A stretch of 64,000 nt of DNA, taken from NCBI GenBank assembly GCA_947482665.1, contig CANKJK010000006.1, forward strand, positions 144,651 through 208,650. Direction: 5' to 3'. The stretch comes from Acidobacteriota bacterium (GTDB lineage: Bacteria > Acidobacteriota > Vicinamibacteria > Vicinamibacterales > UBA2999). Positions 1-64,000 of the stretch are shown in pieces. The notes below the pieces were generated by a model that searched no databases, was not told the DNA's origin, and was given only the letters and a program-made list of their open reading frames with translations. The position numbers and the translations under genes were made by a program. How positions within the stretch are numbered: position 1 is the first letter of the stretch; each line of letters opens with the position of its first letter.

Positions 1-322
1 CGAAGACCTCGAGGAGGCGCCCGACCTCTCGCCGCACGTCATCCCGCGCGTCCTGGTAGGGCGAGACGACCGCCGCGATGTTGGGCACGCCGCCCCTGGT
101 GAGCGTGCCGCACACGGCGCCGATCCGGCGAATGTTCGTCTCGCGGTCCTCCCGGCTGAATCCGAGGTCCCGGCTGAGGACCGCCCGTACCTCGTCACCG
201 TCGATGACCTCTGGCCGACAGTGCGTGCGTCCGGCGAGCACGTCAGCCAGGCGCCGCGCGACGGTGGTCTTTCCCGCGCCGGACAAGCCCGTCAGCCAGA
301 CTGTGAACCCCTGCTCCGTCAC
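1..322 (-). CDS. cysC: adenylyl-sulfate (APS) kinase, partial (3' end beyond left edge)
   Basis: Reverse-strand translation from GTG at 322..320 reads VTEQGFTVWLTGLSGAGKTTVARRLADVLAG...IDGDEVRAVLSRDLGFSREDRETNIRRIGAV...VSPYQDAR. This contains the P-loop GLSGAGKTT and the LGFS..DR.ENIRR block typical of CysC. The ORF runs off the window, so it is absent from the ORF track. Confidence 0.85.
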   Translation of the reverse strand, partial: MTEQGFTVWLTGLSGAGKTTVARRLADVLAGRTHCRPEVIDGDEVRAVLSRDLGFSREDRETNIRRIGAVCGTLTRGGVPNIAAVVSPYQDARDDVRREVGRLLEVF

Positions 323-506
323 GCTGCTGCCCCTCCTGAATAGCGTCGGTCCACCGACAGCCCCGTCACGACGCTGGACGTCCGACCACGCCCTGGCGCA
401 GTTTTCCGCCGCGAATTGACTCGCGCGTGCGGACGACCAGACGCCATCTGGAACCGTGGCAACATTGGTGCCGATGTCCCACCCGCCACGGCCCCTGGAG
501 ACGGTG

Positions 507-2243
507 ATGGAAGAGGCCGAGGTGCTCCGCGGCGCCGGACGCCTCGCGGAGGCCGCGGCCGCCTACGAACAGTGGCTGGCATCTGCCGAAGGGCCCGGCA
601 GGGCCGTGGCCCTGTTCAATCTCGGGGTGCTGCGCGCGGACCTGGGCGATCTGCCCGGGGCCGAGACCGCCTACGGGGACGCACTCACGGCCAATCCGCG
701 CCTCCACCAGGCCCGCATCAACGGGGGACTCGCGGCCGAGCGGCAGGGTCGCGATACCGATGCGGTGCGGCTGTGGCTCTCGGTCGCGGAGGCCGTTGCC
801 AATGGCGACCCGGACGCGGTGCCGCTGGCCGCCGTCGCGCTCAACCACGTGGGCCGGCTTCAGGAAGCCCGGCGGCACTTCGCGGCGGCCGAGTCCGCCC
901 TGGCCCACAGCCTCCGCCTCGACCCCACGCAGCCGGACGCGATTCAGCACTGGGTGCATCTGCGTCAGAAGCAGTGCACGTGGCCGGTCTACGCGCCGCC
1001 GCCCGGCCTGACAGTGAACCGCCTGATGGCCGCCACCTCGCCGCTCGCGATGCTGGCGCTGGCCGATGACCCGGCGATGCAGTGGTTTGCCGCGCAGTCC
1101 TTCGTGGCGCGGAAGTACCCGGCGCCGGCCGAGCGGCTCGGCCCCGGTCCGCGCGCGGCGGACGGCCGCCTGCGGATCGGCTACCTCTCGGGTGATCTCT
1201 GCACGCACGCCGTCGGGCTCCTGCTGCCGGACCTGATCGAGGCCCACGATCGCACGCGCGTGCACGTCACGGCCTTCGACTTCAGCCCGGAGGATCGGAC
1301 CGCGCACCGCGCGCGGCTCCTGGCCGCCTTTGATGACGTCGTGCCCGTGCACGCCCTCACGGATCGCGCGGCTGCCGACGCCATACGTGCGCGCGGCCTC
1401 GACGTGCTCATCGATCTGCATGGACTCAGCTCGGGCGCACGCCCAGGCATCCTCGCCTACCGGCCCGCACGGGTCATCGCGACCTATCTTGGCTTCATCG
1501 GCACGACCGCGCTGCCCTGGGTGGACGTCGTGGTCACCGACCGCTGGACCATGCCCGAGTCGGTGACGCCCTACATCACCGAGACGCCGCTCTACATCGA
1601 CGGCTCGATGATTCCGCTCGTGCACCAGCCGGTGGGACCGGTCCGCGTCTCCCGCGCCGACGTGGGTCTGCCGGAGGGCCGTGTCGTGGTGGCCTGCTTC
1701 AACAACATCTACAAGCTCACGCCCCAGATCTTCGGCGCCTGGTTGCGCCTGCTCCAGCGCGCGGACGAGACGGTGCTCTGGCTCCTCGACGACAACCCGT
1801 GGGCCACCGCCGCCCTGCGCGGGCACGCCCAGGCCGCCGGCATCGACCCGGCGCGGTTGGTGTTTCTCTCACGCGCCACCCACGCGGAGTACCGCGAGCG
1901 GCTCACGCTGGCCGATCTCTATCTGGATACCTTCCCCTACAACGCGGGCTCCACCGCGCGGGATGTCCTGGATGCGGGCGTGCCGCTGGTGACACTGGCC
2001 GGCCGCACACCGGTCTCACGCATGGCTGGCAGCCTCCTCCACGCCGCGGGCCTGGATGAACTGGTGGCCACCAGCTGGGAGAGCTACGAGCAGCTCGCGC
2101 TGCAGCTGGCCACGGACCCGGCGCGCCGGCTCGCCATCCGCGATCGGATGCGCGCGCTGGCGCCGACGTGGACCTCCGCGCCGGCGCGGCTGATGCGCAG
2201 CCTCGAAGATCAGCTCCTACAGCTGGTCTCCAAGGCCTCCTGA
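507..2243 (+). CDS. TPR-repeat protein with C-terminal GT41 (SPINDLY/OGT-family) glycosyltransferase domain
   Basis: The N-terminal region is TPR-like (AAAAYEQWL..., AETAYGDAL...). The C-terminal region (RIGYLSGDL..H, VVACFNNIYKLTPQIFGAWLRLL, DLYLDTFPYNAGSTARDVLDAGVPLVTL) matches the bacterial SPINDLY-type OGT layout. The ORF opens at GTG 456. I prefer ATG 507 because GGAGA lies 5-6 nt upstream. Confidence 0.75.
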   Translation: MEEAEVLRGAGRLAEAAAAYEQWLASAEGPGRAVALFNLGVLRADLGDLPGAETAYGDALTANPRLHQARINGGLAAERQGRDTDAVRLWLSVAEAVANGDPDAVPLAAVALNHVGRLQEARRHFAAAESALAHSLRLDPTQPDAIQHWVHLRQKQCTWPVYAPPPGLTVNRLMAATSPLAMLALADDPAMQWFAAQSFVARKYPAPAERLGPGPRAADGRLRIGYLSGDLCTHAVGLLLPDLIEAHDRTRVHVTAFDFSPEDRTAHRARLLAAFDDVVPVHALTDRAAADAIRARGLDVLIDLHGLSSGARPGILAYRPARVIATYLGFIGTTALPWVDVVVTDRWTMPESVTPYITETPLYIDGSMIPLVHQPVGPVRVSRADVGLPEGRVVVACFNNIYKLTPQIFGAWLRLLQRADETVLWLLDDNPWATAALRGHAQAAGIDPARLVFLSRATHAEYRERLTLADLYLDTFPYNAGSTARDVLDAGVPLVTLAGRTPVSRMAGSLLHAAGLDELVATSWESYEQLALQLATDPARRLAIRDRMRALAPTWTSAPARLMRSLEDQLLQLVSKAS

Positions 2244-2253
2244 CCCGACGCCG

Positions 2254-5200
2254 CTAGGCGAGGCCCAGAATCGAGAGCTGGTCGGAGCTGAGCGCCGCCA
2301 CCTGCGCCGGGGTGAGCGCAGCGATCTGACCTGCGGTGAAGGCGGCCAGCTGCATCGTATTCATCGCAGCCACCTGCGCGGCGTGCATCGCCGCAATGCC
2401 CTCGAGCGTGATGAAGGACACCTGGCCCGGCGTGAAGCCGCCGATCTGCTCGTCACTGAGCACGCGGAGCTGCGCCGTGCGCAGTGCCGCGACACCCGTG
2501 TCGCTGATGGCGCCGAGCTGGTCGGACGAGAGGGCGCCGACCTGCGCGGTGGAGAGCGCGGCGACCTGTGCGGACTGGAGCGCCGCCACCTGTTCCGCGG
2601 AGAGCGCCTGCACGCCGGAGACGGTCAGCCCACCGATGGCCGATGTCGTCAGCGTCACGAGCTGCCCGGCGCTGATCGCCGCCACCTGGTCGGTGCCCAG
2701 CGCGGCCACCTGCTGACTCGCCAGCACGCCGAAGTCGTCCACACCCAACGCGCCGACCTGTTCCGCGGTGAGCGCGGCGACCTGGGTGGTCGTCAGCGCG
2801 GCAACCTGGGTCGTCGTGAACGCCTCGACCTGCTCGGCTGAGAGGGCGCGCAAGGCCGCCGTGCCGAGCGCATTCAGATCCGCCGTCTCGAACGCCGCCA
2901 CCTGTCCGGTCGACAGGCCCAGCACCTGCGCGGTCGAGAGTGTGGCGGCCTGCGCCGTCGTCAGCGCGGCCACGCCGCCGTTGCTGATGGCGCCCAGCTG
3001 GGCTGCGCTCAGCGCACCAATCTGGGCGGTGGTGAAGGCCGCCACCTGGTCGGTGCCGAGTGCGGCCACCTGCGCCGTCTCCAACGCCGCCACCTGACCC
3101 GTGCTCATGACGGCCAGGTCGACTGTCTCGATGGCCGCCACCTGACCGGTGGTGAGCGACGCGACCTGCTCGGTCGTGAGCGCCATCACCTGCGCCGTGG
3201 TCAGCGCCGGCACGACGCCGGCGTCGAGCGCGGCCACCTGGTCGCTGGTCAGGGCCGCAACCTGGCCGGTCGAGAGCGCGGCCACCTGCGCCGAGCCGAG
3301 GATGCCCACCTGGGCCGTGCCCAACGCGGCGATCTGCGTGGTCGTCAGGGCCGCGAGCTTCGTTGGCGAGAATCCGGACACCTGCGCCGTGGTGAGCGCC
3401 GCCACCTGATCGGTGTCGAGCGCGCCCAACTGCGTGGTGGAGAGTGCGCCGACGCTCGCCGTGCCCAGCGCGGCCACCTGCGCCGTGGTGAACGCGGCCA
3501 CCTGCGCCGTGCCCAGCGCCTGCACCTGCGCCGTCGTCAGGGCCGAGGCCTGTTCCGTCGTCAGGGCGGCAATCGACCCTGCCGGGAGCGCCGCCACGCC
3601 GGACGTGGACAGCCAGGTGATCTGGTCCGTCGACAGTGCCACCACCTGCGCGGTGGGCAGCACGCTCACCTGCGCGGTGCTGAGCGCGCCGATCTGGCCG
3701 GAGCCCAGCGCCGCGACCTGCGCGGTCGTCAGCGCATCGAGCTGGGTCGTCGTCAGCGCATTCAGCTGGCCACTGGTCAGCGCCGCTACCTGGTCGGTCG
3801 TCAGGGCCATCACCTGCCCGGTGCCCAGTGCCGTCAACGCGCTGGTCGTCAGGGCCGCCACGCCGTCGGTCGCCAGCGCGGCCAGCTGGGCCGTGGTCAG
3901 CACCACGGTCTGGTCCGAGGTCAGACCGGCCAGGTCCGCCGCCTCGAGATTGCCCATCTCGGCCACCGGCAAGGCTTCGATCTGCGCCGTGGTCAGGGCC
4001 GCGTATTGCGTCGAGGTCAGCGCGCGCAGCTGGTCGCTGGACAGGGCCGCGACCTGCGCGGTGGTCAGCGACACGAGGTTGTCCGTCGCAAGCCCATTCA
4101 CCTGCGCCGTGGTCAGGCCCGGCAGCTGCGTCGTCAGCAGCTGCGGCAGTTGCGCCGTGCCGAGCGCGTTCACCTGGCTCGGCGTCAGGGCCGCCACCTG
4201 GTCCGTCGAGAGCGCGTTCAGCTGCGCCGAACTCAGCACCGCGAGGGACGCCGAGGTCAGCGCCGCCACCTGATCGCTGATGAGCGCGGCCACCTGGGCC
4301 GTCGTCAGCGCACCGGTCTGATCCGTGGAGAGCGCGGCGACGTGCGCCGTGGTCAACGCCTGCATTTCATCGGTCGTCAGGGCCGCCACCTGCTCCGTCG
4401 CAAGGCGACCGAGCGTGACCGTCGTCAGCGCCGCCACCTGCGCGGTGTCGAGTCCAGCCACCTGCGCGGTGGTCAGGCTGGCCACCTGGTCGCTGGTGAA
4501 CGCGTTGAACTGCGCGGTGGTCAGCTCGCTCAAGCGTGACGCCGACAGCGTCGTCACCTGGTCGGTGCCGAGCGCCGCCACCTGGGTCGTCGTGAACGCC
4601 TGCAGCTGCGCGGTGGAGACCGCGTCGAGCTGGGCGCTGGTGAGCGCCTGCATCTGTCGCGTCGTCAGCGCGCGGAGCTGGTCTGTTTCCACGGCGACGA
4701 GCTGCGTCGTGGTCAGCGCACCAATCTGGTCAGTCCGGAACGCCGCGACCTGGTTCGTCGCGAAGGCCGTCAATTGCTCGGTCGTGAACCCGACCACCTG
4801 CGAGGTGGTCAGCCCCGCGAGGTCGAGCGTCTCAATGGCCCGGACCTGCGCGGTGCCCAGCGCGCCCAGCTGCGTCGTGGTCAGCGACGCCCACTGCGCG
4901 GCGGTCAGCGCGACCAGGTCGCGCGTTTCTACCGCGGCCATCTGCTCAGTGGTGAGCGCAGCCACCTGGTCGTTGCTGAGCGCCGCGTACTGCCGCTCGG
5001 TCAGCGCCACGACCTGGTCTGTCGTCAGCGCCGCCAGCTGCGTGGTGCTCAGTCCGGCAAGCGCCCCCGTGGCCAGTGCGCCGAGGTGCGTACTGTCGAG
5101 CGCGGTGAGCTGAGCCGTCGTCAGTGCCGCCACCTGGCCGGAGGTGAGCGCGGCCATGTCGACCGTCTCCATCGCGTCGAACTGGCCCGTGGTCACGACG

Positions 5201-8200
5201 GCGACCTGCTCGGGCGTCAGCGCGGCGACCTGCGCCGTGGAGAGCCCGATGATCTGCGCCGTCGTCAGCGCCTGGACCTGCGCGCTCCCCAGCGCCACGA
5301 CCTGCGCTGTCGAAAGACCCGGCAGGTTGATCGTCGGAATGGCGGCCACCTGATCGGTCGTCAGCGCCGCGACCTGGTCCGTGGCCAGCGCGGTCAGCTG
5401 CACCCGCCGCAGGGCGCCGATCTGGTCCGTCGTGAGCGCGGCCACCTGGGCCGTGCCCAGCGCGCGAATCTGCGCGGAGGCGAGCGTGCGCACGTCATCC
5501 GTCTCGAGGGCGGCTACCTGCTCGGTGGTCAGCGCGCCCACCTGGTCCGTCGTCAGGCTCCGCACCTGCCGGGTCGTGAGGGCCACCACCTGGTCGGTCG
5601 TCAGCGCCGCCACGCGGTCAAGATCCAGTGCGGCCACCTGTCCGGCGGTCAGCGCCGCGACCTGGGCTGTGGTGAACGCGGCGACCTGTTCGGTGGCGAG
5701 GCCATTGAGCTGGTCGGAGGTGAGCGCGGGAACGTCGGTGACCTCGAAGGCCGCGACCTGCCCCGTCGTCAGGGCCAGCAGCTGGCTGGTCGTCAGCGCG
5801 CGCACGCCCGTGCTGGTCAGCGCTACCACCTGATCCGTCGTCAGTACATTGACCTGTGTGGTGGTCAGCGCGGCGAGCATCGCGGTCCGGAAACCGGCCA
5901 CCTGTGCCGTCGTGAATGCCGTGATCTGATCCGTGGTGAAGGCCTGCACCTGCCCGGTTGTGAGCGCCGCCAGCGTCCCAATCGTCAGCGCCGCCACCTG
6001 GTCGGTCGCCAGGGCCGCCACCTGTGTCGTCGTCAGCGCGCGCACCTGGTCTGCCCGGAGCGCCGCCAGCTGGCCGCTCGCCAGGGCGGTAACCTGGCCG
6101 GTCGTCAGCGCCGCCACCTGCGCGGTCGCCAGGCCGCGCACCTGCGTGCTGAGCAGGCTCTGGACCTGCTCGGTGGTCAGGCTCTGGACCTGGTCGGTGG
6201 TGAGGGCAACCAGCTGGAACGACCTGAGCGTCTGGAGGTCGCCGGTCTCGATGGCCACCAACTGCGCCGTGCCGAGCGCACTCAACTGCGCGGTGCTCAG
6301 GGCGCCCACCTGATCGGCCGTCAAGGCCCCCACTTGGTCGCTCGACAGCGCGTTCAGGTCATCGGACTCGATGACAGAGACCTGCCGGACGCTGAAGCCC
6401 TGGATCTGGTCGGTGGTGAGGGCCGCGGCCTGAGCCGTCGAGAGCGCGATGACTTGCGTGCCCGTCAGACCGCGCATGGCCGAGGGGTCGAGCGCCGCGA
6501 TGCGGGCCGTGTCGAGCGCCGCGATCTGCGCCGTGGTCATGGCGCCGAGCTGGCGTGAGGTCCAGGCGGCCATGTGGTCCGTGGACAGGGCACCCATCAC
6601 CGCAGTGCGGATCGCCGCCACCTGGCTGACGTCGAGGGCCCGGAGTTGCGTGGAGTCAGTCGCGCCGAGCTGATCACTCGACAGCGCCGCCACCTGCGCG
6701 GTCCCGAACGCCCGCACCTGCGCCGTCGAGAGGGATGCCAGATGGCCCGTCGTGAGCGCCGACACCTGCGCGGTGGTCAGCACGCGCACCTGCGTGCTCC
6801 GGAGCGCACCGACCTGCCCCGTGCCCAGCCAGCCCACCTGGTCGGTCGTCAGGGCCTGAACCTGTGGGCTGGTGAAGGCCGCCACGCCGGCCGAGGACAG
6901 CGCCACCAGGTGGTCACTGTCGAGCGAGACCACCTGGGCGGTGGTCAGGTGAGCGGCCTGATCCGAGGTCAGTGCGCCGATCTGCTCCGTCGTCATGACA
7001 GCGAGACGCGAGGCCGCGATGGTCGCCACCTGGTCCGGCCGGAGTCCAGCCACCTGGTCGGTGGTGAGCGCGGTCAGCTGCTCTGTCGTCAGCGCCGCCA
7101 CCTGGGCCATCGTGAGGCTCTGCAGGCGGCTGCCCGTCAGGGCCGCCATCTGGTCCGTCGTCAGCGCGGCCACGGCCGTGGTCGACAGCAGCGCAAACTG
7201 CGCCTTGCGGAGGCTGCTCACCTGGTCGGTGGTCAACGCGTGAATCTGCGTGGTCGACAGGGCGTCCCACTGCGTCTTTTTGAGGGCCGCCAGGTCCGTG
7301 GTCTCAATGGCCGCCACCTGACCATCCGTCAGGGCCTGGACCTGCGCCGAGGTCAGACTCGCCGTCTGCGCGCTGGTCAGAGCGGCAATCTTGTCGGTCG
7401 ACAGACTCGCGACGTCCGCTGTGTCGATGGCGGCAATCTGGCGCTGCGTCAGGGCCGCCAGCTGCGACGTCTCCAATGCGTCGAAGGCATCGCTCGAGAG
7501 CGCCGCAATCTGGGCGTTGGTGAGACCGGCCAGCTGCGCTGGCGAGAGCGCCCGCAGCTGATCCGAGGTCAGCGCGGCGACGCCGGCGGTGCCCAGGGCC
7601 GCCAGCTTGCCCGGTGTCAGGCTGGCGATCTGATCGGTCGAGAGCGCCTGCACCTGCGCCGAAGTGAGCGACGCCATTTGCTGGGCCGACCAGGCGGCCA
7701 GATCCCCCGTCTCAAGGGCCGACACCTGCGACGTGGCGAGCGCCGCCACCTGGGCATAGGTGAAGGCCGCCATCTGCGGACGCGTGAGCGCGGCCAGCTG
7801 ACCCGCGCCCAGCGCCCGAAGGTCCGCGGTTTCGATCGCGCGGATCTGCGACGCCTTGAGGCTGGCCACCTGATCGGTCTCGAGCGCGCCCACCTGCGCA
7901 CTGGCGAGACCGGCAATCTGCGCGGTCGTCAGCGCCTGCATCTGGCCGGTGCTCAGCTGCGCGAGCTGGTCCGTGGCGAGGGCAGCCAGGGCCGCCGTGC
8001 CCAGCGAGGCAATCTGTCCAGTGCCAAGGGCGGCAATCTGGTCGGAGCCGAGTGCGTTGAGCTGGTCGCTTGAGAGCGTGGCCATCTGCGCCCGCGTCAA
8101 CGCGTTCAACTGCCCCGTCGAGAGGGCCTGGATCTGGTCCGTCGTGAGCACGGTCACGCCGCGAGTCGCCAGGGAGTGCAGGTGCCGGCTGCCCAGGCCC

Positions 8201-8370
8201 GCGATCGCACCGGTCGCAATCGAGGCGATCTGCGCGGTCGTCAGCGCCGCGACCTGGCGATTGCTGAGCGCGCCGATCTCGGCGGAGGTAAACGACGAGA
8301 TATCCGTCGTCGTGGAGACGGCCGGCGGTGTGGTGTAGAGGCCTCCGCCAAGCGGCGCGACGCTGCCCAC
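2254..8370 (-). CDS. giant octapeptide-repeat protein (2038 aa; consensus A-L-T-T-x-Q-V-A, about 250 tandem units)
   Basis: A single 6.1-kb ORF. The GTG start at 8370 is preceded by GGAGGA 8 nt upstream and by an in-frame TAA. A 33-aa non-repeat head is followed by octads to the last residue (..LSILGLA). I see no signal peptide. Confidence 0.85.
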   Translation of the reverse strand: MGSVAPLGGGLYTTPPAVSTTTDISSFTSAEIGALSNRQVAALTTAQIASIATGAIAGLGSRHLHSLATRGVTVLTTDQIQALSTGQLNALTRAQMATLSSDQLNALGSDQIAALGTGQIASLGTAALAALATDQLAQLSTGQMQALTTAQIAGLASAQVGALETDQVASLKASQIRAIETADLRALGAGQLAALTRPQMAAFTYAQVAALATSQVSALETGDLAAWSAQQMASLTSAQVQALSTDQIASLTPGKLAALGTAGVAALTSDQLRALSPAQLAGLTNAQIAALSSDAFDALETSQLAALTQRQIAAIDTADVASLSTDKIAALTSAQTASLTSAQVQALTDGQVAAIETTDLAALKKTQWDALSTTQIHALTTDQVSSLRKAQFALLSTTAVAALTTDQMAALTGSRLQSLTMAQVAALTTEQLTALTTDQVAGLRPDQVATIAASRLAVMTTEQIGALTSDQAAHLTTAQVVSLDSDHLVALSSAGVAAFTSPQVQALTTDQVGWLGTGQVGALRSTQVRVLTTAQVSALTTGHLASLSTAQVRAFGTAQVAALSSDQLGATDSTQLRALDVSQVAAIRTAVMGALSTDHMAAWTSRQLGAMTTAQIAALDTARIAALDPSAMRGLTGTQVIALSTAQAAALTTDQIQGFSVRQVSVIESDDLNALSSDQVGALTADQVGALSTAQLSALGTAQLVAIETGDLQTLRSFQLVALTTDQVQSLTTEQVQSLLSTQVRGLATAQVAALTTGQVTALASGQLAALRADQVRALTTTQVAALATDQVAALTIGTLAALTTGQVQAFTTDQITAFTTAQVAGFRTAMLAALTTTQVNVLTTDQVVALTSTGVRALTTSQLLALTTGQVAAFEVTDVPALTSDQLNGLATEQVAAFTTAQVAALTAGQVAALDLDRVAALTTDQVVALTTRQVRSLTTDQVGALTTEQVAALETDDVRTLASAQIRALGTAQVAALTTDQIGALRRVQLTALATDQVAALTTDQVAAIPTINLPGLSTAQVVALGSAQVQALTTAQIIGLSTAQVAALTPEQVAVVTTGQFDAMETVDMAALTSGQVAALTTAQLTALDSTHLGALATGALAGLSTTQLAALTTDQVVALTERQYAALSNDQVAALTTEQMAAVETRDLVALTAAQWASLTTTQLGALGTAQVRAIETLDLAGLTTSQVVGFTTEQLTAFATNQVAAFRTDQIGALTTTQLVAVETDQLRALTTRQMQALTSAQLDAVSTAQLQAFTTTQVAALGTDQVTTLSASRLSELTTAQFNAFTSDQVASLTTAQVAGLDTAQVAALTTVTLGRLATEQVAALTTDEMQALTTAHVAALSTDQTGALTTAQVAALISDQVAALTSASLAVLSSAQLNALSTDQVAALTPSQVNALGTAQLPQLLTTQLPGLTTAQVNGLATDNLVSLTTAQVAALSSDQLRALTSTQYAALTTAQIEALPVAEMGNLEAADLAGLTSDQTVVLTTAQLAALATDGVAALTTSALTALGTGQVMALTTDQVAALTSGQLNALTTTQLDALTTAQVAALGSGQIGALSTAQVSVLPTAQVVALSTDQITWLSTSGVAALPAGSIAALTTEQASALTTAQVQALGTAQVAAFTTAQVAALGTASVGALSTTQLGALDTDQVAALTTAQVSGFSPTKLAALTTTQIAALGTAQVGILGSAQVAALSTGQVAALTSDQVAALDAGVVPALTTAQVMALTTEQVASLTTGQVAAIETVDLAVMSTGQVAALETAQVAALGTDQVAAFTTAQIGALSAAQLGAISNGGVAALTTAQAATLSTAQVLGLSTGQVAAFETADLNALGTAALRALSAEQVEAFTTTQVAALTTTQVAALTAEQVGALGVDDFGVLASQQVAALGTDQVAAISAGQLVTLTTSAIGGLTVSGVQALSAEQVAALQSAQVAALSTAQVGALSSDQLGAISDTGVAALRTAQLRVLSDEQIGGFTPGQVSFITLEGIAAMHAAQVAAMNTMQLAAFTAGQIAALTPAQVAALSSDQLSILGLA
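2257..8271 (-). repeat. in-frame 24-nt periodic coding repeat array (about 250 units)
   Basis: The plus strand shows a recurring unit of the type GGCCACCTGCGCGGTGGTCAGCGC. The protein parses into 8-residue units with no register break that I could find by eye. Confidence 0.85.
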
Positions 8371-8632
8371 TTAGCGGGTCCTCCCGGACGGCCCGCCGAC
8401 ACACGTGTCGGTACACCGGTCCACCGGGCACTCTCGGCCGGCGTACCGGGCCTGTTTTCCACAGGAACCCGACACGAATGCGAACGAACCTCTCACCTGA
8501 GGGGGCAGAGACCAAGATCCCTGCCACCTGTACGGCCCGCGCTTGCCGGCCTGCTCCTGCTCGACGAGAATGACGCCTCCGGCGCCCGCGTCACTCCGGT
8601 GCGCGCGCCCGGTCGAAGAGGAGTTGTCCGTG

Positions 8633-9175
8633 ATGGGCTCGTTCCGGATTGCGTCGTTGCTCAGTCTTGCAGCGGGCGTGGTGGTCAGCACCGCCCAGGC
8701 ACAGACGCCTGCCAGCGTCGTCGTGGCCAACCCGACCTACGTCACCGTCCCGCTGGAGGTCACGGTGAACAAGCCGGCCGCCGAGGTCTGGGCGCGGATC
8801 GGGAAATACTGTGCCATCCGGGACTGGTTCCCCCTGCCCTGCACGATCGTGAGCGGGAACGAGGAGGAGATTGGCGCGATGCGCTCGGTGGCGAGCGAGA
8901 TCATGGTGGGCAAGACCGCGCTCTCCTACACCTACACACAGGCGCCGAAAGAGGGCAAGCCCTACAACCTGTACCACGGCACCCTGGAAGCGCGGCCGCT
9001 GACCGCGACGACCTCGAAGCTGCTCTACACGCTGTTCTACGACAACTCGATGCTGCCCGATGAGGCCGCCAGGGCGAAGGATCGCGCCGGGAAGGTGGCC
9101 ACCTTCCAGAAGGGGCTGGAGAACATGAAACTGCTGGCCGAGGGCGGAACGCTCCCGCCGGCACCGGCCAAGTAG
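8633..9175 (+). CDS. secreted SRPBCC (START/Bet v1-like, polyketide cyclase/dehydrase fold) protein
   Basis: ATG 8633 has GAGGAG upstream. Signal peptide MGSFRIASLLSLAAGVVVSTAQAQ. The motif AEVWARIGKYCAIRDWFP is typical of SRPBCC proteins. Confidence 0.6.
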   Translation: MGSFRIASLLSLAAGVVVSTAQAQTPASVVVANPTYVTVPLEVTVNKPAAEVWARIGKYCAIRDWFPLPCTIVSGNEEEIGAMRSVASEIMVGKTALSYTYTQAPKEGKPYNLYHGTLEARPLTATTSKLLYTLFYDNSMLPDEAARAKDRAGKVATFQKGLENMKLLAEGGTLPPAPAK

Positions 9176-9183
9176 GACCGCAT

Positions 9184-9218
9184 CGTCCTGCCGTGGCGAG
9201 GGGCGCGACGGCAGGACG
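9184..9218. terminator. bidirectional hairpin between convergent genes
   Basis: CGTCCTGCCGT (9184..9194) pairs perfectly with ACGGCAGGACG (9208..9218), giving an 11-bp stem and a 13-nt loop. It lies between the 3' ends of the SRPBCC and SYLF genes. Confidence 0.5.
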
Positions 9219-9244
9219 GACGGGTGTGACGCATCGGGGCGTGT

Positions 9245-9928
9245 CTACTGCTCCCGGGGCGAGTACTTGTTCAGCAGGGCCAGCAGGGGCGCAGCCATCG
9301 GAGGCGCGACCGTTCCCTTGCCCACGATTTCCCTGGTCTCCATCCCCCGGCCATACATGGCCGCGTTCTCATCCACGTCCGGGCGGAGCGTGGCGCCCTG
9401 CAGGGCGACGCCTGCGAAGAGGCCCCGGGTCCTCGACCACGACAGGATGTCGGCGTGCATCTGCGCATCCGTCTGCGCCGCCGCGGTGCGTCCCACGGGA
9501 CCCGCTGCCACCGAGGCCTCACCGCCCAGGGTGAACTTGTTCTCCATCAGCTTGTCCGCGCCGCGCTGGTTCATGACCAGCATGACCAGGTCGGTCGAGG
9601 ACCCGCCGATCTGAAAGCCCACGCTCCCGCCCTCGATCCGTACGGTGGCTGGCGCCGACCAGCCGACATTGCCGGCCTGCCGGCAGATCACGTAGCCCTT
9701 CCCGAACTTCGCGCCGACCACGAACGCGGCCGTCTTGAGTTCGGGCACGATCACGACGCAGTGGGCCTTCTCCAGCAGGTCCACGGGAATACCCTTGTCC
9801 GGCGTCTCCATGACTTCGGACAGCACCGTCGCCGCATCCCTCAACCGGCGCGCCGGTTCGTCATCAGCCGCCAGCAGCGGCGCCATGGCCACACTGGTCA
9901 GCAGCACCGTGGCGATTATCTTGTTCAT
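9245..9928 (-). CDS. SYLF (Ysc84/DUF500) lipid-binding domain protein, secreted
   Basis: ATG 9928 with AAAGGA upstream. Signal peptide MNKIIATVLLTSVAMAPLLA. Motifs: CVVIVPELKTAAFVVGAKFGKGYV...GGSVGFQIGGSSTDLVMLVMN...FTLGGEASVAAGPVGR. Confidence 0.7.
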   Translation of the reverse strand: MNKIIATVLLTSVAMAPLLAADDEPARRLRDAATVLSEVMETPDKGIPVDLLEKAHCVVIVPELKTAAFVVGAKFGKGYVICRQAGNVGWSAPATVRIEGGSVGFQIGGSSTDLVMLVMNQRGADKLMENKFTLGGEASVAAGPVGRTAAAQTDAQMHADILSWSRTRGLFAGVALQGATLRPDVDENAAMYGRGMETREIVGKGTVAPPMAAPLLALLNKYSPREQ

Positions 9929-10091
9929 TGGATTCCTTTCGGCATTGCAGGTCTCACGCTCCGGGCAGCGCGGCGGCAGAAGAGCCTTCTCATCCTGACG
10001 GCGCACTATTCCGCACGCCTTCGACAGTAAAGGGTTGCGGCGGCGACGGCTGTCCCGGGTGGGACACCACGCGGGCGCCAGGCGTCAGGCG

Positions 10092-10372
10092 TCAGGCCGC
10101 GATGGTCCACTGCGGGAGATCGACGCGCTCGGGCATCCCCTCCCACGTGGCCACGGCTTCCGCCGCCACTTCTTCAGAGCCGCTGATGGCCTCGCGCACA
10201 TCTGCGCCATCAAGGCTCTCGGCAATCAAGAGCCTGCCGGCGAGGCCTACCAGCGCGTCGCGGTAGGTCAACAGCAGGCGAGCGGCCCTGTCGGACTGCT
10301 CGCCCACGATGCGCTGGATCTCGGCATCGATGGCGGCGGTGGTCGCCGCACTGCACTCGCCAGGCTCCTCCG
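10092..10372 (-). pseudogene. ftsH: displaced C-terminal segment of FtsH (frame offset by one base relative to the main ORF)
   Basis: Adding one G to the G9 run (minus strand, 10373..10381) gives ..[61 protein letters not shown].., which is the normal FtsH C-terminal helical region. Confidence 0.75.
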
Positions 10373-12064
10373 CCCCCCCCCGAGGTACCGGGCGCGACCA
10401 CCCGCATAGCGCACGGCACCCAGCCGCTCGCTCATGCCGAACTCCGTCACCATGCGGCGCGCGATCTGCGTGGCGCGCTGGATGTCATCCGCCGCGCCCG
10501 TGCTCACCGTGCCATGCATCAGACGCTCGGCCTCCCGGCCGCCCATCATGACCGCCACATGGCCTTCGAGCTCTTCTCGCGACAGGAGATACCGGTCTTC
10601 CGTCGGCATCTGCATCGTGTAGCCCAACGCCCCGCGGCTGCGCGGAATGAGGCTGATCTTGCTGACCGGGTCGCCACCGGGCAGCACCGACGCCACAATG
10701 GCGTGGCCGCATTCGTGGTACGCGATCGTCTCGCGCTCGCGGGGATTGAGCACGCGGCTGCGCTGCTCCAGTCCACCGACGACGCGTTCGATGGCGGCTT
10801 CGAAGTCCGCGAAGGTGATGCCGGTGCCGTTGCGCCGCGCTGAGAGGAGCGCCGCCTCATTCACGAGGTTCCCCAGGTCAGCGCCGCTGAATCCGGGGGT
10901 CACCCGCGCGGCCCGTGCGACGTCGAATCCTGGCGCGAGCACCACGCGCCGGCAGTGGATGCGCAGAATCTGGATGCGGCCACTGAGGTCCGGATTGCCG
11001 AGCACGACCTGGCGGTCGAATCGCCCCGCGCGCAGGAGCGCCTGGTCCAGGACCTCGGGCCGGTTCGTCGCCGCCATGATGATCACGGGCCGATCCACGC
11101 CCGTGTGAAACCCGTCGATTTCGGCCAGCAACTGGTTCAGGGTCTGCTCTCGCTCGTCATTACCCATGAAGCGCGCGACGCCGCCTCGACTCTGGCCAAT
11201 CGCGTCAATCTCGTCGATGAAGACAATCGCCGGGGCGGCTGAGCGCGCCTGCTCGAACAGGTCGCGCACGCGGGCCGCACCCACACCCACGAACATCTCC
11301 ACGAAGGCCGACCCGCTGGTCTCAAAGAAGCGGACGCCCGCTTCACCGGCCGTGGCCTTCGCAATGAGGGTCTTGCCCGTGCCGGGCGGGCCGACCAGCA
11401 GCACGCCCTTCGGAATCCGGCCGCCCAGCCGCGCGAAGCGCTCTGGTGTCTTCAGAAACTGGATGATCTCCTGCAGTTCACCGATCGCCTCGTCTGCGCC
11501 GCCCACATCCGCGAAGGTGACGCCGATCGTCTCCGCCTTCACTTCCGTCGCCTTGCTCTTCCCGATGCCGAACATGCCGCCGCCGCTGCCCATCCGCTCC
11601 GAGAGCCCGCGGCTCACCATGGGCCAGAGGGTCACGACGAGCAGCACGGGAAACAGCCAGTTGAGTGCCAGTGCCACGAGCGGACTGGGCGGCGGGTCGG
11701 CCTCGTATCGCACCCGTGCCGCCCCGAGTTCCCGCAACAGATCCGGATCGCCGCCCGGCGGCATGACCGCCGAGAACCGCGTGGCCGGCACCGCCGGCGG
11801 CTTCTGATTCGCGGCCGTCATCAGCCCGGTCACGGCTAACCCGACGGTGACGTCGGCCACCTGGCCCGACGCCACCTTCGTCTTGAACTCGCTGTAGGGA
11901 ATCTGCGTACTGCGTGACCATAGCGGCCCCGCCAGCAACTGAAACCCCCAGGCCACCGCCATGGCCACCGTCAGATACCAGAGTCCCGAGTGAACCTGAC
12001 GCGACACCGGGGGGTCCGATCCCGGACCGGCCCCCGGTGGCCCTGCGCTCAACGACGTCCGCAT
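10268..12064 (-). CDS. ftsH: ATP-dependent zinc metalloprotease FtsH (reading frame broken near the 3' end)
   Basis: Two TM segments, Walker A GPPGTGKT, Walker [10 protein letters not shown], second region of homology, and Zn site HECGHA. After ..RYLGGG the frame turns into an Arg/Pro-rich tail. The authentic continuation lies in another frame (next feature). Confidence 0.9.
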
Positions 12065-12070
12065 CGTGTC

Positions 12071-12757
12071 TTACGCCAGCACGCGGACCACGACGCGACG
12101 ATTCTGCGCACGGCCCGCGGCCGTGGTGTTGGGCGCCACCGGCTTGGTCGACCCGTAGCTGATGACGCTCATCTTGTGCAGCGGCACCTGATGGTGTTCG
12201 TAGAGATAGCGCTTCGCTGCCTCGGCCCGGCCGAGACCCAACCGCTCGTTGTAGTCCGCCGCACCCTGGCTATCCGTGTGTCCCTCAATCTCGATGAACA
12301 CGGACCGCGCGTCGGTCTTCAGCCCGCCCACCATCTGGTCCAGGCGCAGCTTCACGTCGTCCGGCAGATCCGTGGTGTTGGACTTGAAGCGGTCCTGGCC
12401 CTCGCTGAGCGTCACCTCATAGATCAGCTTGCGTGACGCCTGTGCCGCCTGCTCCACGCCCGCCACTCGGCCCGTCAGGCGTGTATCCACTTCCTTCGAG
12501 GCCGAGGCCGCGCCGTCCGCTGCTGTGCGCGCATCGGTCGCCGAACGCCCCGCCGCATCCGCCTTGGCATCCACCGCGGCGATGCCCTTCTCGTTCTGCT
12601 GGGTCCGCGCCTGCGTGCCCTCGAGGGCCGTGGTCAGGCTCCCGACCTTCTTGTTCACATCGTCGACTTCCGCGTGCACGAACTTCTTCGTGGCACAGCC
12701 GGACACGGCCATCGCCGTCACGACGATTACTACTGCTCCGGTTGCGATATGTCGCAT
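12071..12757 (-). CDS. OmpA/MotB-family lipoprotein
   Basis: Lipobox AVSGC. C-terminal OmpA domain IEGHTDSQGAADYNERLGLGRAEAAKRYL...NRRVVVRV. GGAGA ribosome-binding site upstream. Confidence 0.85.
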   Translation of the reverse strand: MRHIATGAVVIVVTAMAVSGCATKKFVHAEVDDVNKKVGSLTTALEGTQARTQQNEKGIAAVDAKADAAGRSATDARTAADGAASASKEVDTRLTGRVAGVEQAAQASRKLIYEVTLSEGQDRFKSNTTDLPDDVKLRLDQMVGGLKTDARSVFIEIEGHTDSQGAADYNERLGLGRAEAAKRYLYEHHQVPLHKMSVISYGSTKPVAPNTTAAGRAQNRRVVVRVLA

Positions 12758-13063
12758 GTTGTGTCTCCATCTGGATCATCCGCACGCTGCGCGATCACCC
12801 GTTCCGGAGCATGGCATGGCGCTGTCACGCTGCCTGTGCACAACTGCACGACTCGCTCGCCAGGCTGCGCCGACTGACGTGTGACTGTGCATTCGCGCGG
12901 GCGCTTCAGGGGCGCGCGTCACCAGGCGGGCAGGCACCTGCCAGTGGAGAAGGGGGCGGAGTACGGTGCGCATCGCCATGCCGTGATCCCCGCGGGCACC
13001 CGGCTCTTCGACACTCCCCGGACCGCGTGTGACGCTGTGCTGAATCGCACAACCTGAGGCGGG

Positions 13064-14272
13064 CTAGCCGCGCCGATGGTGGGCGCTCATGCCGAGCTGC
13101 TGCAGGTGATCGATGATCGCCTGCGCGTGCTCCGCGCCGCGCGTCTCGAGCACCACCTCCACCGGCACGACCTGGACCGGCAGGCTGCTGAAGGTCCGCT
13201 GGTGGACGATCTCCTGGATATTGGCGCCCAGCTCGCTCAGCGCGGCGGTCAACTGCGCCAGCGCCCCGGGGCGATCGGCGAGCTCGACCGTCAGCCGCGT
13301 GAGGCGCCCCGCGCGCACCAGGCCGCGCTCCACAATCCCTGCCAGGACCAGCGGGTCGATGTTGCCGCCGCTCAGCACCACGCCGACGCGACGACCGCGG
13401 AAGCGATCCGGGTGCGCGAGGATGGCCGCAAGGCCCGCCGCGCCCGCACCCTCGACGACGGTCTTCTCGACATTGAGCAGCAGCAGGATCGCGTGCTCGA
13501 TCTCACGCTCGTCCACGAGCAGGATGTCGCGTACGTGCTCCCGGATGATCGGCACGGTCAGCGTGCCCGGCCGCTTGACCGCGATGCCTTCGGCAATGGT
13601 GCTGCCGCCCCAGGTGGCGGGCAGGCCGCGCACGGCGGCATATATCGAGGGGAAGCGCGTCGTCTGCACGCCAATCACCTGCACCTTCGGCGCCACCGCC
13701 GCCGCGGCCACAGCGATGCCGGCGATGAGGCCGCCGCCGCCCACCGGCACCACGAGCGTATCGAGGGTCGGGTCCGCCACGAGCATCTCCAGGGCGACCG
13801 TCCCCTGCCCCGCCATCACGGCCGCGTCGTCATAGGGGTCGATCCAGACCAGGCCACGGGCCTCCGCGATGCCCTGCGCGTGCTGCCGGGCGTCATCGAA
13901 GACCTCGCCGTGCAGCACGACCTCGGCGCCGTGCTCCTGCGTGTGCTCCACCTTGACGGTGGGCGTGAAGCGCGGCATCACGATGACCGCCGGCACGCCG
14001 AGGCGCTGCGCGTGATACGCCACGGCCTGCGCGTGATTGCCGGCCGAGGCCGCGATCACGCCGGCTCGCCGCTCGGCCTCCGTCAGCGCGAGCAGGCGGT
14101 TCAGCGCACCGCGCTCCTTGAAGGAACCGGTGAACTGGAGGTTCTCGAACTTGAAGGAGACGGTCGCGCCGGTCAGGTTCGAGAGCGTGCGCGAGGCCAG
14201 CAGCGGCGTCCCCAGGACACTTCCCGAGATGGCCGACCCGGCGCGGCGCACGTCGTCGATGGTGATGGGCAT
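13064..14272 (-). CDS. ilvA: threonine ammonia-lyase (threonine dehydratase) with C-terminal ACT-like domain
   Basis: PLP-lysine motif FKFENLQFTGSFKERGA, glycine loop VPVGGGGLIAG, and a C-terminal regulatory domain of about 80 aa. Confidence 0.85.
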   Translation of the reverse strand: MPITIDDVRRAGSAISGSVLGTPLLASRTLSNLTGATVSFKFENLQFTGSFKERGALNRLLALTEAERRAGVIAASAGNHAQAVAYHAQRLGVPAVIVMPRFTPTVKVEHTQEHGAEVVLHGEVFDDARQHAQGIAEARGLVWIDPYDDAAVMAGQGTVALEMLVADPTLDTLVVPVGGGGLIAGIAVAAAAVAPKVQVIGVQTTRFPSIYAAVRGLPATWGGSTIAEGIAVKRPGTLTVPIIREHVRDILLVDEREIEHAILLLLNVEKTVVEGAGAAGLAAILAHPDRFRGRRVGVVLSGGNIDPLVLAGIVERGLVRAGRLTRLTVELADRPGALAQLTAALSELGANIQEIVHQRTFSSLPVQVVPVEVVLETRGAEHAQAIIDHLQQLGMSAHHRRG

Positions 14273-14386
14273 CGTTCGACCGGAGTATAGCCGTGGGAGA
14301 GGCTGCCCCTCCTCATTCAGGAATGGCTGTGGTAGCGTCCACGCCTGAGCCGATCATCCTCCAGGCTCCCCAAGGAGACAGACCGC

Positions 14387-15049
14387 ATGAAAACGCACGC
14401 GATCCTCGCAGCCGTGATCCTCACGACCGCGGCATCCACGGCGCTGGCGCAGACCCCCGCGCAGCCCATGAGCTTTTTCGTCACCAGCACCGGTGCCGGC
14501 AACGGCGCCAATCTCGGCGGGCTTGAGGGCGCCGACAAACACTGCCAGACACTGGCCACTGCCGCTGGCAGCACGAAGACGTGGCACGCCTACCTGAGCA
14601 CCCAGGCCGAGGGCGGCAAGGCCGCCGTGAATGCCCGCGACCGCATCGGCGCCGGTCCGTGGGTCAACACCAAGGGCATGAAGGTCGCAGACAACGTGGC
14701 GCATCTGCACGGCGACACGCTGGACCAGGCGCGGCTCGGCAATAACCTCAGCCGCACGACCGTCATGACGGAAAAGGGTGAGACGGTGAAGGGCGCCGGC
14801 GACACGCCGAACCAGCACGACATCCTCACGGGCTCGAAGCCGGACGGCACGGCCTTCCCAGCCGGCGAGGACCGCACGTGCAAGAACTGGACGAGCGGCG
14901 CCGACGGTACCGCGATGCTCGGCCACTTTGACCGCACCGGCGGCGGCAACACCTCGTGGAACTCCGCCCACCCGAGCAAGGGCTGCAGCCAGCCGAACCT
15001 CGTCGCCACGGGTGGCGCGGGCCTGCTGTACTGCTTCGCGACCAATTAG
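14387..15049 (+). CDS. secreted endostatin-like (collagen XV/XVIII NC1-type, C-type-lectin-like fold) protein
   Basis: AAGGAGA ribosome-binding site and signal peptide ..AASTALAQ. Blocks GGLEGADKHC..., W.AYLST, C.NW and LLYCFATN align from memory with human endostatin GIRGADFQC..., FRAFLSS, CETW and IVLCIEN. All four Cys positions are included. Confidence 0.55.
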   Translation: MKTHAILAAVILTTAASTALAQTPAQPMSFFVTSTGAGNGANLGGLEGADKHCQTLATAAGSTKTWHAYLSTQAEGGKAAVNARDRIGAGPWVNTKGMKVADNVAHLHGDTLDQARLGNNLSRTTVMTEKGETVKGAGDTPNQHDILTGSKPDGTAFPAGEDRTCKNWTSGADGTAMLGHFDRTGGGNTSWNSAHPSKGCSQPNLVATGGAGLLYCFATN

Positions 15050-15051
15050 GC

Positions 15052-15876
15052 CTACGAGGCCTGCTCGACGCCGGGATCAGGCCGACCGGCCTGGTCCTGG
15101 CGCGCACACTGCGCGAGCAGCTCGCGCACGAGCCGGCGGCTCGCCTGATACCGCGGGTGCGCCAGCACCCCGGCCCGAGTCCGCGGTCGCGTGAACGGCA
15201 CGTCGAACACGGCGTGCACGCGCGAGGCCGGGCCATCGGTCAGCAGCACGATCCGATCGGCCAGATAGAGCGCCTCATCCACATCCCCTGTCGCCATCAC
15301 GAGGCTGCGACCAGGCTCCTCATCCCACACCTGCGCCAGCAGGTCCTGCAATTCACAACGGCCCGAGGGCGGCAGGGGCGAGAACGGGTCGTCCAGCAGG
15401 AGCACGTGCGGCGTGAGCGCAAGAGCCCGCGCCAGGGCCACCGCCTGCAACGTGGCCGCATCCAGTTCCGCCGGCCGCTCATCGGCCACGTTCCCGATAC
15501 CCATCAGGTCGAGGTATCGCTCCACCCGCTCCACACGTTCCGCCCGGCTCTCCGTGCTGCCGCCCTCATCAACCGCGAGCCGCACATTCTGCCGTGCCGT
15601 CAGCGATGGCAGCAGACTCGGTGAGGACGGCACGAGCACGCGCGTTGGACCCGCCCCTCCCGAGCCCACCCCTCCCACCAGCACCTCGCCCTCTGTTGGC
15701 GCCTCCGTCCCGGCCAGTAGTGCGAGCAGGGTGGATTTGCCGCACGCGGCATGCCCCAGCAGGCTGACGCACTCACCCATTCTGACGGCCAGACTGACCG
15801 CTGCGACGGCCGTGACGACTGCGTCCTGGGTGGAGAAGACCTTCGTGACGTGGGAGAGTTCAAGCAACGCGGACAT
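15052..15876 (-). CDS. orphan ABC-type nucleotide-binding domain (NitT/TauT nitrate/sulfonate/bicarbonate subfamily) with degenerate catalytic motifs
   Basis: ATG 15876 with GGAAGGGG upstream. Walker A GHAACGKST is retained. Other motifs are degenerate: Q-loop Q->S (VPSSPSLLP), signature LSGGQ->LDAAT, Walker B LLLDDP (catalytic E->D), D-loop PLP, switch H->G (MATGDVDEA). No permease or binding-protein gene is nearby. Confidence 0.7.
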   Translation of the reverse strand: MSALLELSHVTKVFSTQDAVVTAVAAVSLAVRMGECVSLLGHAACGKSTLLALLAGTEAPTEGEVLVGGVGSGGAGPTRVLVPSSPSLLPSLTARQNVRLAVDEGGSTESRAERVERVERYLDLMGIGNVADERPAELDAATLQAVALARALALTPHVLLLDDPFSPLPPSGRCELQDLLAQVWDEEPGRSLVMATGDVDEALYLADRIVLLTDGPASRVHAVFDVPFTRPRTRAGVLAHPRYQASRRLVRELLAQCARQDQAGRPDPGVEQAS

Positions 15877-16464
15877 GGGTTCCCCTTCCACCAACGCGCG
15901 TCTGATTGCGCGAGCGTGGGTCAACGTGCGCAGGGCCGTGGCGCGACGGTGCCAGACAGGGGCGGGGGTCAGACTCTGGGGCTGACCACACGTCTACGGC
16001 AGCAAGCACCATTCCGGAGCGCCGCCCCCCCCGCACGCGCAGCCCAAGCCAGACGTTCCTTCGAAATCCGGCCCAACCTCAGCGGAAATGGCCTTGAAGG
16101 CTGCGGGCGACCTATGTGGCCATCTTTGTTCCGCTATTTATTTTGCGAGACATATCCGTCTCTCCTGAGATTCCCTCGCCAGCCGCGTCTCCCCGGCCGG
16201 GTGCCGACTGGCCCCAGTTGGAGGGGCGCGAATGCCACGCCGACGACCCTGCGTGGCCACTCCGCACACGTTAAGTACATCTTCGTCCGATTCGATTTCC
16301 GAACAGACCTTTTCGTCAGGCTTAGAAACTTGCCATCACGGGAGCCGGTCGCTACCGTGAATAGGCCGATGCCCCTGCTCCGCGACGAACCGGGATCCTG
16401 CGACGGGCATCACGCGGATACCGCCAGGAGCGAGCCACACGCCGCGCGGCCGGCGGAGGACTAA

Positions 16465-17211
16465 GTGATGTTGCAGGACCACACGCCCAGGACGACCGTT
16501 CTCACCGCTACTTCCGACGCCACCGCGGCGTCCAAGCTGCAGCTCGTCCACGAAATCGGCAGCCGCCTGGCCGCCGACCTCCCACTGCACTCGGTGCTCC
16601 AGCGGATCGTGGAGGTGGTCTCCACCATCGTCCCGGGCGACTCGTGCTTCATCTACGTGCTGGAGGACGACGCGCTGGTGCTGCGGGCGTCGATGACGCC
16701 CCACCCAGACGAGTTGAACCGGCTCTCACTCAAGATGGGCCAGGGCATCACCGGCTGGGTGGCCGCTCACCGTGAGCCGGTGGCTGTGTCCACGCACGCC
16801 TTTGAGGATCCGCGCTTCGAGATCTTCACGAACCTCCCGGAAGACCGCTACGAAGCCATCCTCTCTGTGCCGCTCTTGAGCCGCGGCCAGGTCGTGGGCG
16901 TGATCAACGTGCAGCACCGGCAACCGCATGCCTACACGGCGACCGAGGTCCGTGCCGTCGCCACGCTCGGGTTTCTCGTCGGGGCGGAGGTCGAGATGGC
17001 GCGGCTGGAGGCCGCCAACTCTCAACTCTCGGAGCAACTGGAGACACGGAAGATCCTCGACCGCGCCAAGGGCATCCTGCAACGCGACATGGGCCTGACA
17101 GAGGAGGAGGCGTATCTGACGATTCAGCGCCAGAGCCGCCAGCGGCGCCGCTCCAAGAGGGAAATCGGCGAGGCCATCATCCTCGCGGAGGATCTGCGCC
17201 GGTCACGGTAG
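16465..17211 (+). CDS. GAF + ANTAR RNA-binding antiterminator-type regulator
   Basis: GAF region (..CFIYVLEDDALVLRAS...GQGITGWVAAHREPV..PLLSRGQVVGVINVQH) followed by ANTAR (LETRKILDRAKGILQRDMGLTEEEAYLTIQRQSRQRRRSKREIGEAII). Confidence 0.85.
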   Translation: MMLQDHTPRTTVLTATSDATAASKLQLVHEIGSRLAADLPLHSVLQRIVEVVSTIVPGDSCFIYVLEDDALVLRASMTPHPDELNRLSLKMGQGITGWVAAHREPVAVSTHAFEDPRFEIFTNLPEDRYEAILSVPLLSRGQVVGVINVQHRQPHAYTATEVRAVATLGFLVGAEVEMARLEAANSQLSEQLETRKILDRAKGILQRDMGLTEEEAYLTIQRQSRQRRRSKREIGEAIILAEDLRRSR

Positions 17212-17254
17212 GCGCGACAGGCACCGCGCGACACCAGACCCAGCGCCACGGCGC

Positions 17255-17284
17255 TTGCGATCTGGCGAGCCCGCTGGGTAGAAT
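17255..17284 (+). promoter_or_regulatory. candidate sigma70-type promoter for tRNA-Lys
   Basis: TTGCGA (17255..17260), an 18-nt spacer, then TAGAAT (17279..17284), about 58 nt upstream of the tRNA. Confidence 0.35.
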
Positions 17285-17341
17285 AGGGGTTCGTCGGTTC
17301 CGCACCAATCGCCACAGGAACCGGCAAGCCCTTCCCCCAAC

Positions 17342-17417
17342 GGGCCGGTAGCTCAATTGGCAGAGCAGCAGACTCTTAATCTGCGGGTTGACGGTTCGAT
17401 TCCGTCCCGGCTCACCA
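17342..17417 (+). tRNA. tRNA-Lys (anticodon CUU), CCA encoded
   Basis: Manual cloverleaf: acceptor GGGCCGG/CCGGCTC, D arm GCTC..GAGC, anticodon stem GCAGA/TCTGC with loop CTCTTAA, T arm GACGG-TTCGATT-CCGTC, discriminator A, then CCA. Confidence 0.95.
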
Positions 17418-17771
17418 CTTTGCGTACGTAAAGTGCTTCACCACCCAGTCTTCAGTCTGACTGGCTTCAGACGCTGATCGCGCCCTGATCAGGGCAACTC
17501 CTTACGGGCCCGCCACGGCTGCGTCGATACGCTCGCTCGCACCGGTGGGCCGTGCGCGCCTGAACGAACGGAAGAAGAAGAAGACGCTCTCTCGACGTCT
17601 CGCCCCTCGCCGTCACCCCGCGCCATCCGGCGCCGCAGGCGTTCTGCCTGTCTCCACGGGTTCTCACGTCCTTCTCATCTCAGAGGTCCACGATTCACCA
17701 GAGACCCTGACGATGACTACACCCGATCTCGCGGCGTCCGGATGAGGTGTCACCGGCGCAATCGGTAGCAG

Positions 17772-17846
17772 TGTCCACAATTTTCAACCTCAGCCTTCTG
17801 CGGGTGACACATGGTGAATCGGCGATTTGTCGGGTTTCTGTGGACA
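17772..17846 (+). promoter_or_regulatory. inverted-repeat pair in the lower-GC leader of the cytochrome operon
   Basis: TGTCCACA (17772..17779) and its exact complement TGTGGACA (17839..17846). A second pair is GATTCACC (17692..17699) / GGTGAATC (17813..17820). Confidence 0.25.
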
Positions 17847-17923
17847 AAGGTTCACCTTTCATCGCGCAGTCGCTCATGGCCCCGGCCTTGCAGCCGAGGC
17901 GTGCACCTCTCGAGGGCGTCGTC

Positions 17924-19249
17924 ATGCTGACTGAAACCACTGGTCCCGCTTCGCTCACGGCGCTGCATCTCGCACTCGGGATGTTCAGACGCCATCGCGC
18001 TGCGGGGCGCAGCTGGTTCAGTCCGTTCGTGTTGCCGTCGTTTCTCTTCATCCTGGTTCCGTGGGTCTGGCCTACACCGGCGGGTCTCGCCGCAGGAGTG
18101 GCCGCACATCTGTTGTGGCTGCTGCTGTGTGAACGCATGGCGCCCACCCCGAAGCACCTGACTCCCGCGCCGGAGGCACACATGCACGCGCCGACTCCCA
18201 GCGTCAGGCCCGTGCCCGCGCCTCCCACCTCTGGCTTCACGCCCGTCTCCGTGCTGGCGGTGCTCGAGGAAGCACCGGGCATCAAGACCTTCCGCCTGGC
18301 GCGACCGGCGGGCTTCGACTTCCTCCCAGGCCAGTGCGTACCAGTCCGCGTCCAGATTGACGGGCGACCTCACGTGCGCTGCTACTCCATCAGCTCAGCG
18401 CCGGACGTGGCCGGCTACATCGAAATCTCTGTCAGGCGTCAGGGGCTCGTCTCCGGCGCCCTGCACGGCACCCTCCGGTCCGGCTCGACGCTGACCATCG
18501 GCCACCCCGCTGGGGCGTTCACCTATCCCGCCGGGGATGACCGCCCGTTGGCGCTCGTGGCCGGAGGCATCGGCATTACGCCGCTGCTCTCTATGGCGCG
18601 ACATGCCATCGCGGCCCAGCCGTCCCGTCCACTGACGCTCCTCTACTCGGTGCGGGGTGAAGGGGACGTCGCCTTCCGCAGTGACCTGCAGCTCCTCGCC
18701 GAGCGGCACCCACAGGTCCGCGTGGTCATCACGCTGTCGGACCAGCCCGACTCAGTACGGTTCCGCGCGGGCCGCATCGACGCCGACCTGCTCCGGCAGC
18801 ATGTGCCCGCGGCCACCGACACGCTCTTCTACCTGTGCGGCCCGGAGCCGATGATCCAGGCCCTGCGCGGCGTACTCATGGGCATCGGCGTCCCGGACGG
18901 CCAGATCCGGTTCGAGCGGTTCGACATGGCGATCGCGGCCGCCCTGGTCAACGACGCGGACGGTCCGGTCTCATCGCCCAAGGCGTCCGCGACGGTCCAG
19001 GTCACCTTCGGTGCAAGCCACCGCACAGTGGCCGCGTCCTGTTCGCGCACGCTGCTGGAAACCGCGGAGGACGCCGGCGTGGCGCTGCCGTCGATCTGCC
19101 GGTCGGGCGTGTGCCTCTCCTGCCGCACCCGGCTGACGTCCGGCACGGCGGACTGCCGCTCCGATGTGCTGGATGCAGCGGACCGCGCGGCCGGATTCGT
19201 GCTGCCGTGCGTCACCCGCCCGACGAGCGACTGCGTCCTGGAGGTCTGA
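17924..19249 (+). CDS. membrane-anchored ferredoxin-NAD(P)+ reductase-family flavoprotein with C-terminal plant-type [2Fe-2S] domain
   Basis: Two N-terminal hydrophobic helices, FAD motif RCYSISS, NAD(P)H motif LVAGGIGITPLLSM, CGP motif YLCGPEPM, and the C-terminal pattern CRSGVCLSCR...LPC (C-x4-C-x2-C...C). The start is uncertain (ATG 17924 preferred; ATG 17876 or 17747 possible). Confidence 0.75.
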   Translation: MLTETTGPASLTALHLALGMFRRHRAAGRSWFSPFVLPSFLFILVPWVWPTPAGLAAGVAAHLLWLLLCERMAPTPKHLTPAPEAHMHAPTPSVRPVPAPPTSGFTPVSVLAVLEEAPGIKTFRLARPAGFDFLPGQCVPVRVQIDGRPHVRCYSISSAPDVAGYIEISVRRQGLVSGALHGTLRSGSTLTIGHPAGAFTYPAGDDRPLALVAGGIGITPLLSMARHAIAAQPSRPLTLLYSVRGEGDVAFRSDLQLLAERHPQVRVVITLSDQPDSVRFRAGRIDADLLRQHVPAATDTLFYLCGPEPMIQALRGVLMGIGVPDGQIRFERFDMAIAAALVNDADGPVSSPKASATVQVTFGASHRTVAASCSRTLLETAEDAGVALPSICRSGVCLSCRTRLTSGTADCRSDVLDAADRAAGFVLPCVTRPTSDCVLEV

Positions 19250-19252
19250 CGG

Positions 19253-20152
19253 ATGGCTCGCGGCACTCCATCGGCACGCGCCTTCAACGCACTGGCGTTC
19301 GCGGGACTCTTCTGCGCGGTGGCGGTTCCGCTGGTGTTGTTCACCTTCGGAGGATGGGAGTACTACCGGGCACCGATTGGCACGCGCGGCTACATGGAGG
19401 CCCATGCCCTGCTCCGGCCCTCAGGCACGATCGGCCTTCCGCTGGGCATCGCCGGTGCCGTCGCGATGTTCTGCACGTTGCCCTACGCAGCCCGGAAGCG
19501 CTCACGCCTGCTCGCCAGGTTTGGCTCCATGCCACGGTGGCTGGAGGTCCACATCTTCTTCGGGACGGTCGGCCCCGTGCTCGTGACGCTGCACACCTCC
19601 TTCAAGTTCAACGGCGTCATTTCGGTCGGCTACTGGCTGATGGCCGCGGTGTGGTCCTCCGGATTCGTGGGGCGCTATCTCTACGTCCGCATCCCGAAGA
19701 CGCTCAGGGGCATTGAGCTGTCCCAGGAGGAGATGAAGGCCGAGATGGCCGAGGCGGACGCGGCGCTGGCCGCCATGGACCTCCCGCCGGATGCGCGGAC
19801 GGCGCTGGATGCGTTCACGCGGGCTGCGTCACCGCAGGACGGCCGCGCCCCTGGGATCGTCGATCTCTTCTTCGGGGAGCTCGCCGTCCGCATCCGCCTG
19901 TTCACGATGCGCAGCCGCCTGCGCGCGGCAGGGGTAGACCTCGCGGTGCTGGACACGGCCGTGGCCAGCGCCACCAGCCGCGCGATCCTGGCGCGCCGGG
20001 TGGCACACCTTCGGCGCACCCGGCAACTCTTCGGTCTGTGGCACGTCTTCCACCGGCCGCTGGTCTACGCGATGTTCGTGATCGTCGGGCTGCACGTGGG
20101 CATCGCCATCTACCTGGGTTACGCCCAGCTGCTGGGATTGGGGGCGCCGTGA
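19253..20152 (+). CDS. polytopic membrane protein with two intramembrane His pairs (putative di-haem b, ferric-reductase-domain-like)
   Basis: About five TM helices. TM3 WLEVHIFFGTVGPVLVTLHTSF has two His 14 residues apart, and the last TM LWHVFHRPLVYAMFVIVGLHVGI also has a pair 14 apart. Only 3 nt separate it from the upstream gene. Its stop overlaps the next gene's start (GTGA). Confidence 0.45.
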   Translation: MARGTPSARAFNALAFAGLFCAVAVPLVLFTFGGWEYYRAPIGTRGYMEAHALLRPSGTIGLPLGIAGAVAMFCTLPYAARKRSRLLARFGSMPRWLEVHIFFGTVGPVLVTLHTSFKFNGVISVGYWLMAAVWSSGFVGRYLYVRIPKTLRGIELSQEEMKAEMAEADAALAAMDLPPDARTALDAFTRAASPQDGRAPGIVDLFFGELAVRIRLFTMRSRLRAAGVDLAVLDTAVASATSRAILARRVAHLRRTRQLFGLWHVFHRPLVYAMFVIVGLHVGIAIYLGYAQLLGLGAP

Positions 20153-21993
20153 GTTCCGTGCCGCGCCCGCGCCACCGTCTGACGAGGCTGACGATCGCTG
20201 TGGTGGCACTGGCCTGCCTGCTGGGCCCGCGCGCCGCGTTCGCGCAACTCGGGGCGCTGGTGTCGCCAGGCCGGCTCCATCGGACGCATGCGGCCCTCGA
20301 GGGCCTCGACAAGTGCCTGCAGTGCCACTCGAAGGGGCGCCAGGTGTCTGTCGAGAAGTGCCTCTCCTGCCACAAGCCCGTGGCCGAACGCATCGCCCTG
20401 AAGAAGGGCATCCACCGTGCGGCAGCCGGGGACTGCGTGCGGTGCCACGTGGAGCATGCCGGAGCGGATAGTCAACTGCGGCCCTTCGATCAATCGAAGT
20501 TCGATCACGCCCGCGACACGGGCTGGGCCATCGACGGCCTCCACGCACCACTGGCGGCCAAGTGCGTGACCTGTCACAAGGAGCGTTCGTTCCTGACAGC
20601 GGGGACGACGTGCATCTCGTGCCATGCGGATCCGCACAAGCCATCCCTCGGCGCACAGTGCACGACGTGTCACAGCACGAGCGCGAAGTTCAAGGCCGCC
20701 ACCGAAACATTTGATCACGCGCGCGCGAGGTTCCGGCTCTCCGGGGCGCATGCCAAGGCGGCGTGCACCGCGTGCCACGTCAAGGGTCAATACAAGGGCG
20801 TCGCCTTCGAGACCTGCGCAAGCTGCCACAAGGACCCGCACCAGTCGCGGATGGGCACCGCCTGCCAGTCCTGCCATTCGGACACCTCGTGGCGGACGGG
20901 CAAGCTCGATCACGCCAGGACGGCCTTCCCCCTGCGCGGCAAGCACGCGGCCGTGGACTGCGTGAAGTGCCACGTCAAGCCGGCGGCGGTCGTAAAAGTG
21001 CGGGCAGACACGTGTGCGGTGTGCCACACGGACCCGCACCAGGGCGGATTCAAGCAGGACTGCGTGGCCTGCCACACGGAGACGACCTTCCAGAAGGGCA
21101 CGTTCGACCACGGCACCACGAAGTTCGCGCTGGCCGACAAGCATGGGGGCCTCACCTGCGTGACGTGCCACAAGGCCGTGCAGGGGAAGAACCTGGACTA
21201 CCGGGGCCTGAAGACCACGTGCGTCTCATGCCACGCGGACGTGCATCAGGGCGAGCTGGGCGCCACCTGTGAGAGTTGCCACTCGGCCAGGACGTGGGAC
21301 GTCAAGGCCTACACGCACCTCAAGCCGCGTAGCTTCTTTGATGGACGCCACCAGCCGTTGACCTGCACGCAGTGCCATCCCAGCACGCTGCAGCCCACGC
21401 GGACCTCCGCGGCGGTGCCCGCCTTGCGCGTCGGCTTCCCGGGAACGGCCACGGCCTGCGTGGCGTGCCACCAGGATGTGCATCTGGGCCAGCTCAAGAC
21501 GGACTGCGAGCGGTGCCACACGATCGACACACCGAAGTTTGCCGTCGCGGTGTTTGACCATGGCCGCACGGCGTTTCCGCTCACAGGGAAACACGGCCCC
21601 GTGAAGTGCGAGGGGTGCCACAAGACCGAGACCGGCGCCTTCCCGTCCGGCCATGGTTCGGCGCGGAAGTTCACTGGCGTCGGCACAGCCTGCGTGGCCT
21701 GCCATGTGGATCCCCACGCCGGGCAACTCGATCGCGCCTGCGAGACCTGCCACACCGTCGACCGCTTTACGCTGCCGGCCTACGTGCATCGGAACGCGAA
21801 GGGACTCAAGAGCTTCTTCTCGGGCCAACACGCTTCCGCGAAGTGCGCGGCGTGTCACAAGCCATCGCCCGCGGACCGCCCTGACAGGCGGGTGCTGGCC
21901 AGCTACGCCACCGTCACGACGTGCACGTCGTGCCACACCGACATTCACCGCGGCGCGCTCGGGCCCGCCTGCAGCAATTGTCACAAGCCATGA
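20149..21993 (+). CDS. multihaem cytochrome c, 24 CXXCH motifs (eight c7/c3-like triheme modules)
   Basis: GTG 20149 overlaps the upstream TGA. Signal peptide ..LLGPRAAFAQ. I counted 24 CXXCH by eye, with a recurring unit FDH..F.L.G.H...CxxCH...CxxCH.D(P/V)H....G..CxxCH. Confidence 0.9.
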   Translation: MSSVPRPRHRLTRLTIAVVALACLLGPRAAFAQLGALVSPGRLHRTHAALEGLDKCLQCHSKGRQVSVEKCLSCHKPVAERIALKKGIHRAAAGDCVRCHVEHAGADSQLRPFDQSKFDHARDTGWAIDGLHAPLAAKCVTCHKERSFLTAGTTCISCHADPHKPSLGAQCTTCHSTSAKFKAATETFDHARARFRLSGAHAKAACTACHVKGQYKGVAFETCASCHKDPHQSRMGTACQSCHSDTSWRTGKLDHARTAFPLRGKHAAVDCVKCHVKPAAVVKVRADTCAVCHTDPHQGGFKQDCVACHTETTFQKGTFDHGTTKFALADKHGGLTCVTCHKAVQGKNLDYRGLKTTCVSCHADVHQGELGATCESCHSARTWDVKAYTHLKPRSFFDGRHQPLTCTQCHPSTLQPTRTSAAVPALRVGFPGTATACVACHQDVHLGQLKTDCERCHTIDTPKFAVAVFDHGRTAFPLTGKHGPVKCEGCHKTETGAFPSGHGSARKFTGVGTACVACHVDPHAGQLDRACETCHTVDRFTLPAYVHRNAKGLKSFFSGQHASAKCAACHKPSPADRPDRRVLASYATVTTCTSCHTDIHRGALGPACSNCHKP

Positions 21994-24074
21994 CGAGGGC
22001 CACCATGACGCGCCTGCTCCGTCTTCTCACGTTGCTGTCCGGCGTCTGGCTGATGGCTGCGCCAGCGTCAGCGCAGTTCGACACGCCGAATCGCCAGTTC
22101 CACGACAAAACCACCTTCCGGCTCGAGGGTAAGCACCTCTCGACGCCCTGTGCGTCCTGCCACCTGAACGAGGTGTACAAGGGCACGCCGCGGCAGTGTG
22201 TCGACTGCCATTGGGTCCGCCGGCAGGATGACCGGTTCAAGCTCCAACTCGGCCGCCAGTGCGAGCAGTGCCACCGGCCCACGGCGTGGACAGGCGCGCG
22301 GTTCGACCATGCCGCCTTGACGTCCATGCCACTCGGCGGCGCGCACCGGCAACTGGCCTGTCAGACCTGCCACAAGAACGGCGACTTCCGCGGCGTACAG
22401 GGTGGCGGCTGCGTGAGTTGTCATCTGAAGGACTACCAGGCGGCCCGCACGCCGAACCACGTCACCGCTGCGTTCCCCACGACCTGCGAGGTCTGCCACC
22501 GGGTCAATGACACCTCATTCCACCAGGCTGGGTTCAACCACGCGGCGGCGTTTCCCCTGGTCGGCCCGCACGCCACGCAGACCTGCGCGGCCTGCCACGC
22601 CAACGGCGTCTACAAGGGCACGGCCCGCGACTGTGTGGGCTGCCACCGCACGGACTACAACCGGACCACGACCCCGAATCACGCCGCCGCTGGCTTCTCG
22701 ACCGACTGCCAGTCGTGCCACAAGGCGACAGAAAGCAGTTTCCGCGGGGCCGGGTTCAACCACACGGCCGTCTTCGCGCTCGTTGGCCAGCACGCGACGC
22801 AGACCTGCACGGCCTGTCACGTCAACAACGTCTACAAGGGCACGGCCCGCGACTGCGTGGGCTGCCACCGCACAGCCTACGACCGGACCACCACGCCCAA
22901 TCACGCCGCCGCCGGCTTCTCGACCGACTGTCAGTCGTGCCATAAGGCGACTGAGAGCAGCTTCCGCGGGGCCGGGTTCAACCACGCGGCCGTCTTCGCG
23001 CTGGTTGGCCAGCACGCCACGCAGACCTGCACGGCCTGCCACATCAACAACGTCTACAAGGGCACGGCGCGCGACTGCGTGGGCTGCCACCGCACGGCCT
23101 ACGACCGGACCACCACGCCCAATCACGCCGCGGCCGGCTTCTCCACCGACTGTCAGTCGTGCCATAAGGCGACGGACAGCAGCTTCCGCGGCGCGAGCTT
23201 CAATCACGCAGCCGTCTTCCCCTTGGTCGGCCAGCACGCCTCACAGACGTGCACCGCCTGCCACGTCAACAGCGTCTTCAAAGGCACGGCCCGCGACTGC
23301 GTGGGTTGTCACCGAGCCGCCTACAACAAGACGAGTGCGCCCAATCACGCCGCCGCTGGCTTCTCCACCGACTGTCAGTCGTGCCATAAAGCGACGGACA
23401 GCAGCTTCCGCGGCGCAAGCTTCAATCACGCGGCCGTCTTCCCCCTGGTTGGCCAGCACGCGACGCAAACCTGCGCGGCCTGCCACGCCAACGGCGTCTA
23501 CAAGGGCACCGCACGCGACTGCGTGGGTTGTCACCGCTCGGTCTACGACAAGACCAGCGCGCCCAATCACGCCGCCGCCGGCTTCTCCACCGACTGTCAG
23601 TCGTGCCACAAGGCGACGGACAACAGCTTCCGCGGCGCGAGCTTCAATCACGCGGCCGTCTTCCCCCTGGTTGGCCAGCACGCCTCGCAGACCTGCACCG
23701 CCTGTCACGCCAACGGCGTCTACAAGGGCACCGCCCGTGACTGCCTCGGCTGTCACCGCTCGAAGTACGACCGGACCAGCTCGCCGAATCACGCCGCCGC
23801 CGGCTTCTCCACCGACTGTCAGTCGTGCCACAGGGCCACCGACTCGTCGTGGGGACAGGGCACCTTCAATCACCGGTTCCCGATCGCATCCGGGCGCCAC
23901 AAGGCGCCGTGCTCGAGCTGCCATCAGAGCGGCACGGCCTACGCCAACTTCACCTGTCTGACGTGCCATGAGCATGCCCAGGCGTCGATGGATAGCAAGC
24001 ATCGAGGCCGCAATGGTTATCGCTATGAGTCACGCGCCTGTTACAGCTGCCACCCGACCGGGCGCGGCGACTAG
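21990..24074 (+). CDS. multihaem cytochrome c, 27 CXXCH motifs (nine triheme modules, six near-identical)
   Basis: ATG 21990 overlaps the upstream TGA (ATGA). Signal peptide ..WLMAAPASAQ. I counted 27 CXXCH by eye, with unit FNH..F.LVGQH...CxACH.N.VYKGTARDCVGCHR..Y..T..PNHAAAGFSTDCQSCH. Confidence 0.9.
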   Translation: MTRATMTRLLRLLTLLSGVWLMAAPASAQFDTPNRQFHDKTTFRLEGKHLSTPCASCHLNEVYKGTPRQCVDCHWVRRQDDRFKLQLGRQCEQCHRPTAWTGARFDHAALTSMPLGGAHRQLACQTCHKNGDFRGVQGGGCVSCHLKDYQAARTPNHVTAAFPTTCEVCHRVNDTSFHQAGFNHAAAFPLVGPHATQTCAACHANGVYKGTARDCVGCHRTDYNRTTTPNHAAAGFSTDCQSCHKATESSFRGAGFNHTAVFALVGQHATQTCTACHVNNVYKGTARDCVGCHRTAYDRTTTPNHAAAGFSTDCQSCHKATESSFRGAGFNHAAVFALVGQHATQTCTACHINNVYKGTARDCVGCHRTAYDRTTTPNHAAAGFSTDCQSCHKATDSSFRGASFNHAAVFPLVGQHASQTCTACHVNSVFKGTARDCVGCHRAAYNKTSAPNHAAAGFSTDCQSCHKATDSSFRGASFNHAAVFPLVGQHATQTCAACHANGVYKGTARDCVGCHRSVYDKTSAPNHAAAGFSTDCQSCHKATDNSFRGASFNHAAVFPLVGQHASQTCTACHANGVYKGTARDCLGCHRSKYDRTSSPNHAAAGFSTDCQSCHRATDSSWGQGTFNHRFPIASGRHKAPCSSCHQSGTAYANFTCLTCHEHAQASMDSKHRGRNGYRYESRACYSCHPTGRGD
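22533..23864 (+). repeat. six tandem 222-bp (74-codon) repeats inside the 27-haem cytochrome gene
   Basis: The TTCAACCAC / TTCAATCAC (FNH) codons that open each unit occur at 22533, 22755, 22977, 23199, 23421 and 23643, exactly 222 nt apart. Long identical nucleotide runs are shared between units. Confidence 0.9.
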
Positions 24075-24092
24075 GACGAGGAGGAACACGCC

Positions 24093-25412
24093 ATGATGCG
24101 CGACCGCTTTCACTGGCTGGCACTCGGGATGACCCTTGGTCTGGCCGCGCCGCTCTGGGCACAGTCCGCACCGCGCCCTGACGCCCGCATCTCGTTCTTT
24201 TTCACCACGGCACGACGGAGCCCTGAGGGCGGGCCGGCACACAACGATGCCGACTTCGCGACCTCCTTTACGTTCAGGACACCGGACCAGGATGCGCCCG
24301 GTCTCGACGCGGGGATCGATATGCGCCACACGGCCTACACGGTCACCGGTCGGCCGCAGCGGATCTCGCTCTACAACCTCTTCGCCGGTGCCCGGCTCGG
24401 GGATCGGGGGCAGGTTCGCGTCCGGGCAGGCCATCTCTGGCTGCCGGACCTGGGCACGGCGGGCGCACTGGCCGGAGGCCTGGCCGAATATCGCAGCCAG
24501 CCGGCCGGGGCGAAGAGCCGACTGGTGACGGGCATCTTCGCCGGGGCAGAGCCCCTCGGGTATGAAGCGGGCTACGCGCCAGGAGTCCGGAAGTTCGGCG
24601 GCTATGCCGCGCTCGAGAGCGGGTTCCTCCGTCGGCATGTGATCGGCTTCGCGAACATCTCGCAGGCAGGCATCACCCAACGGTCGCTGCTGACCGTGAC
24701 CAACTACCTCCCCGCGGGGAAATCCTTCTTTGCCTACCAGGCCCTGGAGTACGACCTGCGCGGGCCGGCCAACGGCGCGGCCACGGGCGGTCTCTCCTAC
24801 TTCCTCGTCAACGCCCGTCAGTCCGCGGGCTCAAAAGTGGAGGTGCAGGGCACCTACAATCGCGGGCGCTCACTCGATGTCCGGCGCCTGGCCGACGACG
24901 TCCTCAATGGCCGCGCGCTCACACCCCAGGCGGTCGACGGTCTCCGCTACGAAAGCGCGGGAGGCCGGGTGAGCGTGAAGGCCTGGCCGCACGTTGAGGT
25001 CTACGCGGGATACGCGCGCGACCGCAATAACAGGGATGACGCCCCGACCGGCCGCCTGACCGTTGGCGGCTACGGCTCGAACCTCTTCGGCGCGGGGCTC
25101 GACATCTCCGCGTCGGACGCACGGATTGATCGGCCCACCGGCCCCTACCACTCACGCTACGTCTCGGTTGGCCGGGCCATGGGCCGGTCGCTCTACGTGT
25201 CGGGCGACTACTCGACGTCACTGGCCGTCGTGCGCTTCCTCCGGAGCGACGGGGTCACCATCGAGACGCGCCCCTGGTCTCGGCGGGTCTCCGGCAGCAT
25301 CTCGGCCACACTCACCCGACAGCTCTCCCTCACCGGCGTCGTCGATGTCACCCGCGATGCGGACATGACCGACGTGCGCATGATGACCGGACTCTCCTAT
25401 CGCTTCAGGTAG
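24093..25412 (+). CDS. putative outer-membrane beta-barrel protein
   Basis: GAGGAGGA ribosome-binding site and signal peptide ..GLAAPLWAQ. There are many short alternating hydrophobic/polar strands with aromatic girdle residues. The C-terminus ..MMTGLSYRFR is barrel-like. Confidence 0.55.
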   Translation: MMRDRFHWLALGMTLGLAAPLWAQSAPRPDARISFFFTTARRSPEGGPAHNDADFATSFTFRTPDQDAPGLDAGIDMRHTAYTVTGRPQRISLYNLFAGARLGDRGQVRVRAGHLWLPDLGTAGALAGGLAEYRSQPAGAKSRLVTGIFAGAEPLGYEAGYAPGVRKFGGYAALESGFLRRHVIGFANISQAGITQRSLLTVTNYLPAGKSFFAYQALEYDLRGPANGAATGGLSYFLVNARQSAGSKVEVQGTYNRGRSLDVRRLADDVLNGRALTPQAVDGLRYESAGGRVSVKAWPHVEVYAGYARDRNNRDDAPTGRLTVGGYGSNLFGAGLDISASDARIDRPTGPYHSRYVSVGRAMGRSLYVSGDYSTSLAVVRFLRSDGVTIETRPWSRRVSGSISATLTRQLSLTGVVDVTRDADMTDVRMMTGLSYRFR

Positions 25413-25417
25413 CCCCC

Positions 25418-26092
25418 ATGTGCATGCTTCGGATCATTCGCGTCTGCTCTCTGGCCGCCCTGGCGGCCATGCCGCTCCTGGCCCGCACGGCCGGGGCACA
25501 GTCCGCTCCCCCTCACGGCGCCAGCAACGCCACACAGATGGTGCGCGCCGCGGGCATGCCCCTCAATGACGGAACCCTTCCTCCTGGCTCCCTGACGGTC
25601 CGCGTGGTGGCCGGAGCCTTCACCGGCGACCTGCGCGGCATCAGCGTCGCACTCGCCGTAGAAGGAGCGCCCGTGCAACGGGCGCTGACCGGCGAGAAGG
25701 GCCGGGCCGAGTTTGCGCACCTGCCGGTGGGTTCGCGGGTTCGAGTATCGACTGTCGTCGGCTCGGAGCCGTTGCAGTCCGAGCTCTTCCCGATGCCTGC
25801 GGAGAGCGGCGTGCGCATCCTGCTGGTGGCGCAAGGCAGCGCCGAGGGCGGCGAGGCTGGCGCCACACCCTCTCTCCCGCTCCCGGCACCGGCCACCTCG
25901 CCCGCGGCACCGGGTGCACCCGCACCAACGGTTCCTGGCCCAGTCGCTGGCCACACCACGGGAGACATATTGATCGTGGCGTTCTTCGGACTCGCCACGC
26001 TCGTCGCGGCGGTCCTGTTTCTGCGCCGGCGCCCGCGCCGCACTCCCGCCGGCACAACGACGCACCACGACACGGCGGCCCCACCGTCGTGA
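25418..26092 (+). CDS. secreted CarboxypepD_reg-like (Ig/prealbumin-fold) domain protein with Pro/Ala-rich linker and C-terminal TM anchor
   Basis: Signal peptide ..ARTAGAQ. Domain block GSLTVRVV..G..L.GISVAL...TGEKGRAEFAHLPVGSRVRV. Linker PSLPLPAPATSPAAPGAPAPTVPGP. TM ILIVAFFGLATLVAAVLFL followed by RRRPRR. Confidence 0.5.
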   Translation: MCMLRIIRVCSLAALAAMPLLARTAGAQSAPPHGASNATQMVRAAGMPLNDGTLPPGSLTVRVVAGAFTGDLRGISVALAVEGAPVQRALTGEKGRAEFAHLPVGSRVRVSTVVGSEPLQSELFPMPAESGVRILLVAQGSAEGGEAGATPSLPLPAPATSPAAPGAPAPTVPGPVAGHTTGDILIVAFFGLATLVAAVLFLRRRPRRTPAGTTTHHDTAAPPS

Positions 26093-26109
26093 TCGGGACG
26101 CGCCCTCGT

Positions 26110-26131
26110 CCTGCCTCCTGAGGAAGGCAGG
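26110..26131 (+). terminator. possible hairpin terminator after the cytochrome operon
   Basis: CCTGCCT..CC-TGA-GG.AGGCAGG forms a 7+2 bp stem with one bulge, 18 nt after the stop codon. There is no T-tract. Confidence 0.3.
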
Positions 26132-26298
26132 CCCGGCCGGTGCCACATCGGCTCCGCCCTCATTGGTCCCCTGTGGTCGCCGCTTGACCGGCCACGGGCC
26201 GCCTGTCGCACCGCCTCGCCTCATCCCGCTTTCCTCCTCATCCTGGTCCGGTCAGAGACGGCCACCAGCCCGTACAATCCGTCATGTGACCGTCGGCC

Positions 26299-26487
26299 AT
26301 GACCTTTGCTGAACTCGTGCTCTTTGGCGTGGCCCTGGCCGGCCTGATCCGACTGCTACGGCCGGTCGAACACAGACTGGAACGGGTGTTCCGCCGTGCG
26401 CTGAAGCCCGCGCGGCGGGCGTCGTCGCGCCCCATCATCGACATCACCGACTACAGCACGAAGGATCACGACCATGACGCCGATTGA
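26299..26487 (+). CDS. small hypothetical membrane protein (62 aa)
   Basis: One hydrophobic helix (FAELVLFGVALAGLIRLL). It overlaps the start of the SPFH gene by 14 nt. No clear ribosome-binding site. Confidence 0.3.
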   Translation: MTFAELVLFGVALAGLIRLLRPVEHRLERVFRRALKPARRASSRPIIDITDYSTKDHDHDAD

Positions 26488-27382
26488 ATATGACCCCGCA
26501 GAACTCTCCGCGAAAGTCCTGAGCAAGGCCGGCGTCATCGTCGTGGCCATCGCCGTCCTGGCGTTCTTCTTCAGCTCCTATTCGATCATCTCGCCCGGTA
26601 ACACCGGCGTGATCTTCAACGTGTGGACGGGCTCGCTCCGCACCGTGCCCCAGGGCATCGCCTGGCGCGTGCCGTTCATCACCCAGGTGCAGAGCTACCC
26701 GACGGCGCTGCGCACCTACACGATGGTGCGGCGTGCGACGGAAGGCTCGGCCACGGGTGACGACAGCATCGACCTGCCGACCCGCGAGGGGCAGCACATC
26801 ACCCAGGACATCTCAGTAACCTTCAACACCTCGGAGGGCCAGGCGGCGCAGGTCTTCAAAGCCTTCCGTGGTGCCGACATCTCGGAGATTGAAGCGACGT
26901 TCATCCGCCGCACGATCATCACCGTCGCGCAGAACACCGCCGGGCAGATGGACCTCTCGGAGGTCATCTCATCGAAGCGCAGTCAGCTGCAGGAAGGCAT
27001 CCAGGCCAACCTCGGCGCCGAGCTCACCAAGATGGGCTTTCACCTCGACAAGGTGAACCTGGGCGCCAGCCATCTGCCCCAGTCGCTTGAAGTGCAGATG
27101 CAGCAGAAGATGGCGGCGCAACAGCAGGCCCAGCAAGCCGAGTACGAGCTCCAGAAGAACCAGATGCTCGCCAAGGCGGAAGTGGCCAAGGCCGAGGGCG
27201 AGGCGCAAGCGACGCTCGTGCGGGCCAAGGCGCAGGCCGAGGCGAACCGGCTGCTCCAGGCCACGCTCACGGCCAACCTGATCCAGGGGAAGGCCATCGA
27301 CAAGTGGAACGGCGTGCTGCCGCAGGTCTCCGGTGGCGCCACGCCGTTCATCGATCTCCGCGCGCTCGCCACCACGAAGTAA
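26474..27382 (+). CDS. SPFH/Band 7/prohibitin-family membrane protein
   Basis: N-terminal TM, SPFH core (PGNTGVIFNVWTGSL...VPFITQVQSYP...) and a C-terminal coiled-coil (QQAQQAEYELQKNQMLAKAEVAKAEGEAQA). AAGGA ribosome-binding site. Confidence 0.85.
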   Translation: MTPIEYDPAELSAKVLSKAGVIVVAIAVLAFFFSSYSIISPGNTGVIFNVWTGSLRTVPQGIAWRVPFITQVQSYPTALRTYTMVRRATEGSATGDDSIDLPTREGQHITQDISVTFNTSEGQAAQVFKAFRGADISEIEATFIRRTIITVAQNTAGQMDLSEVISSKRSQLQEGIQANLGAELTKMGFHLDKVNLGASHLPQSLEVQMQQKMAAQQQAQQAEYELQKNQMLAKAEVAKAEGEAQATLVRAKAQAEANRLLQATLTANLIQGKAIDKWNGVLPQVSGGATPFIDLRALATTK

Positions 27383-27426
27383 GACCACCGCCTCTCGTAT
27401 CGCGCCACTGGCCGTCCACCAGCGTC

Positions 27427-29610
27427 ATGCCACAGCTTCGTCTGCTCGCCTTCGCAACCGCGGTCTGGGCCGCGCTGTCCCTGAACACCTTTGCCGCAGG
27501 CCCTCCTCCGTCGGTCACGCCCACGCGGGCCACGACGCCGCCGCAGATTGACGGCCGGCTGGACGAACCCCTCTGGGCCACGGCTGCCCGCATCACCTCG
27601 TTCACGCAGCAGCAGCCCGTCGAGGGCGCACCGGCCTCCGAGGCCACGGAGGTGCTACTCGCCTACGATGCGTCGTTCATCTACGTGGGCCTGCGCGTGC
27701 ACTACTCGGACCCGTCGCTGGTGCGCGCCAACCGGTCCGACCGCGACCAGACCTCGGCGGACGACACCATCACCATCTCCATCGACCCGTTTCGCGACGC
27801 CCAGCGGGGCTACGCCTTTTCGGTGAACGGGTACGGCGTGCAGGCGGATTCGCTCCTCATCACGAACCCTGCGGGCATCACCGTCGACACGTCCTGGAAC
27901 GTGCTCTATCAAACAGCCGGGCAACTCGTTGCGGACGGGTGGGTGGCCGAGATGGCGATCCCCTTCAAGAGCTTGCGCTATCCGGCGGTCGGCAAGGGCA
28001 AGGCCCACCGCTGGGGCTTCCAGATCCAGCGTGATATCCGCGGCAAGAATGAGCTCGCCACGTGGGCGCCGCTCCCCAACACCTCGGCAACAGCCCTCGG
28101 CCAGATGGGCCTGCTCGAAGGCATGCAGGATCTCGCGATCCAGCGCATCACCGAACTGATGCCCACGCTCACGAGTCAGCGGGTGGACGTGCGGTCGGCG
28201 TCGGGTGCGCTCACCACCACGAGCGTCACGGAGGCCGGTCTGACGGCCAAGTACGGCGTGACGTCGAACCTGACGCTGGACCTCACCGTGAATCCGGACT
28301 TCTCCCAGGTGGAGACGGACATCCCGCAGATTCAGGTCAACCAGCGCTTCCCGCTCTTCTTCACGGAGCTGCGGCCGTTCTTCCTCGAAGGGCAGGAAGC
28401 CTTCCGCACCAACGGCCCCTTCCCCTTCCTGCACACGCGCACGATCATCGACCCGCAGTTCGGGGTGAAGCTCACGGGCAAGATGGGCCGGTGGCTGATT
28501 GGCGCGCTGGCCGCCAGCGATGCGTCCTCCGGCAAGGTGGACGACCCCGCCGACCCGGCCTCTGGCCACAGCGCCACGGTCACCGCACTGCGCCTCCGGT
28601 ACGACATCTACCGCGAGGCCTACAGCGGCATCCTCCTCGTGGACCGGGAGTTCATGGACACGCACAGCCGGCTCGCCATGTTCGACAACAACCTCAAGAT
28701 TGGCCGCAGCCGCACCCTCGGCATCGCCGGCGTCCTGACCGACCACCGCGACGCCGCCGGCATCAGCCGCACGGGGCACTTTGTCGACATTGGCTTCATC
28801 GGCCAGAGCCGCCACACCGGCTACAGCGCGGCCTATCACGACGCCAGCCCTGACTACCGCAATGACTCGGGTTTTGCGCAGCGCGTGGACTACCGGCGCA
28901 TCTTCGGCAATGCGTCATACCGCTGGTGGCCCGAAGGCACCATCGTCAACTGGGGGCCACGCGGAAACTACGAGCGCTGGTACGACTACGCCGGAACCCT
29001 CACCGACGAGATTCGCGGGGCGACGTGGAACACGCTGCTCGCGCACAGCATCACGCTCTCGGCCTCGGCCAACCGCAACATGGAGCGCTACCGGGGTATC
29101 GACTTCGACAAGACCCGCTGGCAGGCCAAAGCCGTCATCAACGCCAGCCGCAAGGCGGCCCTGACCGTGGACTGGAACCACGGCGGAGAGATCCGCATCG
29201 TTGCGTCCCCCTTCCTCGGCAGCACCACGGCCTACAACGCCACGCTGGTGCTCCGGCCCACCGCGCGATTCCAGAGCGAGGTCCGTCTCAACACCACGCG
29301 CTTCCTCGACGTCCGCACGGGCAGTGAGGCCTTCAACGTGAAGATCCTCTATGCCAAGTCCACCTACCAGCTCTCACCGCGCCTGCTCGTCCGCAACATC
29401 GTCGAGTTCAACACGCTCACTCGCACGGTACTGGCGAACATCGTGGGGACGTATCGCGTCAATGCCGGCACGGTCTTCTTCGCCGGCTACGACGACCGCT
29501 ACAAGGACTTCGGCGCAACCACCCCCACGACGGCCGAGGACCGCACCCAGGGCTACGAGCGGACCAACCGGGCCATCTTCGCCAAGCTGCAGTACCTCTA
29601 CCGGCGCTGA
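27427..29610 (+). CDS. CBM9/DOMON-like + DUF5916-family outer-membrane-associated protein
   Basis: Signal peptide, then PPQIDGRLDEPLWATAARITSFTQQQPVEGAPASE..., ending ..FAKLQYLYRR. It is a paralog of 50670..52943. Confidence 0.6.
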   Translation: MPQLRLLAFATAVWAALSLNTFAAGPPPSVTPTRATTPPQIDGRLDEPLWATAARITSFTQQQPVEGAPASEATEVLLAYDASFIYVGLRVHYSDPSLVRANRSDRDQTSADDTITISIDPFRDAQRGYAFSVNGYGVQADSLLITNPAGITVDTSWNVLYQTAGQLVADGWVAEMAIPFKSLRYPAVGKGKAHRWGFQIQRDIRGKNELATWAPLPNTSATALGQMGLLEGMQDLAIQRITELMPTLTSQRVDVRSASGALTTTSVTEAGLTAKYGVTSNLTLDLTVNPDFSQVETDIPQIQVNQRFPLFFTELRPFFLEGQEAFRTNGPFPFLHTRTIIDPQFGVKLTGKMGRWLIGALAASDASSGKVDDPADPASGHSATVTALRLRYDIYREAYSGILLVDREFMDTHSRLAMFDNNLKIGRSRTLGIAGVLTDHRDAAGISRTGHFVDIGFIGQSRHTGYSAAYHDASPDYRNDSGFAQRVDYRRIFGNASYRWWPEGTIVNWGPRGNYERWYDYAGTLTDEIRGATWNTLLAHSITLSASANRNMERYRGIDFDKTRWQAKAVINASRKAALTVDWNHGGEIRIVASPFLGSTTAYNATLVLRPTARFQSEVRLNTTRFLDVRTGSEAFNVKILYAKSTYQLSPRLLVRNIVEFNTLTRTVLANIVGTYRVNAGTVFFAGYDDRYKDFGATTPTTAEDRTQGYERTNRAIFAKLQYLYRR

Positions 29611-29742
29611 CACTCAGGGGCCGTGCGGCTCCGCGCCTGATGCGTGACCGGTACCCACTGCCGCCCCGGCATAGGACTGGGCACGCGCCCACCGCCAGGT
29701 GCGCGCAACTCCTGAATCGCCGCAACCCTCCGTACACAGAGA

Positions 29743-29776
29743 AACGGCAGGCGCCCCCGAGGGAACGCCTGCCGTT
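29743..29776. terminator. hairpin between convergent genes
   Basis: AACGGCAGGCG (29743..29753) pairs with CGCCTGCCGTT (29766..29776), giving an 11-bp stem. It lies between the DUF5916 and TonB-receptor 3' ends. Confidence 0.45.
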
Positions 29777-29817
29777 CAGTGGAACCGTTCAGCCGGCCGA
29801 GGCCGGCCCGCCTGCTG

Positions 29818-32800
29818 TTACCAGGCCACCTGACCGCCGAACTTGAAGAGGCGGCCGCCGAGAATCGAGAGCGGGAACTGGAACTGGCCGGGCGCGCCGA
29901 CGAAGTTCAGATTGCCCTGTGACACGCGCTGGTTCATCGCGTTGTAGACGTCCAGCACCGCCGTGATCTTGCTCTTCCCGACGCTGACCTTCTTCGTGAG
30001 GCGCAGGTCCGTCTGGAAGAGACGGCTGTCGTGGTACGGCGAAATCGCCGCGCCGCCGCCGATACCACCCGGGTTCCCGATCGGGATGATCGAGGCCGGC
30101 AGGAAGCCGAACGGCAGCGTGAAGCCCTTCGGGTCAAAGGAGAACTGCGTGGCCTCGAGCGGAATGCCGGGCAGCGTCTTGAACGTGCCGCTGATGCTGA
30201 AATCGAGCGGCAGCGGGTAGATGACCTGCGCCTTGGCCTGCGAGCCAATCCCCAGCCACCACGGCGTGTTCACGTTGCAATAGGTCTCGCCGCTGCCCGT
30301 GGTCTGCGGATAGCTCGGGAACGTGGTGATGGTCGACGCGTAGACGTAGGTGCCGTGCATGCCGAACGGCCGGAGTTCCGGGTGGCCGTTCGCGTAGCAC
30401 ACGTTCACACCCTCACGGCCCACCGTCACGCCGCCCGTCACGAGACCGCCCTTGCCGAAGCGGGCATTCACCGCGATGTCGACGCCGTTGTAGATTTCCT
30501 TCGGCTCGGGGAAGCCCGCGTCTGTCACCTTGACGATCTGGTAACGCGCCGCGGCCAGGCTCTTCGGCGCGTAGTAGCCGCAGATCGTGGAACCCGACAC
30601 CGACCCAAGGGCCGGGTCGGTCGGCGCCGTCACGCACATCTCGTTGAAGGCGGCAGCACTGGTGTTGGTCAGGTCCTTCAGCGCGGTGGCATTGCCCCAC
30701 GCGGTGTGGAAGTAGCCAACCGCCAGGCCGATGCCCGGGTGGAGTTCCTGCTGGAGCTGGATGGACAGCTGGTTGTTGTACTCACGGTTGCCCCAGCCCT
30801 GGGAGGTGGCTGGCGAGTAGCTGATGATCGGGTTCGCGCTGCCGAAGCTCGGGTTCGCAATCGCACCGCATTCGCCGTTGGCGCCGGGATTGGTCAGCGT
30901 GCACTGCGGAATGAAGTCGCCGTTGGCGTCGGCCCACGTGCGGCTTGTCGAGGTCACGATGGAGGTCGCCGGGTCGATGTTGCGGGTTGTGCCGCCACCC
31001 TGCCCGTAGAGGTAGTGACCCCAGGAGACCTTGACGGCCGTCTTGCCGTTGCCAAACACGTCATACGCCGCGCCGATGCGCGGGCTGAGGTCCTTGTAGT
31101 TCGGGATGCCCTTGACGGCATCCACGTGACGCGCGGCCACGAACGTGCCGGCCGGAATGTCCTGCGCCAGCGTGCGACCGGTGAAGTGGTCGAAGCGGAT
31201 GCCGGCGTTCACCGTCAGCTTCTTCAACGTCCACTGATCCTGCGCGTAGAGGCTCTGGCCCGCCACGCGCGTCTTCGACTGGAACGGACCAGCCAGCTGG
31301 ATGATCGTCGTCGGGACGCCACCGTAGAACTGGTAGTTGAACTGGTTCACGCTGGAGGGCTGACCTGAGGTGTCGTACTTGCCGAAGATGTTCTGGAAGC
31401 CCAGCTTCATCGCGTGCGAACCGGTGATGTAGGAGGCCACGAACCGCTGGTTGTAGTTGTTCGAGTTGTCGCCGTCGCCGTAGGTGTCGGTGCTCCCGGC
31501 CAGGCCGTTGAACGCCATCTGGGTCAGGTTGTCCTTGATCGGCACATGCTGCGCATCCGGCAGAAACGCCGTGCCCTTACCGGTGAAGTAATTCGGATTC
31601 ACGCCGCTGCCGTTGGTGAAGTTCACGCCCTGCAGCATGAACGTGGCGCCGGCCTGAAGGAGGAGCTTGCTGGTGCGCGCCGAGCTCCACGTCGTCTGAA
31701 TCAGATACTGCGGACCGTAGTTGAAGTCCTGCGTGGCTTCGGGCGACTGCGTGGCACTGACCGAGTCCATGCACTGGCAGCCGTGCTGGAGGTGCAGTTC
31801 CTGGGTGAACTTGTTCTTGTCGTTCGCCTGAATGGTGAAGCGGACGGCGTTGTCGACGAAGAAGTCGTTGCCGTAGGCCGGCTTGCTCAGGTCCGCCTCG
31901 TACTTGTACCAGACTTTCGACTTGTTGAAGTAGGCGCCGGGCACGTTGTTCTGCGCGCCCCACCACCGGTTGGCCGTGTAGAACCAGACCTTGTCTTGCT
32001 TGATTGGGCCACCGACGCCGACGCCGTAGTCCCAGATCTGTTTCACGGACGCGGTCGGCTGCACGCCCCGCTTGGCCAGGGCGTCCGGAATGGACTTGCT
32101 GGAGAGGCTGGAGTTGGTGAAGTTGGCCGAGCCGTAGACGGACAACTTGTTGCTGCCGTCCTTCGGGACGATGTTCATGTTGGCGCCGCCGGTCTCCGTT
32201 TCGGCCGAGGCCGTGCCGGTGTCGATGACGACTTCTTCGATGCCGACGGCGTTGAACACGTAGACGCGCTGCTGGCCGCCACCGTTGCCGAAGAACACGT
32301 TCGTGTTCATGCCGTCGTAGTTCAGACGGCCGTCGTCACCACGGCTGCCGTGCAGCAGGATGCCGGAGCTGAGCTCGCCCTTGTCACCGCCGACGTCGTT
32401 ACGGCCGGAGCTCGACGGCACGGCGCCAAGCGTGAGCGACGCCATAGCCGCGACGCTGCGTGTGCCGGGGAGCTGGTTGAGCGTTTCGGACTTCATGACC
32501 TGCTGCGTGCGGACGTTCTGCACGTCAACGATCGGGCTCGCGCCAGACACGGTCACGGTCTCTTCGAGGCCACCGACCTTGAGTTCGGCATTGGCCGCGG
32601 CCGTGAAGCCGGAGGTCAGGTTGATGCCCTCGCGCTTGAACGGCGCGAAACCACCGAGCGTGAACGTCACCGTGTAGGTGCCCGGACGCAGGTCGGTGAT
32701 CTTGTAGTTGCCCTGACCGTCAGTGACGACCGTACGGACCTTCTCGATGAGGGCCGGGCTGGCCGCCTCGACGGTTACGCCAGGCAGTACCGCGCCGGAC

Positions 32801-32910
32801 GCGTCCTTGACCGTACCGGCGATACCGCCGTTGGTCTGGGCCGCAACGAGGTGCGGCAGAAGCAGCAGGAGCGCTGCACAGCACGAAACACGCAAAAACC
32901 TAGTCAGCAT
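29818..32910 (-). CDS. TonB-dependent receptor with N-terminal carboxypeptidase-regulatory-like domain
   Basis: ATG 32910 with GGAGGA 8 nt upstream. N-terminal block GGIAGTVKDASGAVLPGVTVEA...GNYKITDLRPGTYTVTF, followed by a roughly 900-aa barrel ending ..FKFGGQVAW. Confidence 0.85.
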   Translation of the reverse strand: MLTRFLRVSCCAALLLLLPHLVAAQTNGGIAGTVKDASGAVLPGVTVEAASPALIEKVRTVVTDGQGNYKITDLRPGTYTVTFTLGGFAPFKREGINLTSGFTAAANAELKVGGLEETVTVSGASPIVDVQNVRTQQVMKSETLNQLPGTRSVAAMASLTLGAVPSSSGRNDVGGDKGELSSGILLHGSRGDDGRLNYDGMNTNVFFGNGGGQQRVYVFNAVGIEEVVIDTGTASAETETGGANMNIVPKDGSNKLSVYGSANFTNSSLSSKSIPDALAKRGVQPTASVKQIWDYGVGVGGPIKQDKVWFYTANRWWGAQNNVPGAYFNKSKVWYKYEADLSKPAYGNDFFVDNAVRFTIQANDKNKFTQELHLQHGCQCMDSVSATQSPEATQDFNYGPQYLIQTTWSSARTSKLLLQAGATFMLQGVNFTNGSGVNPNYFTGKGTAFLPDAQHVPIKDNLTQMAFNGLAGSTDTYGDGDNSNNYNQRFVASYITGSHAMKLGFQNIFGKYDTSGQPSSVNQFNYQFYGGVPTTIIQLAGPFQSKTRVAGQSLYAQDQWTLKKLTVNAGIRFDHFTGRTLAQDIPAGTFVAARHVDAVKGIPNYKDLSPRIGAAYDVFGNGKTAVKVSWGHYLYGQGGGTTRNIDPATSIVTSTSRTWADANGDFIPQCTLTNPGANGECGAIANPSFGSANPIISYSPATSQGWGNREYNNQLSIQLQQELHPGIGLAVGYFHTAWGNATALKDLTNTSAAAFNEMCVTAPTDPALGSVSGSTICGYYAPKSLAAARYQIVKVTDAGFPEPKEIYNGVDIAVNARFGKGGLVTGGVTVGREGVNVCYANGHPELRPFGMHGTYVYASTITTFPSYPQTTGSGETYCNVNTPWWLGIGSQAKAQVIYPLPLDFSISGTFKTLPGIPLEATQFSFDPKGFTLPFGFLPASIIPIGNPGGIGGGAAISPYHDSRLFQTDLRLTKKVSVGKSKITAVLDVYNAMNQRVSQGNLNFVGAPGQFQFPLSILGGRLFKFGGQVAW

Positions 32911-33126
32911 CAAGGCGTCCTCCAAACGGGCGTACGAGGCCCGGCGGGAGATAGTAGATCACGCCCACGGTGCCAATATCAGGGAATCCCGTGACTTTCT
33001 TGGGTTGACGTCTGAGCGAGGCGGCACCATGGCCTTCGGGGAAAGACGGAAGAGTCCGTCACATGCGCACTGCGTCACCCTGGCTCGGCCAGGACTTTAT
33101 GGCCGGCACTCAACAGTCAGGCCGCG

Positions 33127-34098
33127 CTAAACGTGATTCCGGAGCATCAGCTCCTTCGGATGGGGCTCAAGGTAAACCTGCCCCGCCAGATATGCCACGT
33201 TGTAGAGCCGCACGAAGTGGCGAATGAGCGTGACCGGGACCACCAGCGGAATCTGCCCGAGCCGGTAGTCGGTGATGGTCTGCGCCAGTTCCGCGCGCGA
33301 CGCCGGGTCGAGCGCGTCCGAGAAGTAGCCGACCATGTGCTGCAACACGTTGGCCTGGCGGCGCGGCGTCGCCATCACGCGGAGTGCCGCCATGAACTCG
33401 GAGATATAGCGCGATCGCAGCGTCTCGCGGTCCATCCCTTTGGCCTGGGCCACCAGCCGGCCGATCTCCTGATAGGCCTTGGGTGAATGCGCCATCAGCA
33501 CCAGCTTCTGGCGCGTGTGGAAGGCGACGAGGCCTCCCATCGTCCAGCGTGGCGCGAAGAAGTCGCGCACGCGGCGGTAGGCAAACACCCGTTCGATGAA
33601 GTTCTCCCGGAGACGTGGATCGGAGAGTCGGCCCTCCTCCTCCACCGGCAGATCGGGATAGGCATCCAACAACGCGCCGGTAAAGACCCCACGGCCATGC
33701 CGTCCTGCCGAGCCCGTAGTCCCGGGCGGGCCATACACCTTCACGCGCACCATGCCGCAGCTGGGCGAATCCTTCTTGACGACGAAGCCCGACAGCTCTT
33801 CGGCGGCCAGCTCCCGCACGCGCCGCGCGGCCCAGGTGGTGAGCGAAGCGGTGTGCTCGATGCCGGTGCGCACCGTCAGCACCCGAAGCCGTCCGTCCTC
33901 CTCGACCAGCCGGATCGACTCGCGGGGAGTCCCCATGCCGGACTCCACCTCGGGGCACACCTTGAGCCACTCGACGAACGGGCCGACGGTATCAATGAGA
34001 AACGGGTCCCGCTTGTGGCCACCGTCGAAGCGCACCTGGTCGCCCAGGAGGCACGCGGAGATGCCGAGGCGAATAGGAGAGGGGGGCGCGGTCGTCAT
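33127..34098 (-). CDS. DUF523 + DUF1722 (YbbK/YbgA-like) fusion protein
   Basis: ATG 34098 with GGAGGA upstream. DUF523 block IRLGISACLLGDQVRFDGGHK. The C-terminal half is YbgA-like (..LVAFHTRQKLVLMAHSPKAY..LQHMVGYF). Confidence 0.6.
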   Translation of the reverse strand: MTTAPPSPIRLGISACLLGDQVRFDGGHKRDPFLIDTVGPFVEWLKVCPEVESGMGTPRESIRLVEEDGRLRVLTVRTGIEHTASLTTWAARRVRELAAEELSGFVVKKDSPSCGMVRVKVYGPPGTTGSAGRHGRGVFTGALLDAYPDLPVEEEGRLSDPRLRENFIERVFAYRRVRDFFAPRWTMGGLVAFHTRQKLVLMAHSPKAYQEIGRLVAQAKGMDRETLRSRYISEFMAALRVMATPRRQANVLQHMVGYFSDALDPASRAELAQTITDYRLGQIPLVVPVTLIRHFVRLYNVAYLAGQVYLEPHPKELMLRNHV

Positions 34099-34151
34099 CC
34101 CCCGATCCTCCCACGACTTCACCCGCGATGACGGTGCTAGCATCACCAGCC

Positions 34152-36320
34152 ATGCGCTTCCCCATCCGCTCACGCGTCCGCGTGGCTGTGCTCCTGGTGC
34201 TTCCGCTGACGCTTGTCACACTCTCGGGCCGGCAGACCGAGACCGTGCGCGTCGACGCCGACGACATCGGCGGCGTGGTCACCGGCCCCCACGGCCCCGA
34301 AGCGGGCGTGTGGGTGATCGCTGAAACCCAGGAACTGCCGACCGGCTTCCGGAAGATCGTCGTCACCGACGAGCGTGGGCGGTATCTCGTGCCGGACTTG
34401 CCGCGAGCGAGCTACAACCTGTGGGTGCGAGGCTACGGCCTGGTCGACTCTTCGCGCACGCCGGCCTCGCCCGGGCGCACGGTGAACCTCACGGCCGTGG
34501 CCGCGTCCACGCCACGCGCGGCGGCCTTCTACTACCCCGCCAGCTACTGGCTCTCGCTTATCACCATCCCGGCGGACCGCGAGTTTCCGCCCACACCGGC
34601 CAATGGCTTTGGCGAGGCGATGAAGAGCCAGGCGCACTGGATGGACCTGATGAAGAGCCAGTGCATGCAGTGCCATCAGCTCGGCACGAAGGCCACGCGG
34701 GAACTCCCCGCCGCGCTGGGCACCTTCCCCACGTCCGTCGCCGCCTGGGACCACCGCGTGCAGGCGTCGCAGGCCGCCCCGGTGATGACGGGTGCGATGA
34801 ATGCCTTCGGCCGCGCGCGCGGGCTGGCCATGTTCGCCGACTGGTCGGACCGCATCGCCGCCGGCGAGGTGCCGCAGGCGCCGCCACGCCCGACGGGCGT
34901 CGAGCGCAACGTCGTCATCACGCAGTGGGACTGGGCGAATGACAAGTCGTTCGTGCACGACATCACCGCCACCGATCGCCGGCACCCCACGAGCAACGCC
35001 TACGGCATCGTCTACGGCAACGACCGCTACAACATGCCGGACATCCTCTCGCTTGATCCGACCCGGAACATCGTCGAGAAGAAGATCGCCCTGCCGGTGG
35101 ATGCGGCCGCCAGCTACTCGCAGCCGCAGTCGCTGCTGGGCCCCTCTCCCTATTGGGCCGACGAGCTCATCTGGCGCGGCAAGGCCAGCATGCACAACCC
35201 CATGCTCGACAGCCGGGGCCGCGTCTGGATGACCTCCGTCACCCGCGCGGCCGCCAACCCGGCGTTCTGCCAGGCCGGGTCGTCGCATACCTCGGCGGCG
35301 GCCTTTCCGCTCGCGACCAGTTCGCGGCAGGCCTCGATGTACAACCCGGAGACCGGCCAGACCATCCCGATCGACCTGTGCTTCTCCACGCACCATCTGC
35401 AGTTTGGCCACGACCCGGACAACACGCTCTGGTTCAGTGGCGGCGGCCAGGTGATCGGCTGGCTCAACACACGGGTCTTCGAGGAAACCCACGACGCCGC
35501 GAAGGCGCAGGGCTGGTCGCCCTTCATCCTCGACACAAATGGCAATGGCCGGCGCGATGCCTACGTGGAGCCCGGTCAGCCCGCGGATCCCGCCAGGGAC
35601 ACGCGCGTCGGTGGACGCAGCACCGGGTATGAGACGGGCTTCGGCCTGGGGCTCTACGGCATCGAGCCGCATCCGTTTGACGGCAGCATCTGGGGCGCGA
35701 TCAGCGCCGTGCCGGGGATGCTCGTCCGCTTCGACCCGAAGACCGGCCTCTCCGAGGTTTACGAGCCGCCGTTCGGCGAAGGCAATGCCGTGCGCGGCTT
35801 CGGACCGCGTGGCGTCGATGTTGACCGCAACGGCCTGGTGTGGACGGGACTGCAGAGCGGCCATCTCGCCAGCTTCGACCGGAAGAAGTGCCACGTGCTC
35901 AAGGGACCGACCGCCACCGGCACGCACTGCCCGGAAGGCTGGACGCTGCACCAGACGCCGGGCCCTCGCTTCAAGGGCGACACGACGTGGGGAAGCTCCG
36001 ACATGCACTATTACAACTGGGTCGACAAGTTCGACACGTTCGGGCTCGGCGCCAACACACCATTCGTGAATGGCACCAACTCGGATTCGCTCATCGCGCT
36101 CAGGCCCGACGGCCACTTCGTCACGATCCGAGTGCCGTATCCCATCGGCTACTACAGCCGCGGCCTCGACGGCCGCATCGACAACCCGAAGGGCGGCTGG
36201 AAGGGGCGCGGGCTCTGGTCCTCCTACAGCAGCCAGGCGCCGTGGCACACCGAAGGCGGCCGCGGCACCACCAGCAAGGTCATGCAGATTCAGCTCCGGC
36301 CTGATCCTCTGGCCCGGTAG
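34152..36320 (+). CDS. secreted CarboxypepD_reg-like domain + single c-type haem (CMQCH) + beta-propeller (Vgb/SMP-30-like) protein
   Basis: Signal/anchor sequence. Ig-like block GGVVTGPHGPEAGVWVIAE..TDERGRYLVPDLPRASYNLWVRG. One CXXCH (KSQCMQCHQLG). Repeated blades: NTLWFSGGGQVIGWL, GSIWGAIS, NGLVWTGLQSGHLASFD. Confidence 0.55.
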   Translation: MRFPIRSRVRVAVLLVLPLTLVTLSGRQTETVRVDADDIGGVVTGPHGPEAGVWVIAETQELPTGFRKIVVTDERGRYLVPDLPRASYNLWVRGYGLVDSSRTPASPGRTVNLTAVAASTPRAAAFYYPASYWLSLITIPADREFPPTPANGFGEAMKSQAHWMDLMKSQCMQCHQLGTKATRELPAALGTFPTSVAAWDHRVQASQAAPVMTGAMNAFGRARGLAMFADWSDRIAAGEVPQAPPRPTGVERNVVITQWDWANDKSFVHDITATDRRHPTSNAYGIVYGNDRYNMPDILSLDPTRNIVEKKIALPVDAAASYSQPQSLLGPSPYWADELIWRGKASMHNPMLDSRGRVWMTSVTRAAANPAFCQAGSSHTSAAAFPLATSSRQASMYNPETGQTIPIDLCFSTHHLQFGHDPDNTLWFSGGGQVIGWLNTRVFEETHDAAKAQGWSPFILDTNGNGRRDAYVEPGQPADPARDTRVGGRSTGYETGFGLGLYGIEPHPFDGSIWGAISAVPGMLVRFDPKTGLSEVYEPPFGEGNAVRGFGPRGVDVDRNGLVWTGLQSGHLASFDRKKCHVLKGPTATGTHCPEGWTLHQTPGPRFKGDTTWGSSDMHYYNWVDKFDTFGLGANTPFVNGTNSDSLIALRPDGHFVTIRVPYPIGYYSRGLDGRIDNPKGGWKGRGLWSSYSSQAPWHTEGGRGTTSKVMQIQLRPDPLAR

Positions 36321-36338
36321 CCGAAAGGACAACACGCG

Positions 36339-36869
36339 ATGCGTTCGAGTGGCACGAAGTGGATGGTGCGCGCGGTGGCAGCCGTGGCGCTGATGGGATT
36401 GGGCGCCGGGCTGGAGTCGCTGCGCGCCCAGAAGACGCAGACCTTTGACGGCACGTTCCGCCACGTGGGCTTCGTGGTGAAGGACGTCGACGCCTCGGCG
36501 CGGCACTTCGCGGACGTCTTCGGCGCAACCTATGCGCCAATTCACGCCGTCGTGCCGCCGGGGCCAGTGCCCAAGGGCTACCCGGGCGATCCGAAGGCGG
36601 GCGTCAAGACCACCGAGATTCGGACCAACGGCGTCGAGATGCACCTGCTGGAACCGACAGGCGGCAAGAGTCCGTGGCGCGATGGGCTGGAGCGCCACGG
36701 CGACGGCTCCATCCAGCACATCTCATTCGGCGTGAAGAATCTGGCGGGAACGGTCGCGACGCTGGAGAAGCTCGGCGGCCACCTGACGACCGGCTCCGGA
36801 GACAGCTTCTTCGCCTACGTGGAATTTCCGAACCTGCCCTTCACCATCGAGCTCGAGAAGGTGCCGTAG
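36339..36869 (+). CDS. secreted VOC (glyoxalase/bleomycin-resistance/dioxygenase) family protein
   Basis: Signal peptide, then FRHVGFVVKDVDASARHF...MHLLEP...GSIQHISFGVKNL. Confidence 0.6.
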   Translation: MRSSGTKWMVRAVAAVALMGLGAGLESLRAQKTQTFDGTFRHVGFVVKDVDASARHFADVFGATYAPIHAVVPPGPVPKGYPGDPKAGVKTTEIRTNGVEMHLLEPTGGKSPWRDGLERHGDGSIQHISFGVKNLAGTVATLEKLGGHLTTGSGDSFFAYVEFPNLPFTIELEKVP

Positions 36870-38672
36870 CTACTTCCAGTACGTGATGTCGCGGCGCTCG
36901 AGCATCAGAACCTGGGCCCCCTTCATCGTGGTGCGATTCACCCAGTTGCCGCGGGCATCGAACCGATAGACCCACGTCGTCTCGCTCCCGTCCGGCTCGA
37001 CCCGCTTGATGATGTTGCCCAGGACGTCGAGCTCCACGACTGGTTCCAGCGTGCCGTCAACCACCAGGTGAGGCCATCGGGCCTCCTCGTAGTGCCAGCG
37101 CCGGATCACGGCCGGGGTGTCACCCGTCTGCGCGCGTTCCTCCACGAGACGGCCCCGCTGGTCGTAGGCCAGTTCGCGGATGCCCCCACCGTGCAGGTCG
37201 GTGGCCCTGGTCCGGCTGGCGTCGACAGGGACGAAGCGCCACGTGTAGAGCAGCGTGTCACCCTCAAAGCCCGGCTCGGTCTCGAGGCGTTTGTTGTCGT
37301 CGTAGAAGTACCGGACCGCCGTCCTGTCATCCGCGAAGGACTTGTCGACGAGCTGACCGATCTGGTCGAACCGCAACCGTGTCCACGCCTCGAGGAGCGC
37401 TTCACGGTCCGCGCGTCGCTCCGCTTCGGAGGGCCGCATCGTTCTGCCGTACTCCGCGACGAGACGGCCCCGGCGGGTCGTCAGACTCTCGGGCGAGTAC
37501 GTGGTGACGAGCTTGACCTGTCCCATCAATTCGTTTCGTTCACGATCATCGGCGGCACCCCTGGCCATTCTCGCCAGGGGCTGCACCGCTCCTCGGTTGG
37601 CGAGCAATGCGCGAACGAAGCGGACCGGAGCGGCGAAGTTGATCGCCTGCCCGGTGATCTGGATAGCCGTCACCACCCCGATGACCTCGCCCGATGGCGT
37701 CATGACGGGGCTCCCGCTGCTGCCGGGCGAAATTGGCGCACTGATCTGCAGCCGGTTCTGATTCGCGTCAGGCGCCGCGCTGACAATCCCCGTGGATAGG
37801 GTGCCACTCAGCCCGAGCGGTGCGCCATAGACCGAGACCGCGTCGCCGATCTGAGGCTCGGCCGTCGCCAGCGCCAGTTGTGCGGGCCCCGGCCGCACCG
37901 TCTGCAACGCGACCAGGTCATGCACCCGATCGACCGCGAGGACCCCGGCTATGGGAATGGTGACATTGCCCCCGACGGTCACGGTGGCCTGGATGCCGCC
38001 ATCAATCACATGGTGGTCGGTGATGAACACGTCCGGTTCGACAAAGAACCCGGACCCCTGCGCGAGATTCCCGCCCGCCTGGTCGAAGACACGCACCACC
38101 CCGCTGGCCGAGGACACCAGGCGGACCGTGTCCACGCGGGGGAATCGGAGGTACGCGCTCACCGCCCCCAGCACCACCACGACGGCCAGCACCGTGACCC
38201 AGAGACCTCGCCGGGCCAACACGCCGGCGACGCCCTCGCGCCACCGTCCCGCGGACGGCGATTCGTCCTCCTCCTCGAAGGGCACGCCACTCGAACGCGC
38301 GGACCACTCGCGCGCTTCGATGACCGCCTTCAGCACGGTGGCCTTGTCGAGCGGCTTGACGATGTACTCGATGATGCCGGGCTTGAAACTGGCGCTGGCG
38401 GGCACGTCGGCATCGGCGGTGGCCAGGATCATTGCCGCATGGGGGGACGCCAGTCGCACCTGGTCCGCCAGCCAGAGTCCGCTCCGGCCCGGCATGTGAA
38501 TGTCGATGATGACGACGGCTGGCCTGAACCCGTCCAGCACGGCCAGCGCCGACTCCGCATCGTGCGCCGTCTGGACCACATAGCCAGCCGGCACCAGCAT
38601 GCGCCTGAGGAGCTCGCGGATCCCCTCTTCGTCATCGACGACCAGTACGTGATTCGTGCTCAGTGCTGGCAT
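36870..38672 (-). CDS. response-regulator receiver - TM - trypsin-like (S1C/HtrA-type) serine protease - YD-repeat-like C-terminal domain
   Basis: REC domain (VLVVDDEEG..., phospho-acceptor in VVIIDIHMPG, VKPLD). One TM (LWVTVLAVVVVLGAVSAYL). Protease triad contexts ITDHHVI / VHDLVALQ / GSSGSPV. C-terminal YD-like hairpins (YFYDDNKRL, LAYDQRGRLVEE, VYRFDARGNWV). Confidence 0.75.
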   Translation of the reverse strand: MPALSTNHVLVVDDEEGIRELLRRMLVPAGYVVQTAHDAESALAVLDGFRPAVVIIDIHMPGRSGLWLADQVRLASPHAAMILATADADVPASASFKPGIIEYIVKPLDKATVLKAVIEAREWSARSSGVPFEEEDESPSAGRWREGVAGVLARRGLWVTVLAVVVVLGAVSAYLRFPRVDTVRLVSSASGVVRVFDQAGGNLAQGSGFFVEPDVFITDHHVIDGGIQATVTVGGNVTIPIAGVLAVDRVHDLVALQTVRPGPAQLALATAEPQIGDAVSVYGAPLGLSGTLSTGIVSAAPDANQNRLQISAPISPGSSGSPVMTPSGEVIGVVTAIQITGQAINFAAPVRFVRALLANRGAVQPLARMARGAADDRERNELMGQVKLVTTYSPESLTTRRGRLVAEYGRTMRPSEAERRADREALLEAWTRLRFDQIGQLVDKSFADDRTAVRYFYDDNKRLETEPGFEGDTLLYTWRFVPVDASRTRATDLHGGGIRELAYDQRGRLVEERAQTGDTPAVIRRWHYEEARWPHLVVDGTLEPVVELDVLGNIIKRVEPDGSETTWVYRFDARGNWVNRTTMKGAQVLMLERRDITYWK

Positions 38673-38675
38673 CCG

Positions 38676-38888
38676 TTACTCCCGCCCCGGCCTGCCCTGC
38701 TTCAATTCGGCCTGGAGCGCCGGCAGCATGGCCTGCATCTGCTGCAGGGCCTCGTGAATCCGCTGTGCATCCTCGCGCCTGACATCGCCTGGCTCAAGGT
38801 CCTCGATCAACAGCCGACAGAACCCCTCGGCAACCGCCACCTTGTTCTTGAACCTATGGATCAGGTCTGGCTCGAGCGTGTCCGCCAC
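38676..38888 (-). CDS. 70-aa stand-alone H-box (DHp-like) protein, putative histidine phosphotransfer or kinase-modulating protein
   Basis: GTG start with AAGGAG 6 nt upstream. DLIHRFKNKVAVAEGFCRLL resembles the HisKA_2/HWE H-box (E.HHRVKNNLQ). Two predicted helices and no ATPase domain. It ends 3 nt before the REC-protease start. Confidence 0.55.
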   Translation of the reverse strand: MADTLEPDLIHRFKNKVAVAEGFCRLLIEDLEPGDVRREDAQRIHEALQQMQAMLPALQAELKQGRPGRE

Positions 38889-39056
38889 CGGGAACTCCTT
38901 CTTCGAACGGCCTCACTCGACCGGTTCAGTTCATAATAGCTACCAACTCCGTCGGAGTGCCATGCCGATCTTCCTCTACTGGTTCTCCGTGCCGACCTGC
39001 TCCTCGCACGAAGGAGGACCGCACCGACTGGGGCCCACGCCTCCGAGGTTCCGCGC

Positions 39057-40577
39057 GTGACGGCCATCACTCTGCTACGCGATGCGACCCGCCTCCTGTT
39101 CGAGGAGCCGCTGGGGCCAGAGACGCTACAGCGGCTGGTCGACCACCTCGCGGCCGCCTGCCGGTTTCCCGCGCTCTGCTGTGCGCGTATCGCCATCGGG
39201 CCGATCACCGTCACCTCGGGTGCTGGTCCGCGCGCATCCGCCGTCATGGCCACTCAGTTCGCGGTGGCAGGCGCAACCGGCACCATTGAGGTCTGGTACA
39301 CCCAGGCCGATCTGCCAGTCGCGGACGAGGGCCCGTTTCTGACGGAGGAACGGCAGACGATTGAAGCGCTCGGGGAGTTGATCCGCCACGCATCCAGCAG
39401 CCGTGCCTCAATCGAGGACCGGCGCACGCTGGACGCGAGGTGGGACCAGGCTCAGAAGATGGAGACGCTCGGCACGCTCGCCGGCGGAATCGCCCACGAC
39501 TTCAACAACATCCTGGCGACGGTGATCGGCAATACCCGGCTCGCCCTCGAAGAGACCGGAGACACACCGGTCCGCGGGTATCTGCAGGAGATTGCGCGAG
39601 CCGCACAGCGCGCGGCGGATCTGGTCCAGCGGATCCTGGTGTTCAGCCGGGCCACCCACGGCACGCCGGTTGCCATCGGCATGGGCCAGGCCATCGAGGA
39701 CGCCCTTGGCCTGATCAAGGTGGGACTGACGCCCACCGTGGAGGTGACGACGGACATCGCCGCCGACCTCCCGCTGGCGCTGGTCGACCCGGCGCAGCTG
39801 CGCGAAGTCCTCATGAGCCTCTCCAGCAATGCGGCCGACGCCATGCGCGACACCGGGGGAGCGCTGCGGGTGACCGTTCAGGCTGTGACCGTCACCAGGA
39901 ACGACGCGCCCGCCCCGGAGCTCACGCCCGGCCGCTACCTGTGTCTCACCGTCGCCGATACCGGACGCGGCATCGCACCCGAGCACCTGGACCGCATCTT
40001 CGAGCCCTTCTTCTCGACGAAGGGTGCGCGGGGATCGGGACTTGGCCTGTCCACGGTGTACGGCATGGTGCACGACCATCACGGCGCGATTACGGTGGAG
40101 AGTCACGTCGGTGTGGGGACTGCCTTCCACATCTATCTGCCCACCGCGCCATCCGCGACGCCCTCGGCCTCGGCGACACCGACCGGCATCGTGCGCGGAC
40201 GCAATGAGCACATCCTCTACGTCGACGATGAGGAGCCGCTTGGCGTGCTGACCACGCGGGTGCTGACCCGCATGGGCTATCGGTGTACCAGCTTCAGCGA
40301 TCCACGCACGGCGTTGCGCGCCTTTACCGCGGACCCTATGGCGTTCGACGCCGTCGTGACGGATCTGGCGATGCCGGACCTTGACGGCGCCTCCCTGCTC
40401 AGGGCCATGCGCGACATCCGGCCCGACGTGCCGATGGCCGTGACCTCTGGCTTCGGAGACACCGCGGCCGAACAGGCCATGCACGGCCTGGTAGTGCCAC
40501 GCATTCCGAAACCGGCGTCGCCCGAGGCACTGAGCGCGGCGCTCTACGCGCTGCTCGCACCACGCCGCCAGGGGTAG
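39057..40577 (+). CDS. hybrid sensor histidine kinase (HisKA-HATPase_c-REC)
   Basis: H-box LAGGIAHDFNNILATV. N/G boxes (SNAADAM.., DTGRGI, GSGLGLS). C-terminal REC (ILYVDDEEP...VVTDLAMPDLDG). No HPt domain. Confidence 0.85.
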   Translation: MTAITLLRDATRLLFEEPLGPETLQRLVDHLAAACRFPALCCARIAIGPITVTSGAGPRASAVMATQFAVAGATGTIEVWYTQADLPVADEGPFLTEERQTIEALGELIRHASSSRASIEDRRTLDARWDQAQKMETLGTLAGGIAHDFNNILATVIGNTRLALEETGDTPVRGYLQEIARAAQRAADLVQRILVFSRATHGTPVAIGMGQAIEDALGLIKVGLTPTVEVTTDIAADLPLALVDPAQLREVLMSLSSNAADAMRDTGGALRVTVQAVTVTRNDAPAPELTPGRYLCLTVADTGRGIAPEHLDRIFEPFFSTKGARGSGLGLSTVYGMVHDHHGAITVESHVGVGTAFHIYLPTAPSATPSASATPTGIVRGRNEHILYVDDEEPLGVLTTRVLTRMGYRCTSFSDPRTALRAFTADPMAFDAVVTDLAMPDLDGASLLRAMRDIRPDVPMAVTSGFGDTAAEQAMHGLVVPRIPKPASPEALSAALYALLAPRRQG

Positions 40578-40581
40578 CCCC

Positions 40582-42879
40582 TTACGCCTGGTGCGCCGCG
40601 CCGGCCTCTCCTGCGGCCCCGGAGGACGAGTCAAGCGTCCGGCGGATCTGGGCCGTCAACGCATTCGGAACGAAGGGCTTGGCAATGAACGCGGCGCCCG
40701 ACAGCGCCTCTGGAGGCAGACGATCTCCCGTGTAGCCGGACATGTAGATCACTTTCAGCAAGGGCGTGCGGGCGGTGAGACGCGCCGCCAGTTCCACCCC
40801 GTTCATGCCAGGCAGGACGACATCGGTCAGCAGCAGATGGACCGCCCCCTGGCCACGCTCGAACATCTCCACGGCCTGCTCGCCATCCGATGCCGCCAGC
40901 ACGGTGTACCCAGCCTTCTTCAACATGCGCTCGGTGAGCGCCTGGAGCGCGACGTCGTCCTCCACGAGCAGGATGGTCTCGGTGCCGTGGCCGCTACGCA
41001 CCTGGTCTGGCGGAGCCGCTCCGGCGCTCCCCGCCTGTTGCGGCAGTTCGATCGTGAAGACGGCTCCAGCGCCCGGCTCGCTCGTCACAGAGACCGTGCC
41101 CCGGGACTGGCGCACGATTTCGGCCACGGTCGCCAGTCCCAGCCCCGTCCCCTTCCCATGTTCCTTGGTCGTAAAGAATGGCTCGAACAGATGCGGCAGG
41201 ACGTCGGGAGCGATGCCTGTTCCGGTATCCGAGACCGTCAGGCGGACCATCTGACGGTCGCCCCCCGATGCCGCAGGGTCCGACCACGCCGAGTTGACCA
41301 CCTGCGACGCGACCGTGAGCACACCGCCAGACGGCATGGCGTCGCGCGCATTGACCACGAGGTTCATCAATAACTGGTCAAAGTGCCCCGGATCAATCCG
41401 GACCGTGTCGGAGCCGCCACCGGATTCGACCACGAGATCGATGTCCTCGCCGATGAGACGCTGCAGCATCTTGGCCGACGCCCGGACGTGATCGCTGACG
41501 CTCAGGATGACTGGCACCGCTATCTGCTTCCGCGAGAAGGCCAGCAATTGCCGGGTGATGCCGGCTGCGCGATCGCCCGCGTCCTTGATCTGCTGCAGAT
41601 CCTCCCGTGCGGCATGGTCAGGTGGCAGGTCCTCGAGCGCCAGCGCGCTGGTACCGGCGATGATGGCCAGCAGGTTATTGAAGTCGTGCGCAACGCCCGC
41701 AACCAGACGACCGACCACCTCCATCTTCTGCGCCTGCAGGTACGCCGCGCTCCGCTGCTTCTCCTCGGTCAAATCACGCTTGATGGCGATGAAGTGCGTG
41801 ATGGCACCCTGGCCGTCACGGACGGGCGTGATGCTCTGCTGTTCTGGATAGTGGCTGCCGTCCTTCCGCCTGTTGGTCAGTTCGCCCGTCCACACAGCAC
41901 CGCCGGTAATCGTCGTCCACAGGTTCTGATAGAAGGCCTGGTCGTGCACACCAGACTTGACCAGTTCACGGGGATTGCGGCCGACGGCCTCGTACAACGT
42001 GTAGCCGGTCATTTCGGAGAATGCCGCGTTCACCCACACAATCGTGCCCGCGACATCCGTGATCGCGATGCCCTCGGCGGCCGCCTCCAGGGCGGCGCTC
42101 TGCAACTGAATCAGGGCCTCCCGCCGGTTGCGCTCGGAGATATCTCGGATGATGCCGGTGACATAGGTCCCCTCCTGCGCGGTCCACACGGACAGGGACA
42201 ACTCGATCTCGACTTCATGCCCGTCACGACAGAGGCCCACCAGCGCCAAGGGCTTCCCCTGATGTTTCAGGATTCCCTGGCTATGCATCTGCGCCAGGCC
42301 GGCTTGATGCGCCGCGCTGAATCGCTCTGGCATCAGTCTCGTGAGCGACTGACCAAGGATGTCGGCCTCGGCGTACCCGAAGATCCGCTCCGCGGCGGGG
42401 TTCCAGCCCACGAGGCGGCCTTCGCGGTCAACCGTCAGGATGGCGTCGTGGGCTGACTCGATGACCGACCGATACCGGGCCTCGCTGGCACGGAGGCGTT
42501 CGTCGGCCGCCGCCCGGTGCAGTGCGATCTCAATGGCGGAGCGGAGGGCACGCTCATCGAACGGCTTCGTGAGATAGCCGAGGGGTTCGGCCTGCTTGGC
42601 CCGCTCGACGATGTCATCCGTCGCGTAGGCCGTGACAAAGATGCTCGGGATCGTGAAGCGCTCCCGGATGATCGTCGCGGCCTCGATGCCGTCCATCGTG
42701 CCCGCGAGGTGGATGTCCATCAGCACGAGCGCGGGCTTGAACTGCCCGGCAAGCGTGATTGCCTCCTCGCCCGTGACGGCGACGCCGACGGGGCGATAGC
42801 CAAGATTCCGTAACTGCCACTCGAGATCAGTGGCCACGATGCCCTCGTCCTCTGCGACCAGAATGGAGATCGGATCCAT
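40582..42879 (-). CDS. hybrid sensor kinase REC-PAS-PAS-HisKA-HATPase_c-REC
   Basis: N-terminal REC (ILVAEDEGI..LVLMDIHLAG), two PAS modules, H-box VAGVAHDFNNLLAII, ATPase boxes, and a C-terminal REC (ILLVEDDVA..LLLTDVVLPGMNG). No HPt domain. Confidence 0.85.
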   Translation of the reverse strand: MDPISILVAEDEGIVATDLEWQLRNLGYRPVGVAVTGEEAITLAGQFKPALVLMDIHLAGTMDGIEAATIIRERFTIPSIFVTAYATDDIVERAKQAEPLGYLTKPFDERALRSAIEIALHRAAADERLRASEARYRSVIESAHDAILTVDREGRLVGWNPAAERIFGYAEADILGQSLTRLMPERFSAAHQAGLAQMHSQGILKHQGKPLALVGLCRDGHEVEIELSLSVWTAQEGTYVTGIIRDISERNRREALIQLQSAALEAAAEGIAITDVAGTIVWVNAAFSEMTGYTLYEAVGRNPRELVKSGVHDQAFYQNLWTTITGGAVWTGELTNRRKDGSHYPEQQSITPVRDGQGAITHFIAIKRDLTEEKQRSAAYLQAQKMEVVGRLVAGVAHDFNNLLAIIAGTSALALEDLPPDHAAREDLQQIKDAGDRAAGITRQLLAFSRKQIAVPVILSVSDHVRASAKMLQRLIGEDIDLVVESGGGSDTVRIDPGHFDQLLMNLVVNARDAMPSGGVLTVASQVVNSAWSDPAASGGDRQMVRLTVSDTGTGIAPDVLPHLFEPFFTTKEHGKGTGLGLATVAEIVRQSRGTVSVTSEPGAGAVFTIELPQQAGSAGAAPPDQVRSGHGTETILLVEDDVALQALTERMLKKAGYTVLAASDGEQAVEMFERGQGAVHLLLTDVVLPGMNGVELAARLTARTPLLKVIYMSGYTGDRLPPEALSGAAFIAKPFVPNALTAQIRRTLDSSSGAAGEAGAAHQA

Positions 42880-42884
42880 GTGCC

Positions 42885-45545
42885 CTAGCTCCTGACGGGC
42901 GCCGCGTCAGCGGCCACCGCGGGTTCAAACGACAGCGTGACGGAGGCGCCGGGCGCCTGTCCAAATGCGAGCGTGCCCCGCAACTGTCGCGCGAGGGATG
43001 CGACCAGCTTCAGGCCCAGGGTGTCGCCATGCAGCGGGTCACACCCTTGAGGAAACCCGACGCCCGTGTCCGCTACCGACAGATGCACGATCGTCCCTCC
43101 GGGGTCTGCCTTCAGGCTCACTGTGACCTGTCCCTGCCGGCCGTCAGGGAAGGCATGCTTGAGGGCGTTCGAGATCAACTCGTTGAGCAGCAATCCGCAC
43201 GGAACCGCCGTGTCCATATCGACAGACAGCGGGCACAGGTCGACGGCAACGGTCACGCCCGAGCGCGGCGCCACCGTACTACCCAACTGGCTCACCAGGC
43301 GTCCCAGGTATCCGCCAAGGTCGACCGTGGCGAACGTGCCCGTCCGATAGAGCATCTCGTGCAGCAGCGCCATCGACAGCAGGCGGGTCTGCATGTCGTC
43401 TGTCACCCGCGTCACCAGCGGACTCGCCGCCCGCGCACTCTCCAGCCGCAGCAGGCTGACGATGACCTGCAGGTTGTTCTTTACCCGGTGATGGACTTCC
43501 CCGAGCAGGGCATCCTTCTCGAGCAACGCGCGCTGGATGGCGGCCTCGGCCACACGCTGCTGCTCGGCCAGCACGAATCGGTCGAGGGCGAGGCCCAGAT
43601 TGGCGGCGAGCTCCGTGAGCAGCCGACGGTCATCAACGTCAAACGACGGGACCGCACTGGTATAGAACATCAGCGCACCAATCGCCCGCCCGCTCCGCCT
43701 GATGGGCAAGGCCACCGCCGCCGCCCACCCATATTTTCGGCCCCGCTCGTGCCACGGCCGCATGATGGCGTTGGTGGAGAAATCCTCGACCCAGACAGGT
43801 CGGCCTTCGCGGATGGCGGTGCCGGCCGGGCCCTGTCCGTGCGGATCGTCGACGCGCGCTGTAATGACAATGTCCTGAAGGTAGTCGGTCTCCCCTGCGG
43901 TGGCAGCGACCCGCACACGCCCAGTCTCGTCATCGGTCAGGCCAACCCAGGCCAGTCCCATGCCGCCGTAGGCGACGGCCGCCTTACACACTTGCGCGTA
44001 GAGCTCCTCTGGCCCGGAGCACCCGACCATGGCGTCGTTGCTGTGGCTGAGCGTGGCGTACAACTGGGCAAACCGGAGGCTCCGCAGCTCCGCGAGCTTC
44101 AAATCCGTGAGGTCGGTTGTCAGGCCAATGGCGCGGAGTGGATGCCCCTCAGGATCTCTCTCTGACAGGTGCATCCGCAGGTTGAGCCAGGTCCAGGGTT
44201 CGCTCCCGGCCCCCACTCGGAACAGGATGGGCTGTTCATCGCTGTCGCCCTTCCGCAGGGTGTCGAGCAGGCCCCTGACCACTGGCTGGTCAGCAGGATG
44301 CACGCGGTCCATCAGGGCCGCAAAGGGCTGGCGCTGGAACACGGGGTTCAAACCCAGCTGGGTGGCGAACTCAACACTCACGTCGGCATCGCCGGTCGCG
44401 ATGTCCAGTTCCCAGATCGCATGTCCGCCTCCACGCGTGACCATCTGGAGCTGCTCCAGCTGTTGTTGCACCACCACGGCGAGGCCCAGTTCCCGCTGCA
44501 GATATGCCGCGCGCTGACCACGCGCGACCACCCAGCGGATCAACAGGCCGACGAACAGAATCAGGACCACCGAAGAGGAAATCGCAATCCGCCACTGTGA
44601 AAGCGGCGCCCGGATCTCCGCGAGGTCCGACTTGGCCACGAGATACCACGGGCTCTCGGACACGGGGAGGAGCGAGCCGAGGACCCTCCCCCCCCGGTAG
44701 TCCCTTCCCTCCCTCGGACCGATCTCCCCCATCGCGGCCTGAACGGCGAGCACATCCTGACGAGCCATGGGTATCCGCATCCTCAACGCGGCTCCAGCAT
44801 CGAAGCGAGTCGGGTTGAGGAAGAGGACCTCAGCGCCCTCGCGCCTGACCAGGAGCGTTTCCGAACTTTCCGTCAACGTCGGCCAGGATTGGAGGTAATC
44901 GTTCAGGAAGAGCGTGGGATTGATGCTCATCACGACCGTGCCCAACACCACACCCGCGTCGTCGAGCAGCGGCGCCAGCACGGCCAGACGCACGGTCTGG
45001 TCGCGCTCATCTCGAAAGAAGTCCAGCATCCTGACTCGGCCAACTCTCTCGGTGTCCATCGACGCACGGACGGCGAGCGGCACGAGGACTCTCCCGGTAG
45101 GAACCGACACCCGCACCCGGCCGGCCTGGTCCACCAGATAGATCGAGTCGTATTGTCCGTAGGCCAGCCGGCTCCCCAGCCACCGCGCGACAGGGGCGGC
45201 CCCTGGATCGCTCGCGGCTGTTGCAGGGGTGTCTTGTAAGAGGCGCGCGGCCACGACGCTCCCTGGACTCGACTGCATCACCTGCCCATCGGCCAGACGT
45301 TCCCTCCGCCAACGGGCAAGCTCCGACGCCTTCAGAGCCGAGACGGTGGTCAGATCCCGTCGCGCCGCTGACTCTATCTGAGCGGCGACCCGGCGGTAGA
45401 ACGCATACGCGCCCGCCAGCACCGCAGCCACGATGAGCGCGGCAGCAATGGCCTGAGCGCGGCGCGCGGGCAGAGGCTTACGCAGGCCTCTACGCAGACC
45501 GGTTGTGTTCTGCCCCTGGGAGGAGTGATCGCGGTGCTGGGTCAT
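42885..45545 (-). CDS. sensor histidine kinase: Cache-like periplasmic domain-PAS-GAF-HisKA_2(HWE-type)-HATPase_c
   Basis: ATG 45545 with GGAGGG upstream. Two TMs flank a roughly 270-aa extracytoplasmic domain. H-box EVHHRVKNNLQVIVSLLRL. ATPase block LLNELISNALKHAF...VADTGVGFP. Confidence 0.8.
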   Translation of the reverse strand: MTQHRDHSSQGQNTTGLRRGLRKPLPARRAQAIAAALIVAAVLAGAYAFYRRVAAQIESAARRDLTTVSALKASELARWRRERLADGQVMQSSPGSVVAARLLQDTPATAASDPGAAPVARWLGSRLAYGQYDSIYLVDQAGRVRVSVPTGRVLVPLAVRASMDTERVGRVRMLDFFRDERDQTVRLAVLAPLLDDAGVVLGTVVMSINPTLFLNDYLQSWPTLTESSETLLVRREGAEVLFLNPTRFDAGAALRMRIPMARQDVLAVQAAMGEIGPREGRDYRGGRVLGSLLPVSESPWYLVAKSDLAEIRAPLSQWRIAISSSVVLILFVGLLIRWVVARGQRAAYLQRELGLAVVVQQQLEQLQMVTRGGGHAIWELDIATGDADVSVEFATQLGLNPVFQRQPFAALMDRVHPADQPVVRGLLDTLRKGDSDEQPILFRVGAGSEPWTWLNLRMHLSERDPEGHPLRAIGLTTDLTDLKLAELRSLRFAQLYATLSHSNDAMVGCSGPEELYAQVCKAAVAYGGMGLAWVGLTDDETGRVRVAATAGETDYLQDIVITARVDDPHGQGPAGTAIREGRPVWVEDFSTNAIMRPWHERGRKYGWAAAVALPIRRSGRAIGALMFYTSAVPSFDVDDRRLLTELAANLGLALDRFVLAEQQRVAEAAIQRALLEKDALLGEVHHRVKNNLQVIVSLLRLESARAASPLVTRVTDDMQTRLLSMALLHEMLYRTGTFATVDLGGYLGRLVSQLGSTVAPRSGVTVAVDLCPLSVDMDTAVPCGLLLNELISNALKHAFPDGRQGQVTVSLKADPGGTIVHLSVADTGVGFPQGCDPLHGDTLGLKLVASLARQLRGTLAFGQAPGASVTLSFEPAVAADAAPVRS

Positions 45546-45632
45546 TGGAGGACCCTCCGCCGCTAGTATGCGCCCCTCACAGCCAGCCGCAGAGGCTCTC
45601 TCGGATGGCCCCGTCGCCAACCGCCAGCGGAT

Positions 45633-45860
45633 TCAGATAATGAAGCAGCCGAGGTGCCCCTCGAAGCCCTGCTCGACACGCCCGTCCGGCCAGACCACAA
45701 TCGGCACCGCATCGCCGTAGGACCGCGCCTCGTCCAGCGTGGCCTGGCTCAGCTCTGCCCGGCGCTCCTCATAGGCCCGGCCCTCCGCGTCCCACGCCGC
45801 CAGCAGCTTCACGCAGGCGTCACACCCGCGAATCGTATAGACGACCGGCACCTCAGCCAT
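45633..45860 (-). CDS. glutaredoxin-like small protein (CxxC = CDAC)
   Basis: VVYTIRGCDACVKLL...VPIVVWPDGRV.GF fits the Grx/NrdH fold pattern. It starts 2 nt after the upstream stop. Confidence 0.6.
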   Translation of the reverse strand: MAEVPVVYTIRGCDACVKLLAAWDAEGRAYEERRAELSQATLDEARSYGDAVPIVVWPDGRVEQGFEGHLGCFII

Positions 45861-45862
45861 GG

Positions 45863-46477
45863 CTAGAGCCCGGGCACGGTCCGCGTGAGCAACTCGCGGA
45901 TCTCGCGGATGGTCTCCACCTGCCACTCGGGATAGAACTGCGGCAGTCGTGCATCGAAATAGCCGGTGACGATCTTCATGCCGTCCGGACCGGGCGCCTT
46001 CAGATTGACCTCGGGATGCGCCGTCGCGAAATCCGCCTTGATGCGGGCAAGGGCCTCGTGTGCCACGGCCGGACGCTCGGTCCAGTGCGCAAGATAGCGG
46101 TGGTCCCGCGTGTAGAACACGGCGACAGGCACAGCCCGGGCGGTGCCGTTCAGCAGGAACTCATTCATGATGTCGGGATTGTCATCGCGCCCGACGACCC
46201 GCATGGTCATGCCCGCCGCCTCGGCCATCGCCGCAAAGACCGGCACGCCCCGATAGACGTCCGGGCACCACGGCTCACCAATCACGAGCATCCGCGCCGG
46301 ACCCTCGGGCAGCGCCGCGGCGCGACGGAAGAACGCGGTGTCGTCCTCCGACAGCGTAAACGTCTTCGCATAGCGGTCGAACTGATCGCGGTTGATGACC
46401 AGCGACGCCAGATAGTCGGCATAGGTCACGGCCTGGTCAAACCGTTCCGGGGTCACAACGCTCGTGGAGGTCGGCAT
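45863..46477 (-). CDS. thioredoxin-fold family protein (monothiol WCPDV site)
   Basis: LVIGEPWCPDVYRGVPVF...VPVAVFY matches the thioredoxin-like beta-alpha-beta core. Start ATG 46477. Confidence 0.55.
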   Translation of the reverse strand: MPTSTSVVTPERFDQAVTYADYLASLVINRDQFDRYAKTFTLSEDDTAFFRRAAALPEGPARMLVIGEPWCPDVYRGVPVFAAMAEAAGMTMRVVGRDDNPDIMNEFLLNGTARAVPVAVFYTRDHRYLAHWTERPAVAHEALARIKADFATAHPEVNLKAPGPDGMKIVTGYFDARLPQFYPEWQVETIREIRELLTRTVPGL

Positions 46478-46565
46478 AGGGCTGATTATGCACGGCCACA
46501 TCAGTCTCCTGCAGCCGCGGCGCCTGCTATGCTCAACGGAGATGTCCATCGAGCAGGAGACCCAG

Positions 46566-47384
46566 ATGCCAGTATCGGGCTCAGGCGTTGGCCCGATCCT
46601 GTGCGCCGTGGATGGTTCGACCCACGCCCAGGCAGTCGCCTACACCGCGGCCGGACTCGCGCTGCAGTTGGAGACCAGCGTCACGCTGGTGCGCGCCGAT
46701 GAGCGCGCCGCCGGGTCCGAGGCGGCACAGCTCCAGGCGCACGCAGAGCTGGAGACATTGGTCAAACAGTCCATGACACGGCCCGCCGGGAATCGAATTC
46801 TGGTGGCGCCCCGCGTGGTAGCGGGCCACCCCGGTGACGTCATCAGGCAGGCTATTGAATCCACGCACCCCTCGATGGTGGTCATGGGGTCGCGAGGACG
46901 CCGCCTGCTGTCGCGGTCGCTCCTGGGCTCGACCGGCCTCGCGCTGCTGCGCGACACCGCGGTGCCACTGGTGCTGGTTCCACCGTCGGATCCCGAAGTG
47001 ATGTCCGTGGTGTCGGCCGGCTCACGGCCGCACGTCGGAGGGATTCTGATTCCCGTGGATTTGAACGGCCCGGCTGATGCACAGCTCCGCCTGGCGGGCC
47101 TCTTCGCACGCGGGGGCAACCCGCGGGTGACGTTACTCCATGCCACCCGCGAGGCTGACCGGGGGCACGCGGAAACGATGCTCAACGGCCTGAAATCGCG
47201 CATCCCGTTCAGTGAATCGGTGGACGTCGTCGTCGTGACTGGCGACGCCACATCGGCAGTGACGAACCTGATCTCGGAGTTCGAGTTCGGTGTGGTGGTG
47301 CTCGGTCGCGACCGGCATCACGCCGGCGCGCTGGCGTCCGAGATCCTCCACAACTCCAACGCCCTGGTGGCGATCGCCCCCTAG
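46566..47384 (+). CDS. tandem universal stress protein (UspA) domains
   Basis: AGGAGA ribosome-binding site. Two USP halves (ILCAVDGS.. / MVVMGSRGRRLLSRSLLGSTG and ILIPVDLNG.. / VVVLGRDRH..GALASEILHNSNALV). Confidence 0.8.
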   Translation: MPVSGSGVGPILCAVDGSTHAQAVAYTAAGLALQLETSVTLVRADERAAGSEAAQLQAHAELETLVKQSMTRPAGNRILVAPRVVAGHPGDVIRQAIESTHPSMVVMGSRGRRLLSRSLLGSTGLALLRDTAVPLVLVPPSDPEVMSVVSAGSRPHVGGILIPVDLNGPADAQLRLAGLFARGGNPRVTLLHATREADRGHAETMLNGLKSRIPFSESVDVVVVTGDATSAVTNLISEFEFGVVVLGRDRHHAGALASEILHNSNALVAIAP

Positions 47385-47432
47385 ACCGGCGGGCTCGCCC
47401 GCCCGCCACGCACGCGTGGCACAATCGACGGC

Positions 47433-48539
47433 GTGTCCCTGATCGACTGGGCCGGCATCGCGTGCCGAGGCATCGTCGGCGCCACCTTCCTCATCGCGGG
47501 CCTTGCCAAGCTGTCGAGCCCCCGCGCCTCCGCCATGGCGGTCGCCGAATTCGGCGCGCCGGCGTTCGCGCGACCTCTTCTGCGCGGTCTCCCTCTCGTG
47601 GAAGTCGCCGTCGCCATTTCGCTCGCGCTGGCGGTCTCCTCCTGGTACGGGGCCTCGGTCGCGGCGGTGCTCCTCGTCATCTTCATTGTCGCGATGCTGG
47701 TCAACCTGGCGCGTGGCCGGCGGCCCGCCTGTAACTGCTTCGGGCAGGTCCGCCCGTCGCCCATCAGCGGCGGCACCGTGGTCCGCAACGTCGTGCTGCT
47801 CGGCCTGGCAGGCTGGCTCATCGCCGCCGGGCCACCCGCACCGTCGGCCGACCTCTGGCACTGGGTTCGCAGCCTGAGCAGCCACGCCCAGCAATCAGCC
47901 GCGCTCGTCAGCGTGGGACTCCTCATCGCGTTGCGCCTGCTCCTGCCAGGCGACGCTGAGGCGGAGCCAGAGCCCGAGGACGACGAGGCCGCGCCAGCCC
48001 CGAGAAGGCCGAGCCCCGCGGCCCCCGCCATGAGTACCGCCGGAGCTGTGCCCGCGGCGACGCCCACGCAATCGGCCAACGCCTCGTCGGGCCGGCGCCT
48101 GACCGGCAACGGCCTGCCAGAGGGCGATGCGGCCCCGGTGTTCGCGCTGCCCGATCTCTCGGGAACCATCCACACGCTCGAAAGCGTCCTGGCACAAGGC
48201 ACGCCCGTCGTGCTGATCTTCAGCAGCCCGGGCTGCGAATCCTGCCAGGCGCTGGCGCCCAGGCTGCCTCCGCTGGTGGCCACGCACCGCGACCGCCTGA
48301 CAATCGTGCTGGTGAGCCGCGACACGGCGGAACGCAACCTGGCCAAGCTCCCGGATCCGGGCGACCTGCTGGTGCTGCGTCAGCAGAATTACGAGGTCGC
48401 GGAGGACTACGACATCACGACGAGTCCCGCGGGCATTCTGGTCGGCACCGATGGCCGAATCGCGAGTCCGTTGGCCTGGGGTGGCGTGGCGATCCTGGAT
48501 TTGATTCGTACGCACGGCGCAGACACCGCCCATGCTTGA
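47433..48539 (+). CDS. MauE/DoxX-type membrane domain fused to TlpA/MauD-like thioredoxin domain
   Basis: N-terminal 4-5 TM region with the conserved CNCFG, a Pro/Ala/Glu-rich linker, and a C-terminal redoxin domain VVLIFSSPGCESCQAL. Confidence 0.7.
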   Translation: MSLIDWAGIACRGIVGATFLIAGLAKLSSPRASAMAVAEFGAPAFARPLLRGLPLVEVAVAISLALAVSSWYGASVAAVLLVIFIVAMLVNLARGRRPACNCFGQVRPSPISGGTVVRNVVLLGLAGWLIAAGPPAPSADLWHWVRSLSSHAQQSAALVSVGLLIALRLLLPGDAEAEPEPEDDEAAPAPRRPSPAAPAMSTAGAVPAATPTQSANASSGRRLTGNGLPEGDAAPVFALPDLSGTIHTLESVLAQGTPVVLIFSSPGCESCQALAPRLPPLVATHRDRLTIVLVSRDTAERNLAKLPDPGDLLVLRQQNYEVAEDYDITTSPAGILVGTDGRIASPLAWGGVAILDLIRTHGADTAHA

Positions 48540-49365
48540 GACCCTGCACGGCGCGGCATCGCGCCTGCTGCAGGCGACCGGGGCCACGAATCCGCTGCGC
48601 CGGCTCTCGCGGCCGATCTCCCGCCGCATTGCGCGGTACTACGACCGCCACGGCGTGCGCACCCTGGTCAATGGCGACTACCTGCGCCTGGATGTCTCCT
48701 GCGGACAGCCCTATGGACGCTTCGCCGCACAGGGCTACGAAGACGCGCTCTATCGGGACTTCGTCGCCCGCATCACCCGCGCGTCACAGGTGCTGGACAT
48801 CGGCGCCTATGTCGGCCTGTTCACCGTCGGCGCGGCGTTGCGCGCGGGTCGAGGCCGCGTGATCGCCTTCGAGCCCACGCCGGCGTCTGCCGCTCTCGTC
48901 CGCCGGCACGCCCTGCTCAACGGCGTGGCAGGCCGCGTCCGCGTGGTCGAGGCCGCCGTCGGCCGCGAGGCTGGCACCACGCAGCTCCATCTGCCCCCCA
49001 ACGCCAATATGGCGTCCCTGGTGCGCGCGAACACGCTCACGCTCAATGCCTGGGACACCTCGGCCGTGCGCGCGCTCACCGTCGCGCTGACTTCGCTCGA
49101 CACGTTCGCCGCGTCGGAGGCCTCTGCACCGGAGGTCGTCAAGATTGATGTGGAGGGCGCCGAACTCGACGTGCTGACCGGCGGGCGGGACATGCTCCTG
49201 CGACACCGGCCGCTCGTGTTCTGCGAGATTCACCCGTCGGAGCTTGCGGGGTTCGGTGCGACGCCTGCTGATGTGCACGCCTTCATGGACAACCTCGGCT
49301 ACCGGGCTCACCCCATCGGCACACCACGCCCGAGCGGGATCTACCACATCCGCTTCGAACCCTAG
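48532..49365 (+). CDS. FkbM-family SAM-dependent methyltransferase
   Basis: VLDIGAYVGLFTV...VIAFEP...LTSLDTF...VKIDVEGAELDVL. It overlaps the upstream gene by 8 nt. Confidence 0.8.
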   Translation: MLETLHGAASRLLQATGATNPLRRLSRPISRRIARYYDRHGVRTLVNGDYLRLDVSCGQPYGRFAAQGYEDALYRDFVARITRASQVLDIGAYVGLFTVGAALRAGRGRVIAFEPTPASAALVRRHALLNGVAGRVRVVEAAVGREAGTTQLHLPPNANMASLVRANTLTLNAWDTSAVRALTVALTSLDTFAASEASAPEVVKIDVEGAELDVLTGGRDMLLRHRPLVFCEIHPSELAGFGATPADVHAFMDNLGYRAHPIGTPRPSGIYHIRFEP

Positions 49366-49393
49366 TCGCCGCACGGCATAATCAACGGACCCG

Positions 49394-50587
49394 ATGCGTC
49401 TCTCGACGGCCCGCGCCACCGCGGCCTGCATCCTGCTCACCGCCCTGGCCCTTGCGGGCGGCGCCTGCTTTAGCCGTCCCGGAGGGCCACACGCCCCGCC
49501 CGGATATCTCGTGGGCGCCTATTACTACCCCTGGTACTACTCGGGCCATTGGGCCTCGCACGACTACGTCGGCAAGCACCTGCCAGAACCGCTGGAGCCG
49601 CAGTTCGGCGAGTACGTCTCGGACGACCCGAAGGTCATCGCGAACCATCTCGACCTCGCGTCGAAGTACGGCATCGATTTCTTCATTCTCAGCTGGTCCC
49701 TGAAGGACAGCTTCGCGGACCTGACGCTGCGGAAGTACGTCCTGCCCGCAATGGCGCAGACAGCGGTCAAGCACGTGGTCTACCTGGAGGTGCCGGCGTA
49801 CAGGAAGCGCGACCTGGGCGACCCGGTGTTCCGACAGCGGCTGTTGGACGACCTCCGGTTTCTCGGCACCGAGTTCCTGTCGCATCCCTCGGCGCTCAGA
49901 ATCAACGGCCGGCCGGTCCTCATCCTCTACGCCTCGCGTGTGCTCACGGGCGACATCCCGGGATTGATGAAGGAGGCTCGGGCCATGTATGCCGGCATGG
50001 GCCTCAACCCGTTCATCATCGCGGACGAAGCCTTCTGGTACCAGCCGGATGTCACCCGGGTCAAGGCCTACGACGCCATCACGTCCTATAACGTCTACGA
50101 CTGGCCGCGCACCGGCGACAAAGGCTACGCGGCCACGTCGGGCTTTCTCGCGGGAGCGGAATCCCTCTTCACGACGTGGCAGGCCGCCACGCGTGCCGCG
50201 GGTACGGCGTTCGTGCCCAACGCGATGCCTGGCTTCAACGACCGCGGCGTCCGGCTCCAGGAGAACCACTTTGTGATTCCACGCCGCCTGAATCCCGAGG
50301 CCTCGCCCACCAGCCTCTTCGAGCGGTCCGTTGATCTGGCAAAGCGATTCGCTGACCCCTCGCTGCGGATGATCACGATTACGAGCTTCAACGAGTGGAA
50401 TGAGTGGACGGCCATCGAGCCGACGCGCAAGGCCGTTACCCGGACGCCACTGCCCAACCCCGAGGCCTACACGCAAGGCTACCCGCACGACGACTTCGGC
50501 ACGGCGTATCTCGAGGTCGTGCGCGATCGGCTTGGCGATGGACGGCCCGCCCCACCCCCTGGCGCCGCGGCCCCGCCTGCGCACTGA
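49394..50587 (+). CDS. glycoside hydrolase family 99-like (endo-alpha-mannosidase-like) secreted protein or lipoprotein
   Basis: Signal peptide with Cys (ALAGGAC), then GAYYYPWY...GEYVSDDPKVIANHLDLASKYGIDFFILSW...ITSFNEWNEWT. Confidence 0.5.
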   Translation: MRLSTARATAACILLTALALAGGACFSRPGGPHAPPGYLVGAYYYPWYYSGHWASHDYVGKHLPEPLEPQFGEYVSDDPKVIANHLDLASKYGIDFFILSWSLKDSFADLTLRKYVLPAMAQTAVKHVVYLEVPAYRKRDLGDPVFRQRLLDDLRFLGTEFLSHPSALRINGRPVLILYASRVLTGDIPGLMKEARAMYAGMGLNPFIIADEAFWYQPDVTRVKAYDAITSYNVYDWPRTGDKGYAATSGFLAGAESLFTTWQAATRAAGTAFVPNAMPGFNDRGVRLQENHFVIPRRLNPEASPTSLFERSVDLAKRFADPSLRMITITSFNEWNEWTAIEPTRKAVTRTPLPNPEAYTQGYPHDDFGTAYLEVVRDRLGDGRPAPPPGAAAPPAH

Positions 50588-50669
50588 GTCAGATGACGCG
50601 GGTCATGCGACACAACACGACGAAGCGCTTGCGCTGAACCCGGCGCCGACCCTCTATAGTCGAACGGAT

Positions 50670-52943
50670 ATGCGCGTCGTTCGGTCCCTGCTCTGCACGC
50701 TGATGCTGGCGTGTGCGGCCACGCCCGCCTGGTCACAGGCGCCAGCGGTCCCAGCGTCTCTGCCTGGTCCGCCCGCCCCGGTGGCGCCTGCCGTGCTGAA
50801 CCGTGACGCCGAGGGCCGCGCCACCGTGCGCGCGGTCCGCACGCCGGTGTCCATCAAGCTGGACGGCAAACTCGACGAGGCGGTCTACCGCGACATCCCG
50901 CCAATCTCGGGATTCATCCAGACCGAGCCTACGGCCGGTGCGCCCTCGACCGAGAAGACCGAGGCGTGGGTCCTCTTTGACGATAAGGCGCTCTATCTCA
51001 GCTTCCGGTGCTGGGAAACCGAAGTCGGCCATCGCGCGGCCAACGAGATGCGACGCGACTCTCTGGCCCTGATCGACAACGACAGTGTGGCTTTTGTCCT
51101 CGACACCTTTCTCGACCACACGAGCGCAGCGTTCTTCCTCGTGAACTCGCTCGGCGGACGCATGGATGGCCAGTTTGCCGGCGCCCAGTACAACGGCGAC
51201 TGGAATCCCGTGTGGGACGCCCGCGCCGGGCAGTTTGAGGGCGGTTGGACAGTCGAGGTCGTGATGCCCTTCAGCTCGCTGCGCTACCCGCAGGGCCGTG
51301 AGCAGACCTGGGGCATCAACCTGCAGCGGACGATCCGGCTGAAGAACGAGCTCTCGTATCTGACGCGTCTCGGCAATGCGCGCGGGCCGTCAGCCATCAG
51401 CCAGTTGAACCAGGAAGGCACGCTGGTCGGACTCGAACTCCCGGAGGCCTCGCCGCATGTCGACGTCAAGCCGTACGCCGCGTCGAGCCTCACCACGGAC
51501 CGCACGGCGCGGCCGCCCTTCAGCAATGACGGCGCGGCCACGGCCGGCCTGGATGTGAAGTACGGCGTCACGCAGAACCTGGCCGCCGACCTGACCGTGA
51601 ACACCGACTTCGCTCAGGTGGAAGCCGACGAGCAGCAGGTGAATCTGACGCGCTTCAGCCTCTTCTTTCCGGAGAAGCGCGATTTCTTCCTCGAGAACCA
51701 GGGCACGTTCAACTTCGGCCTGGGCGGATCGGCGTCTGGGACGAGCGTGTCCTCGACCTCGGACTTCCCCGTCCTCTTCTACAGCCGCCGCATCGGCCTG
51801 CAGCAGGGGCTCGAGGTCCCACTGCGTCTGGGAGGCCGGCTGACCGGACGCGTCGGTAAGTTCGCTCTGGGCGTGATCACGATGCGCACAGGCGAGAGCG
51901 AGGCCCTCCACACACTAGGCACGACGTTCGCTGTGTTTCGACTGAAGCGCGACATCCTCCGTCGGAGCGCGATTGGCGCCATCGCGACCAGCCGGTCCCG
52001 GCAGGAGGGACGCCCCGGCCGGAACGATGTGGCCGGCGCGGACGGACTCTTCTACTTCTACTCGAACCTCTCCATCAACACGCTCTTTGCCCGCAGCATC
52101 TCCACCGACACCGCGGGCACTGGCAACACCTACCGCGGCCAGCTCGACTACTCGGGCGACCGGTACTCCGTACAGGCGGAGCACCTGACGGTCGACCCGT
52201 ACTTCCGGCCCGACACGGGGTTCCTGCGCCGGGCCGACATCCGGAAGAACTACGGCAGTTTCAAGTTCAGCCCCAGACCGAGGAAGCGAAGCCGCGTCCG
52301 GAAGTACTACGCGCAAGCCTCCGTCAACCACATCGAGAATGCGGCCGGCCGCCTCGAACTCCGCGAGGGCACGACCGAAGCGGGCATCGAGTTCCAGGAC
52401 GGCGGGAAGCTTTCCGCGGGCACGCTCAGCACGTATGAATACCTGCCGCGGCCCTTTCCCATCGCCACCGGCATCACCGTGCCGACCGGCGGCTACAGCT
52501 ACGACGTCCTCCGCCTGAGCTACCTGGTGGCGCGCCAGAAGAAGGTGTCCGGTCAGGTCACCCTTGAACGCGGCACGCTCTACGGGGGCGACCGCACCGG
52601 GCTCAGTCTGACCCGGGGGCGGCTCATCGTCTCGCGCCAGCTCTCGGTCGAGCCGTCAGTGACGCTCAATCACGTGGCGCTCACACAGGGCACGTTCACC
52701 AACACGCTCGTCGGGTCGCGCATCACCGACACGCTCTCGCCACGGCTCTTTGTGAGCGCCCTGATCCAGTACAACTCGGGCACGACGAGCCTGGCCAGCA
52801 ACGTCCGCCTGCGGTGGGAGTATCAGCCGGGCAGCGAGCTCTTCGTCGTCTACAACGACGGGCGCGATACGCGCGGCGCGGGCGTTCCCGACCTGCTGAA
52901 CCGGTCGGTCATCGTGAAGCTGAACAAGCTGGTCCGGTTTTAG
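50670..52943 (+). CDS. CBM9/DOMON-like + DUF5916-family protein (paralog of 27427..29610)
   Basis: ATG 50670. Signal peptide MRVVRSLLCTLMLACAATPAWSQ. Blocks SIKLDGKLDEAVYRDIPPISGFIQTEPTAGAPSTE, GLDVKYGVTQNLAADLTVNTDFAQVEADEQQVNLTRF, and C-terminus ..VKLNKLVRF. Confidence 0.6.
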   Translation: MRVVRSLLCTLMLACAATPAWSQAPAVPASLPGPPAPVAPAVLNRDAEGRATVRAVRTPVSIKLDGKLDEAVYRDIPPISGFIQTEPTAGAPSTEKTEAWVLFDDKALYLSFRCWETEVGHRAANEMRRDSLALIDNDSVAFVLDTFLDHTSAAFFLVNSLGGRMDGQFAGAQYNGDWNPVWDARAGQFEGGWTVEVVMPFSSLRYPQGREQTWGINLQRTIRLKNELSYLTRLGNARGPSAISQLNQEGTLVGLELPEASPHVDVKPYAASSLTTDRTARPPFSNDGAATAGLDVKYGVTQNLAADLTVNTDFAQVEADEQQVNLTRFSLFFPEKRDFFLENQGTFNFGLGGSASGTSVSSTSDFPVLFYSRRIGLQQGLEVPLRLGGRLTGRVGKFALGVITMRTGESEALHTLGTTFAVFRLKRDILRRSAIGAIATSRSRQEGRPGRNDVAGADGLFYFYSNLSINTLFARSISTDTAGTGNTYRGQLDYSGDRYSVQAEHLTVDPYFRPDTGFLRRADIRKNYGSFKFSPRPRKRSRVRKYYAQASVNHIENAAGRLELREGTTEAGIEFQDGGKLSAGTLSTYEYLPRPFPIATGITVPTGGYSYDVLRLSYLVARQKKVSGQVTLERGTLYGGDRTGLSLTRGRLIVSRQLSVEPSVTLNHVALTQGTFTNTLVGSRITDTLSPRLFVSALIQYNSGTTSLASNVRLRWEYQPGSELFVVYNDGRDTRGAGVPDLLNRSVIVKLNKLVRF

Positions 52944-53033
52944 GGGTTCGAGGGCGCCGCGGGGCAGTTGTAACGCAGTCGTAACATCAGGGATACGGCC
53001 GTGAAACGCGCGGGCGTTACAACGTATTCACAC

Positions 53034-54152
53034 ATGCGACAGCGCCGGATCGTCCTCGCGTTCCTCATCCTCGGTCTCGCTCACACCGCCTCGGCCCAGA
53101 AGGCCCACGCCAGCGTCTACGACAAGGCCTGGAAGCGGGTGACGGACCTCTACGTGAACGACAAGAACCCCGTCGTGGAGAAGGTCCTCTTTACGGGCCG
53201 GTTCCAGTACGACTTCAACCTGCTCGATGCCGACCAGGGGCACCGCACGGAGCACAACGTCCGCCGGATGCGCGTCGGGCCAAAGATCACGTTCCTGCAC
53301 ACCTGGACCCTCCACGTGGAGGCGGACCTGAATCCCCAGGAGCACGACCCGTTCTATGCGCGCCTGACCGACGCCTACGTGCAGTGGAGCCGCAATCCTA
53401 AAGCGGTGGTGACGCTCGGCAAGCACGGGGTCGCGTTCACGATGGACGGCGCCACATCGTCCAAGGAATTGCTGACCATCGACCGCAGCAATCTGGCGAA
53501 CAACATCTGGTTTCCCCAGGAGTACATCCCCGGGGCGAGCGTCTCCGGCAAGGTGAACCAGTGGACCTATCGCGGGGGCTTCTACTCCGCCGGCACCGCC
53601 AACCGGGAGCTCGGGCGGTTTGACGGGAGCGTCTTCTACCTGGCATCCGGCGGCTACGACTTCAAGAAGCCACTCAAGGCCAAGGAGGCGCTGCTGTCCG
53701 TGAGCTACGTCCACCAGCCGGCGAACACGCACAATACCTTCACCCGCCAGCTCGAGGACGTCGTCTCCACCAACTTCAAGTTCGAGCGCAAGACCTGGGG
53801 CCTCCGCGCGGATGTCGCGGCCGCCTCAGGGTATCTGGGGCAGGGCGGACTGCGCAGCATGATGGTGATGCCGTTCTACAACCTGACGCCGAAGCTGCAG
53901 GGCGTGGCGCGCTACACCTACATCTCGAGCCCCGTGGCCAACGGTGTACGCCTGGCGACCTACGAGACACGCCTCGCCTCCGGGCGCGGCGACCGGTACC
54001 AGGAGACGTATGTGGGCGCGAACTACTTCGTCTACGGCCACAAGCTCAAGCTGCAGACGGGGCTCCAGTGGACGGATCTGAAGGACCACACGCGCGGCCG
54101 CTCCATCTTCGACGGCTTCTCCTGGACGTCTGGACTTCGGGTCGGCTGGTAG
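53034..54152 (+). CDS. phosphate-selective porin O/P (OprO/OprP) family porin
   Basis: Signal peptide ..LAHTASAQ. Beta-strand-rich sequence with ..GANYFVYGHKLKLQTGLQW..., ending ..GLRVGW. Confidence 0.6.
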   Translation: MRQRRIVLAFLILGLAHTASAQKAHASVYDKAWKRVTDLYVNDKNPVVEKVLFTGRFQYDFNLLDADQGHRTEHNVRRMRVGPKITFLHTWTLHVEADLNPQEHDPFYARLTDAYVQWSRNPKAVVTLGKHGVAFTMDGATSSKELLTIDRSNLANNIWFPQEYIPGASVSGKVNQWTYRGGFYSAGTANRELGRFDGSVFYLASGGYDFKKPLKAKEALLSVSYVHQPANTHNTFTRQLEDVVSTNFKFERKTWGLRADVAAASGYLGQGGLRSMMVMPFYNLTPKLQGVARYTYISSPVANGVRLATYETRLASGRGDRYQETYVGANYFVYGHKLKLQTGLQWTDLKDHTRGRSIFDGFSWTSGLRVGW

Positions 54153-54191
54153 TCGCCGGCGAATCGGACCACGGGCTGAGCAGGCGGGTCG

Positions 54192-54200
54192 TGTTACAAT
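54192..54200 (+). promoter_or_regulatory. extended -10 element (TGTTACAAT) upstream of tRNA-Leu
   Basis: TGnTAcAAT lies 35 nt upstream of the tRNA 5' end. I found no convincing -35 element. Confidence 0.35.
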
Positions 54201-54234
54201 CTAAACTTTCCTGCTCGGAACGGTCCTCCCACGT

Positions 54235-54321
54235 GCGGAAGTGGCGGAATTGGCAGACGCGCTAGCCTCAGGAGCTAGTGGGGGCAACCCCATGAAGGTT
54301 CGAGTCCTTTCTTCCGCACCA
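54235..54321 (+). tRNA. tRNA-Leu (anticodon CAG), long variable arm, CCA encoded
   Basis: Acceptor GCGGAAG/CTTCCGC, anticodon stem CTAGC/GCTAG with loop CTCAGGA, variable arm GTGGGGGCAACCCCAT, T arm GAAGG-TTCGAGT-CCTTT, then A-CCA. Confidence 0.93.
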
Positions 54322-54342
54322 CTCATCAGTCATCCCAGGTAA

Positions 54343-55119
54343 ATGCCACCGGGACAACCCGGGCGGCCCCAGGCACCCGGGACTCGCCCTCTCAAGACAC
54401 TGGAACGCGTGATCTCGAAGTCCGGCCTGGGTTCGCGGACCGAGGCGCGGTCCTGGATCCACGCGGGTCGCGTACGCGTCAATGGCCGGGTCACCGAGAA
54501 TCCGGACCAGTGGGTCGACCTGGTCCTCGACGTCGTGCTCTTTGACGACAGGCCGCTGGCGAAACGGGAGCACGTCTACGTACTCCTCTACAAGCCGACC
54601 GGCTACATCACCACCTACAAGGATCCCGAGGGCCGGCCCACGGTCTACGACCTGCTGGCCGATGTCGACACGTTCGTCGCGCCCGTCGGCCGGCTCGACC
54701 TCGACACGTCAGGGCTGCTGCTCCTGACCAACGACACACAGCTGACCGAGCGCATCACCAACCCGGACTCCCATGTGCCGAAGACCTATCTGGTCAAGGC
54801 GTCGATGCGGCTCTCCGATGAACAGCTCCAGCAGCTGCGGGATGGAGTGCTGCTCAGCGACGGCCCGACGCGGCCCGCCGAGGTCACCCGCGTACGGGAC
54901 TCCGGCAAGTACACGCACCTGGAAATCACGCTCACGGAAGGCCGCTACCGCCAGGTGCGCCGCATGATCGAGGCGCTCGGCGCCGTGGCCCTCAAGCTGG
55001 TCAGGCTGCGCATCGGATCGCTGCGCATCGGTGCCTTGCCCATCGGGCACTGGCGGCCGCTGACGGCGCGCGAGGTCAGCCAGCTCCGAGGCGAGACGGC
55101 GGCGCCGCCTCAGCGCTGA
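54343..55119 (+). CDS. S4-domain pseudouridine synthase (RsuA/RluB/RluF family)
   Basis: S4 domain (LERVISKSGLGSRTEARSWIHAGRVRVNG) and catalytic motif VGRLDLDTSGLLLLTND. Confidence 0.85.
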   Translation: MPPGQPGRPQAPGTRPLKTLERVISKSGLGSRTEARSWIHAGRVRVNGRVTENPDQWVDLVLDVVLFDDRPLAKREHVYVLLYKPTGYITTYKDPEGRPTVYDLLADVDTFVAPVGRLDLDTSGLLLLTNDTQLTERITNPDSHVPKTYLVKASMRLSDEQLQQLRDGVLLSDGPTRPAEVTRVRDSGKYTHLEITLTEGRYRQVRRMIEALGAVALKLVRLRIGSLRIGALPIGHWRPLTAREVSQLRGETAAPPQR

Positions 55120-56429
55120 GCCAGCACGCCCGGGGCCAACAGCGCCCGCGCGATCGCGTCAGCCAGCAGGTCGTTCCCCAGCCTGGTGTAGTGGCAGCAG
55201 TTGTCCAGATACACCTGCGCAGGGGTGCCATCAAAGATGCCGGTGGCGTCGAGGAAGCGGACACCGTGCGTCCGAAGGAGGCGCTGCGCCGCCTCACCTT
55301 TCAGCTGCGGATAGCCGTGCTCGGCACCCGGCTTGAAGGGTGACGCATCGATGAAGGCCACCTTCCGCTCCGCCTCGGAGAAGGCGCGCGTGGAGGCGTA
55401 TTGATTCGGCTGCAGCACGTGGAGATAGGCCACGCCGCGGGCGGCGAGCAGCGTCTGCATCTCGCCAGAGGCCTCGGCCCATTGCCGGGCAATCTCGGCG
55501 AAGAAGGCCTCTCCCGTCCGGTTCGCCGTCTTCGGCGTGACACGGATGAGGGAGGCGTTGACCGACTGTGACGGCAGCTGGCTGAACCGGAGCACGGCCG
55601 CACGGTACCGTTTCTCGACGAGGGCGTAGATCCGGTCCGCGATGAGGTGCGTCGCCGCAAACCGTGCGCCGTTGGAGCGGCGCGCCCAGCGGGCGAGCGC
55701 GCGCCGGCCGGTGCTGATCTCCCCGAGTGTCTCGGCCTTCTCGGGTGTGAGCGTGCCCTGATTGATCAGGTTCACCATCGGGTCCAGGTGCAGCACGCTC
55801 GGCATGCTGGAGTCGAAGCCGCGCTGGTCGTTCATCGCACCCAGCGCGACCTCATTGAAGCCGTCGATGGTGACGACCAGGTCGAAGGGCTGCCCCATCG
55901 AGAGGAAGTAGGCGAGCACGAGCAGCTGCTGCGGCTGCTTGTAGCCCTCGTGGGCGAGGCAGACGGGCACCAGCTCGCGGCCGGCGAGCGCGGGCTGACG
56001 GTGGAGCTGGGTGAGCAGCCGATCAGCTCCGAGCTGGCAGAACCAGAGACCGACGGACCCACCGAAGATCCCGACGAAATACTGCCGGTCGCTGGTGCGC
56101 GGGATCGGATAGTCCGTCGTCGAGACAAACCCGAAGTTATTGGTCCGCGCGGCCACCGCCGGTCGGTGGGCCGGTGTCGCGCCCTGCAGCTCGGGCGGCA
56201 TCTCAAAGGGCAGCCCGGGCTGATGGGTGGGGCCGAAGTAGGGATGCAGGGCGTCCCCCGTCAGTCCCGCCTGCACCGAGTCCGACCCGACAGGCCGGGA
56301 GACGCGATGTGGATTGAGGTAGAAGAGCCACCCTGTCTCCGCGTAATGCAGCACCAGTGCGGCCGCTTCGGCGAAGACCAGCAACGCCACGAGGCTGACG
56401 GCCAGGCGCACCAGGACGCGACGGGACAT
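55110..56429 (-). CDS. membrane-anchored hypothetical protein, possibly SGNH/GDSL-like hydrolase or acyltransferase
   Basis: N-terminal TM. Block-I-like FVGIFGGSVG and a C-terminal D..H-like motif (YLDNCCHYTRLGNDLLADAI). Support for the functional call is weak. Confidence 0.35.
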   Translation of the reverse strand: MSRRVLVRLAVSLVALLVFAEAAALVLHYAETGWLFYLNPHRVSRPVGSDSVQAGLTGDALHPYFGPTHQPGLPFEMPPELQGATPAHRPAVAARTNNFGFVSTTDYPIPRTSDRQYFVGIFGGSVGLWFCQLGADRLLTQLHRQPALAGRELVPVCLAHEGYKQPQQLLVLAYFLSMGQPFDLVVTIDGFNEVALGAMNDQRGFDSSMPSVLHLDPMVNLINQGTLTPEKAETLGEISTGRRALARWARRSNGARFAATHLIADRIYALVEKRYRAAVLRFSQLPSQSVNASLIRVTPKTANRTGEAFFAEIARQWAEASGEMQTLLAARGVAYLHVLQPNQYASTRAFSEAERKVAFIDASPFKPGAEHGYPQLKGEAAQRLLRTHGVRFLDATGIFDGTPAQVYLDNCCHYTRLGNDLLADAIARALLAPGVLAQR

Positions 56430-56645
56430 TGGCCACCGAGATTACCCCACCCAGGCAAAACACGCCCTGGTCCGGGCTATACTTTAGGTAGTCAGGAAGC
56501 AGCCCAGCCGCCTTACCCGCACAGTGTCGATTCGAGAGTTGGTTCTTTCGATCTCTTCTGCGCCCGTGAAGCCCGAGCATCCAGCTCAGGCGAGCCGTTT
56601 CCGTCCAGTGGCATCCGCAGGATGCGAAAGTGAGCCAGTCTCTCC

Positions 56646-56993
56646 ATGGGTAGCAAGCTCTACGTCGGCAATATCCCGTACGACACGAATGAAGCCGACC
56701 TCGAGGCGCTCTTTGCTGACGCGGGCGCGGTGGACTCCGTGACGGTTGTACGTGACCGCGATACTGGCCGTGCGCGCGGCTTCGCGTTTGTGACGATGGT
56801 GAGCGACGATGACGCCCAGAAGGCGATCTCGACGCTTCACGAGAAGCCCTTTGGTGGCCGCACGCTGACCGTCAATGAGGCCCGCCCGATGCAGCCCCGC
56901 GCGGGCGGCGGTGGTGGTGGTTTCGGTCGCGGTGGCGGCGGCGGCAATGACCGCGGCGGCGGCGGTGGCCGTCGGTCGGAACCCCGCTGGTAG
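56646..56993 (+). CDS. RRM-type RNA-binding protein with Gly-rich tail
   Basis: RNP2 KLYVGNI, RNP1 RGFAFVTM, and a C-terminal GGGGGFGRGGGGGNDRGGGGG tail. Confidence 0.9.
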   Translation: MGSKLYVGNIPYDTNEADLEALFADAGAVDSVTVVRDRDTGRARGFAFVTMVSDDDAQKAISTLHEKPFGGRTLTVNEARPMQPRAGGGGGGFGRGGGGGNDRGGGGGRRSEPRW

Positions 56994-57034
56994 GCTCACT
57001 CGGCAGAACCTTCTCTATCGATTCGAGGCGTTGC

Positions 57035-57262
57035 ATGGCGACCTTCACACCCGGTGACCGCGTGGTCCAGGCTTCCTATGGGCCCGGCACCATCACGGCG
57101 ACCAACGAACGGCACACCGTCATCGACTTCGACGACCACGGCATCAGGATGTTTTCCACGTCGGTCGTCCGGTTGGAAATGTCCGATGTGCCCGCGCCGG
57201 GCCGTCCGGTCAAACGCAAGACCACCCGCAAGCCCAAGGCGAAGGCGGTCGTTACCGAATAG
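57035..57262 (+). CDS. small hypothetical protein (75 aa) with a basic tail
   Basis: FTPGDRVVQASYGPGTITA...VIDFDDHG suggests an SH3/Tudor-like small domain, followed by KRKTTRKPKAK. It ends 1 nt before the porin start. Confidence 0.45.
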   Translation: MATFTPGDRVVQASYGPGTITATNERHTVIDFDDHGIRMFSTSVVRLEMSDVPAPGRPVKRKTTRKPKAKAVVTE

Positions 57263-57263
57263 C

Positions 57264-58496
57264 ATGGGTCGCGCATCCGTGCGCGCCGCCATCCTGACAC
57301 TGGCCGCCGTGACATCCGTCGCGGCGGCCGCTTTTGCGCAGACCGCGCCCTCCGGCGCCGGCGCCTACTCCCCCTCGCTGCACTGGCACGACGGCCTCAG
57401 GTTCGACTCGGCCGGCGGACGCCTCCAGTTGCAGACTGTCTCGCTCGTCCAGCTCGACACCCACACCTTCGGAACCCCGCGCCCGTCTGGCACAGACACG
57501 GTGCTGCTGCGCCGGTTGCGCACCACCATCTCCGGCAGGTTCGGATCGCGGGTCGAGTTCCGATTTCTCCCTGAGTTCGCGCAGGCACGCCGCGTCTATG
57601 ACGCCTACCTCGATGTGCGCCTCACACGCGCGCTGCACCTGCGAGTCGGCAAGGACCGCACGCCGTTCGGCTACGAGATGAGCCTCGGCGCACCGTACCT
57701 CGCCTTTCCTGAGCGAAGCCTCGTGACCGGCCTGGCGCCCAATCGGGACGTCGGCGTCCTGGTCATGGGCGAGGCGGGCCGGGTCTCCTACGCCGCGGGC
57801 CTCTTCAATGAGTCTCCCGACGGGACGAACGGCCCCGTGAGCCTTCACACCGGCGGCCATGGCGATTGGGCCGGACGAGTCGTCGTCCGCCCGTTTGGCG
57901 CCCGCACGCGCGGGCTCGGCGGCCTGAAGGTGCAGCTCGCCGGCACGCATGGCACACCGGACGCCGCGCCGCCGGTCTATCGCACGGCCGGACGCGCCAC
58001 CTACTTCCGGTATGCCTCGGACGTCACACACGCAGGCTGGCGCGGCAGACTCACACCGGCCGCCTCGTGGTTTCAGGGTCGCGTCGGCGCCTATGCGGAA
58101 GCCGTGCGGTCCTCCACCGGCCTTCAGCAGGATGGGCGTACCGCACGCACCGCAGGACGCGCGTGGGAGGCGACGGGCCTCTGGGTCGTCACCGGGGAAA
58201 CAGCCAGTGAACGCGATGTGACGCCGCGCCATCCGGTTGGTGCGGGAGGCTGGGGCGCGCTGCAAGTGCAGGCGAGGCACGCCGAGATCTCACTGGGTGA
58301 GGCGACCACGCTCGGCCCCCTCATGGCGCCCGGTTCCAGCCGGAGAGCCCGCGCCACGTCGCTCGGCGTGCTGTGGCTCCCAACGCACCTCGTGCGCGTG
58401 GACGTGGCCTGGGATCACACCGCCTTCGAACCGGGGCCTGACGCCGCACGACCCACGGAGCAGGCGTTCACCGTTCGCTACCACGTGACGTTCTAG
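57264..58496 (+). CDS. phosphate-selective porin O/P family porin
   Basis: ATG 57264. Signal peptide ..AAAAFAQ. Motif LLRRLRTTISGRFGSRVEFRFLPEFA...VGKDRTPFGYE, ending ..FTVRYHVTF. Confidence 0.65.
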   Translation: MGRASVRAAILTLAAVTSVAAAAFAQTAPSGAGAYSPSLHWHDGLRFDSAGGRLQLQTVSLVQLDTHTFGTPRPSGTDTVLLRRLRTTISGRFGSRVEFRFLPEFAQARRVYDAYLDVRLTRALHLRVGKDRTPFGYEMSLGAPYLAFPERSLVTGLAPNRDVGVLVMGEAGRVSYAAGLFNESPDGTNGPVSLHTGGHGDWAGRVVVRPFGARTRGLGGLKVQLAGTHGTPDAAPPVYRTAGRATYFRYASDVTHAGWRGRLTPAASWFQGRVGAYAEAVRSSTGLQQDGRTARTAGRAWEATGLWVVTGETASERDVTPRHPVGAGGWGALQVQARHAEISLGEATTLGPLMAPGSSRRARATSLGVLWLPTHLVRVDVAWDHTAFEPGPDAARPTEQAFTVRYHVTF

Positions 58497-59377
58497 TCCC
58501 CGAGGATGCGTCCCTCGGTTACAAACCGACGGTAGTTCGAGAACACCTGGCGGATGCGCATGCGCGGGATGCCGGCATCGCGAAACACCGTCAGCGTCTC
58601 GACCTCCGCCGGCAGCAACACCGTCTCGTCCGGATCATGAAACCGCACCGGGCGATAGCGGATCGATGAATCGGACCGCTCCAGCGTCATCGATGGCGCT
58701 CCGCCCTTGCGCTGCTGCGCGGCCGGCACCGGGATGTCGTACATCCCGATCAGGTGCTCGTCGACGCGCAGCACCTCGCCCGACTCGGGGTCGGCCCAGA
58801 CACGGCCCACGGACCGGCCCGGCAGCTCGATGCTGACGCAGTCGTCGTGCCACGTGATCTGCACGGCGCCCTTTGTGAGCGGCCGGTAGTCAATCATCAG
58901 CGCCGCGCGGCCGCCGACGCGCCCGGGCTTGAAGGGCGTGAAGGCGTAGTCGCGCTGCTGGCCGGGCAGAAACATCGCAAGCGGCTCCGGGGACACGCCG
59001 CGCGGATCCGAGCACCCGGGTTCGTCCTTCGGACGGGGCGGGCGGCCGTTCACCTTCACGAGCGTCCGGTGCACCTCGGCCTCACCAGACTGGCCGTCCG
59101 CCGAGGGCGTCCACTCGACACGCAGGTCGTATTCGAGGCGCCGCGGAAACTCGGCCGACGACAGGTCCGCGCGCAAGGGCTGGAGTGTCACCGTCTCGAC
59201 GGCGACGAGACGCTGGGCGGTGGCGTAGTAGCGCCCGACATAGGCCCCGATCCTGGTCAGCACACCGTCCACGCTGACCGGCGCGCCGGCACCCGGATGC
59301 GCGAGGCCGGGCCCTGCGAGCACCCAGGCCGCACAGACAATCACCCCTGAAAATAGCGCCGCGGGCCTGAATGACAT
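58493..59377 (-). CDS. hypothetical secreted protein
   Basis: ATG 59377 and a hydrophobic signal (ALFSGVIVCAAWVLAGPGLA). I recognise no motif. Confidence 0.5.
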   Translation of the reverse strand: MSFRPAALFSGVIVCAAWVLAGPGLAHPGAGAPVSVDGVLTRIGAYVGRYYATAQRLVAVETVTLQPLRADLSSAEFPRRLEYDLRVEWTPSADGQSGEAEVHRTLVKVNGRPPRPKDEPGCSDPRGVSPEPLAMFLPGQQRDYAFTPFKPGRVGGRAALMIDYRPLTKGAVQITWHDDCVSIELPGRSVGRVWADPESGEVLRVDEHLIGMYDIPVPAAQQRKGGAPSMTLERSDSSIRYRPVRFHDPDETVLLPAEVETLTVFRDAGIPRMRIRQVFSNYRRFVTEGRILGD

Positions 59378-59496
59378 TCGCGTAAACTGTGCCCCAATCC
59401 GTGGGGTTGTCAGTCTAATGCCACGGAGTTCATCGCCGACGGCGCACATCTGGCTCTGCCACGTGCCGGCGACCCACTCGCTCGAAAGGAGCTGAC

Positions 59497-59985
59497 ATGG
59501 CCCGGATGCGTGCGCTCGTCGTGGTCTTCCTCGTGGCCCTGTTGGGCACCGCGCTTCCCGCCCAGGCTCAGCAGGCCGAGGATGCCGACATCAGCGGCGT
59601 CTACCGGTGCGACGGCGTGAATCCGCAGGGGAAGCCCTATCGCGGCATGGTCGAGATCGTGAAGATGAACGATGCGTTCCAGTTGCGCTGGACCTTCCCG
59701 CAGAGCGACGACGCCGCGCTGGGCATCGGCATCGTCAGCCACGGCGTACTGGCGGTGAGCTACTACGGCGGCGACACGGCGGGTGTGGTCGTCTACAAGA
59801 TCAACGCGAACAAACCCATGGTCGGCACGTGGACGGTGGTGGGTTCCGAGGGTGGCGTGTTCCAGGAGACGCTGACCCGCCTGCCCGGCCACGGGGGGCC
59901 GAGCGACAGCGGTCAGCCGCCGTCCGAGCGGGCACCTCGGCGGCCGTCGACGCTGGGTGACCCCTCCACCGTCATCCAAGGTTGA
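59497..59985 (+). CDS. hypothetical secreted protein
   Basis: AAGGAG ribosome-binding site and signal peptide ..ALPAQAQ. A beta-rich core is followed by a Pro/Ser-rich tail. Confidence 0.55.
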   Translation: MARMRALVVVFLVALLGTALPAQAQQAEDADISGVYRCDGVNPQGKPYRGMVEIVKMNDAFQLRWTFPQSDDAALGIGIVSHGVLAVSYYGGDTAGVVVYKINANKPMVGTWTVVGSEGGVFQETLTRLPGHGGPSDSGQPPSERAPRRPSTLGDPSTVIQG

Positions 59986-60737
59986 CACGCACGCTCGTCG
60001 CGTTCGCGGCTGCCTTCGCGGCCGGCGCGATCAACTCCGTGGCAGGTGGGGGCACGCTCCTCACCTTCCCCACGCTCGTCTGGCTGGGCCTGCCCTCTAT
60101 CGTGGCCAATGCCACGAGTACCGTCTCCATCTGGCCAGGCTCCTTCGGCGCGATGTGGGGCTTCCGCCGTGAACTGCGCCAGGCGGATGCGCCGATCCTG
60201 GCGTTTGTGATCCCCAGCCTCGCCGGCGGCCTCCTGGGCGCGATGCTGCTGCGGCGGACACCTACACCGGTCTTTGACCACCTCGTCCCGTTCCTGATCC
60301 TCTTCGCCACGCTGCTCTTCATGGCGCAGGATCCGCTGCAGCGCCTCATCGGCCACAGCCCCGACCGGCATCGCGATACCCGCTGGCTCATCGGCGCGAT
60401 GGTCTTTCAGTTTGCCATCGGCCTTTACGGGGGCTACTTCGGCGCGGGCATCGGCATCCTGATGCTGGCCGGCCTCGGCATCCTCGGCATGCGCGACATC
60501 CACCAGATGAACGGCGTGAAGAACCTGCTCGCGCTCTCCATCAACGGCATCGCCGCGTGCTACTTCATGTCCACCGGCATGGTCCGCTGGACCGAAGTGG
60601 CCGTGATGGCGACGGGCGCCATCGCTGGGGGCATCGGCGGCGCGGGCCTCGCGCGCCGCGTGGGGCGGAAGACCGTGCGAGCGACGGTCATCGCCATTGG
60701 CCTTGGCATGGCCCTCTCGCTGGCGCTGCGCCAGTAG
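59982..60737 (+). CDS. TauE/SafE (TSUP) family anion exporter
   Basis: Seven to eight TMs with AGAINSVAGGGTLLTFP and a repeated half (GGYFGAGIGILML). The TTG start overlaps the upstream TGA. Confidence 0.8.
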   Translation: MTRTLVAFAAAFAAGAINSVAGGGTLLTFPTLVWLGLPSIVANATSTVSIWPGSFGAMWGFRRELRQADAPILAFVIPSLAGGLLGAMLLRRTPTPVFDHLVPFLILFATLLFMAQDPLQRLIGHSPDRHRDTRWLIGAMVFQFAIGLYGGYFGAGIGILMLAGLGILGMRDIHQMNGVKNLLALSINGIAACYFMSTGMVRWTEVAVMATGAIAGGIGGAGLARRVGRKTVRATVIAIGLGMALSLALRQ

Positions 60738-60765
60738 AATGGTGAGGGCCCCTCCCTCATAACCC

Positions 60766-62019
60766 ATGCTTCACGATCAACTCAAAGACGCCACCGCAGA
60801 CCAGCACGCGCGGCTTGATGCCCTGCCGTTCTTTCAAGCGCTGCAGGCAGGCACGCTGCCCGCGCCGGCGATTGTCACCCTGCTGCGCGGCCTGGCGATC
60901 GTGCATGCGGTCCTCGAGCGGGCCGTCACCCAGAGCGCTGATGCCCGGCTCGCCGCAGTGGCTTCAGCCACATCCCCGAAGTTGCCACTGATCGTCGCGG
61001 ACCTGGAGCGCCTCGATGTCGCACAGACACCGAGCATCACACCGGCCATTCACGCGGCCCTCGACTGCGGGGCCGCGATCCTCAGGCGTGCCGAGAATCC
61101 CCTGAGCCTGCTCGGCACGCTGTATGTGCTGGAGGGTTCGCAACGCGGCGGTGACGTCCTTCGAAAGGCCTACGCACAGTGTCTCGCCGTGCCGGCCGAC
61201 CAGCTCTCGTACTGGGGTTGCTACCGGCAGGACACTCAGGCGCGCTGGGCGCAGTTCACCCTCAGCCTGAATGCCCTGACCTGCGACGAAGGCGACGTCG
61301 CTGCGGTGACGGACGCCGCCGTCCGCGCCTTCGAATGGTTCACGCGTATTTGTTCCGCGCTCTATCCGTACACCGAGCAGCAACTGAAGCAGCACGTCAC
61401 GGCGGTCAATTTCGAAGCCGGCGACCACGCGATGCCCCAGGCCCCAGGAGAGATGGAGCTGGCCTTGCGCGCCGGCCGGGACGCCTGGGATCGGAATCCC
61501 TACCTGGAGATGCGCTTCGGCGACCGCGGGCGGCGATTCACCAGCAGTGACAGCTGCTGGCTGGTCACCCTGATCCATCTGCCAGAGACGCAGGGGGTTC
61601 GCAGTCTGGAATGGCTGCGGTCGGTACTTGCCAGCCGGGGCATTTCGACGGTCATCCTTGGAATCTATCTCCAGTGCATCCTGCGCCTCTGGATGGACGA
61701 GGGCTTTGGCGCGACAGCCTCGGGGCCCGGCTTGGCCAGGTTTCTCGCTGATCGGGAGGCAGAGCGGGCATCGCTCGGCTATGCGGTGCCGGTCGTCGAG
61801 CGGTATGAGCGGAGGCTGGCACGGTGCTCGGGACTCACCGTTCCATCGGCGGCGACACTCATCGCGTCCGCCTGGGTTGATGAGCGCGCCGGGATCGTCG
61901 GCGCCCTCTCGTCAACCCTCGACTGGTTCACGGACCAGAACCGTTTCACACCGGAATGGACGGACATCGTCCACAAACTGCTGGCGGAACTGGACACACT
62001 GACGGGGGCCGTATGCTGA
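60766..62019 (+). CDS. haem oxygenase (BphO/HO-1 fold) fused to an uncharacterised C-terminal domain of about 200 aa
   Basis: The N-terminal LKDATADQHARLD contains the proximal-His context. LYVLEGSQRGGDVLRKA matches the HO distal-helix Gly motif. Residues from about 210 to 417 match no motif I recognise. Confidence 0.65.
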   Translation: MLHDQLKDATADQHARLDALPFFQALQAGTLPAPAIVTLLRGLAIVHAVLERAVTQSADARLAAVASATSPKLPLIVADLERLDVAQTPSITPAIHAALDCGAAILRRAENPLSLLGTLYVLEGSQRGGDVLRKAYAQCLAVPADQLSYWGCYRQDTQARWAQFTLSLNALTCDEGDVAAVTDAAVRAFEWFTRICSALYPYTEQQLKQHVTAVNFEAGDHAMPQAPGEMELALRAGRDAWDRNPYLEMRFGDRGRRFTSSDSCWLVTLIHLPETQGVRSLEWLRSVLASRGISTVILGIYLQCILRLWMDEGFGATASGPGLARFLADREAERASLGYAVPVVERYERRLARCSGLTVPSAATLIASAWVDERAGIVGALSSTLDWFTDQNRFTPEWTDIVHKLLAELDTLTGAVC

Positions 62020-62798
62020 GGTGGTGCGGATACTGCCAGACGTTTCTGGGCGAGGCGCCGCCCTTCGACAAACTGGTGATCACGCACGGCGTGTGCGAGA
62101 CGTGCGCCGAGCTGGCGCTAGACTTCACGCCTCAGAACATCGAGCACGCACATACCCTGCAGGACATCCTCGCGGAACTGTCCCTGGCCGGCAGCCGCGC
62201 AGATATGCAGGCCGCCAAGGCGGCTATTCGCACCGCGACCGCCGCGCACATGCAGCCGGTCGACATGTTGCTGGGCCTGGTCGCACCGCTGCTCTTCGAG
62301 ATTGGAGAGGAGTGGCGGAAGGGCCGCATCACGGTGGCCACCGAGCATCGGTTCACAGAGTTCTTCGAGCAGGTCTTCGCACTACTGGAGCCCCGCGCCC
62401 TCGCGCTCGTGGGTACCCCCAGTGGCGCAACTGGGCAGCCTGATGCCCTGGTGATGAATGCCTGGGGCAATCGGCACACGCTGGCCGCTCGTGTGCTCTC
62501 GCTCTGGCTCGGGGCCAGGGGCCTTCGGACGCAGCTGCTGGAACCGCCGCCACCGCCGGAGGAAGTCGCCGCCATCATCATTCGCCTCCAGCCACGGATG
62601 GTCTTTGTCTCCGTGGCGCTCTCCGAGCACATAGAGAGCGTGCGAGCGCTCGCCGACATGGTCTCGTCGATACCCGAATCACACCGTCCACGATTCGTCG
62701 TCGGCGGAAGCGCCGTGAAGATGGGCCTGGTCCCGGACACGCCGGGCCTGGAACTGGTGCCGGACATTCACGACTTGAACCTCGAGGCGGCTGTCTAG
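62013..62798 (+). CDS. Zn-ribbon + CarH-like B12-binding module (four-helix bundle with Wx9EH, plus Rossmann B12-binding domain)
   Basis: N-terminal CGYC..x19..CETC. W101-x9-E111-H112 (WRKGRITVATEH; 62313..62348). GNRH155TLAA (62475..62477) aligns with CarH GERHEIGA. No HTH. The start overlaps the HO stop (ATGCTGA). Confidence 0.65.
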   Translation: MLRWCGYCQTFLGEAPPFDKLVITHGVCETCAELALDFTPQNIEHAHTLQDILAELSLAGSRADMQAAKAAIRTATAAHMQPVDMLLGLVAPLLFEIGEEWRKGRITVATEHRFTEFFEQVFALLEPRALALVGTPSGATGQPDALVMNAWGNRHTLAARVLSLWLGARGLRTQLLEPPPPPEEVAAIIIRLQPRMVFVSVALSEHIESVRALADMVSSIPESHRPRFVVGGSAVKMGLVPDTPGLELVPDIHDLNLEAAV

Positions 62799-62831
62799 GC
62801 AGGCGAGCCCAGCCTTCGCAGCCGGCGCGGC

Positions 62832-63371
62832 CTACTTCGCCACGGTGAACGGGAAGACCACTTCGGTCTTCTCCCATCGCATCGTGATGGTGCCGCCGGC
62901 CGGGGTGTCGGTCACGCTCAGGGTGAGCTGCTCGACGGGCGCCGCAAGACTCCCCGGCTTCGCCTTCAGGCTCGTCAGGTCCTTCGATGCCTCACGCTCC
63001 AGGCCAGACATGCCGGTCTCGCTGTTGATGATGAGCGTCCACACACCCTTCTCCGGCTTGGCGAAGAGGGAATACTTCCCCGCCTTCAGCCGGTACGTCC
63101 CGAATACGAGTGGCTTGTCCGTCACCAGCTGGGTCGCCTCGTCGGCACCCATGCGCCACACGTAGCCGAATGGCACCAGCTCGCCCATGATGGCGCGGCC
63201 GCGCATGAGCGGCCGGCCATAGGCGATCGTCAACGTGGCGCCATCGACGGTCGCCGTCGTCGACTCATGCGGGCTCTGGCGTGGCGGGGGCGCCTTCTGC
63301 GCCAACGCCATCGCCGGCATCAGCGTCAGGCCGAGGATGAGGAGCAGGCTCACGCCATTCGACCGGGCCAT
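62832..63371 (-). CDS. DUF2911 family secreted protein
   Basis: Signal peptide, then TIAYGRPLMRGRAIMGELVPFGYVWRMGADEATQL...FGTYRLKAGKYSLF...WTLIIN. Confidence 0.7.
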   Translation of the reverse strand: MARSNGVSLLLILGLTLMPAMALAQKAPPPRQSPHESTTATVDGATLTIAYGRPLMRGRAIMGELVPFGYVWRMGADEATQLVTDKPLVFGTYRLKAGKYSLFAKPEKGVWTLIINSETGMSGLEREASKDLTSLKAKPGSLAAPVEQLTLSVTDTPAGGTITMRWEKTEVVFPFTVAK

Positions 63372-63378
63372 GTGCACC

Positions 63379-64000
63379 CTACTCAATCACCAGTCCGAGC
63401 GTGTCGGACCAGTCGAGATACGCGAAGAAGCTGTCGGCACCGCCGTTGGTCCACTTGCCGCCCTTCTGCTGACCGATCCGCAGCCACTCGTCGCGCGGGA
63501 TCTTCCCCATGCCGACGGCGATGTGCATGATGGACGTGCCCTTCTGCTTCTCGATGTGGTGCGTCCACGGCGTGGGCGAGGCCACCGACATGATGAACTC
63601 GATGTTGATCCCCTGCTGCGTGAGCTGGTTCGTCAGCACGTAGGAGGTCTGCGACCACTTGTGCCCGGGCGGGTACGGGAACCAGCCCTCCGGCGGGAAG
63701 CGGCGGACGGGCACGAGCGACATCCCGAAGACCTCGATGTACTTCTGCAGCGACTTCTCGATGTCGAGGTTGGCGAGGCCAACGTGCCTAATAGCCTGCG
63801 CGCCAAAGAGACCCGTCTGCGTGGTGGGGGCCGGCGGCATCGTGGGCCGCGCCGTCGGGCCGATTTCCAGCGTCGCGCCAATCTCGGTGTGCCGGAAGTC
63901 GACGAATGCCTGGGTGCCGCCCTTCTTCCCGCCCGTGACCTTCCCGTCCTTGGAGACCAGCTCGGCCACGACCGCATCGATGTTGCCGTCCACGCCAACG
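63379..64000 (-). CDS. VOC-family-like protein, partial (5' end probably beyond the right edge)
   Basis: IRHVGLANLDIEKSLQKYIEVFG...IMHIAVGMG...FFAYLDWSDTLGLVIE resembles the VOC gene at 36339..36869. The frame is open to the window edge. Confidence 0.5.
   Translation of the reverse strand, partial: VGVDGNIDAVVAELVSKDGKVTGGKKGGTQAFVDFRHTEIGATLEIGPTARPTMPPAPTTQTGLFGAQAIRHVGLANLDIEKSLQKYIEVFGMSLVPVRRFPPEGWFPYPPGHKWSQTSYVLTNQLTQQGINIEFIMSVASPTPWTHHIEKQKGTSIMHIAVGMGKIPRDEWLRIGQQKGGKWTNGGADSFFAYLDWSDTLGLVIE

What the first reader, a model, noticed from the sequence alone, without database searches (positions are those of the whole stretch)
2254..8370. 2038-aa protein made of about 250 uninterrupted octapeptide repeats (A-L-T-T-x-Q-V-A) with no register break
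A 33-residue head (MGSVAPLGGGLYTTPPAVSTTTDISSFTSAEIG) is followed by repeats that parse, by eye, into 8-residue units all the way to the C-terminus. Numerically, 2005 residues equals 250 x 8 + 5, and the protein ends ..LSILGLA.

Leu (or Phe/Ile/Met) is almost invariant at position 2, Thr/Ser at positions 3-4, Gln at position 6, Val/Ile/Leu at position 7 and Ala at positions 8 and 1. I found no insertion or deletion in about 2000 residues, which implies strong structural selection for a continuous solenoid or fibre.

A variant unit, A-(I/L/V)-E-T-x-D-L-x, recurs irregularly.

The protein has no signal peptide, no recognisable secretion, anchoring or enzymatic domain, and almost no Gly or Pro in the repeats. 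An 8-residue period fits neither heptad nor hendecad coiled coils, nor the penta-, hexa- or nonapeptide solenoid families I know of. I do not recognise the family.
Basis: seen in the sequence. Interest (0 to 1): 0.8.

Follow-up and report, generated by a model that had tools for sequence, protein, structure and literature searches.

The report
Giant helical-screw repeat protein with glycosyltransferase partner
This is a real gene for a 204-kDa protein made of 250 perfectly in-register 8-residue "ALTTAQ" repeats, predicted to fold into one long rod of tiny helices (a fold so far solved only for a designed protein), and it is inherited across several bacterial phyla together with a neighbouring sugar-adding enzyme that most likely decorates it.

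Summary
Window 2254-8370 (minus strand, GTG start) encodes a 2038-aa protein with 250 octapeptide units and no register break. The array is old and diverged: the longest exact DNA repeat is 26 nt. The identical protein is on 11 contigs, so it is not an artefact.

The family is not unknown. It is Pfam PF20080 "ALTTAQ repeat" (1414 bits), with thousands of natural members but no literature.

AlphaFold2 (pLDDT 94.5) gives one 5-6-residue helix per unit, with Thr3 as N-cap. This is the "alpha-helical screw" fold, described in 2025 as novel for designed proteins. The designed protein HeliScrew4 (PDB 9zem) is 44% identical to these repeats.

New here: the gene forms a conserved two-gene module with an adjacent TPR-GT41 (OGT-like) glycosyltransferase whose catalytic residues are intact.
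- 20 of 28 GT41-selected loci carry the repeat gene, across Acidobacteriota, Burkholderiales and Alphaproteobacteria.
- 28 of 80 repeat-selected metagenome loci carry GT41.
- The module recurs beside HlyB/HlyD type I secretion genes and inside flagellin loci.
- Repeat number and the positions of 14 variant units are conserved between phyla.

Best reading: an exported, O-glycosylated rigid rod. Glycosylation, export route and function are inferred, not shown.

The parts
2254..8370 (-). Gene for the 2038-aa (203.6 kDa) ALTTAQ-repeat protein, stop codon included
   Evidence: ORF and translation. GC3 is 0.91 with a coding-type GC1/GC2 pattern. PF20080 scores 1414 bits in 74 stretches. The identical product is on 11 contigs.
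8320..8370 (-). N-terminal head, residues 1-17 (MGSVAPLGGGLYTTPPA). It is not hydrophobic and carries no signal peptide.
   Evidence: The maximum Kyte-Doolittle 9-residue mean in the first 45 aa is 1.11. The head is conserved in acidobacterial orthologues (MSPITSIGGGLY.., MGSVFPASGSLY..).
8272..8319 (-). Residues 18-33: two degenerate in-phase repeat units (VSTTTDIS, SFTSAEIG). The motif TTTD(I/V)SSFTS is conserved across phyla.
   Evidence: Phase scan and head comparison.
2272..8271 (-). 250 octapeptide units (residues 34-2033) with consensus A-L-T-T-x-Q-V-A. Each unit is predicted to form one 5-6-residue alpha-helix plus a 2-3-residue linker. There are 14 variant (I/L)-E-T-x-D-L units at unit indices 18, 23, 35, 40, 79, 84, 105, 115, 129, 139, 143, 180, 214 and 224.
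   Evidence: register. (AF2). (variant units sit at the same index in orthologues from two phyla).
2257..2436 (-). Conserved C-terminal tail (last 60 aa, still in 8-residue register), ending ..AALSSDQLSILGLA. It is a candidate C-terminal cap and/or secretion signal.
   Evidence: Alignment of 13 orthologue tails, with invariant Q/A/T/L/G columns and a terminal LG(L/M/F). AF2 continues the screw to the end, with lower pLDDT of 75-83.
8379..8385 (-). Shine-Dalgarno-like GGGAGGA, 8 nt upstream of the GTG start
   Evidence: Read directly from the sequence.
456..2243 (+). Convergent neighbour: a TPR + GT41 (O-GlcNAc-transferase-family) glycosyltransferase. It is 595 aa from the GTG at 456; gene callers start it at 507, giving 578 aa. 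Its stop codon lies 10 bp from the stop of the repeat gene.
   Evidence: Pfam Glyco_transf_41 at 208 bits plus TPRs. Full-length match to XcOGT 2jlb at E = 7e-66, and matches to human OGT and SPINDLY. UDP-binding and catalytic residues are conserved. It is adjacent to an ALTTAQ gene in 20/28 related genome loci.
1..322 (-). 5' part of an APS kinase gene. Beyond the window edge it starts a cluster of APS kinase, two Sulfotransfer_2 genes and a second APS kinase. This accessory cluster is specific to this lineage and may or may not belong to the system.
   Evidence: Gene table of L001/L002. No homologues were found in 108 other loci.

Best explanation
The ORF is a real, ancient gene for a repeat-only member of the ALTTAQ-repeat family (Pfam PF20080).

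Fold. Each octapeptide forms one short alpha-helix. Thr/Ser at position 3 is the N-cap, Gln at position 6 is the N3 residue of a capping box, and Leu2 and Val7 form the core. The 250 units wind into a single uninterrupted 'alpha-helical screw' solenoid. The result is a rigid, net-acidic rod, roughly 55-100 nm long by my estimate. More than 190 Thr/Ser residues at the helix N1 position should lie along its surface.

Module. The gene works as a two-gene module with the adjacent cytoplasmic TPR-GT41 (OGT-like) glycosyltransferase. The enzyme most likely uses its TPR domain to hold the still-unfolded repeat chain, and O-glycosylates Thr/Ser before export. FlmG does this for flagellins, Synechococcus Ogt for pilin and HMW1C for HMW1.

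Export. The modified chain is then exported without a Sec signal. The most likely route is a HlyB/HlyD-type type I system that recognises the conserved C-terminal tail. The flagellar export apparatus is the alternative. Outside the cell the chain folds into a long glycosylated surface fibre or spacer.

Shown: gene reality, repeat architecture, family membership, conserved synteny, and conserved catalytic residues. Predicted with high confidence: the fold. Inferred: that the protein is the enzyme's substrate, that it is exported, by which route, and what the rod does.
For: Reality and architecture.

Family: PF20080 at 1414 bits. A profile of the repeats finds 4728 / 2014 / 583 cluster representatives at E <= 1e-3 / 1e-10 / 1e-30 among 1.84 billion proteins.

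Fold:
- AF2 on residues 34-353 gives pLDDT 94.5 and pTM 0.82, with one helix per unit.
- AF2 on the last 280 aa, without an alignment, gives pLDDT 89.8 with the same pattern to the C-terminus.
- PDB 9zem HeliScrew4 matches at E = 3.6e-19 with 44/100 identical residues and a unit consensus of ALTPEQIA.
- Its crystal structure confirmed the predicted 8-mer helical screw, with S/T/D/N N-caps and a hydrophobic core (bioRxiv 10.64898/2025.12.04.691947).

Constraint:
- Window, L011 (Acidobacteriota) and L014/L016 (Burkholiales) orthologues are 2038, 2035 and 2046 aa.
- They align with only 1-residue indels.
- On-register identity is 0.59 and 0.47, against about 0.36 off-register.
- The 14 variant units sit at the same index in all four.

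GT41 link:
- 20/28 loci found through GT41 carry an adjacent ALTTAQ gene. They span Acidobacteriota, Burkholderiales, Acetobacteraceae and Azospirillum, in convergent and co-directional arrangements.
- From the repeat side, 28/80 metagenome loci carry GT41, including 8/8 members of the window's tail clade that have downstream sequence.
- GT41 occurs with flagellar genes only where ALTTAQ is also present: 3 loci with both, 0 with flagellar genes alone.

Enzyme competence: the equivalents of hOGT K842, Y841, D925, H901 and H558 are conserved.

O-linked rather than N-linked: 461 Ser/Thr and zero N-x-S/T sequons.

Export:
- A HlyB-type ABC and a HlyD adaptor (TIGR01843, 303 bits against a cutoff of 209) lie next to GT41/ALTTAQ in L020, L022, L027, L028, L029 and L031.
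- In other proteins, PF20080 repeats are fused to RTX, TPS/ESPR, autotransporter-repeat and Ig-like domains of secreted proteins.
- The C-terminal tail is conserved.

Precedents: PMC7591256 (FlmG), PMC9306852 (Ogt-PilA), PMC3983070 and PMC3012730 (HMW1C).
Against: - No secretion genes lie in the 64-kb window or in the 26-kb extended locus.
- The T1SS linkage is seen only in alphaproteobacterial relatives, which have a different C-terminal tail (..ALFH/ALFV).
- The window's closest proteobacterial orthologues sit in flagellar loci instead.
- The protein has no RTX motifs.
- Some other repeat-only PF20080 proteins (P0004, P0029) have no GT41 within 8 kb. 38 of 80 repeat-selected loci show none of the three linkages, although many have short flanks.
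- XcOGT itself is not linked to any ALTTAQ gene.
- OGT-type enzymes act on extended peptides, so a folded screw would not be a substrate. Passage of a heavily glycosylated chain through a T1SS has, to my knowledge, no precedent.
- There is no expression, glycosylation or localisation data.
- The rod length is my own estimate.
Confidence: 0.45

Rival explanations
1. The rod is a flagellum-associated component. It is O-glycosylated like flagellin and exported through the flagellar type III apparatus by way of its unstructured Ser/Thr/Gly-rich N-terminal head, not through a T1SS.
For: - The window's closest proteobacterial orthologues (L014, L015, L016, L045) lie in the arrangement flgK-flgL-fliD-flaG-fliC...GT41-ALTTAQ.
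- About 12 metagenome loci show FlaG-flagellin-ALTTAQ(2444 aa)-ALTTAQ(1272 aa) on one strand.
- In L101 the ALTTAQ->GT41 pair sits between a flagellin gene and flaF/flbT.
- Overall, 15/80 repeat-selected loci carry flagellar genes.
- Flagellar substrates lack Sec signals and are glycosylated in the cytoplasm by TPR-GT-B enzymes (PMC7591256).
- The heads (MSISLNLGASNL.., MATINNLSTG.., MSPITSIGGGLY) loosely resemble the N-termini of flagellar axial proteins. This is my own reading and was not tested.
Against: - No flagellar gene lies in the window, in L001, or in any of the 15 acidobacterial loci.
- The protein has no Flagellin_N/C or hook-associated domains.
- Alphaproteobacterial members start directly with repeats and sit beside T1SS genes.
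- A conserved extreme C-terminus fits T1SS better.
- Proximity to flagellin may only reflect a shared glycosylation island.
Confidence: 0.2
2. The protein is not exported. It is a cytoplasmic structural rod, ruler or scaffold, possibly regulated by OGT-type glycosylation as eukaryotic OGT substrates are.
For: - There is no signal peptide, no secretion genes in the window, and no RTX motifs.
- GT41 enzymes are cytoplasmic (PMC9306852, PMC7591256).
- Exact conservation of 250 units between phyla looks like a length constraint.
- Designed HeliScrew proteins are soluble monomers in E. coli.
Against: - T1SS genes are co-located and overlap GT41 in alphaproteobacterial loci.
- The module recurs in flagellin loci.
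- PF20080 repeats in other proteins are overwhelmingly combined with domains of secreted proteins.
- All known bacterial TPR-GT-B/GT41 enzyme-neighbour pairs modify exported filament or adhesin proteins.
Confidence: 0.2
3. The GT41 neighbour does not act on the repeat protein. The adjacency reflects co-regulation or a shared island, and the enzyme modifies another target (flagellin, pilin or a cytoplasmic protein), while the rod stays unglycosylated.
For: - No biochemical evidence links the two.
- XcOGT, the closest solved homologue, has no ALTTAQ neighbour.
- 8 of 28 GT41-clade loci show no ALTTAQ gene in the fetched DNA.
- About 12 flagellin-ALTTAQ loci show no GT41 within 3-4 kb.
Against: - The pair is kept in at least four lineages, in two orientations, while everything else around it changes.
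- GT41 never occurs with flagellar genes in the absence of ALTTAQ.
- All 8 tail-clade metagenome loci with downstream sequence have it.
- The substrate is 22.6% Ser/Thr, placed at regular intervals.
Confidence: 0.15
4. The array is an assembly artefact, or a non-coding or spurious ORF in high-GC DNA.
For: High-GC DNA yields many long spurious ORFs. Repeats can collapse or expand in short-read assemblies.
Against: - The longest exact internal repeat is 26 nt, and units are only 55% identical at DNA level.
- The identical product is on 11 contigs, in several ENA and Logan assemblies.
- GC3 is 0.91 with a coding pattern.
- Full-length orthologues at 46-59% identity in other phyla have conserved length and register.
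Confidence: 0.01

Closest known systems
Pfam PF20080, ALTTAQ repeat
   Same: The window protein matches the model at 1414 bits in 74 stretches, so it is a member. The family numbers thousands of clusters in public data.
   Different: - Pfam defines only a sequence repeat. I found no paper, structure or function for it.
- Most members combine the repeats with other domains such as RTX, TPS, calpain, G8 or DUF4347.
- This protein is repeat-only, with 250 units, and belongs to a clade with a conserved head, a conserved tail and a GT41 partner.
Designed 8-mer 'alpha-helical screw' (HeliScrew4, PDB 9zem; bioRxiv 10.64898/2025.12.04.691947)
   Same: - 8-residue period with one short helix per unit.
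- Ser/Thr N-cap at position 3, with Leu at position 2 and Ile/Val at position 7 in the core.
- Unit consensus ALTPEQIA against ALTTxQVA.
- 44% identity over 100 aa, E = 3.6e-19.
   Different: - HeliScrew4 is a 120-aa (about 12-15 unit) protein designed with Chroma, with Pro at N1.
- The window protein is natural, has 250 units, and has Thr/Ser at N1.
- The preprint reports only one natural PDB example (7QLR), calls the fold 'dark matter', and mentions neither Pfam nor ALTTAQ.
- The units per turn and the handedness of the natural protein were not measured here.
FlmG-flagellin (Caulobacter) and Ogt-PilA (Synechococcus elongatus): soluble TPR + GT-B/GT41 O-glycosyltransferases that modify an exported filament protein
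   Same: - Enzyme architecture: N-terminal TPRs and a C-terminal GT-B domain, about 595 aa. FlmG is 596 aa.
- Cytoplasmic action on Ser/Thr before export.
- In S. elongatus the substrate gene lies within a few genes of ogt. FlmG's TPR domain binds the substrate (PMC7591256; PMC9306852).
   Different: - The proposed substrate here is a 2038-aa repeat rod, not a flagellin or pilin.
- Homology of the window enzyme to FlmG was not tested, because I had no FlmG sequence.
- The donor sugar is unknown.
HMW1C-HMW1 (Haemophilus influenzae) and related adhesin-glycosyltransferase pairs
   Same: A GT41-family cytoplasmic enzyme, encoded beside a very large secreted repetitive protein, modifies it at many sites before secretion (PMC3983070, PMC3012730).
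   Different: - HMW1C is an N-glycosyltransferase that acts on N-x-S/T sequons and lacks canonical TPRs.
- The window protein has zero such sequons, and its enzyme is OGT/XcOGT-like with TPRs.
- HMW1 is a Sec/TPS-secreted beta-helix, not an alpha-helical screw.
XcOGT (Xanthomonas campestris XCC0866; PDB 2jlb, 2vsn)
   Same: It is the closest solved homologue of the neighbour enzyme. The match is full-length at E = 7e-66, and the UDP-binding and catalytic residues are shared.
   Different: XcOGT lies in a hemA-prfA context with no ALTTAQ gene within 10 kb. The window enzyme belongs to a different clade that is dedicated to ALTTAQ neighbours.
Giant RTX/T1SS adhesins (LapA, SiiE and MpIBP type; from my own knowledge)
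   Same: - Very large, acidic and repeat-built, with no Sec signal.
- Related ALTTAQ-only genes sit beside HlyB/HlyD genes.
- Many other PF20080 proteins carry RTX repeats.
   Different: - The window protein has no RTX nonapeptides, no Ig-like extender domains and no N-terminal retention module.
- Its extender would be an alpha-helical screw.
- No T1SS genes lie in this window.

Membership tests
Pfam PF20080 ALTTAQ repeat | Score above the curated gathering threshold of the family HMM | tested here: met
   1413.9 bits against a cutoff of 26.4, with 74 matched stretches.
8-mer alpha-helical screw (HeliScrew-type super-secondary structure) | 8-residue sequence period with hydrophobic core positions and an N-cap S/T/D/N | tested here: met
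   Lag-8 identity is 0.39 (z = 37.6). Position 2 is hydrophobic in 249/250 units and position 7 in 239/250. Position 3 is N-cap-competent (S/T/D/N/G) in 194/250.
8-mer alpha-helical screw (HeliScrew-type super-secondary structure) | One short alpha-helix per unit, joined by 2-3-residue linkers into a continuous superhelix | tested here: met
   This is a prediction only. AF2 gives pLDDT 94.5 and pTM 0.82, with 40 helices in 40 units, and the same pattern in the C-terminal 280 aa. Sequence similarity to the crystallised HeliScrew4 is E = 3.6e-19.
8-mer alpha-helical screw (HeliScrew-type super-secondary structure) | 2.5-4.0 units per superhelical turn and clockwise winding, confirmed by an experimental structure | not testable with these tools
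Foldseek against the PDB did not return 9zem, and its best hit, mesothelin, has a TM-score of only 0.33-0.42.
Substrate of an OGT-type (GT41) O-glycosyltransferase | A cognate GT41 enzyme with intact catalytic/UDP-binding residues and a TPR domain is encoded with it | tested here: met
   Pfam GT41 plus TPR. The equivalents of K842, Y841, D925, H901 and H558 are conserved. The adjacency is conserved in 20/28 and 28/80 loci.
Substrate of an OGT-type (GT41) O-glycosylransferase | Demonstrated O-glycan on Ser/Thr of the protein | not testable with these tools
   This needs mass spectrometry or lectin blots. Only acceptor availability is shown: 461 Ser/Thr.
HMW1C-type N-glycosylated adhesin | N-x-S/T acceptor sequons | tested here: not met
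   There are zero N-x-S/T sequons in 2038 aa.
RTX / type I secretion substrate | GGxGxD nonapeptide (HemolysinCabind) repeats near the C-terminus | tested here: not met
   No GG.G.D motif and no PF00353 hit.
RTX / type I secretion substrate | A dedicated ABC transporter and membrane-fusion protein encoded nearby | tested here: inconclusive
   Not present in the window or in L001. Present beside related ALTTAQ/GT41 genes in six alphaproteobacterial loci.
RTX / type I secretion substrate | An uncleaved C-terminal secretion signal | tested here: inconclusive
   The last 60 aa or so are conserved across 13 orthologues and end in LG(L/M/F). No predictor or assay for T1SS signals was available.
Two-partner-secretion exoprotein (FHA/TpsA) | N-terminal TPS (haemagglutination activity) domain and a Sec/ESPR signal | tested here: not met
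   No PF05860 or PF13018 hit in this protein, although both occur in other PF20080 proteins. The head is not hydrophobic.
Flagellin / flagellar axial protein | Flagellin_N and Flagellin_C (or hook-associated) terminal helical domains | tested here: not met
   No such Pfam hits. Flagellin genes are neighbours in related loci, not homologues.
Coiled coil (heptad or hendecad) | A 7- or 11-residue hydrophobic period in a continuous helix | tested here: not met
   Self-identity is 0.11 at lag 7 and 0.08 at lag 11, against 0.39 at lag 8. AF2 breaks the chain into 5-6-residue helices.

The most novel reading that the evidence does not exclude
Repeat-only ALTTAQ giants are a previously unrecognised class of exported, heavily O-glycosylated 'helical-screw' rods.
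- They are the natural and abundant embodiment of a fold recently reported as almost absent from nature.
- Their length is held constant like a ruler: 250 units are conserved between phyla.
- They are the dedicated native substrates of a widespread clade of bacterial OGT-like enzymes.
- In many Proteobacteria they are built or deployed together with the flagellum.
Probability: 0.3. Interest if true: 0.8.

Novelty: new variant of a known kind. Interest (0 to 1): 0.62.

Why it matters
1. It shows that the 'alpha-helical screw', published in 2025 as a new super-secondary structure from protein 'dark matter', has a large natural family. That family has thousands of clusters, with arrays of up to 250 or more units. 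Designers gain natural sequence statistics, and structural biologists gain an obvious target.

2. It offers a concrete candidate substrate class for bacterial OGT-like (GT41) enzymes, whose native targets are mostly unknown. The hypothesis can be tested in a cultured organism: Azospirillum sp. RU38E carries two GT41 genes, HlyB/HlyD and an ALTTAQ gene in one cluster.

3. All 250 repeats are positionally orthologous between Acidobacteriota and Burkholderiales. Long repeat arrays usually evolve by gain, loss and homogenisation, so this points to a function that depends on exact length or on specific units.

4. The recurrent placement in flagellin loci hints at an undescribed flagellum- or surface-associated fibre in freshwater and soil bacteria.

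Tried and rejected
- Sub-threshold Pfam/NCBIfam hits (CAAP1, EF-hand_11, Sigma70_r4_2, DUF4351, PRTRC_C). I rejected them as echoes of the 'LTxxQ(I/V)AxL' helix motif.
- Foldseek of the AF2 model against the PDB. Only weak alpha-solenoid matches appeared (mesothelin TM 0.33-0.42, importins, PUF). It did not retrieve 9zem, so it was uninformative.
- Is XcOGT, the model bacterial OGT, paired with an ALTTAQ gene? No. In Xanthomonas and Stenotrophomonas it follows hemA-prfA.
- Is GT41 next to every repeat-only PF20080 protein? No. P0004 and P0029 lack it, and P0045's contig ends too soon to tell. These proteins have a C-terminal non-repeat domain.
- Is the sulfotransferase/APS-kinase cluster part of the conserved system? 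No homologues were found in 108 other loci.
- Is GT41 really a flagellin enzyme? I rejected this as the general explanation, because no locus has GT41 with flagellar genes and without ALTTAQ.
- Literature. 'ALTTAQ' returned 0 papers. 'PF20080' returned only unrelated catalogue numbers. 7QLR papers say nothing about the protein's biology. The bacterial-calpain review does not mention the repeats.
- A first off-register control was invalid because of head-length differences. I redid it on alignment columns.
I repeated it with 6 sequences.
- A double-glycine leader in the head (LGGG). I rejected this because it is not conserved outside Acidobacteriota and is far too short.

Full report
OBSERVATION

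The ORF at window 2254-8370 lies on the minus strand. It starts with GTG immediately after an in-frame TAA, has a GGGAGGA motif 8 nt upstream, and encodes 2038 aa, 203.6 kDa. Its GC1/GC2/GC3 values of 0.69/0.54/0.91 are those of a real gene in this 67-71% GC genome.

From residue 34 the protein parses into 250 octapeptides plus 5 residues.
- Self-identity is 0.39 at lag 8, against 0.04-0.12 at other lags and 0.118 +/- 0.007 in shuffles (z = 37.6).
- Every 24-residue window beyond residue 33 scores best in phase 0.
- Position 2 is hydrophobic in 249/250 units and position 7 in 239/250.
- Gln occupies position 6 in 190 units.
- Ser/Thr occupy position 4 in 195 units and position 3 in 158.

The 'variant' unit (I/L)-E-T-x-D-L is real. 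There are 14 copies, and E3 and D6 co-occur in 13.

- The gene is on the minus strand.
- The last 16 residues of the 'head' are two degenerate in-phase units.
- Gly makes up 6% of the repeats, so it is not 'almost none'.

The array is not an artefact.
- The longest exact internal DNA repeat is 26 nt.
- The 24-nt units are on average 55% identical, and none is duplicated.
- TRF sees only 60-76% matching.
- The identical 2038-aa product is called on 11 contigs, in several ENA and Logan assemblies, two of them longer than 1 Mb.

WHAT IT IS

The family is already described. Pfam PF20080 'ALTTAQ repeat' matches at 1414 bits in 74 stretches. NCBIfam has nothing above threshold.

No paper in the library contains 'ALTTAQ', and the hits for 'PF20080' are unrelated catalogue numbers.

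A profile built from six in-register 320-aa segments finds 4728 cluster representatives at E <= 1e-3. It finds 2014 at <= 1e-10 and 583 at <= 1e-30, among 1.84 billion proteins.

In other proteins the repeats are combined with various other domains:
- RTX repeats
- TPS and ESPR domains of two-partner secretion
- autotransporter repeats
- Ig-like and Calx-beta domains
- calpain-type proteases
- G8 and DUF4347

These are mostly hallmarks of large secreted proteins. The window protein has no second domain.

FOLD

I noted that T3-x-x-Q6 is a helix capping box, and AlphaFold2 bears this out.
- Residues 34-353, with a six-row self-alignment, give mean pLDDT 94.5 and pTM 0.82.
- There are exactly 40 helices of 4-6 residues (positions 4 to 8/1), separated by 2-3-residue linkers at positions 1-3.
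- The last 280 residues, folded without an alignment, give the same pattern to the C-terminus (best model pLDDT 89.8).
- In that model one pair of units is fused into a longer helix, and the conserved tail has lower confidence, 75-83.

A sequence search of the PDB finds one significant match: 9zem, 'HeliScrew4' (E = 3.6e-19). It shares 44/100 identical residues, and its units read ALTPEQIA, ALSPDKIA and so on.

The source preprint (bioRxiv 10.64898/2025.12.04.691947) found '8-mer alpha-helical screws' among random repeats.
- It describes a hydrophobic core, S/T/D/N N-caps, Pro at N1 and 2.5-4.0 units per turn.
- It calls them a novel super-secondary structure from 'dark matter', with a single natural PDB example (7QLR).
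- It confirmed the prediction with a 2.2 Å crystal structure.
- It mentions neither Pfam nor natural families.

The window protein is thus a natural, 250-unit version of that fold.

Foldseek against the PDB was uninformative; the best hit, mesothelin, has a TM-score of 0.33-0.42. I had no access to the model coordinates. The rod length of 55-100 nm is my own estimate, from 2.5-4 units per turn and a pitch of about 1 nm.

NEIGHBOURHOOD AND RELATED LOCI

The window is a Gram-negative chromosome segment with OmpA, porins, TonB-type barrels, a multihaem cytochrome and two-component systems. It contains no secretion system.

Convergent with the repeat gene, and 10 bp from its stop codon, is a TPR + GT41 glycosyltransferase (window 456/507-2243).
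- It matches XcOGT over its full length (E = 7e-66), and also matches human OGT and SPINDLY.
- It retains the residues whose mutation inactivates hOGT: K842 within FNNIYK, Y841, D925 and H901. K898 is replaced by R.
- It also retains the equivalent of hOGT H558.

Relatives of this enzyme in GTDB genomes place the window in Acidobacteriota, order Vicinamibacterales (82% identity to the best hit).

Of the 28 loci retrieved through GT41, 20 have an ALTTAQ-repeat gene directly beside it:
- It is convergent in Acidobacteriota and Burkholderiales.
- It is co-directional (ALTTAQ then GT41) in Acetobacteraceae.
- In Azospirillum there are two GT41 paralogues.

An all-against-all comparison of neighbouring ORFs shows that nothing else is conserved across these lineages.

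I ran the reverse test by searching metagenome contigs with the clade's C-terminal tail. It returned 80 ALTTAQ loci from many clades.
- 28 carry GT41 within 7 kb.
- These include all 8 loci of the window's tail clade that have downstream sequence.
- They also include other repeat-only giants of 2100-2950 aa, with GT41 150-300 bp downstream on the same strand.

The linkage is not universal.
- P0004 and P0029, which have an N-terminal array and a C-terminal globular domain, have no GT41 within 8 kb.
- XcOGT itself sits after hemA-prfA, with no ALTTAQ gene nearby.

LINEAGE-SPECIFIC ADDITIONS

(a) Six alphaproteobacterial loci carry a HlyB-type ABC transporter.
- TIGR01846 matches over its full length at 542-606 bits, below the trusted cutoff of 725.
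- Four of the six also carry a HlyD adaptor (TIGR01843 at 291-303 bits, cutoff 209).
- In L029 and L031 the ABC gene follows GT41 in operon-like fashion.
- In L027/L028 the transporter is divergent from a repeat-only gene of about 1590 aa.

(b) Flagellar loci.
- Burkholderiales loci L014-L016 and L045, which hold the window's closest proteobacterial orthologues, have this order: flgK-flgL-fliD-(flaG)-fliC (724 aa), then glycosylation genes, then GT41 and ALTTAQ.
- About 12 metagenome loci have FlaG-flagellin-ALTTAQ(2444 aa)-ALTTAQ(1272 aa).
- L101 has flagellin | ALTTAQ->GT41 | FlaF-FlbT.

(c) L020 and L029 add dTDP-sugar and aminotransferase genes.

(d) Only the window's own lineage adds two APS kinases and two Sulfotransfer_2 genes beyond GT41.

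Across the 28 GT41-selected loci, flagellar genes occur in 3, always with ALTTAQ and never without it. GT41's constant partner is therefore the repeat protein, not flagellin.

EVOLUTIONARY CONSTRAINT

Full-length orthologues are 2038 aa (window), 2035 aa (L011, Acidobacteriota) and 2046 aa (L014 and L016, Burkholderiales).
- They align in 2049 columns, with only single-residue indels in the repeat body.
- On-register identity is 0.59 and 0.47, against 0.34-0.39 at shifts of 1-6 units.
- 12-14 of the 14 variant I-E-T-x-D-L units sit at the same unit index in all four.

Each repeat is therefore individually orthologous across phyla, and the count of 250 is conserved. The module has evidently moved horizontally.

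Other relatives are shorter: 1785, about 1590, 1563, 1471, 740, 722 and 406 aa. One has two in-frame stops.

The last 60 residues or so form a conserved in-register tail. It ends ..LS.DQL.ALG(L/M/F) in Acidobacteriota and Burkholderiales, and ..ALFH/ALFV/ALYR in Alphaproteobacteria.

MECHANISM (INFERRED)

The closest working analogues are soluble cytoplasmic enzymes that modify a neighbour-encoded protein, destined for export, at many Ser/Thr or Asn sites before secretion:
- FlmG has TPR and GT-B domains. Its TPR domain binds flagellin (PMC7591256).
- Synechococcus Ogt has TPR and GT41 domains. Its substrate is PilA1, encoded two genes away (PMC9306852).
- HMW1C is a GT41-family enzyme. Its substrate is HMW1 (PMC3983070, PMC3012730).

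By analogy I propose the following. The TPR-GT41 enzyme engages the unfolded repeat chain and O-glycosylates Thr/Ser. Position 4 (N1) and position 3 (N-cap) offer 353 acceptors. There are no N-x-S/T sequons, which excludes the HMW1C mode. The chain is then exported without a Sec signal and folds outside the cell into a long glycosylated rod.

The export route is unresolved.
- T1SS is favoured by the alphaproteobacterial gene clusters, the conserved extreme C-terminus and the RTX associations of the wider family.
- The flagellar export apparatus is favoured by the context of the window's closest proteobacterial orthologues.
- A cytoplasmic role cannot be excluded, because the window and its 26-kb extension encode neither system.

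What the rod does is unknown: adhesin, spacer, sheath or flagellum-associated fibre are all possible. The conserved length and the conserved variant units suggest that exact geometry matters.

COMPARISON, NOVELTY, VERDICT

The protein is a member of PF20080; that membership test was run and met. It is predicted to adopt the HeliScrew-type fold. It is not an RTX, TPS, flagellin or coiled-coil protein, since those defining features were tested and not met. It cannot be an HMW1C-type N-glycosylation substrate.

Four points appear to be new, as no paper in the library addresses them:
- the identification of ALTTAQ repeats as the natural counterpart of the helical screw
- the conserved ALTTAQ-GT41 module
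- its recurrent placement with T1SS and flagellin genes
- the positional orthology of 250 repeats between phyla

I rate it a new variant of a known kind: a glycosyltransferase plus a giant repetitive exported protein, built on an unusual fold. Interest is 0.62.

Confidence by claim:
- Gene and architecture: about 0.99.
- Fold: about 0.85.
- Functional link to GT41: about 0.7.
- Being its substrate: about 0.5.
- Export: about 0.55.
- The whole chain of inference: 0.45.

Noticed in passing
window 1-322 (-), continuing in L001 18049-20611: Next to the GT41 gene there is a cluster of APS kinase, two paralogous Sulfotransfer_2 genes and a second APS kinase (a PAPS supply plus sulfotransferases). 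It occurs only in the window's own lineage, with no homologues in 108 related loci. It may sulfate the glycan or the protein, or it may be unrelated.
   Followed up: partly
window 21921-24074 (+) and 24093-25412 (+): A 717-aa multihaem cytochrome with cytochrome c7/c3 and MtrC/MtrF-like domain hits is followed by a 439-aa protein with no Pfam hit. This may be an extracellular electron-transfer module in a Vicinamibacterales genome.
   Followed up: no
window 36870-38672 (-): An unusual fusion of a response-regulator receiver domain, a trypsin-like serine protease and an RHS repeat (600 aa), lying next to hybrid histidine kinases.
   Followed up: no
L035 8919-11707 and L036 8914-11701: In Xanthomonas and Stenotrophomonas the gene for XcOGT starts at or within a few bases of the end of prfA (release factor 1), in a hemA-prfA-OGT arrangement. 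From my own knowledge, prmC occupies that slot in E. coli. This may be a clue to the native role of XcOGT.
   Followed up: no
L048 2891-14098 and L053 2604-13799; also L014 20660-21730 and L016 20715-21725: Two repeat-only ALTTAQ genes lie in tandem (about 2444 aa, then about 1272 aa), directly after flaG and a flagellin gene of about 707 aa. A second ALTTAQ ORF also lies at the edge of the Burkholderiales loci.
   Followed up: partly
L012 4335-9296 (-): The orthologue in this 'Solibacteraceae' MAG is interrupted by two in-frame stop codons (974 + 489 + 188 aa). It could be a pseudogene, a sequencing error or a read-through case.
   Followed up: no
L025 6464-8491, L026 4571-6538, L030 9051-9628: In three Acetobacteraceae loci the GT41 gene is followed not by an ALTTAQ gene but by a conserved 655-675-aa protein with no Pfam hit. 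It may be an alternative partner or substrate.
   Followed up: no
window 2254-8370 (-), whole protein: There is not a single N-x-S/T sequon, despite 20 Asn and 461 Ser/Thr. The protein is net acidic (D+E = 133, K+R = 54) and has only 4 Tyr and no Cys.
   Followed up: partly
window 2254-8370 (-), unit indices 18-224; L011, L014, L016: The 14 acidic variant units (I-E-T-x-D-L) keep their exact index between phyla. In the AF2 model, unit 18 has a shorter helix and a 4-residue linker. They could be ion-binding sites, kinks or recognition marks.
   Followed up: partly

Follow-up and report, generated by a model that had tools for sequence, protein, structure and literature searches.

The six-gene operon described here is best read as a PCC3-type trans-envelope multihaem conduit with a two-protein, NOX-like inner-membrane entry, to which we give a probability of about 0.55. 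Much of this design has been described. The second to fifth genes (g2–g5) fit the definition of the putative PCC3/PCC4 clusters in He et al. 2017 (Front Microbiol 8:1584, PMC5566968), so the claim of an "undescribed" conduit, made in a sequence-only reading of this DNA, does not stand. Its list of known systems lacked both PCC3/PCC4 and the "MHC + IMP + other redox protein" clusters that the same paper tabulates. What looks new in the cluster is its entry, where an NAD(P)H flavoprotein (g1) lies next to g2; NAD(P)H wiring of a PCC3-like conduit was not found in the literature searched, where PCC3 is still termed functionally unverified. If the reading is correct, the operon supports quinone-independent, NOX-like electron export, contrary to the published quinone/uptake model.

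The operon consists of six same-strand (+) ORFs at 17924..26092 of the window, the whole 64,000-nt stretch of DNA that was analysed. The evidence base is computational throughout. The features are:

17924..19249, + strand: g1, membrane-anchored NAD(P)H:FAD:[2Fe-2S] reductase, 441 aa (Pfam domains, motifs)
18011..18130, + strand: N-terminal two-helix membrane hairpin of g1, aa 30-69 (hydropathy segments 30-48 and 51-69)
19097..19210, + strand: plant-type [2Fe-2S] ligands of g1, C392, C397, C400 and C429 (CX4CX2C...C pattern)
19253..20152, + strand: g2, five-helix inner-membrane protein, predicted dihaem b cytochrome, the "IMP" of PCC3/PCC4-type clusters
19538..19594, + strand: TM3 motif of g2, W96-x3-H100-x13-H114 (H100 100% and H114 99% conserved)
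20039..20095, + strand: TM5 motif of g2, W263-x3-H267-x13-H281 (H267 96% and H281 95% conserved, the remainder being gaps)
20149..21993, + strand: g3, Sec-exported 24-haem c-type cytochrome, 614 aa, 25.6 aa per haem (24 CXXCH)
21990..24074, + strand: g4, Sec-exported 27-haem c-type cytochrome, 694 aa, variable-length wire (27 CXXCH)
22533..23843, + strand: 222-bp (74-aa, three-haem) tandem repeat in g4, 5.9 copies (Tandem Repeats Finder)
24093..25412, + strand: g5, outer-membrane beta-barrel of about 24 strands, 439 aa (AF2 model, Foldseek)
25418..26092, + strand: g6, signal peptide, conserved ~110-aa domain, Pro/Ala linker and C-terminal TM, 224 aa

The tight packing and the junctions first reported for these genes are confirmed by direct reading of the letters. 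A 3-nt gap separates the end of g1 (19249) from the start of g2 (19253), with GGAGG preceding the g2 ATG. The g2/g3 and g3/g4 junctions are a GTGA overlap (20149-20152) and an ATGA overlap (21990-21993), respectively; g4 also has an alternative start at 22005, chosen in a public gene call. There is an 18-nt gap before g5, with AGGAGG upstream of it, and a 5-nt gap between g5 and g6. This packing suggests that the six genes form one transcript. No promoter, terminator or regulator site was identified at the operon. The host is a soil acidobacterium.

What is the evidence that g2 is a dihaem cytochrome? The initial description, a polytopic protein with two His pairs, holds: g2 has five predicted TM helices, a ~120-aa cytoplasmic insert, an SGXXG motif on TM4 and an all-helical AF2 model (pLDDT 80.6). 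Across 109 cluster representatives that are 25-48% identical to g2, exactly four His are near-invariant. These are H100/H114 on TM3 and H267/H281 on TM5, two i,i+14 pairs at matching membrane depths; in cytochrome b and NOX/FRD, such a two-pair pattern ligates a pair of b haems (He et al. 2017, PMC5566968). In family searches, g2 has zero matches to Pfam and NCBIfam and stays below the Pfam threshold for every dihaem family; the sub-threshold matches that recur in the g2 family are to DUF4405 (best E 0.0029), Ferric_reduct (best E 0.12) and Ni_hydr_CYTB, and one DUF4405 protein has been shown to bind haem b (PMC11334425). Foldseek against solved structures, including NOX, STEAP and cytochrome b561, returned nothing at E<=0.001, and a g2 profile had no significant match among PDB sequences. 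It is therefore the motifs that point to binding of two b haems by g2, which may have a quinone site in addition.

The likely electron donor to g2 is g1. It scores above the Pfam gathering score for FAD_binding_6, NAD_binding_1 and Fer2 (residues 367-434), and its FAD, NAD(P)H and [2Fe-2S] motif sets are intact (RCYS152, GGIGITP214, CGP305). The [2Fe-2S] Cys pattern is kept across 58 homologues, in which P46, W47 and H15 are invariant. Pfam, motifs and hydropathy agree with the sequence-only reading of a two-TM-anchored FNR-family protein with a C-terminal 2Fe-2S domain. An Arg-rich N-terminus places the FNR domain, by prediction, on the cytoplasmic side. The nearest solved relatives (phthalate dioxygenase reductase, BenC, cytochrome b5 reductase and NqrF) all donate electrons from NAD(P)H to a partner, and the three cofactor domains of g1, with their motifs, are those also found in phthalate dioxygenase reductase, PaaE, Hcr, BenC and NqrF. 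No NCBIfam equivalog cut-off is reached (PaaE 183 vs 421, Hcr-type 169 vs 383, NqrF 58 vs 295), and names on g1 homologues are generic only. Like NqrF of Na+-NQR, g1 is membrane-anchored and would pass NAD(P)H electrons via FAD and [2Fe-2S] into a membrane complex, but its domain order is FNR then Fer2 rather than TM-Fer2-FNR. It differs from class I FNR-[2Fe-2S] reductases in its N-terminal two-helix anchor and in its partner, a predicted dihaem membrane protein.

The strongest case for an NAD(P)H entry comes from relatives. Gene order had been proposed as a test, and the same six-gene cassette occurs in dozens of MAGs of Acidobacteriota, hosts that are mostly Vicinamibacterales or others of heterotroph type; for example, a 61%-identical relative has the same order between unrelated flanks. 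A g1 homologue lies <=700 bp upstream of g2 in 62 of the 74 genome loci with enough upstream flank, and slightly beyond 700 bp in two more. Multihaem cytochromes lie downstream of g2 in 75/77 loci, and g5 is found in 42/57 loci at E<1e-10; two loci have a g1-g2 pair without adjoining cytochromes. All 11 g1-less loci with enough flank, from KSB1, Calditrichaceae, Neomarinimicrobiota, Krumholzibacteriota and others, instead encode, inside the cluster and in the same orientation, a TM-anchored 2x[4Fe-4S] + Pyr_redox_3 flavoprotein with a YpdA/TrxR-like flavin region, a type of enzyme that uses NAD(P)H. A plasmid of the cultured Emticicia oligotrophica has the same arrangement. Other plasmids (Sphingobium, Alteromonas, Methylophaga, Acetobacter, Caulobacter, Qipengyuania) carry a g1-type/g2-type/cytochrome c triad with 1-4-nt junctions, and hhalign identifies the membrane protein from Sphingobium as homologous to g2 (probability 98.8%). 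Throughout the 80 genome and 7 plasmid loci, the neighbour of the g2-family protein is an NAD(P)H-type Fe-S flavoprotein with a membrane anchor. It belongs to one of two families that are unrelated to each other, FNR+[2Fe-2S] and 2x[4Fe-4S]+TrxR-like. This non-homologous replacement argues that electrons pass from NAD(P)H to FAD, then to Fe-S and two b haems, and on through a multihaem wire to the barrel, and together with the plasmid triads it gives strong comparative support to the pyridine-nucleotide entry first proposed from the sequence.

A quinone-coupled PCC3 is the published alternative. He et al. 2017 (PMC5566968) model IMPs with the same motifs as quinone-active cytochromes b with inward electron flow. 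Applied here, g2 would be a quinone-reactive dihaem cytochrome b linking the quinone pool to the wire in either direction, and the flavoprotein would be an accessory, for instance the partner of g2 in an NAD(P)H:quinone oxidoreductase, or a reductase for repair or priming. Reaction with quinones is common among dihaem b cytochromes (those of bc1 and of hydrogenase/formate dehydrogenase are examples), and the weak Ni_hydr_CYTB similarity of the g2 family is consistent with this. Moreover, proteobacterial PCC3 is described as four genes with no flavoprotein, so some IMP families may lack the NAD(P)H link. However, one of the two NAD(P)H-type flavoproteins is present in 100% of adequately flanked loci, and both families have their own membrane anchor and translationally coupled junctions. 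The quinone pool as sole partner therefore has difficulty explaining two unrelated anchored flavoproteins, and we consider this alternative unlikely for the present operon.

The two cytochromes and the barrel match the PCC3 description. The 24 and 27 CXXCH first counted in g3 and g4 are confirmed by motif count; residue-shuffled versions have about 0.3 (maximum 4). His beyond CXXCH number 27 in g3 and 28 in g4, a sufficient surplus for all haems to be bis-His, and both proteins have about 26 aa per haem. g3 matches Pfam Cytochrome_C7/CIII and NCBIfam TIGR04257 (c7-type triheme, 41.2 bits vs cut-off 40), and neither cytochrome has a significant match to solved cytochrome sequences. Haem number is fixed at 24 in most Acidobacteriota g3 homologues, and g3 is a candidate periplasm-spanning wire. 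The tandem repeat inside g4 has 88% matches and no indels (score 1838), and its CXXCH spacing recurs as 16/25/33; g4 homologues have 12-36 haems, mostly in steps of three. In some relatives, g3 and g4 are fused into giants with 40-134 haems. The signal-peptide barrel candidate, g5, turns out to be an outer-membrane-type barrel: the AF2 model (pLDDT 87.3) has 24 strands by DSSP, and all of the best 50 Foldseek matches are outer-membrane barrels, with the best TM-score for the 24-strand FimD usher. One g5 homologue has Pfam Porin_4, and the corresponding KSB1 protein is distantly homologous to g5 (hhalign probability 93.7%).

How does this compare with known systems? PCC3/PCC4 comprise a porin, a periplasmic MHC (21-27 haems), a repeat-rich extracellular MHC and a ~300-aa inner-membrane protein whose signature is 5 TM, two WX3HX13H motifs and SGXXG (PMC5566968). 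g2 has this signature exactly, with WX3HX13H on TM3 and TM5 and SGXXG on TM4, and g3 is like the periplasmic MHC (about 26-27 aa per haem, ~60-aa repeats). By published description, g4 can be likened to the second MHC, with many repeats and variable haem number, and g5 to the adjacent porin of 22 or more strands; the Leptothrix cholodnii PCC3 has 24 and 22 haems and a 22-strand porin. The cassette differs in gene order, in adding a flavoprotein gene (g1 or Fer4-Pyr_redox type) and g6, and in its hosts, which are Acidobacteriota, FCB-group or candidate phyla rather than Proteobacteria. Like the Geobacter polymeric c7-type "nanowire" cytochromes (GSU1996 family), g3 and g4 are triheme chains with c7/c3-type domains, but they have 8-9 triheme units, and their operon also encodes a barrel and the entry module of the inner membrane. 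MtrCAB of Shewanella and the Geobacter OmaB-OmbB-OmcB and Ext clusters share the principle of periplasmic MHC, barrel and outer MHC; they have 8-12 haems per cytochrome rather than 24-27 and are fed from quinol by CymA/ImcH/CbcL, whereas the conserved partner here is an NAD(P)H flavoprotein. Membership of DmsE/MtrA (42 bits vs cut-off 192) and OmcA/MtrC (27 vs 209) was rejected, and MtrB is absent from the best 50 Foldseek matches of g5. With the NOX/FRE ferric-reductase superfamily (MsrQ with Fre, PepSY-like FoxB, DUF4405 cytochromes), the proposed common path is from cytoplasmic NAD(P)H through flavin and two bis-His b haems across the membrane to an outside acceptor, and both have His pairs on two helices with 13 residues between. 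Here, however, the flavoprotein is a separate polypeptide with an extra [2Fe-2S] or 2x[4Fe-4S] step, g2 has five helices and the cytoplasmic insert, and the acceptor would be a multihaem c wire rather than O2, Fe-chelate or MsrP.

It is also conceivable, though improbable, that g1-g2 serves electron export in general, holding periplasmic cytochromes in the reduced state so that metals (Cu, Cr) can be detoxified, oxidative damage repaired or electrons stored, with the barrel passing substrates or metals. Periplasmic repair driven by NAD(P)H has a precedent in MsrQ/Fre-type systems (see also PMC11334425). The proteobacterial plasmid triads belong to Cu/heavy-metal islands; they follow MerR-type regulators, their cytochrome is small (7 haems) and a porin is missing. 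One MAG carries ChrA-g1-g2 but lacks adjoining cytochromes. In the g2 family of this operon, however, the barrel is conserved beside the cytochromes across phyla, and wires of 24-134 haems, with length set by repeat number, suit conduction over long distances better than redox buffering in the periplasm.

The domain and motif content, barrel fold, His conservation and synteny are compatible with the following path for the favoured NAD(P)H-fed conduit. First, g1, held by its hairpin at the cytoplasmic face, would oxidise NAD(P)H and pass electrons from FAD to [2Fe-2S]. Second, on contact with g2, the [2Fe-2S] centre would reduce the cytoplasmic-side b haem (ligands H100/H267), and the electron would cross to the periplasmic-side b haem (H114/H281). 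Third, it would enter g3, whose eight triheme units are long enough to span the periplasm, and then g4, whose length differs among relatives as three-haem repeats are gained or lost. Fourth, g4, placed in or through the barrel, would deliver it to an extracellular acceptor, e.g. Fe(III)/Mn(IV) minerals or humic matter. Outward flow seems favoured, since NAD(P)H lies at about -320 mV and the membrane potential would assist. The reverse, in which extracellular Fe(II), minerals, reduced humics or a cathode is oxidised and g2 and g1 make NAD(P)H, is the least probable reading: PCC3 was first found in bacteria that oxidise Fe(II) and has been considered as a candidate iron oxidase/electron-uptake route, and porin-cytochrome conduits can run in both directions (PMC10734462), but NAD(P)+ reduction by Fe(II)-type donors is strongly uphill, inward electrons would oppose the membrane potential with no evident energy-coupling device in the domain content, and the hosts are mostly of heterotroph type. 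In the outward path, the electron would exit the cytoplasm while the NAD(P)H proton stays, so membrane potential would be dissipated rather than built. The likely use would therefore be redox balancing or reductive mineral solubilisation, not energy-conserving respiration.

The last gene, g6, appears to be a lineage-restricted accessory, found in only 14 of the 56 loci with enough flank, and would act in the periplasm. It was initially described as secreted and Ig-like with a C-terminal anchor; an Ig-like fold is a candidate assignment. The anchor is retained, with a TM at residues 184-202 followed by RRRPRR (hydropathy and an alignment of 16 homologues), but "secreted" is not: the signal peptide, C-terminal TM and subsequent Arg residues predict an inner-membrane-anchored, periplasmic protein.

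Six ORFs on the + strand of the window (G+C ~68%), at 17924-26092, have the codon-position G+C bias typical of real genes. Names on the nearest homologues point to a Vicinamibacterales-type acidobacterium as the source. They encode, in order, a flavoprotein (g1), a five-helix membrane protein (g2), 24- and 27-haem cytochromes (g3 and g4), a candidate outer-membrane barrel (g5) and an accessory protein (g6). A sequence-only reading had described six tightly packed same-strand genes, and direct reading of the sequence bears out each junction.

Operon junctions and flanking features
16465-17211: GAF-ANTAR regulator gene, upstream of tRNA-Lys(CTT)
17342-17417: tRNA-Lys(CTT), between the GAF-ANTAR regulator gene and the operon
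17924-26092, + strand: g1 to g6
g1/g2 junction: 3-nt gap, with GGAGG preceding the g2 ATG
g2/g3 junction, 20149-20152: GTGA overlap
g3/g4 junction, 21990-21993: ATGA overlap; an in-frame alternative ATG at 22005 is chosen in a public gene call
g4/g5 junction: 18-nt gap, with AGGAGG inside the gap
g5/g6 junction: 5-nt gap
Downstream of the operon: Band_7 gene after a 380-nt gap

Is this an undescribed system? He et al. 2017 (PMC5566968) reported putative PCC3 clusters from Fe(II)-oxidising and numerous other Proteobacteria. These clusters consist of a porin, a repeat-rich extracellular multihaem cytochrome (MHC; median 34 haems), a periplasmic MHC (median 21 haems; 21-27 in Gallionellaceae) and an inner-membrane protein (IMP) of ~300 aa, the last defined by five transmembrane (TM) helices, WX3HX13H on TM3 and TM5, and SGXXG on TM4 (PMC5566968). 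The g2 protein has the length, the five TM helices, both WX3HX13H motifs and the SGXXG of the IMP; g3 has the 21-27 haems, low aa:haem ratio and repeats of the periplasmic MHC; g4 is repeat-rich, with many haems in variable number, like the second MHC; and g5 corresponds to the adjacent porin. Indeed, g3 and g5 are numerically almost equal to the periplasmic MHC (24 haems, 27 aa per haem) and the 22-strand porin of the L. cholodnii PCC3 cluster (PMC5566968). Because g2-g5 fit the description of He et al., the core of the operon is PCC3-type as judged by the published description and motifs, and the earlier label of “undescribed” falls away. What stands of that interpretation, and appears to be new here, is a conserved NAD(P)H-flavoprotein entry module. 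The IMP has been modelled as a quinone-active cytochrome b, with electrons drawn flowing inward (PMC5566968); in later work PCC3 is still functionally unverified and comprises four genes, the flavoprotein not among them. An NAD(P)H-flavoprotein entry would contradict this model. No report of it was found, and the literature searched contained no link between PCC3/PCC4-type IMPs and NAD(P)H. PCC4 clusters, and porin-less clusters of an MHC, an IMP and an “other redox protein”, are also described in PMC5566968. Also considered were EET clusters from peat in a 2026 preprint (8-13-haem, Mtr/Omc-like), which are a different system.

The cytochromes carry 24 (g3) and 27 (g4) CXXCH motifs, as first read from the sequence, compared with ~0.3 in shuffled residues of the same proteins. 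Both are Sec-exported and built of c7/c3-type triheme units, eight in g3 and nine in g4, at ~26 aa per haem (25.6 in g3), with enough spare His for bis-His ligation of every haem. The g4 signal is Sec type-I (ASA/Q) and lacks a lipobox, and the gene contains a 222-bp tandem repeat (74 aa; 5.9 copies, 88% identical) with three haem sites per copy. Among homologues, the g3-type haem count is almost always 24 (20 outside Acidobacteriota), and the g4-type count spans 12-36, usually by increments of three. Fusion of the two types in some lineages gives proteins of 40-63 haems (L023, L025, L027, L031, L032, L044 and L057; L-numbers are genome or plasmid loci with g2 homologues). At L029:8479-18477 (Acidobacteriota MAG CAVRZJ010000024.1), a single ORF of >3,332 aa with 134 CXXCH motifs lies right behind a g2 homologue and runs off the contig end. 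Curated score cut-offs rule out membership of the Mtr/DmsE/OmcA families: g3 scores 42.1 against TIGR03508 (MtrA/DmsE; cut-off 192.2) and g4 scores 26.7 against TIGR03507 (MtrC/OmcA; cut-off 209.3).

The reading of g5 as a candidate outer-membrane beta-barrel is likewise supported. The AF2 model is a confident ~24-strand barrel (pLDDT 87.3), and the best 50 Foldseek matches listed are all outer-membrane barrels; the top TM-scores belong to the 24-strand FimD usher, and MtrB is not among these 50. The protein has a signal peptide (LWA/Q) and ends in ...SYRFR, with Y436, R437 and R439 conserved and no terminal aromatic. In g6, a signal peptide precedes a conserved domain of ~110 aa; a linker rich in Pro and Ala then leads to a TM helix at the C-terminus, with Arg residues behind it. 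It had been described as secreted with a C-terminal anchor; the anchor stands, and the TM helix with its trailing Arg residues predicts an inner-membrane-tethered periplasmic protein instead of a secreted one.

The g1 protein (441 aa) has FAD_binding_6, NAD_binding_1 and Fer2 domains that all pass Pfam thresholds, and its motifs RCYS (RxYS), GGIGITP (GGxGxxP), CGP and CX4CX2C...C are intact and kept in 58 homologues. Together with a hydrophobic hairpin at residues 30-69, these agree with the initial description of a membrane-anchored FNR-family flavoprotein with a 2Fe-2S domain. Since an Arg-rich N-terminus precedes the hairpin, the catalytic domains should be at the cytoplasmic face. Solved relatives that resemble g1 are phthalate dioxygenase reductase, BenC, cytochrome b5 reductase and NqrF. 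No NCBIfam equivalog is reached, with PaaE, Hcr, GbcB, BenC and NqrF far under their curated cut-offs, which rules out g1 as PaaE, Hcr or NqrF; the names on its homologues are generic only. Within residues 1-69 (17924-18130 of the window), H15 and P46-W47 are invariant and H62 is mostly conserved across the 58 homologues; these residues may belong to an extra cofactor site or a contact with g2.

The g2 protein (299 aa) belongs to a family of 3,282 clusters at 50% identity (E<=0.001) and has no family match in Pfam or NCBIfam. Cluster membership tied hardly any taxon names to distant members of this family. Hydropathy and AF2 place the TM helices at 7-31, 61-73, 96-116, 122-146 and 230-293, in agreement with the positive-inside rule, with a cytoplasmic insert of ~120 aa between TM4 and TM5; the AF2 model is all-helical (pLDDT 80.6), and the predicted periplasmic loop at 33-58 is conserved. 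The motifs W96x3H100x13H114, S136-G137-x-x-G140 and W263x3H267x13H281 are 93-100% conserved in a set of 109 full-length cluster representatives sharing 25-48% identity with g2. Among the His residues of this set, just four are all but invariant: H100 (100%), H114 (99%), H267 (96%) and H281 (95%, the rest being gaps). They form two i,i+14 pairs, on TM3 and TM5, matching the two intramembrane His pairs first described. In the predicted topology H100/H267 are near the cytoplasmic face and H114/H281 near the periplasmic face, the layout expected of two stacked bis-His haems.

The same arrangement of two His pairs, with 13 residues between, on the third and fifth helices is seen in the ferric reductase domain/NOX. 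Recurrent sub-threshold matches of g2-family members to DUF4405 (14/17), Ferric_reduct (7/17) and Ni_hydr_CYTB (5/17) also point to three dihaem-type families. The DUF4405 (PF14358) gathering score is not reached (best E 0.0029; 16.1 bits for family member P0001 against a cut-off of 26.7), and Ferric_reduct (PF01794) gives no significant match in the 17 members (best E 0.12). Haem b binding has been shown for a purified DUF4405 protein (PMC11334425). Foldseek of the whole g2 chain, with its long cytoplasmic insert, found nothing in the PDB at E<=0.001, solved NOX, STEAP and cytochrome b561 included, and the g2 family profile gave nothing significant against PDB sequences. Apparent fusions of g2 with Fer2 or c7 domains (proteins P0263, P0355 and P0358) were discarded as Rosetta-stone evidence because long Arg/Ala-rich off-frame stretches mark them as frameshift artefacts.

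How widely does this arrangement recur? Scanning one genome per species gave 80 loci, mostly in Vicinamibacterales, Thermoanaerobaculia, Holophagae and other Acidobacteriota, with the remainder including KSB1, Calditrichaceae, Krumholzibacteriota, Neomarinimicrobiota and unclassified MAGs. The sequence-only reading had proposed a check of gene-order conservation, and a relative with a 61%-identical g2 has the six genes in identical order between wholly different flanks. A g1 homologue is directly upstream of g2 in 62 of the 74 loci with enough flank, and large MHCs are downstream of g2 in 75 of 77. The barrel is detected at E<1e-10 in 42/57 loci, its KSB1 counterpart being a remote g5 homologue (hhalign 93.7%), and g6 homologues occur in only 14/56. 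Every g1-less locus with enough sequence has a substitute flavoprotein in the cluster, on the same strand, with an N-terminal TM helix, a 2x[4Fe-4S] ferredoxin domain and a Pyr_redox_3 domain related to NAD(P)H enzymes of the YpdA/thioredoxin-reductase type. The substitute and g1 share no homology. Thus, two unrelated anchored NAD(P)H-type Fe-S flavoproteins are found beside one membrane protein, and such displacement, as read from gene content, is a classical signature of functional partnership with the g2-type protein.

Some loci depart from a single complete cluster. Two genomes have two divergent g1-g2-cytochrome cassettes each (L006 and L074 in MAG MFD02979.bin.2.36; L020 and L067 in MAG ABC2.44), recalling the two PCC3 copies reported for Sideroxydans sp. 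CL21. At L024:3-3849 (Acidobacteria bacterium RBG_13_68_16) and L037:428-2827 the g1-g2 pair has no adjoining cytochromes, and at L024 it lies behind a ChrA chromate-transporter gene. The pair without cytochromes suggests that g1-g2 may be a modular electron-export unit with varied partners.

Plasmids carry both full and reduced versions. On the 100-kb plasmid pEMTOL02 (NC_018749.1) of the cultured Bacteroidota Emticicia oligotrophica DSM 17448 (L086:5854-18438), the order is ccsA (cytochrome c biogenesis), a g2 homologue, a Fer4+Pyr_redox_3 flavoprotein, a 23-haem and a 40-haem MHC, a 538-aa protein and a GW-domain protein. The genes of this cluster include locus tags EMTOL_RS21090-21110, with WP_015031196 as the g2 homologue and WP_015031197 as the flavoprotein. 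The 538-aa protein has no detectable homology to g5 (hhalign probability 3%), leaving any barrel at this locus putative. A plasmid search with g3 for proteobacterial PCC3 returned only Emticicia and two weak matches. Plasmids of Sphingobium, Alteromonas, Methylophaga, Acetobacter, Caulobacter and Qipengyuania carry a minimal triad with junctions of 1-4 nt, in which an FNR-[2Fe-2S] protein is joined by a homologue of g2 (hhalign 98.8% for the Sphingobium protein) and a cytochrome-c-type gene; the cytochrome has 7 haems where counted (Sphingobium, Alteromonas). The triads (L087:5998-9785 on Sphingobium yanoikuyae plasmid NZ_CP053022.1, L088, L089, L090, L091 and L092) lie in copper/heavy-metal islands, often behind a MerR-type heavy-metal regulator, together with DUF1622. 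In the Sphingobium flavoprotein, the single TM helix comes after an added signal peptide at the N-terminus and a periplasmic segment that is rich in Met/His and resembles a copper site. The Rhodopseudomonas/Bradyrhizobium entries in Supplementary Table 6 of He et al. (PMC5566968) are candidates for the minimal triad.

The mechanism proposed here builds on cofactor motifs, His conservation, the barrel fold and synteny with non-homologous displacement, all established computationally. The entry would be a NOX-like module (NAD(P)H to flavin to two b haems across the membrane to an outside acceptor) split over two proteins. Electrons would pass from NAD(P)H to FAD to [2Fe-2S] in g1, then over two predicted b haems across the membrane in g2. 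The next carrier would be g3, of fixed length and probably spanning the periplasm, followed by g4, whose length would be tuned through triheme repeats, and electrons would leave through the g5 barrel or beside it. In this scheme, haem b binding, the contacts between proteins, the flow direction, the acceptor and the localisation are proposed from these data. The outward direction is the more likely one, NAD(P)H being a strong reductant and electron exit being aided by the membrane potential. More broadly, we give a probability of about 0.4, somewhat short of even, to the g2-type family being the TM core of a quinone-independent NOX-like export route, in which interchangeable Fe-S flavoproteins pass electrons from NAD(P)H to periplasmic MHCs, extended by porin-embedded wires of 24 to >130 haems in soil Acidobacteriota and several candidate phyla.

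The published quinone model may still apply, and a quinone site could exist alongside the flavoprotein partnership that the displacement pattern indicates. The metal-island triads and the ChrA-g1-g2 locus suggest a role confined to the periplasm, but for the window's branch envelope crossing is favoured by the conservation of the barrel and by very long wires of variable length. Electron uptake by the conduit is thermodynamically unattractive, as inward flow would be uphill in redox terms, given the reductant strength of NAD(P)H, and against the membrane potential. Returning to NAD(P)H-fed export, the route would consume membrane potential, and it is therefore expected to shed surplus reducing power, or to attack Fe(III)/Mn(IV) minerals or humics by reduction, and not to serve energy-conserving respiration.

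What would be the implications of NAD(P)H-fed export? First, Mtr-type systems, Geobacter porin-cytochrome complexes and CymA/ImcH/CbcL draw on the quinone pool, and an NAD(P)H-fed route would differ from quinone-fed EET in wiring, regulation and energetics; dissipating membrane potential, it would be a redox valve or mineral-dissolving tool and not a respiratory chain. Second, if correct, this would be a second, non-respiratory logic of EET, used to balance redox state, to acquire Fe/Mn by reduction, or to generate reductant/ROS outside the cell. Third, the quinone/uptake model of PCC3/PCC4-type clusters would be overturned, and those of iron-oxidisers would need another interpretation. Fourth, a large unannotated membrane-protein family and giant multihaem cytochromes would gain a function. 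The hosts are Vicinamibacterales and other Acidobacteriota, dominant groups in soils, sediments and wastewater sludge. Carriers in culture are Emticicia oligotrophica, which has the full conduit with a putative barrel, and Sphingobium and Alteromonas, which have the minimal triad.

The GAF-ANTAR regulator gene was rejected as operon controller and is not counted as part of the operon, because the tRNA-Lys gene intervenes and the regulator gene is absent from the relative's locus. No promoter, riboswitch or regulator box is recognisable in the ~500-nt leader ahead of g1. Searches of 55 upstream regions for Fur, Rex, FNR/CRP, ArcA and IscR consensus boxes and shared 8-mers gave only GC-rich noise, the tRNA was the sole Rfam match, and scans for promoters and terminators did not rise above chance. 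Within the leader, at 17772-17856, TGTCCACA (17772-17779) pairs with TGTGGACA (17839-17846) and GGTGAA (17813-17818) with TTCACC (17851-17856), the two pairs crossing rather than nesting; these inverted repeats could be chance or a binding site.

Elsewhere in the window, the - strand at 2254-8370 encodes a 2,038-aa protein that consists of ALTTAQ repeats (Pfam PF20080; 65 matched stretches) over nearly its whole length, and at 36870-38672 an unusual fusion of a response-regulator receiver, a trypsin-like protease and an RHS repeat, adjoined by several hybrid histidine kinases (39057-45620). Paralogous large secreted DUF5916 proteins are encoded at 27304-29610 and 50400-52943, the first also having a CBM9-like domain; one of the two lies just downstream of the operon, past the Band_7 gene.

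Follow-up and report, generated by a model that had tools for sequence, protein, structure and literature searches.

A candidate NAD(P)H-fed, two-gene entry module for a PCC3-type porin-cytochrome conduit in an Acidobacteriota genome

To our knowledge, all the well-studied Gram-negative routes of extracellular electron transfer leave the cytoplasmic membrane via quinol dehydrogenases (CymA, ImcH, CbcL, CbcBA). For PCC3, a porin-cytochrome cluster widespread in iron oxidisers and many other bacteria, the inner-membrane step has been a guess since 2017. The likeness of the PCC3 inner-membrane protein to NOX/FRE is already published, but the protein was tied there to the quinone pool (He et al. 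2017, PMC5566968); the cluster is also covered in Hoover et al. 2023 (PMC10734462). The same 2017 study (PMC5566968, Supplementary Table 6) lists porin-less triads, in which a multihaem cytochrome and an H-x13-H membrane protein are joined by another redox protein whose domains are not named and for which no NAD(P)H donor is proposed. A literature search on NAD(P)H-linked PCC3, on HX13H and on DUF4405 with multihaem cytochromes returned nothing beyond that study and a 2024 DUF4405 paper, and the link of a flavoprotein to a PCC3-type membrane protein appears to be new.

The locus considered here lies in a window of 64,000 nucleotides, the whole stretch of DNA from a soil acidobacterium that was analysed. 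As in PCC3, the neighbours of a five-helix protein of about 300 aa are two large cytochromes, the periplasmic one made up of three-haem repeats, and a porin, here a probable one. Unlike PCC3, which is described as four proteobacterial genes and for which quinone exchange was proposed, the window operon is headed by the gene for an anchored NAD(P)H flavoprotein, and the gene order is not the same. Read from sequence, the two-gene module most likely pushes cytoplasmic electrons into giant multihaem cytochromes and would represent a widespread, quinone-independent route of extracellular electron transfer. The more specific proposal, that the two genes are the cytoplasmic-membrane entry module of a PCC3-type conduit, fed by NAD(P)H and bypassing quinones, we consider on balance probable. 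The features on which the argument draws are as follows.

17924..19249, + strand: flavoprotein gene, membrane-anchored FAD-NAD(P)H-[2Fe-2S] reductase (ORF; start backed by orthologues)
17924..18139, + strand: N-terminal membrane anchor, aa 1-72 (hydropathy, AF2 helices, orthologue conservation)
18287..18868, + strand: FAD-binding (aa 122-201, RCYSISS) and NAD(P)H-binding (aa 211-315, GGIGITP) domains (Pfam, motifs)
19022..19225, + strand: plant-type [2Fe-2S] ferredoxin domain, aa 367-434, with Cys392, 397, 400 and 429 (Pfam Fer2)
19253..20152, + strand: inner-membrane protein of PCC3-IMP type, probable di-haem cytochrome b (AF2 model, published motif criteria)
19529..19594, + strand: helix 3, aa 93-114, W96-x3-H100-x13-H114 (AF2 and conservation)
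19616..19690, + strand: helix 4, aa 122-146, S136-G-x-x-G140 (G137 and G140 invariant)
19691..20032, + strand: cytoplasmic helical insert between helices 4 and 5, aa 147-260 (AF2 helices; Arg-rich)
20033..20113, + strand: helix 5, aa 261-287, W263-H264-x2-H267-x13-H281 (AF2 and conservation)
20149..21993, + strand: multihaem cytochrome 1, 24 CXXCH in eight three-haem repeats of about 66 aa (start overlaps membrane-protein stop)
21990..24074, + strand: multihaem cytochrome 2, 27 CXXCH in 74-aa three-haem repeats (start overlaps previous stop)
24093..25412, + strand: 439-aa secreted protein, probable outer-membrane beta-barrel, porin of the conduit (signal peptide; orthologue C-termini)
25418..26092, + strand: 224-aa secreted protein with hydrophobic C-terminal tail (conserved only in closest relatives)

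The two ORFs at the head of the operon, 17924-19249 (441 aa) and 19253-20152 (299 aa), are adjacent on the + strand, and each begins with ATG; they coincide with the two neighbouring proteins of a preliminary description made from this DNA alone, which had also proposed that a dehydrogenase and a membrane module reside in separate polypeptides with an extra 2Fe-2S relay, a proposal with which the two ORFs and the Fer2 domain agree. Only 3 nt separate the flavoprotein stop from the membrane-protein ATG, and further downstream starts and stops overlap, as GTGA between the membrane protein and cytochrome 1 and as ATGA between cytochromes 1 and 2. Cytochrome 1 starts with a helix, either signal or anchor, after which comes a conserved Q-L-x-x-L-V-S-P-G-x-L motif, and the protein has the haem number and repeat plan of the PCC3 periplasmic cytochrome of Leptothrix cholodnii. 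The 439-aa protein gave no match in a Pfam search; at the C-terminus its orthologues read G-L-T-Y/F-R-F(R), which is an outer-membrane beta-signal, and its gene keeps its place in most related loci, features from which it is probably the beta-barrel porin. With 24-haem and 27-haem cytochromes (the published range for the periplasmic partner is 21-27) and this probable porin, the operon otherwise has the make-up of a PCC3 cluster, and genes for quinol dehydrogenases of the NapC/CymA, CbcL or ImcH types were not found in it with Pfam and NCBIfam. Upstream lies a GAF-ANTAR regulator, which we do not count in the system, since a tRNA gene stands between it and the operon and none of the 84 related loci has it.

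The first protein is a reductase of the FNR/phthalate-dioxygenase-reductase type carrying FAD, NAD(P)H and [2Fe-2S] sites, a point on which Pfam, NCBIfam, PDB sequence search and Foldseek concur; its FAD-NAD(P)H-[2Fe-2S] make-up had been anticipated in the preliminary description from three motifs, all of them present: RCYSISS at aa 152-158 (nt 18377-18397), GGIGITP at aa 214-220 (nt 18563-18583) and C392-x4-C397-x2-C400 ... C429. FAD_binding_6 (39 bits), NAD_binding_1 (77 bits) and Fer2 (46 bits) all exceed the curated Pfam thresholds, and their order, with R-x-Y-S, G-G-x-G-x-x-P and C-x4-C-x2-C...C, is the PDR/PaaE/Hcr architecture. R152, Y154, S155, G215, G217, P220 and the four Fer2 cysteines are invariant in an alignment of 120 homologues (A3). 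The PDB sequence matches are the P450 reductase GcoB, benzoate dioxygenase reductase and phthalate dioxygenase reductase, and the top Foldseek matches are 7YLR and 2PIA (E 1e-23). None of the NCBIfam equivalogs PaaE (TIGR02160), Hcr (NF007964), BenC, MmoC and NqrF reaches its cut-off, the best being PaaE at 183 bits against 420.8 and the others also falling far below. Nor is this a dehydrogenase of the NOX/FRE type (FAD_binding_8 plus NAD_binding_6): FAD_binding_8 has no match, NAD_binding_6 scores only 25.9 bits beneath the 77-bit NAD_binding_1 match, and NOX dehydrogenases are absent from the 50 Foldseek matches listed.

What distinguishes the N terminus is the anchor, modelled as helices at aa 6-25, 37-48 and 52-72 (AF2 pLDDT 86-95), with hydropathy segments at 30-49 and 51-69. 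Across 34 orthologues and A3 it conserves His15, R-x-H-R, P-S-x-x-F...P-W, His61, Trp65 and Cys69-Glu70; the two histidines, lying in the membrane helices, could possibly contribute an extra cofactor site. Because the protein has no signal peptide and an Arg-rich segment (R22-R23-H24-R25) precedes the hydrophobic hairpin, the catalytic domains are predicted to be cytoplasmic, which agrees with the side of the membrane first assigned to the flavin domain.

The second protein is modelled with high confidence (AF2 pLDDT 89.7) as five helices, at aa 13-31, 61-83, 93-114, 122-146 and about 261-287, and its C terminus ends after the last of these. The stretch WLEVHIFFGTVGPVLVTLH (aa 96-114) carries His100 and His114 on helix 3, and FHRPLVYAMFVIVGLH (aa 266-281) carries His267 and His281 on helix 5; these, with a spacing of 14 in both cases, are the two pairs that the preliminary description had picked out on one transmembrane helix and on the last. 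Helix 4 contains S136-G-F-V-G140, in which the small residues G137 and G140 do not vary. Thus the protein has the published features of the PCC3 membrane protein: a length of about 300 aa, five helices, SGxxG on the fourth of these, and W-x3-H-x13-H on the third and fifth. Its assignment to PCC3 is made on that published description, by motifs, helices and neighbours. Among 105 full-length representatives, with 25-49% identity to the query, His100 is conserved in 100%, His114 in 99%, His267 in 96% and His281 in 94%, while a third histidine of helix 5, His264, is kept in 89%; alignments A1 and A2 give the same picture. Since the four paired histidines are retained in 94-100% of representatives, the pattern is not a matter of chance. 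A spacing of 14 residues puts the paired histidines on one helix face, about 21 A apart by arithmetic. Both helices run from cytoplasm to periplasm in the model and by sequence, and therefore His100 and His267 lie near the inner face and His114 and His281 near the outer; the arrangement in which all four crowd onto one leaflet side is not what the AF2 helices give. Between the two His-bearing helices intervenes a cytoplasmic helical insert of about 115 aa (AF2 helices 158-174, 179-192, 202-225 and 230 onwards), which on the model is a candidate docking surface for the reductase. The flavoprotein anchor, His264 and this insert go beyond the preliminary description.

Helix geometry and sequence together make the membrane protein a probable di-haem cytochrome b. 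The family is large (2,475 clusters at 50% identity, E<=1e-3). Neither Pfam nor NCBIfam gives the window protein an above-threshold match, and a sequence search against all PDB chains returned nothing even at E<=10. Its best Pfam score is to DUF4405 (PF14358), at 16.1 bits against a cut-off of 26.7 (E 0.016), and DUF4405 has been found experimentally to bind haem b (PMC11334425). Sub-threshold matches recur among 92 relatives, to DUF4405 in 65, to Ferric_reduct in 39 and to Ni_hydr_CYTB in 26, and di-haem cytochrome b families are the only ones that recur; the DUF4405 matches, counted at E<=1, reach 5.7e-6, and one homologue has a precomputed PF14358 match. For the ferric-reductase domain (PF01794), the window protein has no match at E<=1, and the relatives reach sub-threshold matches only, the best at E 2.8e-5. 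Searched against the PDB with Foldseek, the AF2 model reached no better than E 0.34, with TM<=0.25, and NOX, DUOX, STEAP and 7ABW were not among the matches. The non-significant matches that did appear, to coiled coils and ABC transporters, are probably due to the cytoplasmic insert; because so long an insert may mask a match of the core, we take this as a weak negative for the fold. The interpretation first offered for this locus is supported, in that whatever could be examined by computation agreed with it, and the bis-His pattern on helices 3 and 5 and the matched depth of one histidine per pair in each leaflet stand. As to the ferric-reductase domain itself, Pfam, fold search and helix number (five instead of six) do not bear out membership, and the protein is not a demonstrable FRD/NOX member. 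A comparison of the family profile with Escherichia coli MsrQ by hhalign was not significant. The sole stretch aligned there pairs H267/H281 with MsrQ H151/H164, a curiosity that we do not treat as evidence.

Given the lack of any family or fold match above threshold, one could suppose that the conserved histidines bind some other metal or act in transport or sensing, and that the protein holds no haem. We regard this as very improbable in view of two H-x13-H pairs on parallel helices with SGxxG on the helix between them, of weak matches confined to di-haem cytochromes, and of redox proteins of both sides of the membrane nearly always encoded alongside.

The path of electrons that we favour, NAD(P)H-fed and ending outside the cell, can be laid out step by step. 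The N-terminal helices of the flavoprotein would hold the enzyme at the inner face of the membrane, where FAD would oxidise NADH or NADPH and hand single electrons to the C-terminal [2Fe-2S] cluster. From there they would reach a haem b between His100 of helix 3 and His267 of helix 5, near the cytoplasmic face, and then a second one, ligated by His114 and His281 near the periplasmic side. The outer haem would reduce the 24-haem cytochrome of the next, translationally coupled gene, and this cytochrome would pass electrons on, via the probable porin together with the 27-haem cytochrome, to an external acceptor, e.g., Fe(III), Mn(IV) or humic quinones. The quinone pool would take no part. There is precedent in the split Fre-MsrQ system, whose donor is now held to be NAD(P)H and not quinol (PMC12525009). 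Because such transfer would be electrogenic in the direction of the membrane potential, the route would serve reductant disposal or metal reduction and not proton-motive force. One point against the mechanism is energetic, in that exporting electrons from NAD(P)H conserves no energy.

An argument for NAD(P)H as the source comes from synteny. Eighty-four related loci were surveyed; the genome scan used the narrow alignment A2, which favours nearer clades, and covered, out of more than 583 loci, the closest 80, which all lie outside the Proteobacteria. A same-strand FNR-Fer2 flavoprotein gene occurs in 41 loci of the Acidobacteriota type, in 38 of them within about 500 nt upstream. In 36 of the 41 loci of the Ignavibacteria/Bacteroidota type (Ignavibacteria, Bacteroidota, Calditrichota, Zixibacteria), the flavoprotein is replaced by an unrelated reductase of about 444 aa with an N-terminal TM helix, two [4Fe-4S] clusters and an FAD/NAD(P) domain. 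Association with a membrane-anchored flavo-Fe-S reductase on the same strand is thus near-universal (77/84), and 81/84 loci have multihaem cytochromes. Apparent fusion proteins among the representatives (P0170, P0221, P0232, P0250, P0260) were rejected as such, being in our judgement read-throughs from one gene into its neighbour by frameshift; as read-throughs they confirm the adjacency. A third anchored FNR-Fer2 form is found on proteobacterial plasmids (Sphingobium, Methylophaga, Alteromonas), paired with a 242-aa homologue of the membrane protein (27% identity, E 4e-6) and a small multihaem cytochrome; these are triads in which the “redox protein” is the FNR-Fer2 flavoprotein. Such swapping of the reductase partner supports the order NAD(P)H, flavin, Fe-S, two haems b, multihaem cytochrome.

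The same loci bear on the published alternative, in which the membrane protein is a quinone-linked cytochrome b like those of bc1 or NiFe-hydrogenase and the flavoprotein is an accessory for priming, repair or a side branch. We think this unlikely, though several points favour it: it was put forward for PCC3 itself (He et al. 2017, PMC5566968); in the literature the proteobacterial clusters comprise four genes and no reductase; weak Ni_hydr_CYTB matches occur in 26 relatives of 92; the reductase gene is missing beside the membrane protein in three loci (L005, L078, L082); and ubiquinone co-purifies with MsrQ (PMC12525009). Set against it are the 77 loci with an anchored reductase in the same-strand cluster, and since two unrelated reductase families occupy the same position, a merely accessory flavoprotein is hard to explain. 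Moreover, no quinone-site motif is known that could be looked for, and for MsrQ the quinone donor was later dismissed on redox potentials (PMC12525009). Some loci and the proteobacterial four-gene clusters do lack a reductase, and hence a second donor such as quinol must be possible. In two distant family clusters looked up for proteobacterial PCC3 members, the proteins were either unnamed or from Ignavibacteriales or Krumholzibacteriia.

Even if the wiring from NAD(P)H to the cytochromes is accepted, its purpose may be other than that of a bulk electron sink: the module could reduce ferric or cupric ions for assimilation or protection, or make superoxide outside the cell as NOX does, with the cytochromes as terminal reductase for soluble metals or O2. 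FRE, STEAP and NOX use such wiring for these jobs, NAD(P)H-driven export would conserve no energy, and in Proteobacteria the small version lies within islands of copper and heavy-metal resistance, with a flavoprotein that bears a periplasmic Met/His-rich segment typical of copper-binding proteins. In the window, however, no metal-resistance genes adjoin the cluster, and 51 haems in two very long cytochromes, with a probable porin, exceed what soluble metals need and are the hallmark of trans-envelope conduits, so that we hold this purpose to be improbable here. The direction, too, could be reversed, with extracellular Fe(II) or reduced humics feeding the cytochromes, the membrane protein, the flavoprotein and finally NAD(P)+, a possibility suggested by the first finding of PCC3 in Fe(II) oxidisers and by its discussion as a route of electron uptake. 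Inward flow would be uphill by several hundred millivolts on thermodynamic reasoning and would carry negative charge to the side of the membrane that is already negative, and the cluster encodes no coupling device; the carriers, moreover, are Acidobacteriota, Bacteroidota and Ignavibacteria of the heterotroph type. We give it hardly any credence and retain outward flow to an external acceptor.

If NAD(P)H-fed export is right, it would be a redox-balancing valve and not respiration, and counts of multihaem-cytochrome genes in soil and peat metagenomes would have to be reread. The module is directly testable, since it consists of two genes only and the cluster exists complete on a plasmid of the cultured Emticicia oligotrophica DSM 17448. 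On a broader reading, which we judge evenly poised between true and false, this is a quinone-independent “split bacterial NOX” wired to a nanowire in abundant soil and sediment phyla, the reductase being a cartridge recruited independently at least three times. The phyla concerned may be Vicinamibacterales and other Acidobacteriota, Ignavibacteria, Bacteroidota, Calditrichota and Zixibacteria, and in each an anchored reductase may dock on a five-helix di-haem protein that plugs into cytochromes of 20-50 haems and a porin.

Among known systems, the porin-less triads share the three-part logic of the window module, but their membrane proteins are of 190-310 aa, their cytochromes have 7-10 haems and a porin is lacking. 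NqrF and phthalate dioxygenase reductase have the same NAD(P)H-flavin-[2Fe-2S] unit, and NqrF is likewise anchored and passes electrons to membrane subunits; in NqrF, however, the 2Fe-2S domain precedes the FAD domain and the whole belongs to a six-subunit sodium pump, whereas phthalate dioxygenase reductase is soluble and serves oxygenases. DUF4405 proteins, the PepSY-like FoxB (PDB 7ABW) and FezC are also small bacterial membrane proteins with four conserved histidines and haem b that send electrons outward, but they have six or four helices, and their partners are flavinylated proteins, siderophore reduction or ferrosomes instead of Fe-S flavoproteins and multihaem cytochromes. MsrQ/Fre comes closer, with a separate cytoplasmic NAD(P)H flavoprotein, a membrane cytochrome b and a periplasmic redox protein, and with its own history of debate between quinone and NAD(P)H (PMC12525009); MsrQ differs in having one haem plus FMN and six helices, and Fre in being soluble, in lacking Fe-S and in not being encoded beside msrQ. 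Finally, NOX/FRE proteins share the principle proposed here. Their electrons come from NAD(P)H and flavin on the cytoplasmic side and go to a stack of two haems b, whose ligands are two His pairs on helices 3 and 5; both helices lead from inside to outside, and the outcome is one-electron export. NOX does this in one polypeptide of six helices whose FAD reduces the inner haem directly; the window module has two polypeptides, five helices with a 115-aa insert, a 2Fe-2S relay and a PDR/FNR-type dehydrogenase, and its acceptor would be a multihaem cytochrome. If the proposal holds, the NOX/FRE principle of flavin, two haems and outside would have a modular bacterial form with an Fe-S relay.

The preliminary description had placed a split electron-entry module of NOX/MsrQ type at 17924-20152, and these limits coincide exactly with two genes on the + strand, which form the head of an operon-like row of genes. 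Its observations are confirmed, and its interpretation, that a flavoprotein and a haem-b membrane protein together feed electrons to periplasmic multihaem cytochromes, is supported within the limits of computational evidence. The G+C content of the window is about 68%, and the closest named relatives of its proteins belong to the Vicinamibacterales, Acidobacteriota. The genes in and beside the row are as follows (CXXCH is the haem-binding motif counted).

16465-17211, GAF-ANTAR regulator gene, upstream of the tRNA-Lys gene
17342-17417, + strand, tRNA-Lys(CTT) gene, between the GAF-ANTAR regulator and flavoprotein genes
17924-19249, + strand, flavoprotein gene, 441 aa
19253-20152, + strand, membrane-protein gene, 299 aa, after a 3-nt gap
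20149-21993, + strand, cytochrome with 24 CXXCH, its GTG start lying over the membrane-protein stop (GTGA)
21990-24074, + strand, cytochrome with 27 CXXCH, in ATGA overlap with the 24-CXXCH gene
24093-25412, + strand, secreted 439-aa protein without family match
25418-26092, + strand, secreted 224-aa protein

About 500 nt of non-coding DNA separate the tRNA-Lys gene from the operon, and a GAF-ANTAR regulator beside the cluster was found in none of 84 related loci. The 24-haem cytochrome consists of eight three-haem repeats, each of about 66 aa. In the 27-haem cytochrome gene, a 222-bp tandem repeat (22533-23843, + strand; 5.9 copies, 88% identity), whose unit corresponds to 74 aa and three haems, suggests a recent expansion; because of this repeat, the same stretch is prone to mis-assembly. 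Elsewhere in the window (14387-15049, + strand) lies a gene for a secreted 220-aa protein, unrelated to the entry module, with weak, sub-threshold matches to the endostatin/DUF1554 fold and to Leptospira outer-membrane proteins of the LenA/LenB type.

The flavoprotein matches FAD_binding_6, NAD_binding_1 and Fer2 above threshold (Pfam), and the motifs reported for it, RCYSISS, GGIGITP and C392-x4-C397-x2-C400...C429, are present and invariant across 120 homologues. Among solved structures, it is closest in sequence to GcoB, benzoate dioxygenase reductase and phthalate dioxygenase reductase; by predicted fold (model mean pLDDT 87.3), the nearest among the matches listed are 7YLR and 2PIA (Foldseek, E ~1e-23), with flavohaemoglobin, cytochrome b5 reductase and NqrF next in rank. 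It reaches none of the NCBIfam equivalog cut-offs, the best being PaaE, at 183 against 420.8 bits. Assignment as a NOX-type dehydrogenase was rejected: NAD_binding_6 scores 25.9 bits, beneath the 77 bits of NAD_binding_1, and FAD_binding_8 is not matched. Absent from the preliminary description is the N-terminal anchor (aa 1-72), confidently modelled as three helices (6-25, 37-48 and 52-72), with two hydrophobic segments (30-49 and 51-69) and, after it, a disordered Pro-rich linker (aa 73-105). Since an Arg cluster precedes the hairpin and no signal peptide was found, the catalytic domains should be cytoplasmic; a periplasmic flavoprotein domain, which would contradict the proposed module, is thus not what the protein points to. 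Conserved residues of the anchor are His15, R-x-H-R, P-S-x-x-F...P-W, His61, Trp65 and Cys69-Glu70. In the window (17924-18139) and in related loci L001-L043, His15, His61, Trp65 and Cys69-Glu70 lie within or at the end of helices. The anchor is more conserved than a passive one needs to be, and could serve as a contact surface for the membrane protein or provide an additional site for a cofactor. On the Vicinamibacterales-like contig L001 (8682-9997), gene calling divides the flavoprotein in two, a 206-aa product that contains the FAD domain and a 232-aa product that contains those for NAD and Fer2; the cause is either an assembly frameshift or a genuine split.

The membrane protein has no match in Pfam or NCBIfam at E<=0.01, nor among PDB sequences at E<=10, and all members of its family (1,120 matches in a word-indexed search; 2,475 clusters at 50% identity, E<=1e-3, in an exhaustive one) are annotated as hypothetical. 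In the AF2 model (pLDDT 89.7, pTM 0.82), helices at 13-31, 61-83, 93-114 and 122-146 are followed by a helical cytoplasmic insert (~147-260) and a long helix that ends in the membrane (~261-287). Positive charge is concentrated in the 79-95 loop and the insert, which places the N-terminus in the cytoplasm and makes helices 3 and 5 cross the membrane in the outward direction. In this predicted topology, His100 and His267 would be close to the cytoplasmic side of the membrane, and His114 and His281 close to its periplasmic side. On each of the two helices, the paired histidines lie at a spacing of 14 residues (~21 A along the helix); on the helical wheel, they differ by no more than 40 degrees. 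Across 105 representatives at 25-49% identity, conservation is 100% for His100, 99% for His114, 96% for His267, 94% for His281 and 89% for His264, and G137 and G140 of helix 4 are invariant.

Cluster components were placed by tblastn in the 84 related loci, in 81 of which multihaem cytochromes accompany the membrane-protein family. In 41 loci of Acidobacteriota type (including Vicinamibacterales, Holophagales and Thermoanaerobaculia), an FNR-Fer2 flavoprotein is encoded on the membrane protein's strand, within about 500 nt upstream of it in 38, and the two cytochromes and the 439-aa protein come after this pair. By tblastn, the FNR-Fer2 protein is absent from the Ignavibacteria, Bacteroidota, Calditrichota and Zixibacteria loci, 36 of 41 of which carry instead a ~444-aa protein in which an N-terminal transmembrane helix is combined with two [4Fe-4S] motifs and a pyridine-nucleotide/FAD domain (Pyr_redox_2/3), often with a gene for a small TPR protein close by. 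A complete cluster of this type is found on plasmid pEMTOL02 of the cultured Bacteroidota species Emticicia oligotrophica DSM 17448 (L085 5854-18438), directly 3' of a 1,028-aa CcsA cytochrome c biogenesis gene, in the order ccsA, membrane protein, "NAD(P)-binding domain-containing protein", two cytochrome c3-family genes, 538-aa hypothetical protein and GW-domain protein. Being cultured and having the whole cluster on a plasmid, this strain is a ready experimental system. A third version of the reductase occurs on metal-resistance plasmids of Sphingobium, Methylophaga and Alteromonas; it is 610-640 aa long, with a signal peptide, a periplasmic Met/His-rich segment that is copper-site-like, one transmembrane helix and a cytoplasmic FNR-Fer2 part. 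Adjoining it is a homologue of the membrane protein that is 242 aa long and retains all motifs (27% identity, E 4e-6), and a ~240-aa cytochrome with several haems completes the module (L086 3998-7355, Sphingobium sp. SYK-6 pSLPG; also L088 and L089), followed by DUF1622 and a copper-binding four-helix-bundle protein. This small proteobacterial module may be a copper-linked periplasmic reductase system. Three builds of reductase, from Acidobacteriota, from Ignavibacteria/Bacteroidota-type loci and from plasmids, therefore occupy one position beside one membrane-protein family, and all three are membrane-anchored, cytoplasm-facing flavin/Fe-S proteins.

No reductase gene was seen in L005, L078 or L082 (L051 and L065 end too early to be scored), and, given L078 and L082, the reductase is not obligatory in cis. 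The stretches at L078 7977-9491 and L082 7923-9414 hold only the membrane protein and a small TPR or TM protein; the L078 gene adjoins succinate dehydrogenase-like genes, and L082 has cytochromes without a reductase. Every cluster examined (window 20149-20300; L005, L082, L086) has the motif Q-L/I-S-P-G-x-L-x3-H-x2-L-x-G at the N-terminus of the first cytochrome, between the signal/anchor helix and the first CXXCH, and this motif may be a contact with the outer face of the membrane protein.

A precedent for the membrane protein exists in PCC3, the porin-cytochrome gene cluster type with a conserved inner-membrane protein. That protein has five helices, of which the fourth carries SGxxG and the third and fifth carry W-x3-H-x13-H; He et al. 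(2017) compared it with the FRE/NOX ferric-reductase domain and cytochrome b, and suggested that it binds two haems b and is linked to the quinone pool (PMC5566968). The window's protein shows every feature by which He et al. define it, and the 24-haem periplasmic PCC3 cytochrome of Leptothrix cholodnii has a repeat plan identical to that of the window's 24-haem cytochrome. As a hypothesis, the NOX-like reading of this membrane protein, like the protein itself, is already in the literature, and later papers still term PCC3 functionally unverified. The main text of He et al. makes no mention of FAD, ferredoxin, an NAD(P)H donor or Acidobacteria, and their Supplementary Table 6 holds porin-less triads whose third protein is given no identity (PMC5566968). 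In the literature searched, we found neither a systematic coupling of the PCC3-type membrane protein to anchored NAD(P)H flavo-Fe-S reductases nor what follows from such coupling, that in abundant soil phyla electrons could enter PCC3-type conduits without quinones.

The best-supported reading is one of outward electron flow. Electrons would pass from NAD(P)H to FAD and [2Fe-2S] within the flavoprotein, then to an inner haem b at His100/His267 and an outer haem b at His114/His281 of the membrane protein, and on through the 24-haem cytochrome to a porin with the 27-haem cytochrome and an external acceptor. The reductase could plausibly dock on the cytoplasmic insert of the membrane protein (between helices 4 and 5); this insert apparently corresponds in position to the NOX D-loop. 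Electrons moving outward would run downhill, and the membrane potential would help them; for electrons moving inward, both factors are unfavourable. The chief rival, the published model of a quinone-linked membrane protein, is possible, especially in clusters without a reductase, but leaves the exchangeable reductase partners unexplained. A second alternative keeps the wiring and makes its purpose assimilatory, detoxifying or ROS-producing. For the small proteobacterial version, its location in copper islands favours such a purpose, whereas the 51 haems and porin of the window indicate a trans-envelope conduit instead.

When 92 members of the membrane-protein family were each scanned against Pfam at E<=1, the only families matched recurrently were those of di-haem cytochromes: DUF4405 (65 members, best 5.7e-6), Ferric_reduct (39, best 2.8e-5), Ni_hydr_CYTB (26) and PepSY_TM (3), with no remaining family matched by more than 3. 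The window's own protein scores 16 bits against DUF4405, for a cut-off of 26.7. DUF4405 binds haem b, by expression and haemochrome assay, and has been likened to MsrQ and the PepSY-like FoxB (PMC11334425). Foldseek of the membrane protein against the PDB found nothing, and hhalign of the family against E. coli MsrQ was not significant. With five helices against six, sub-threshold scores and no fold match, it cannot be filed as a member of the ferric-reductase domain (Pfam PF01794); on paper, it is like that domain in its working. Because all four His are kept, the membrane protein resembles NOX and FRE, which have two haems, rather than MsrQ and STEAP, which have one haem and a flavin; in being divided into two proteins, the module is like MsrQ-Fre.
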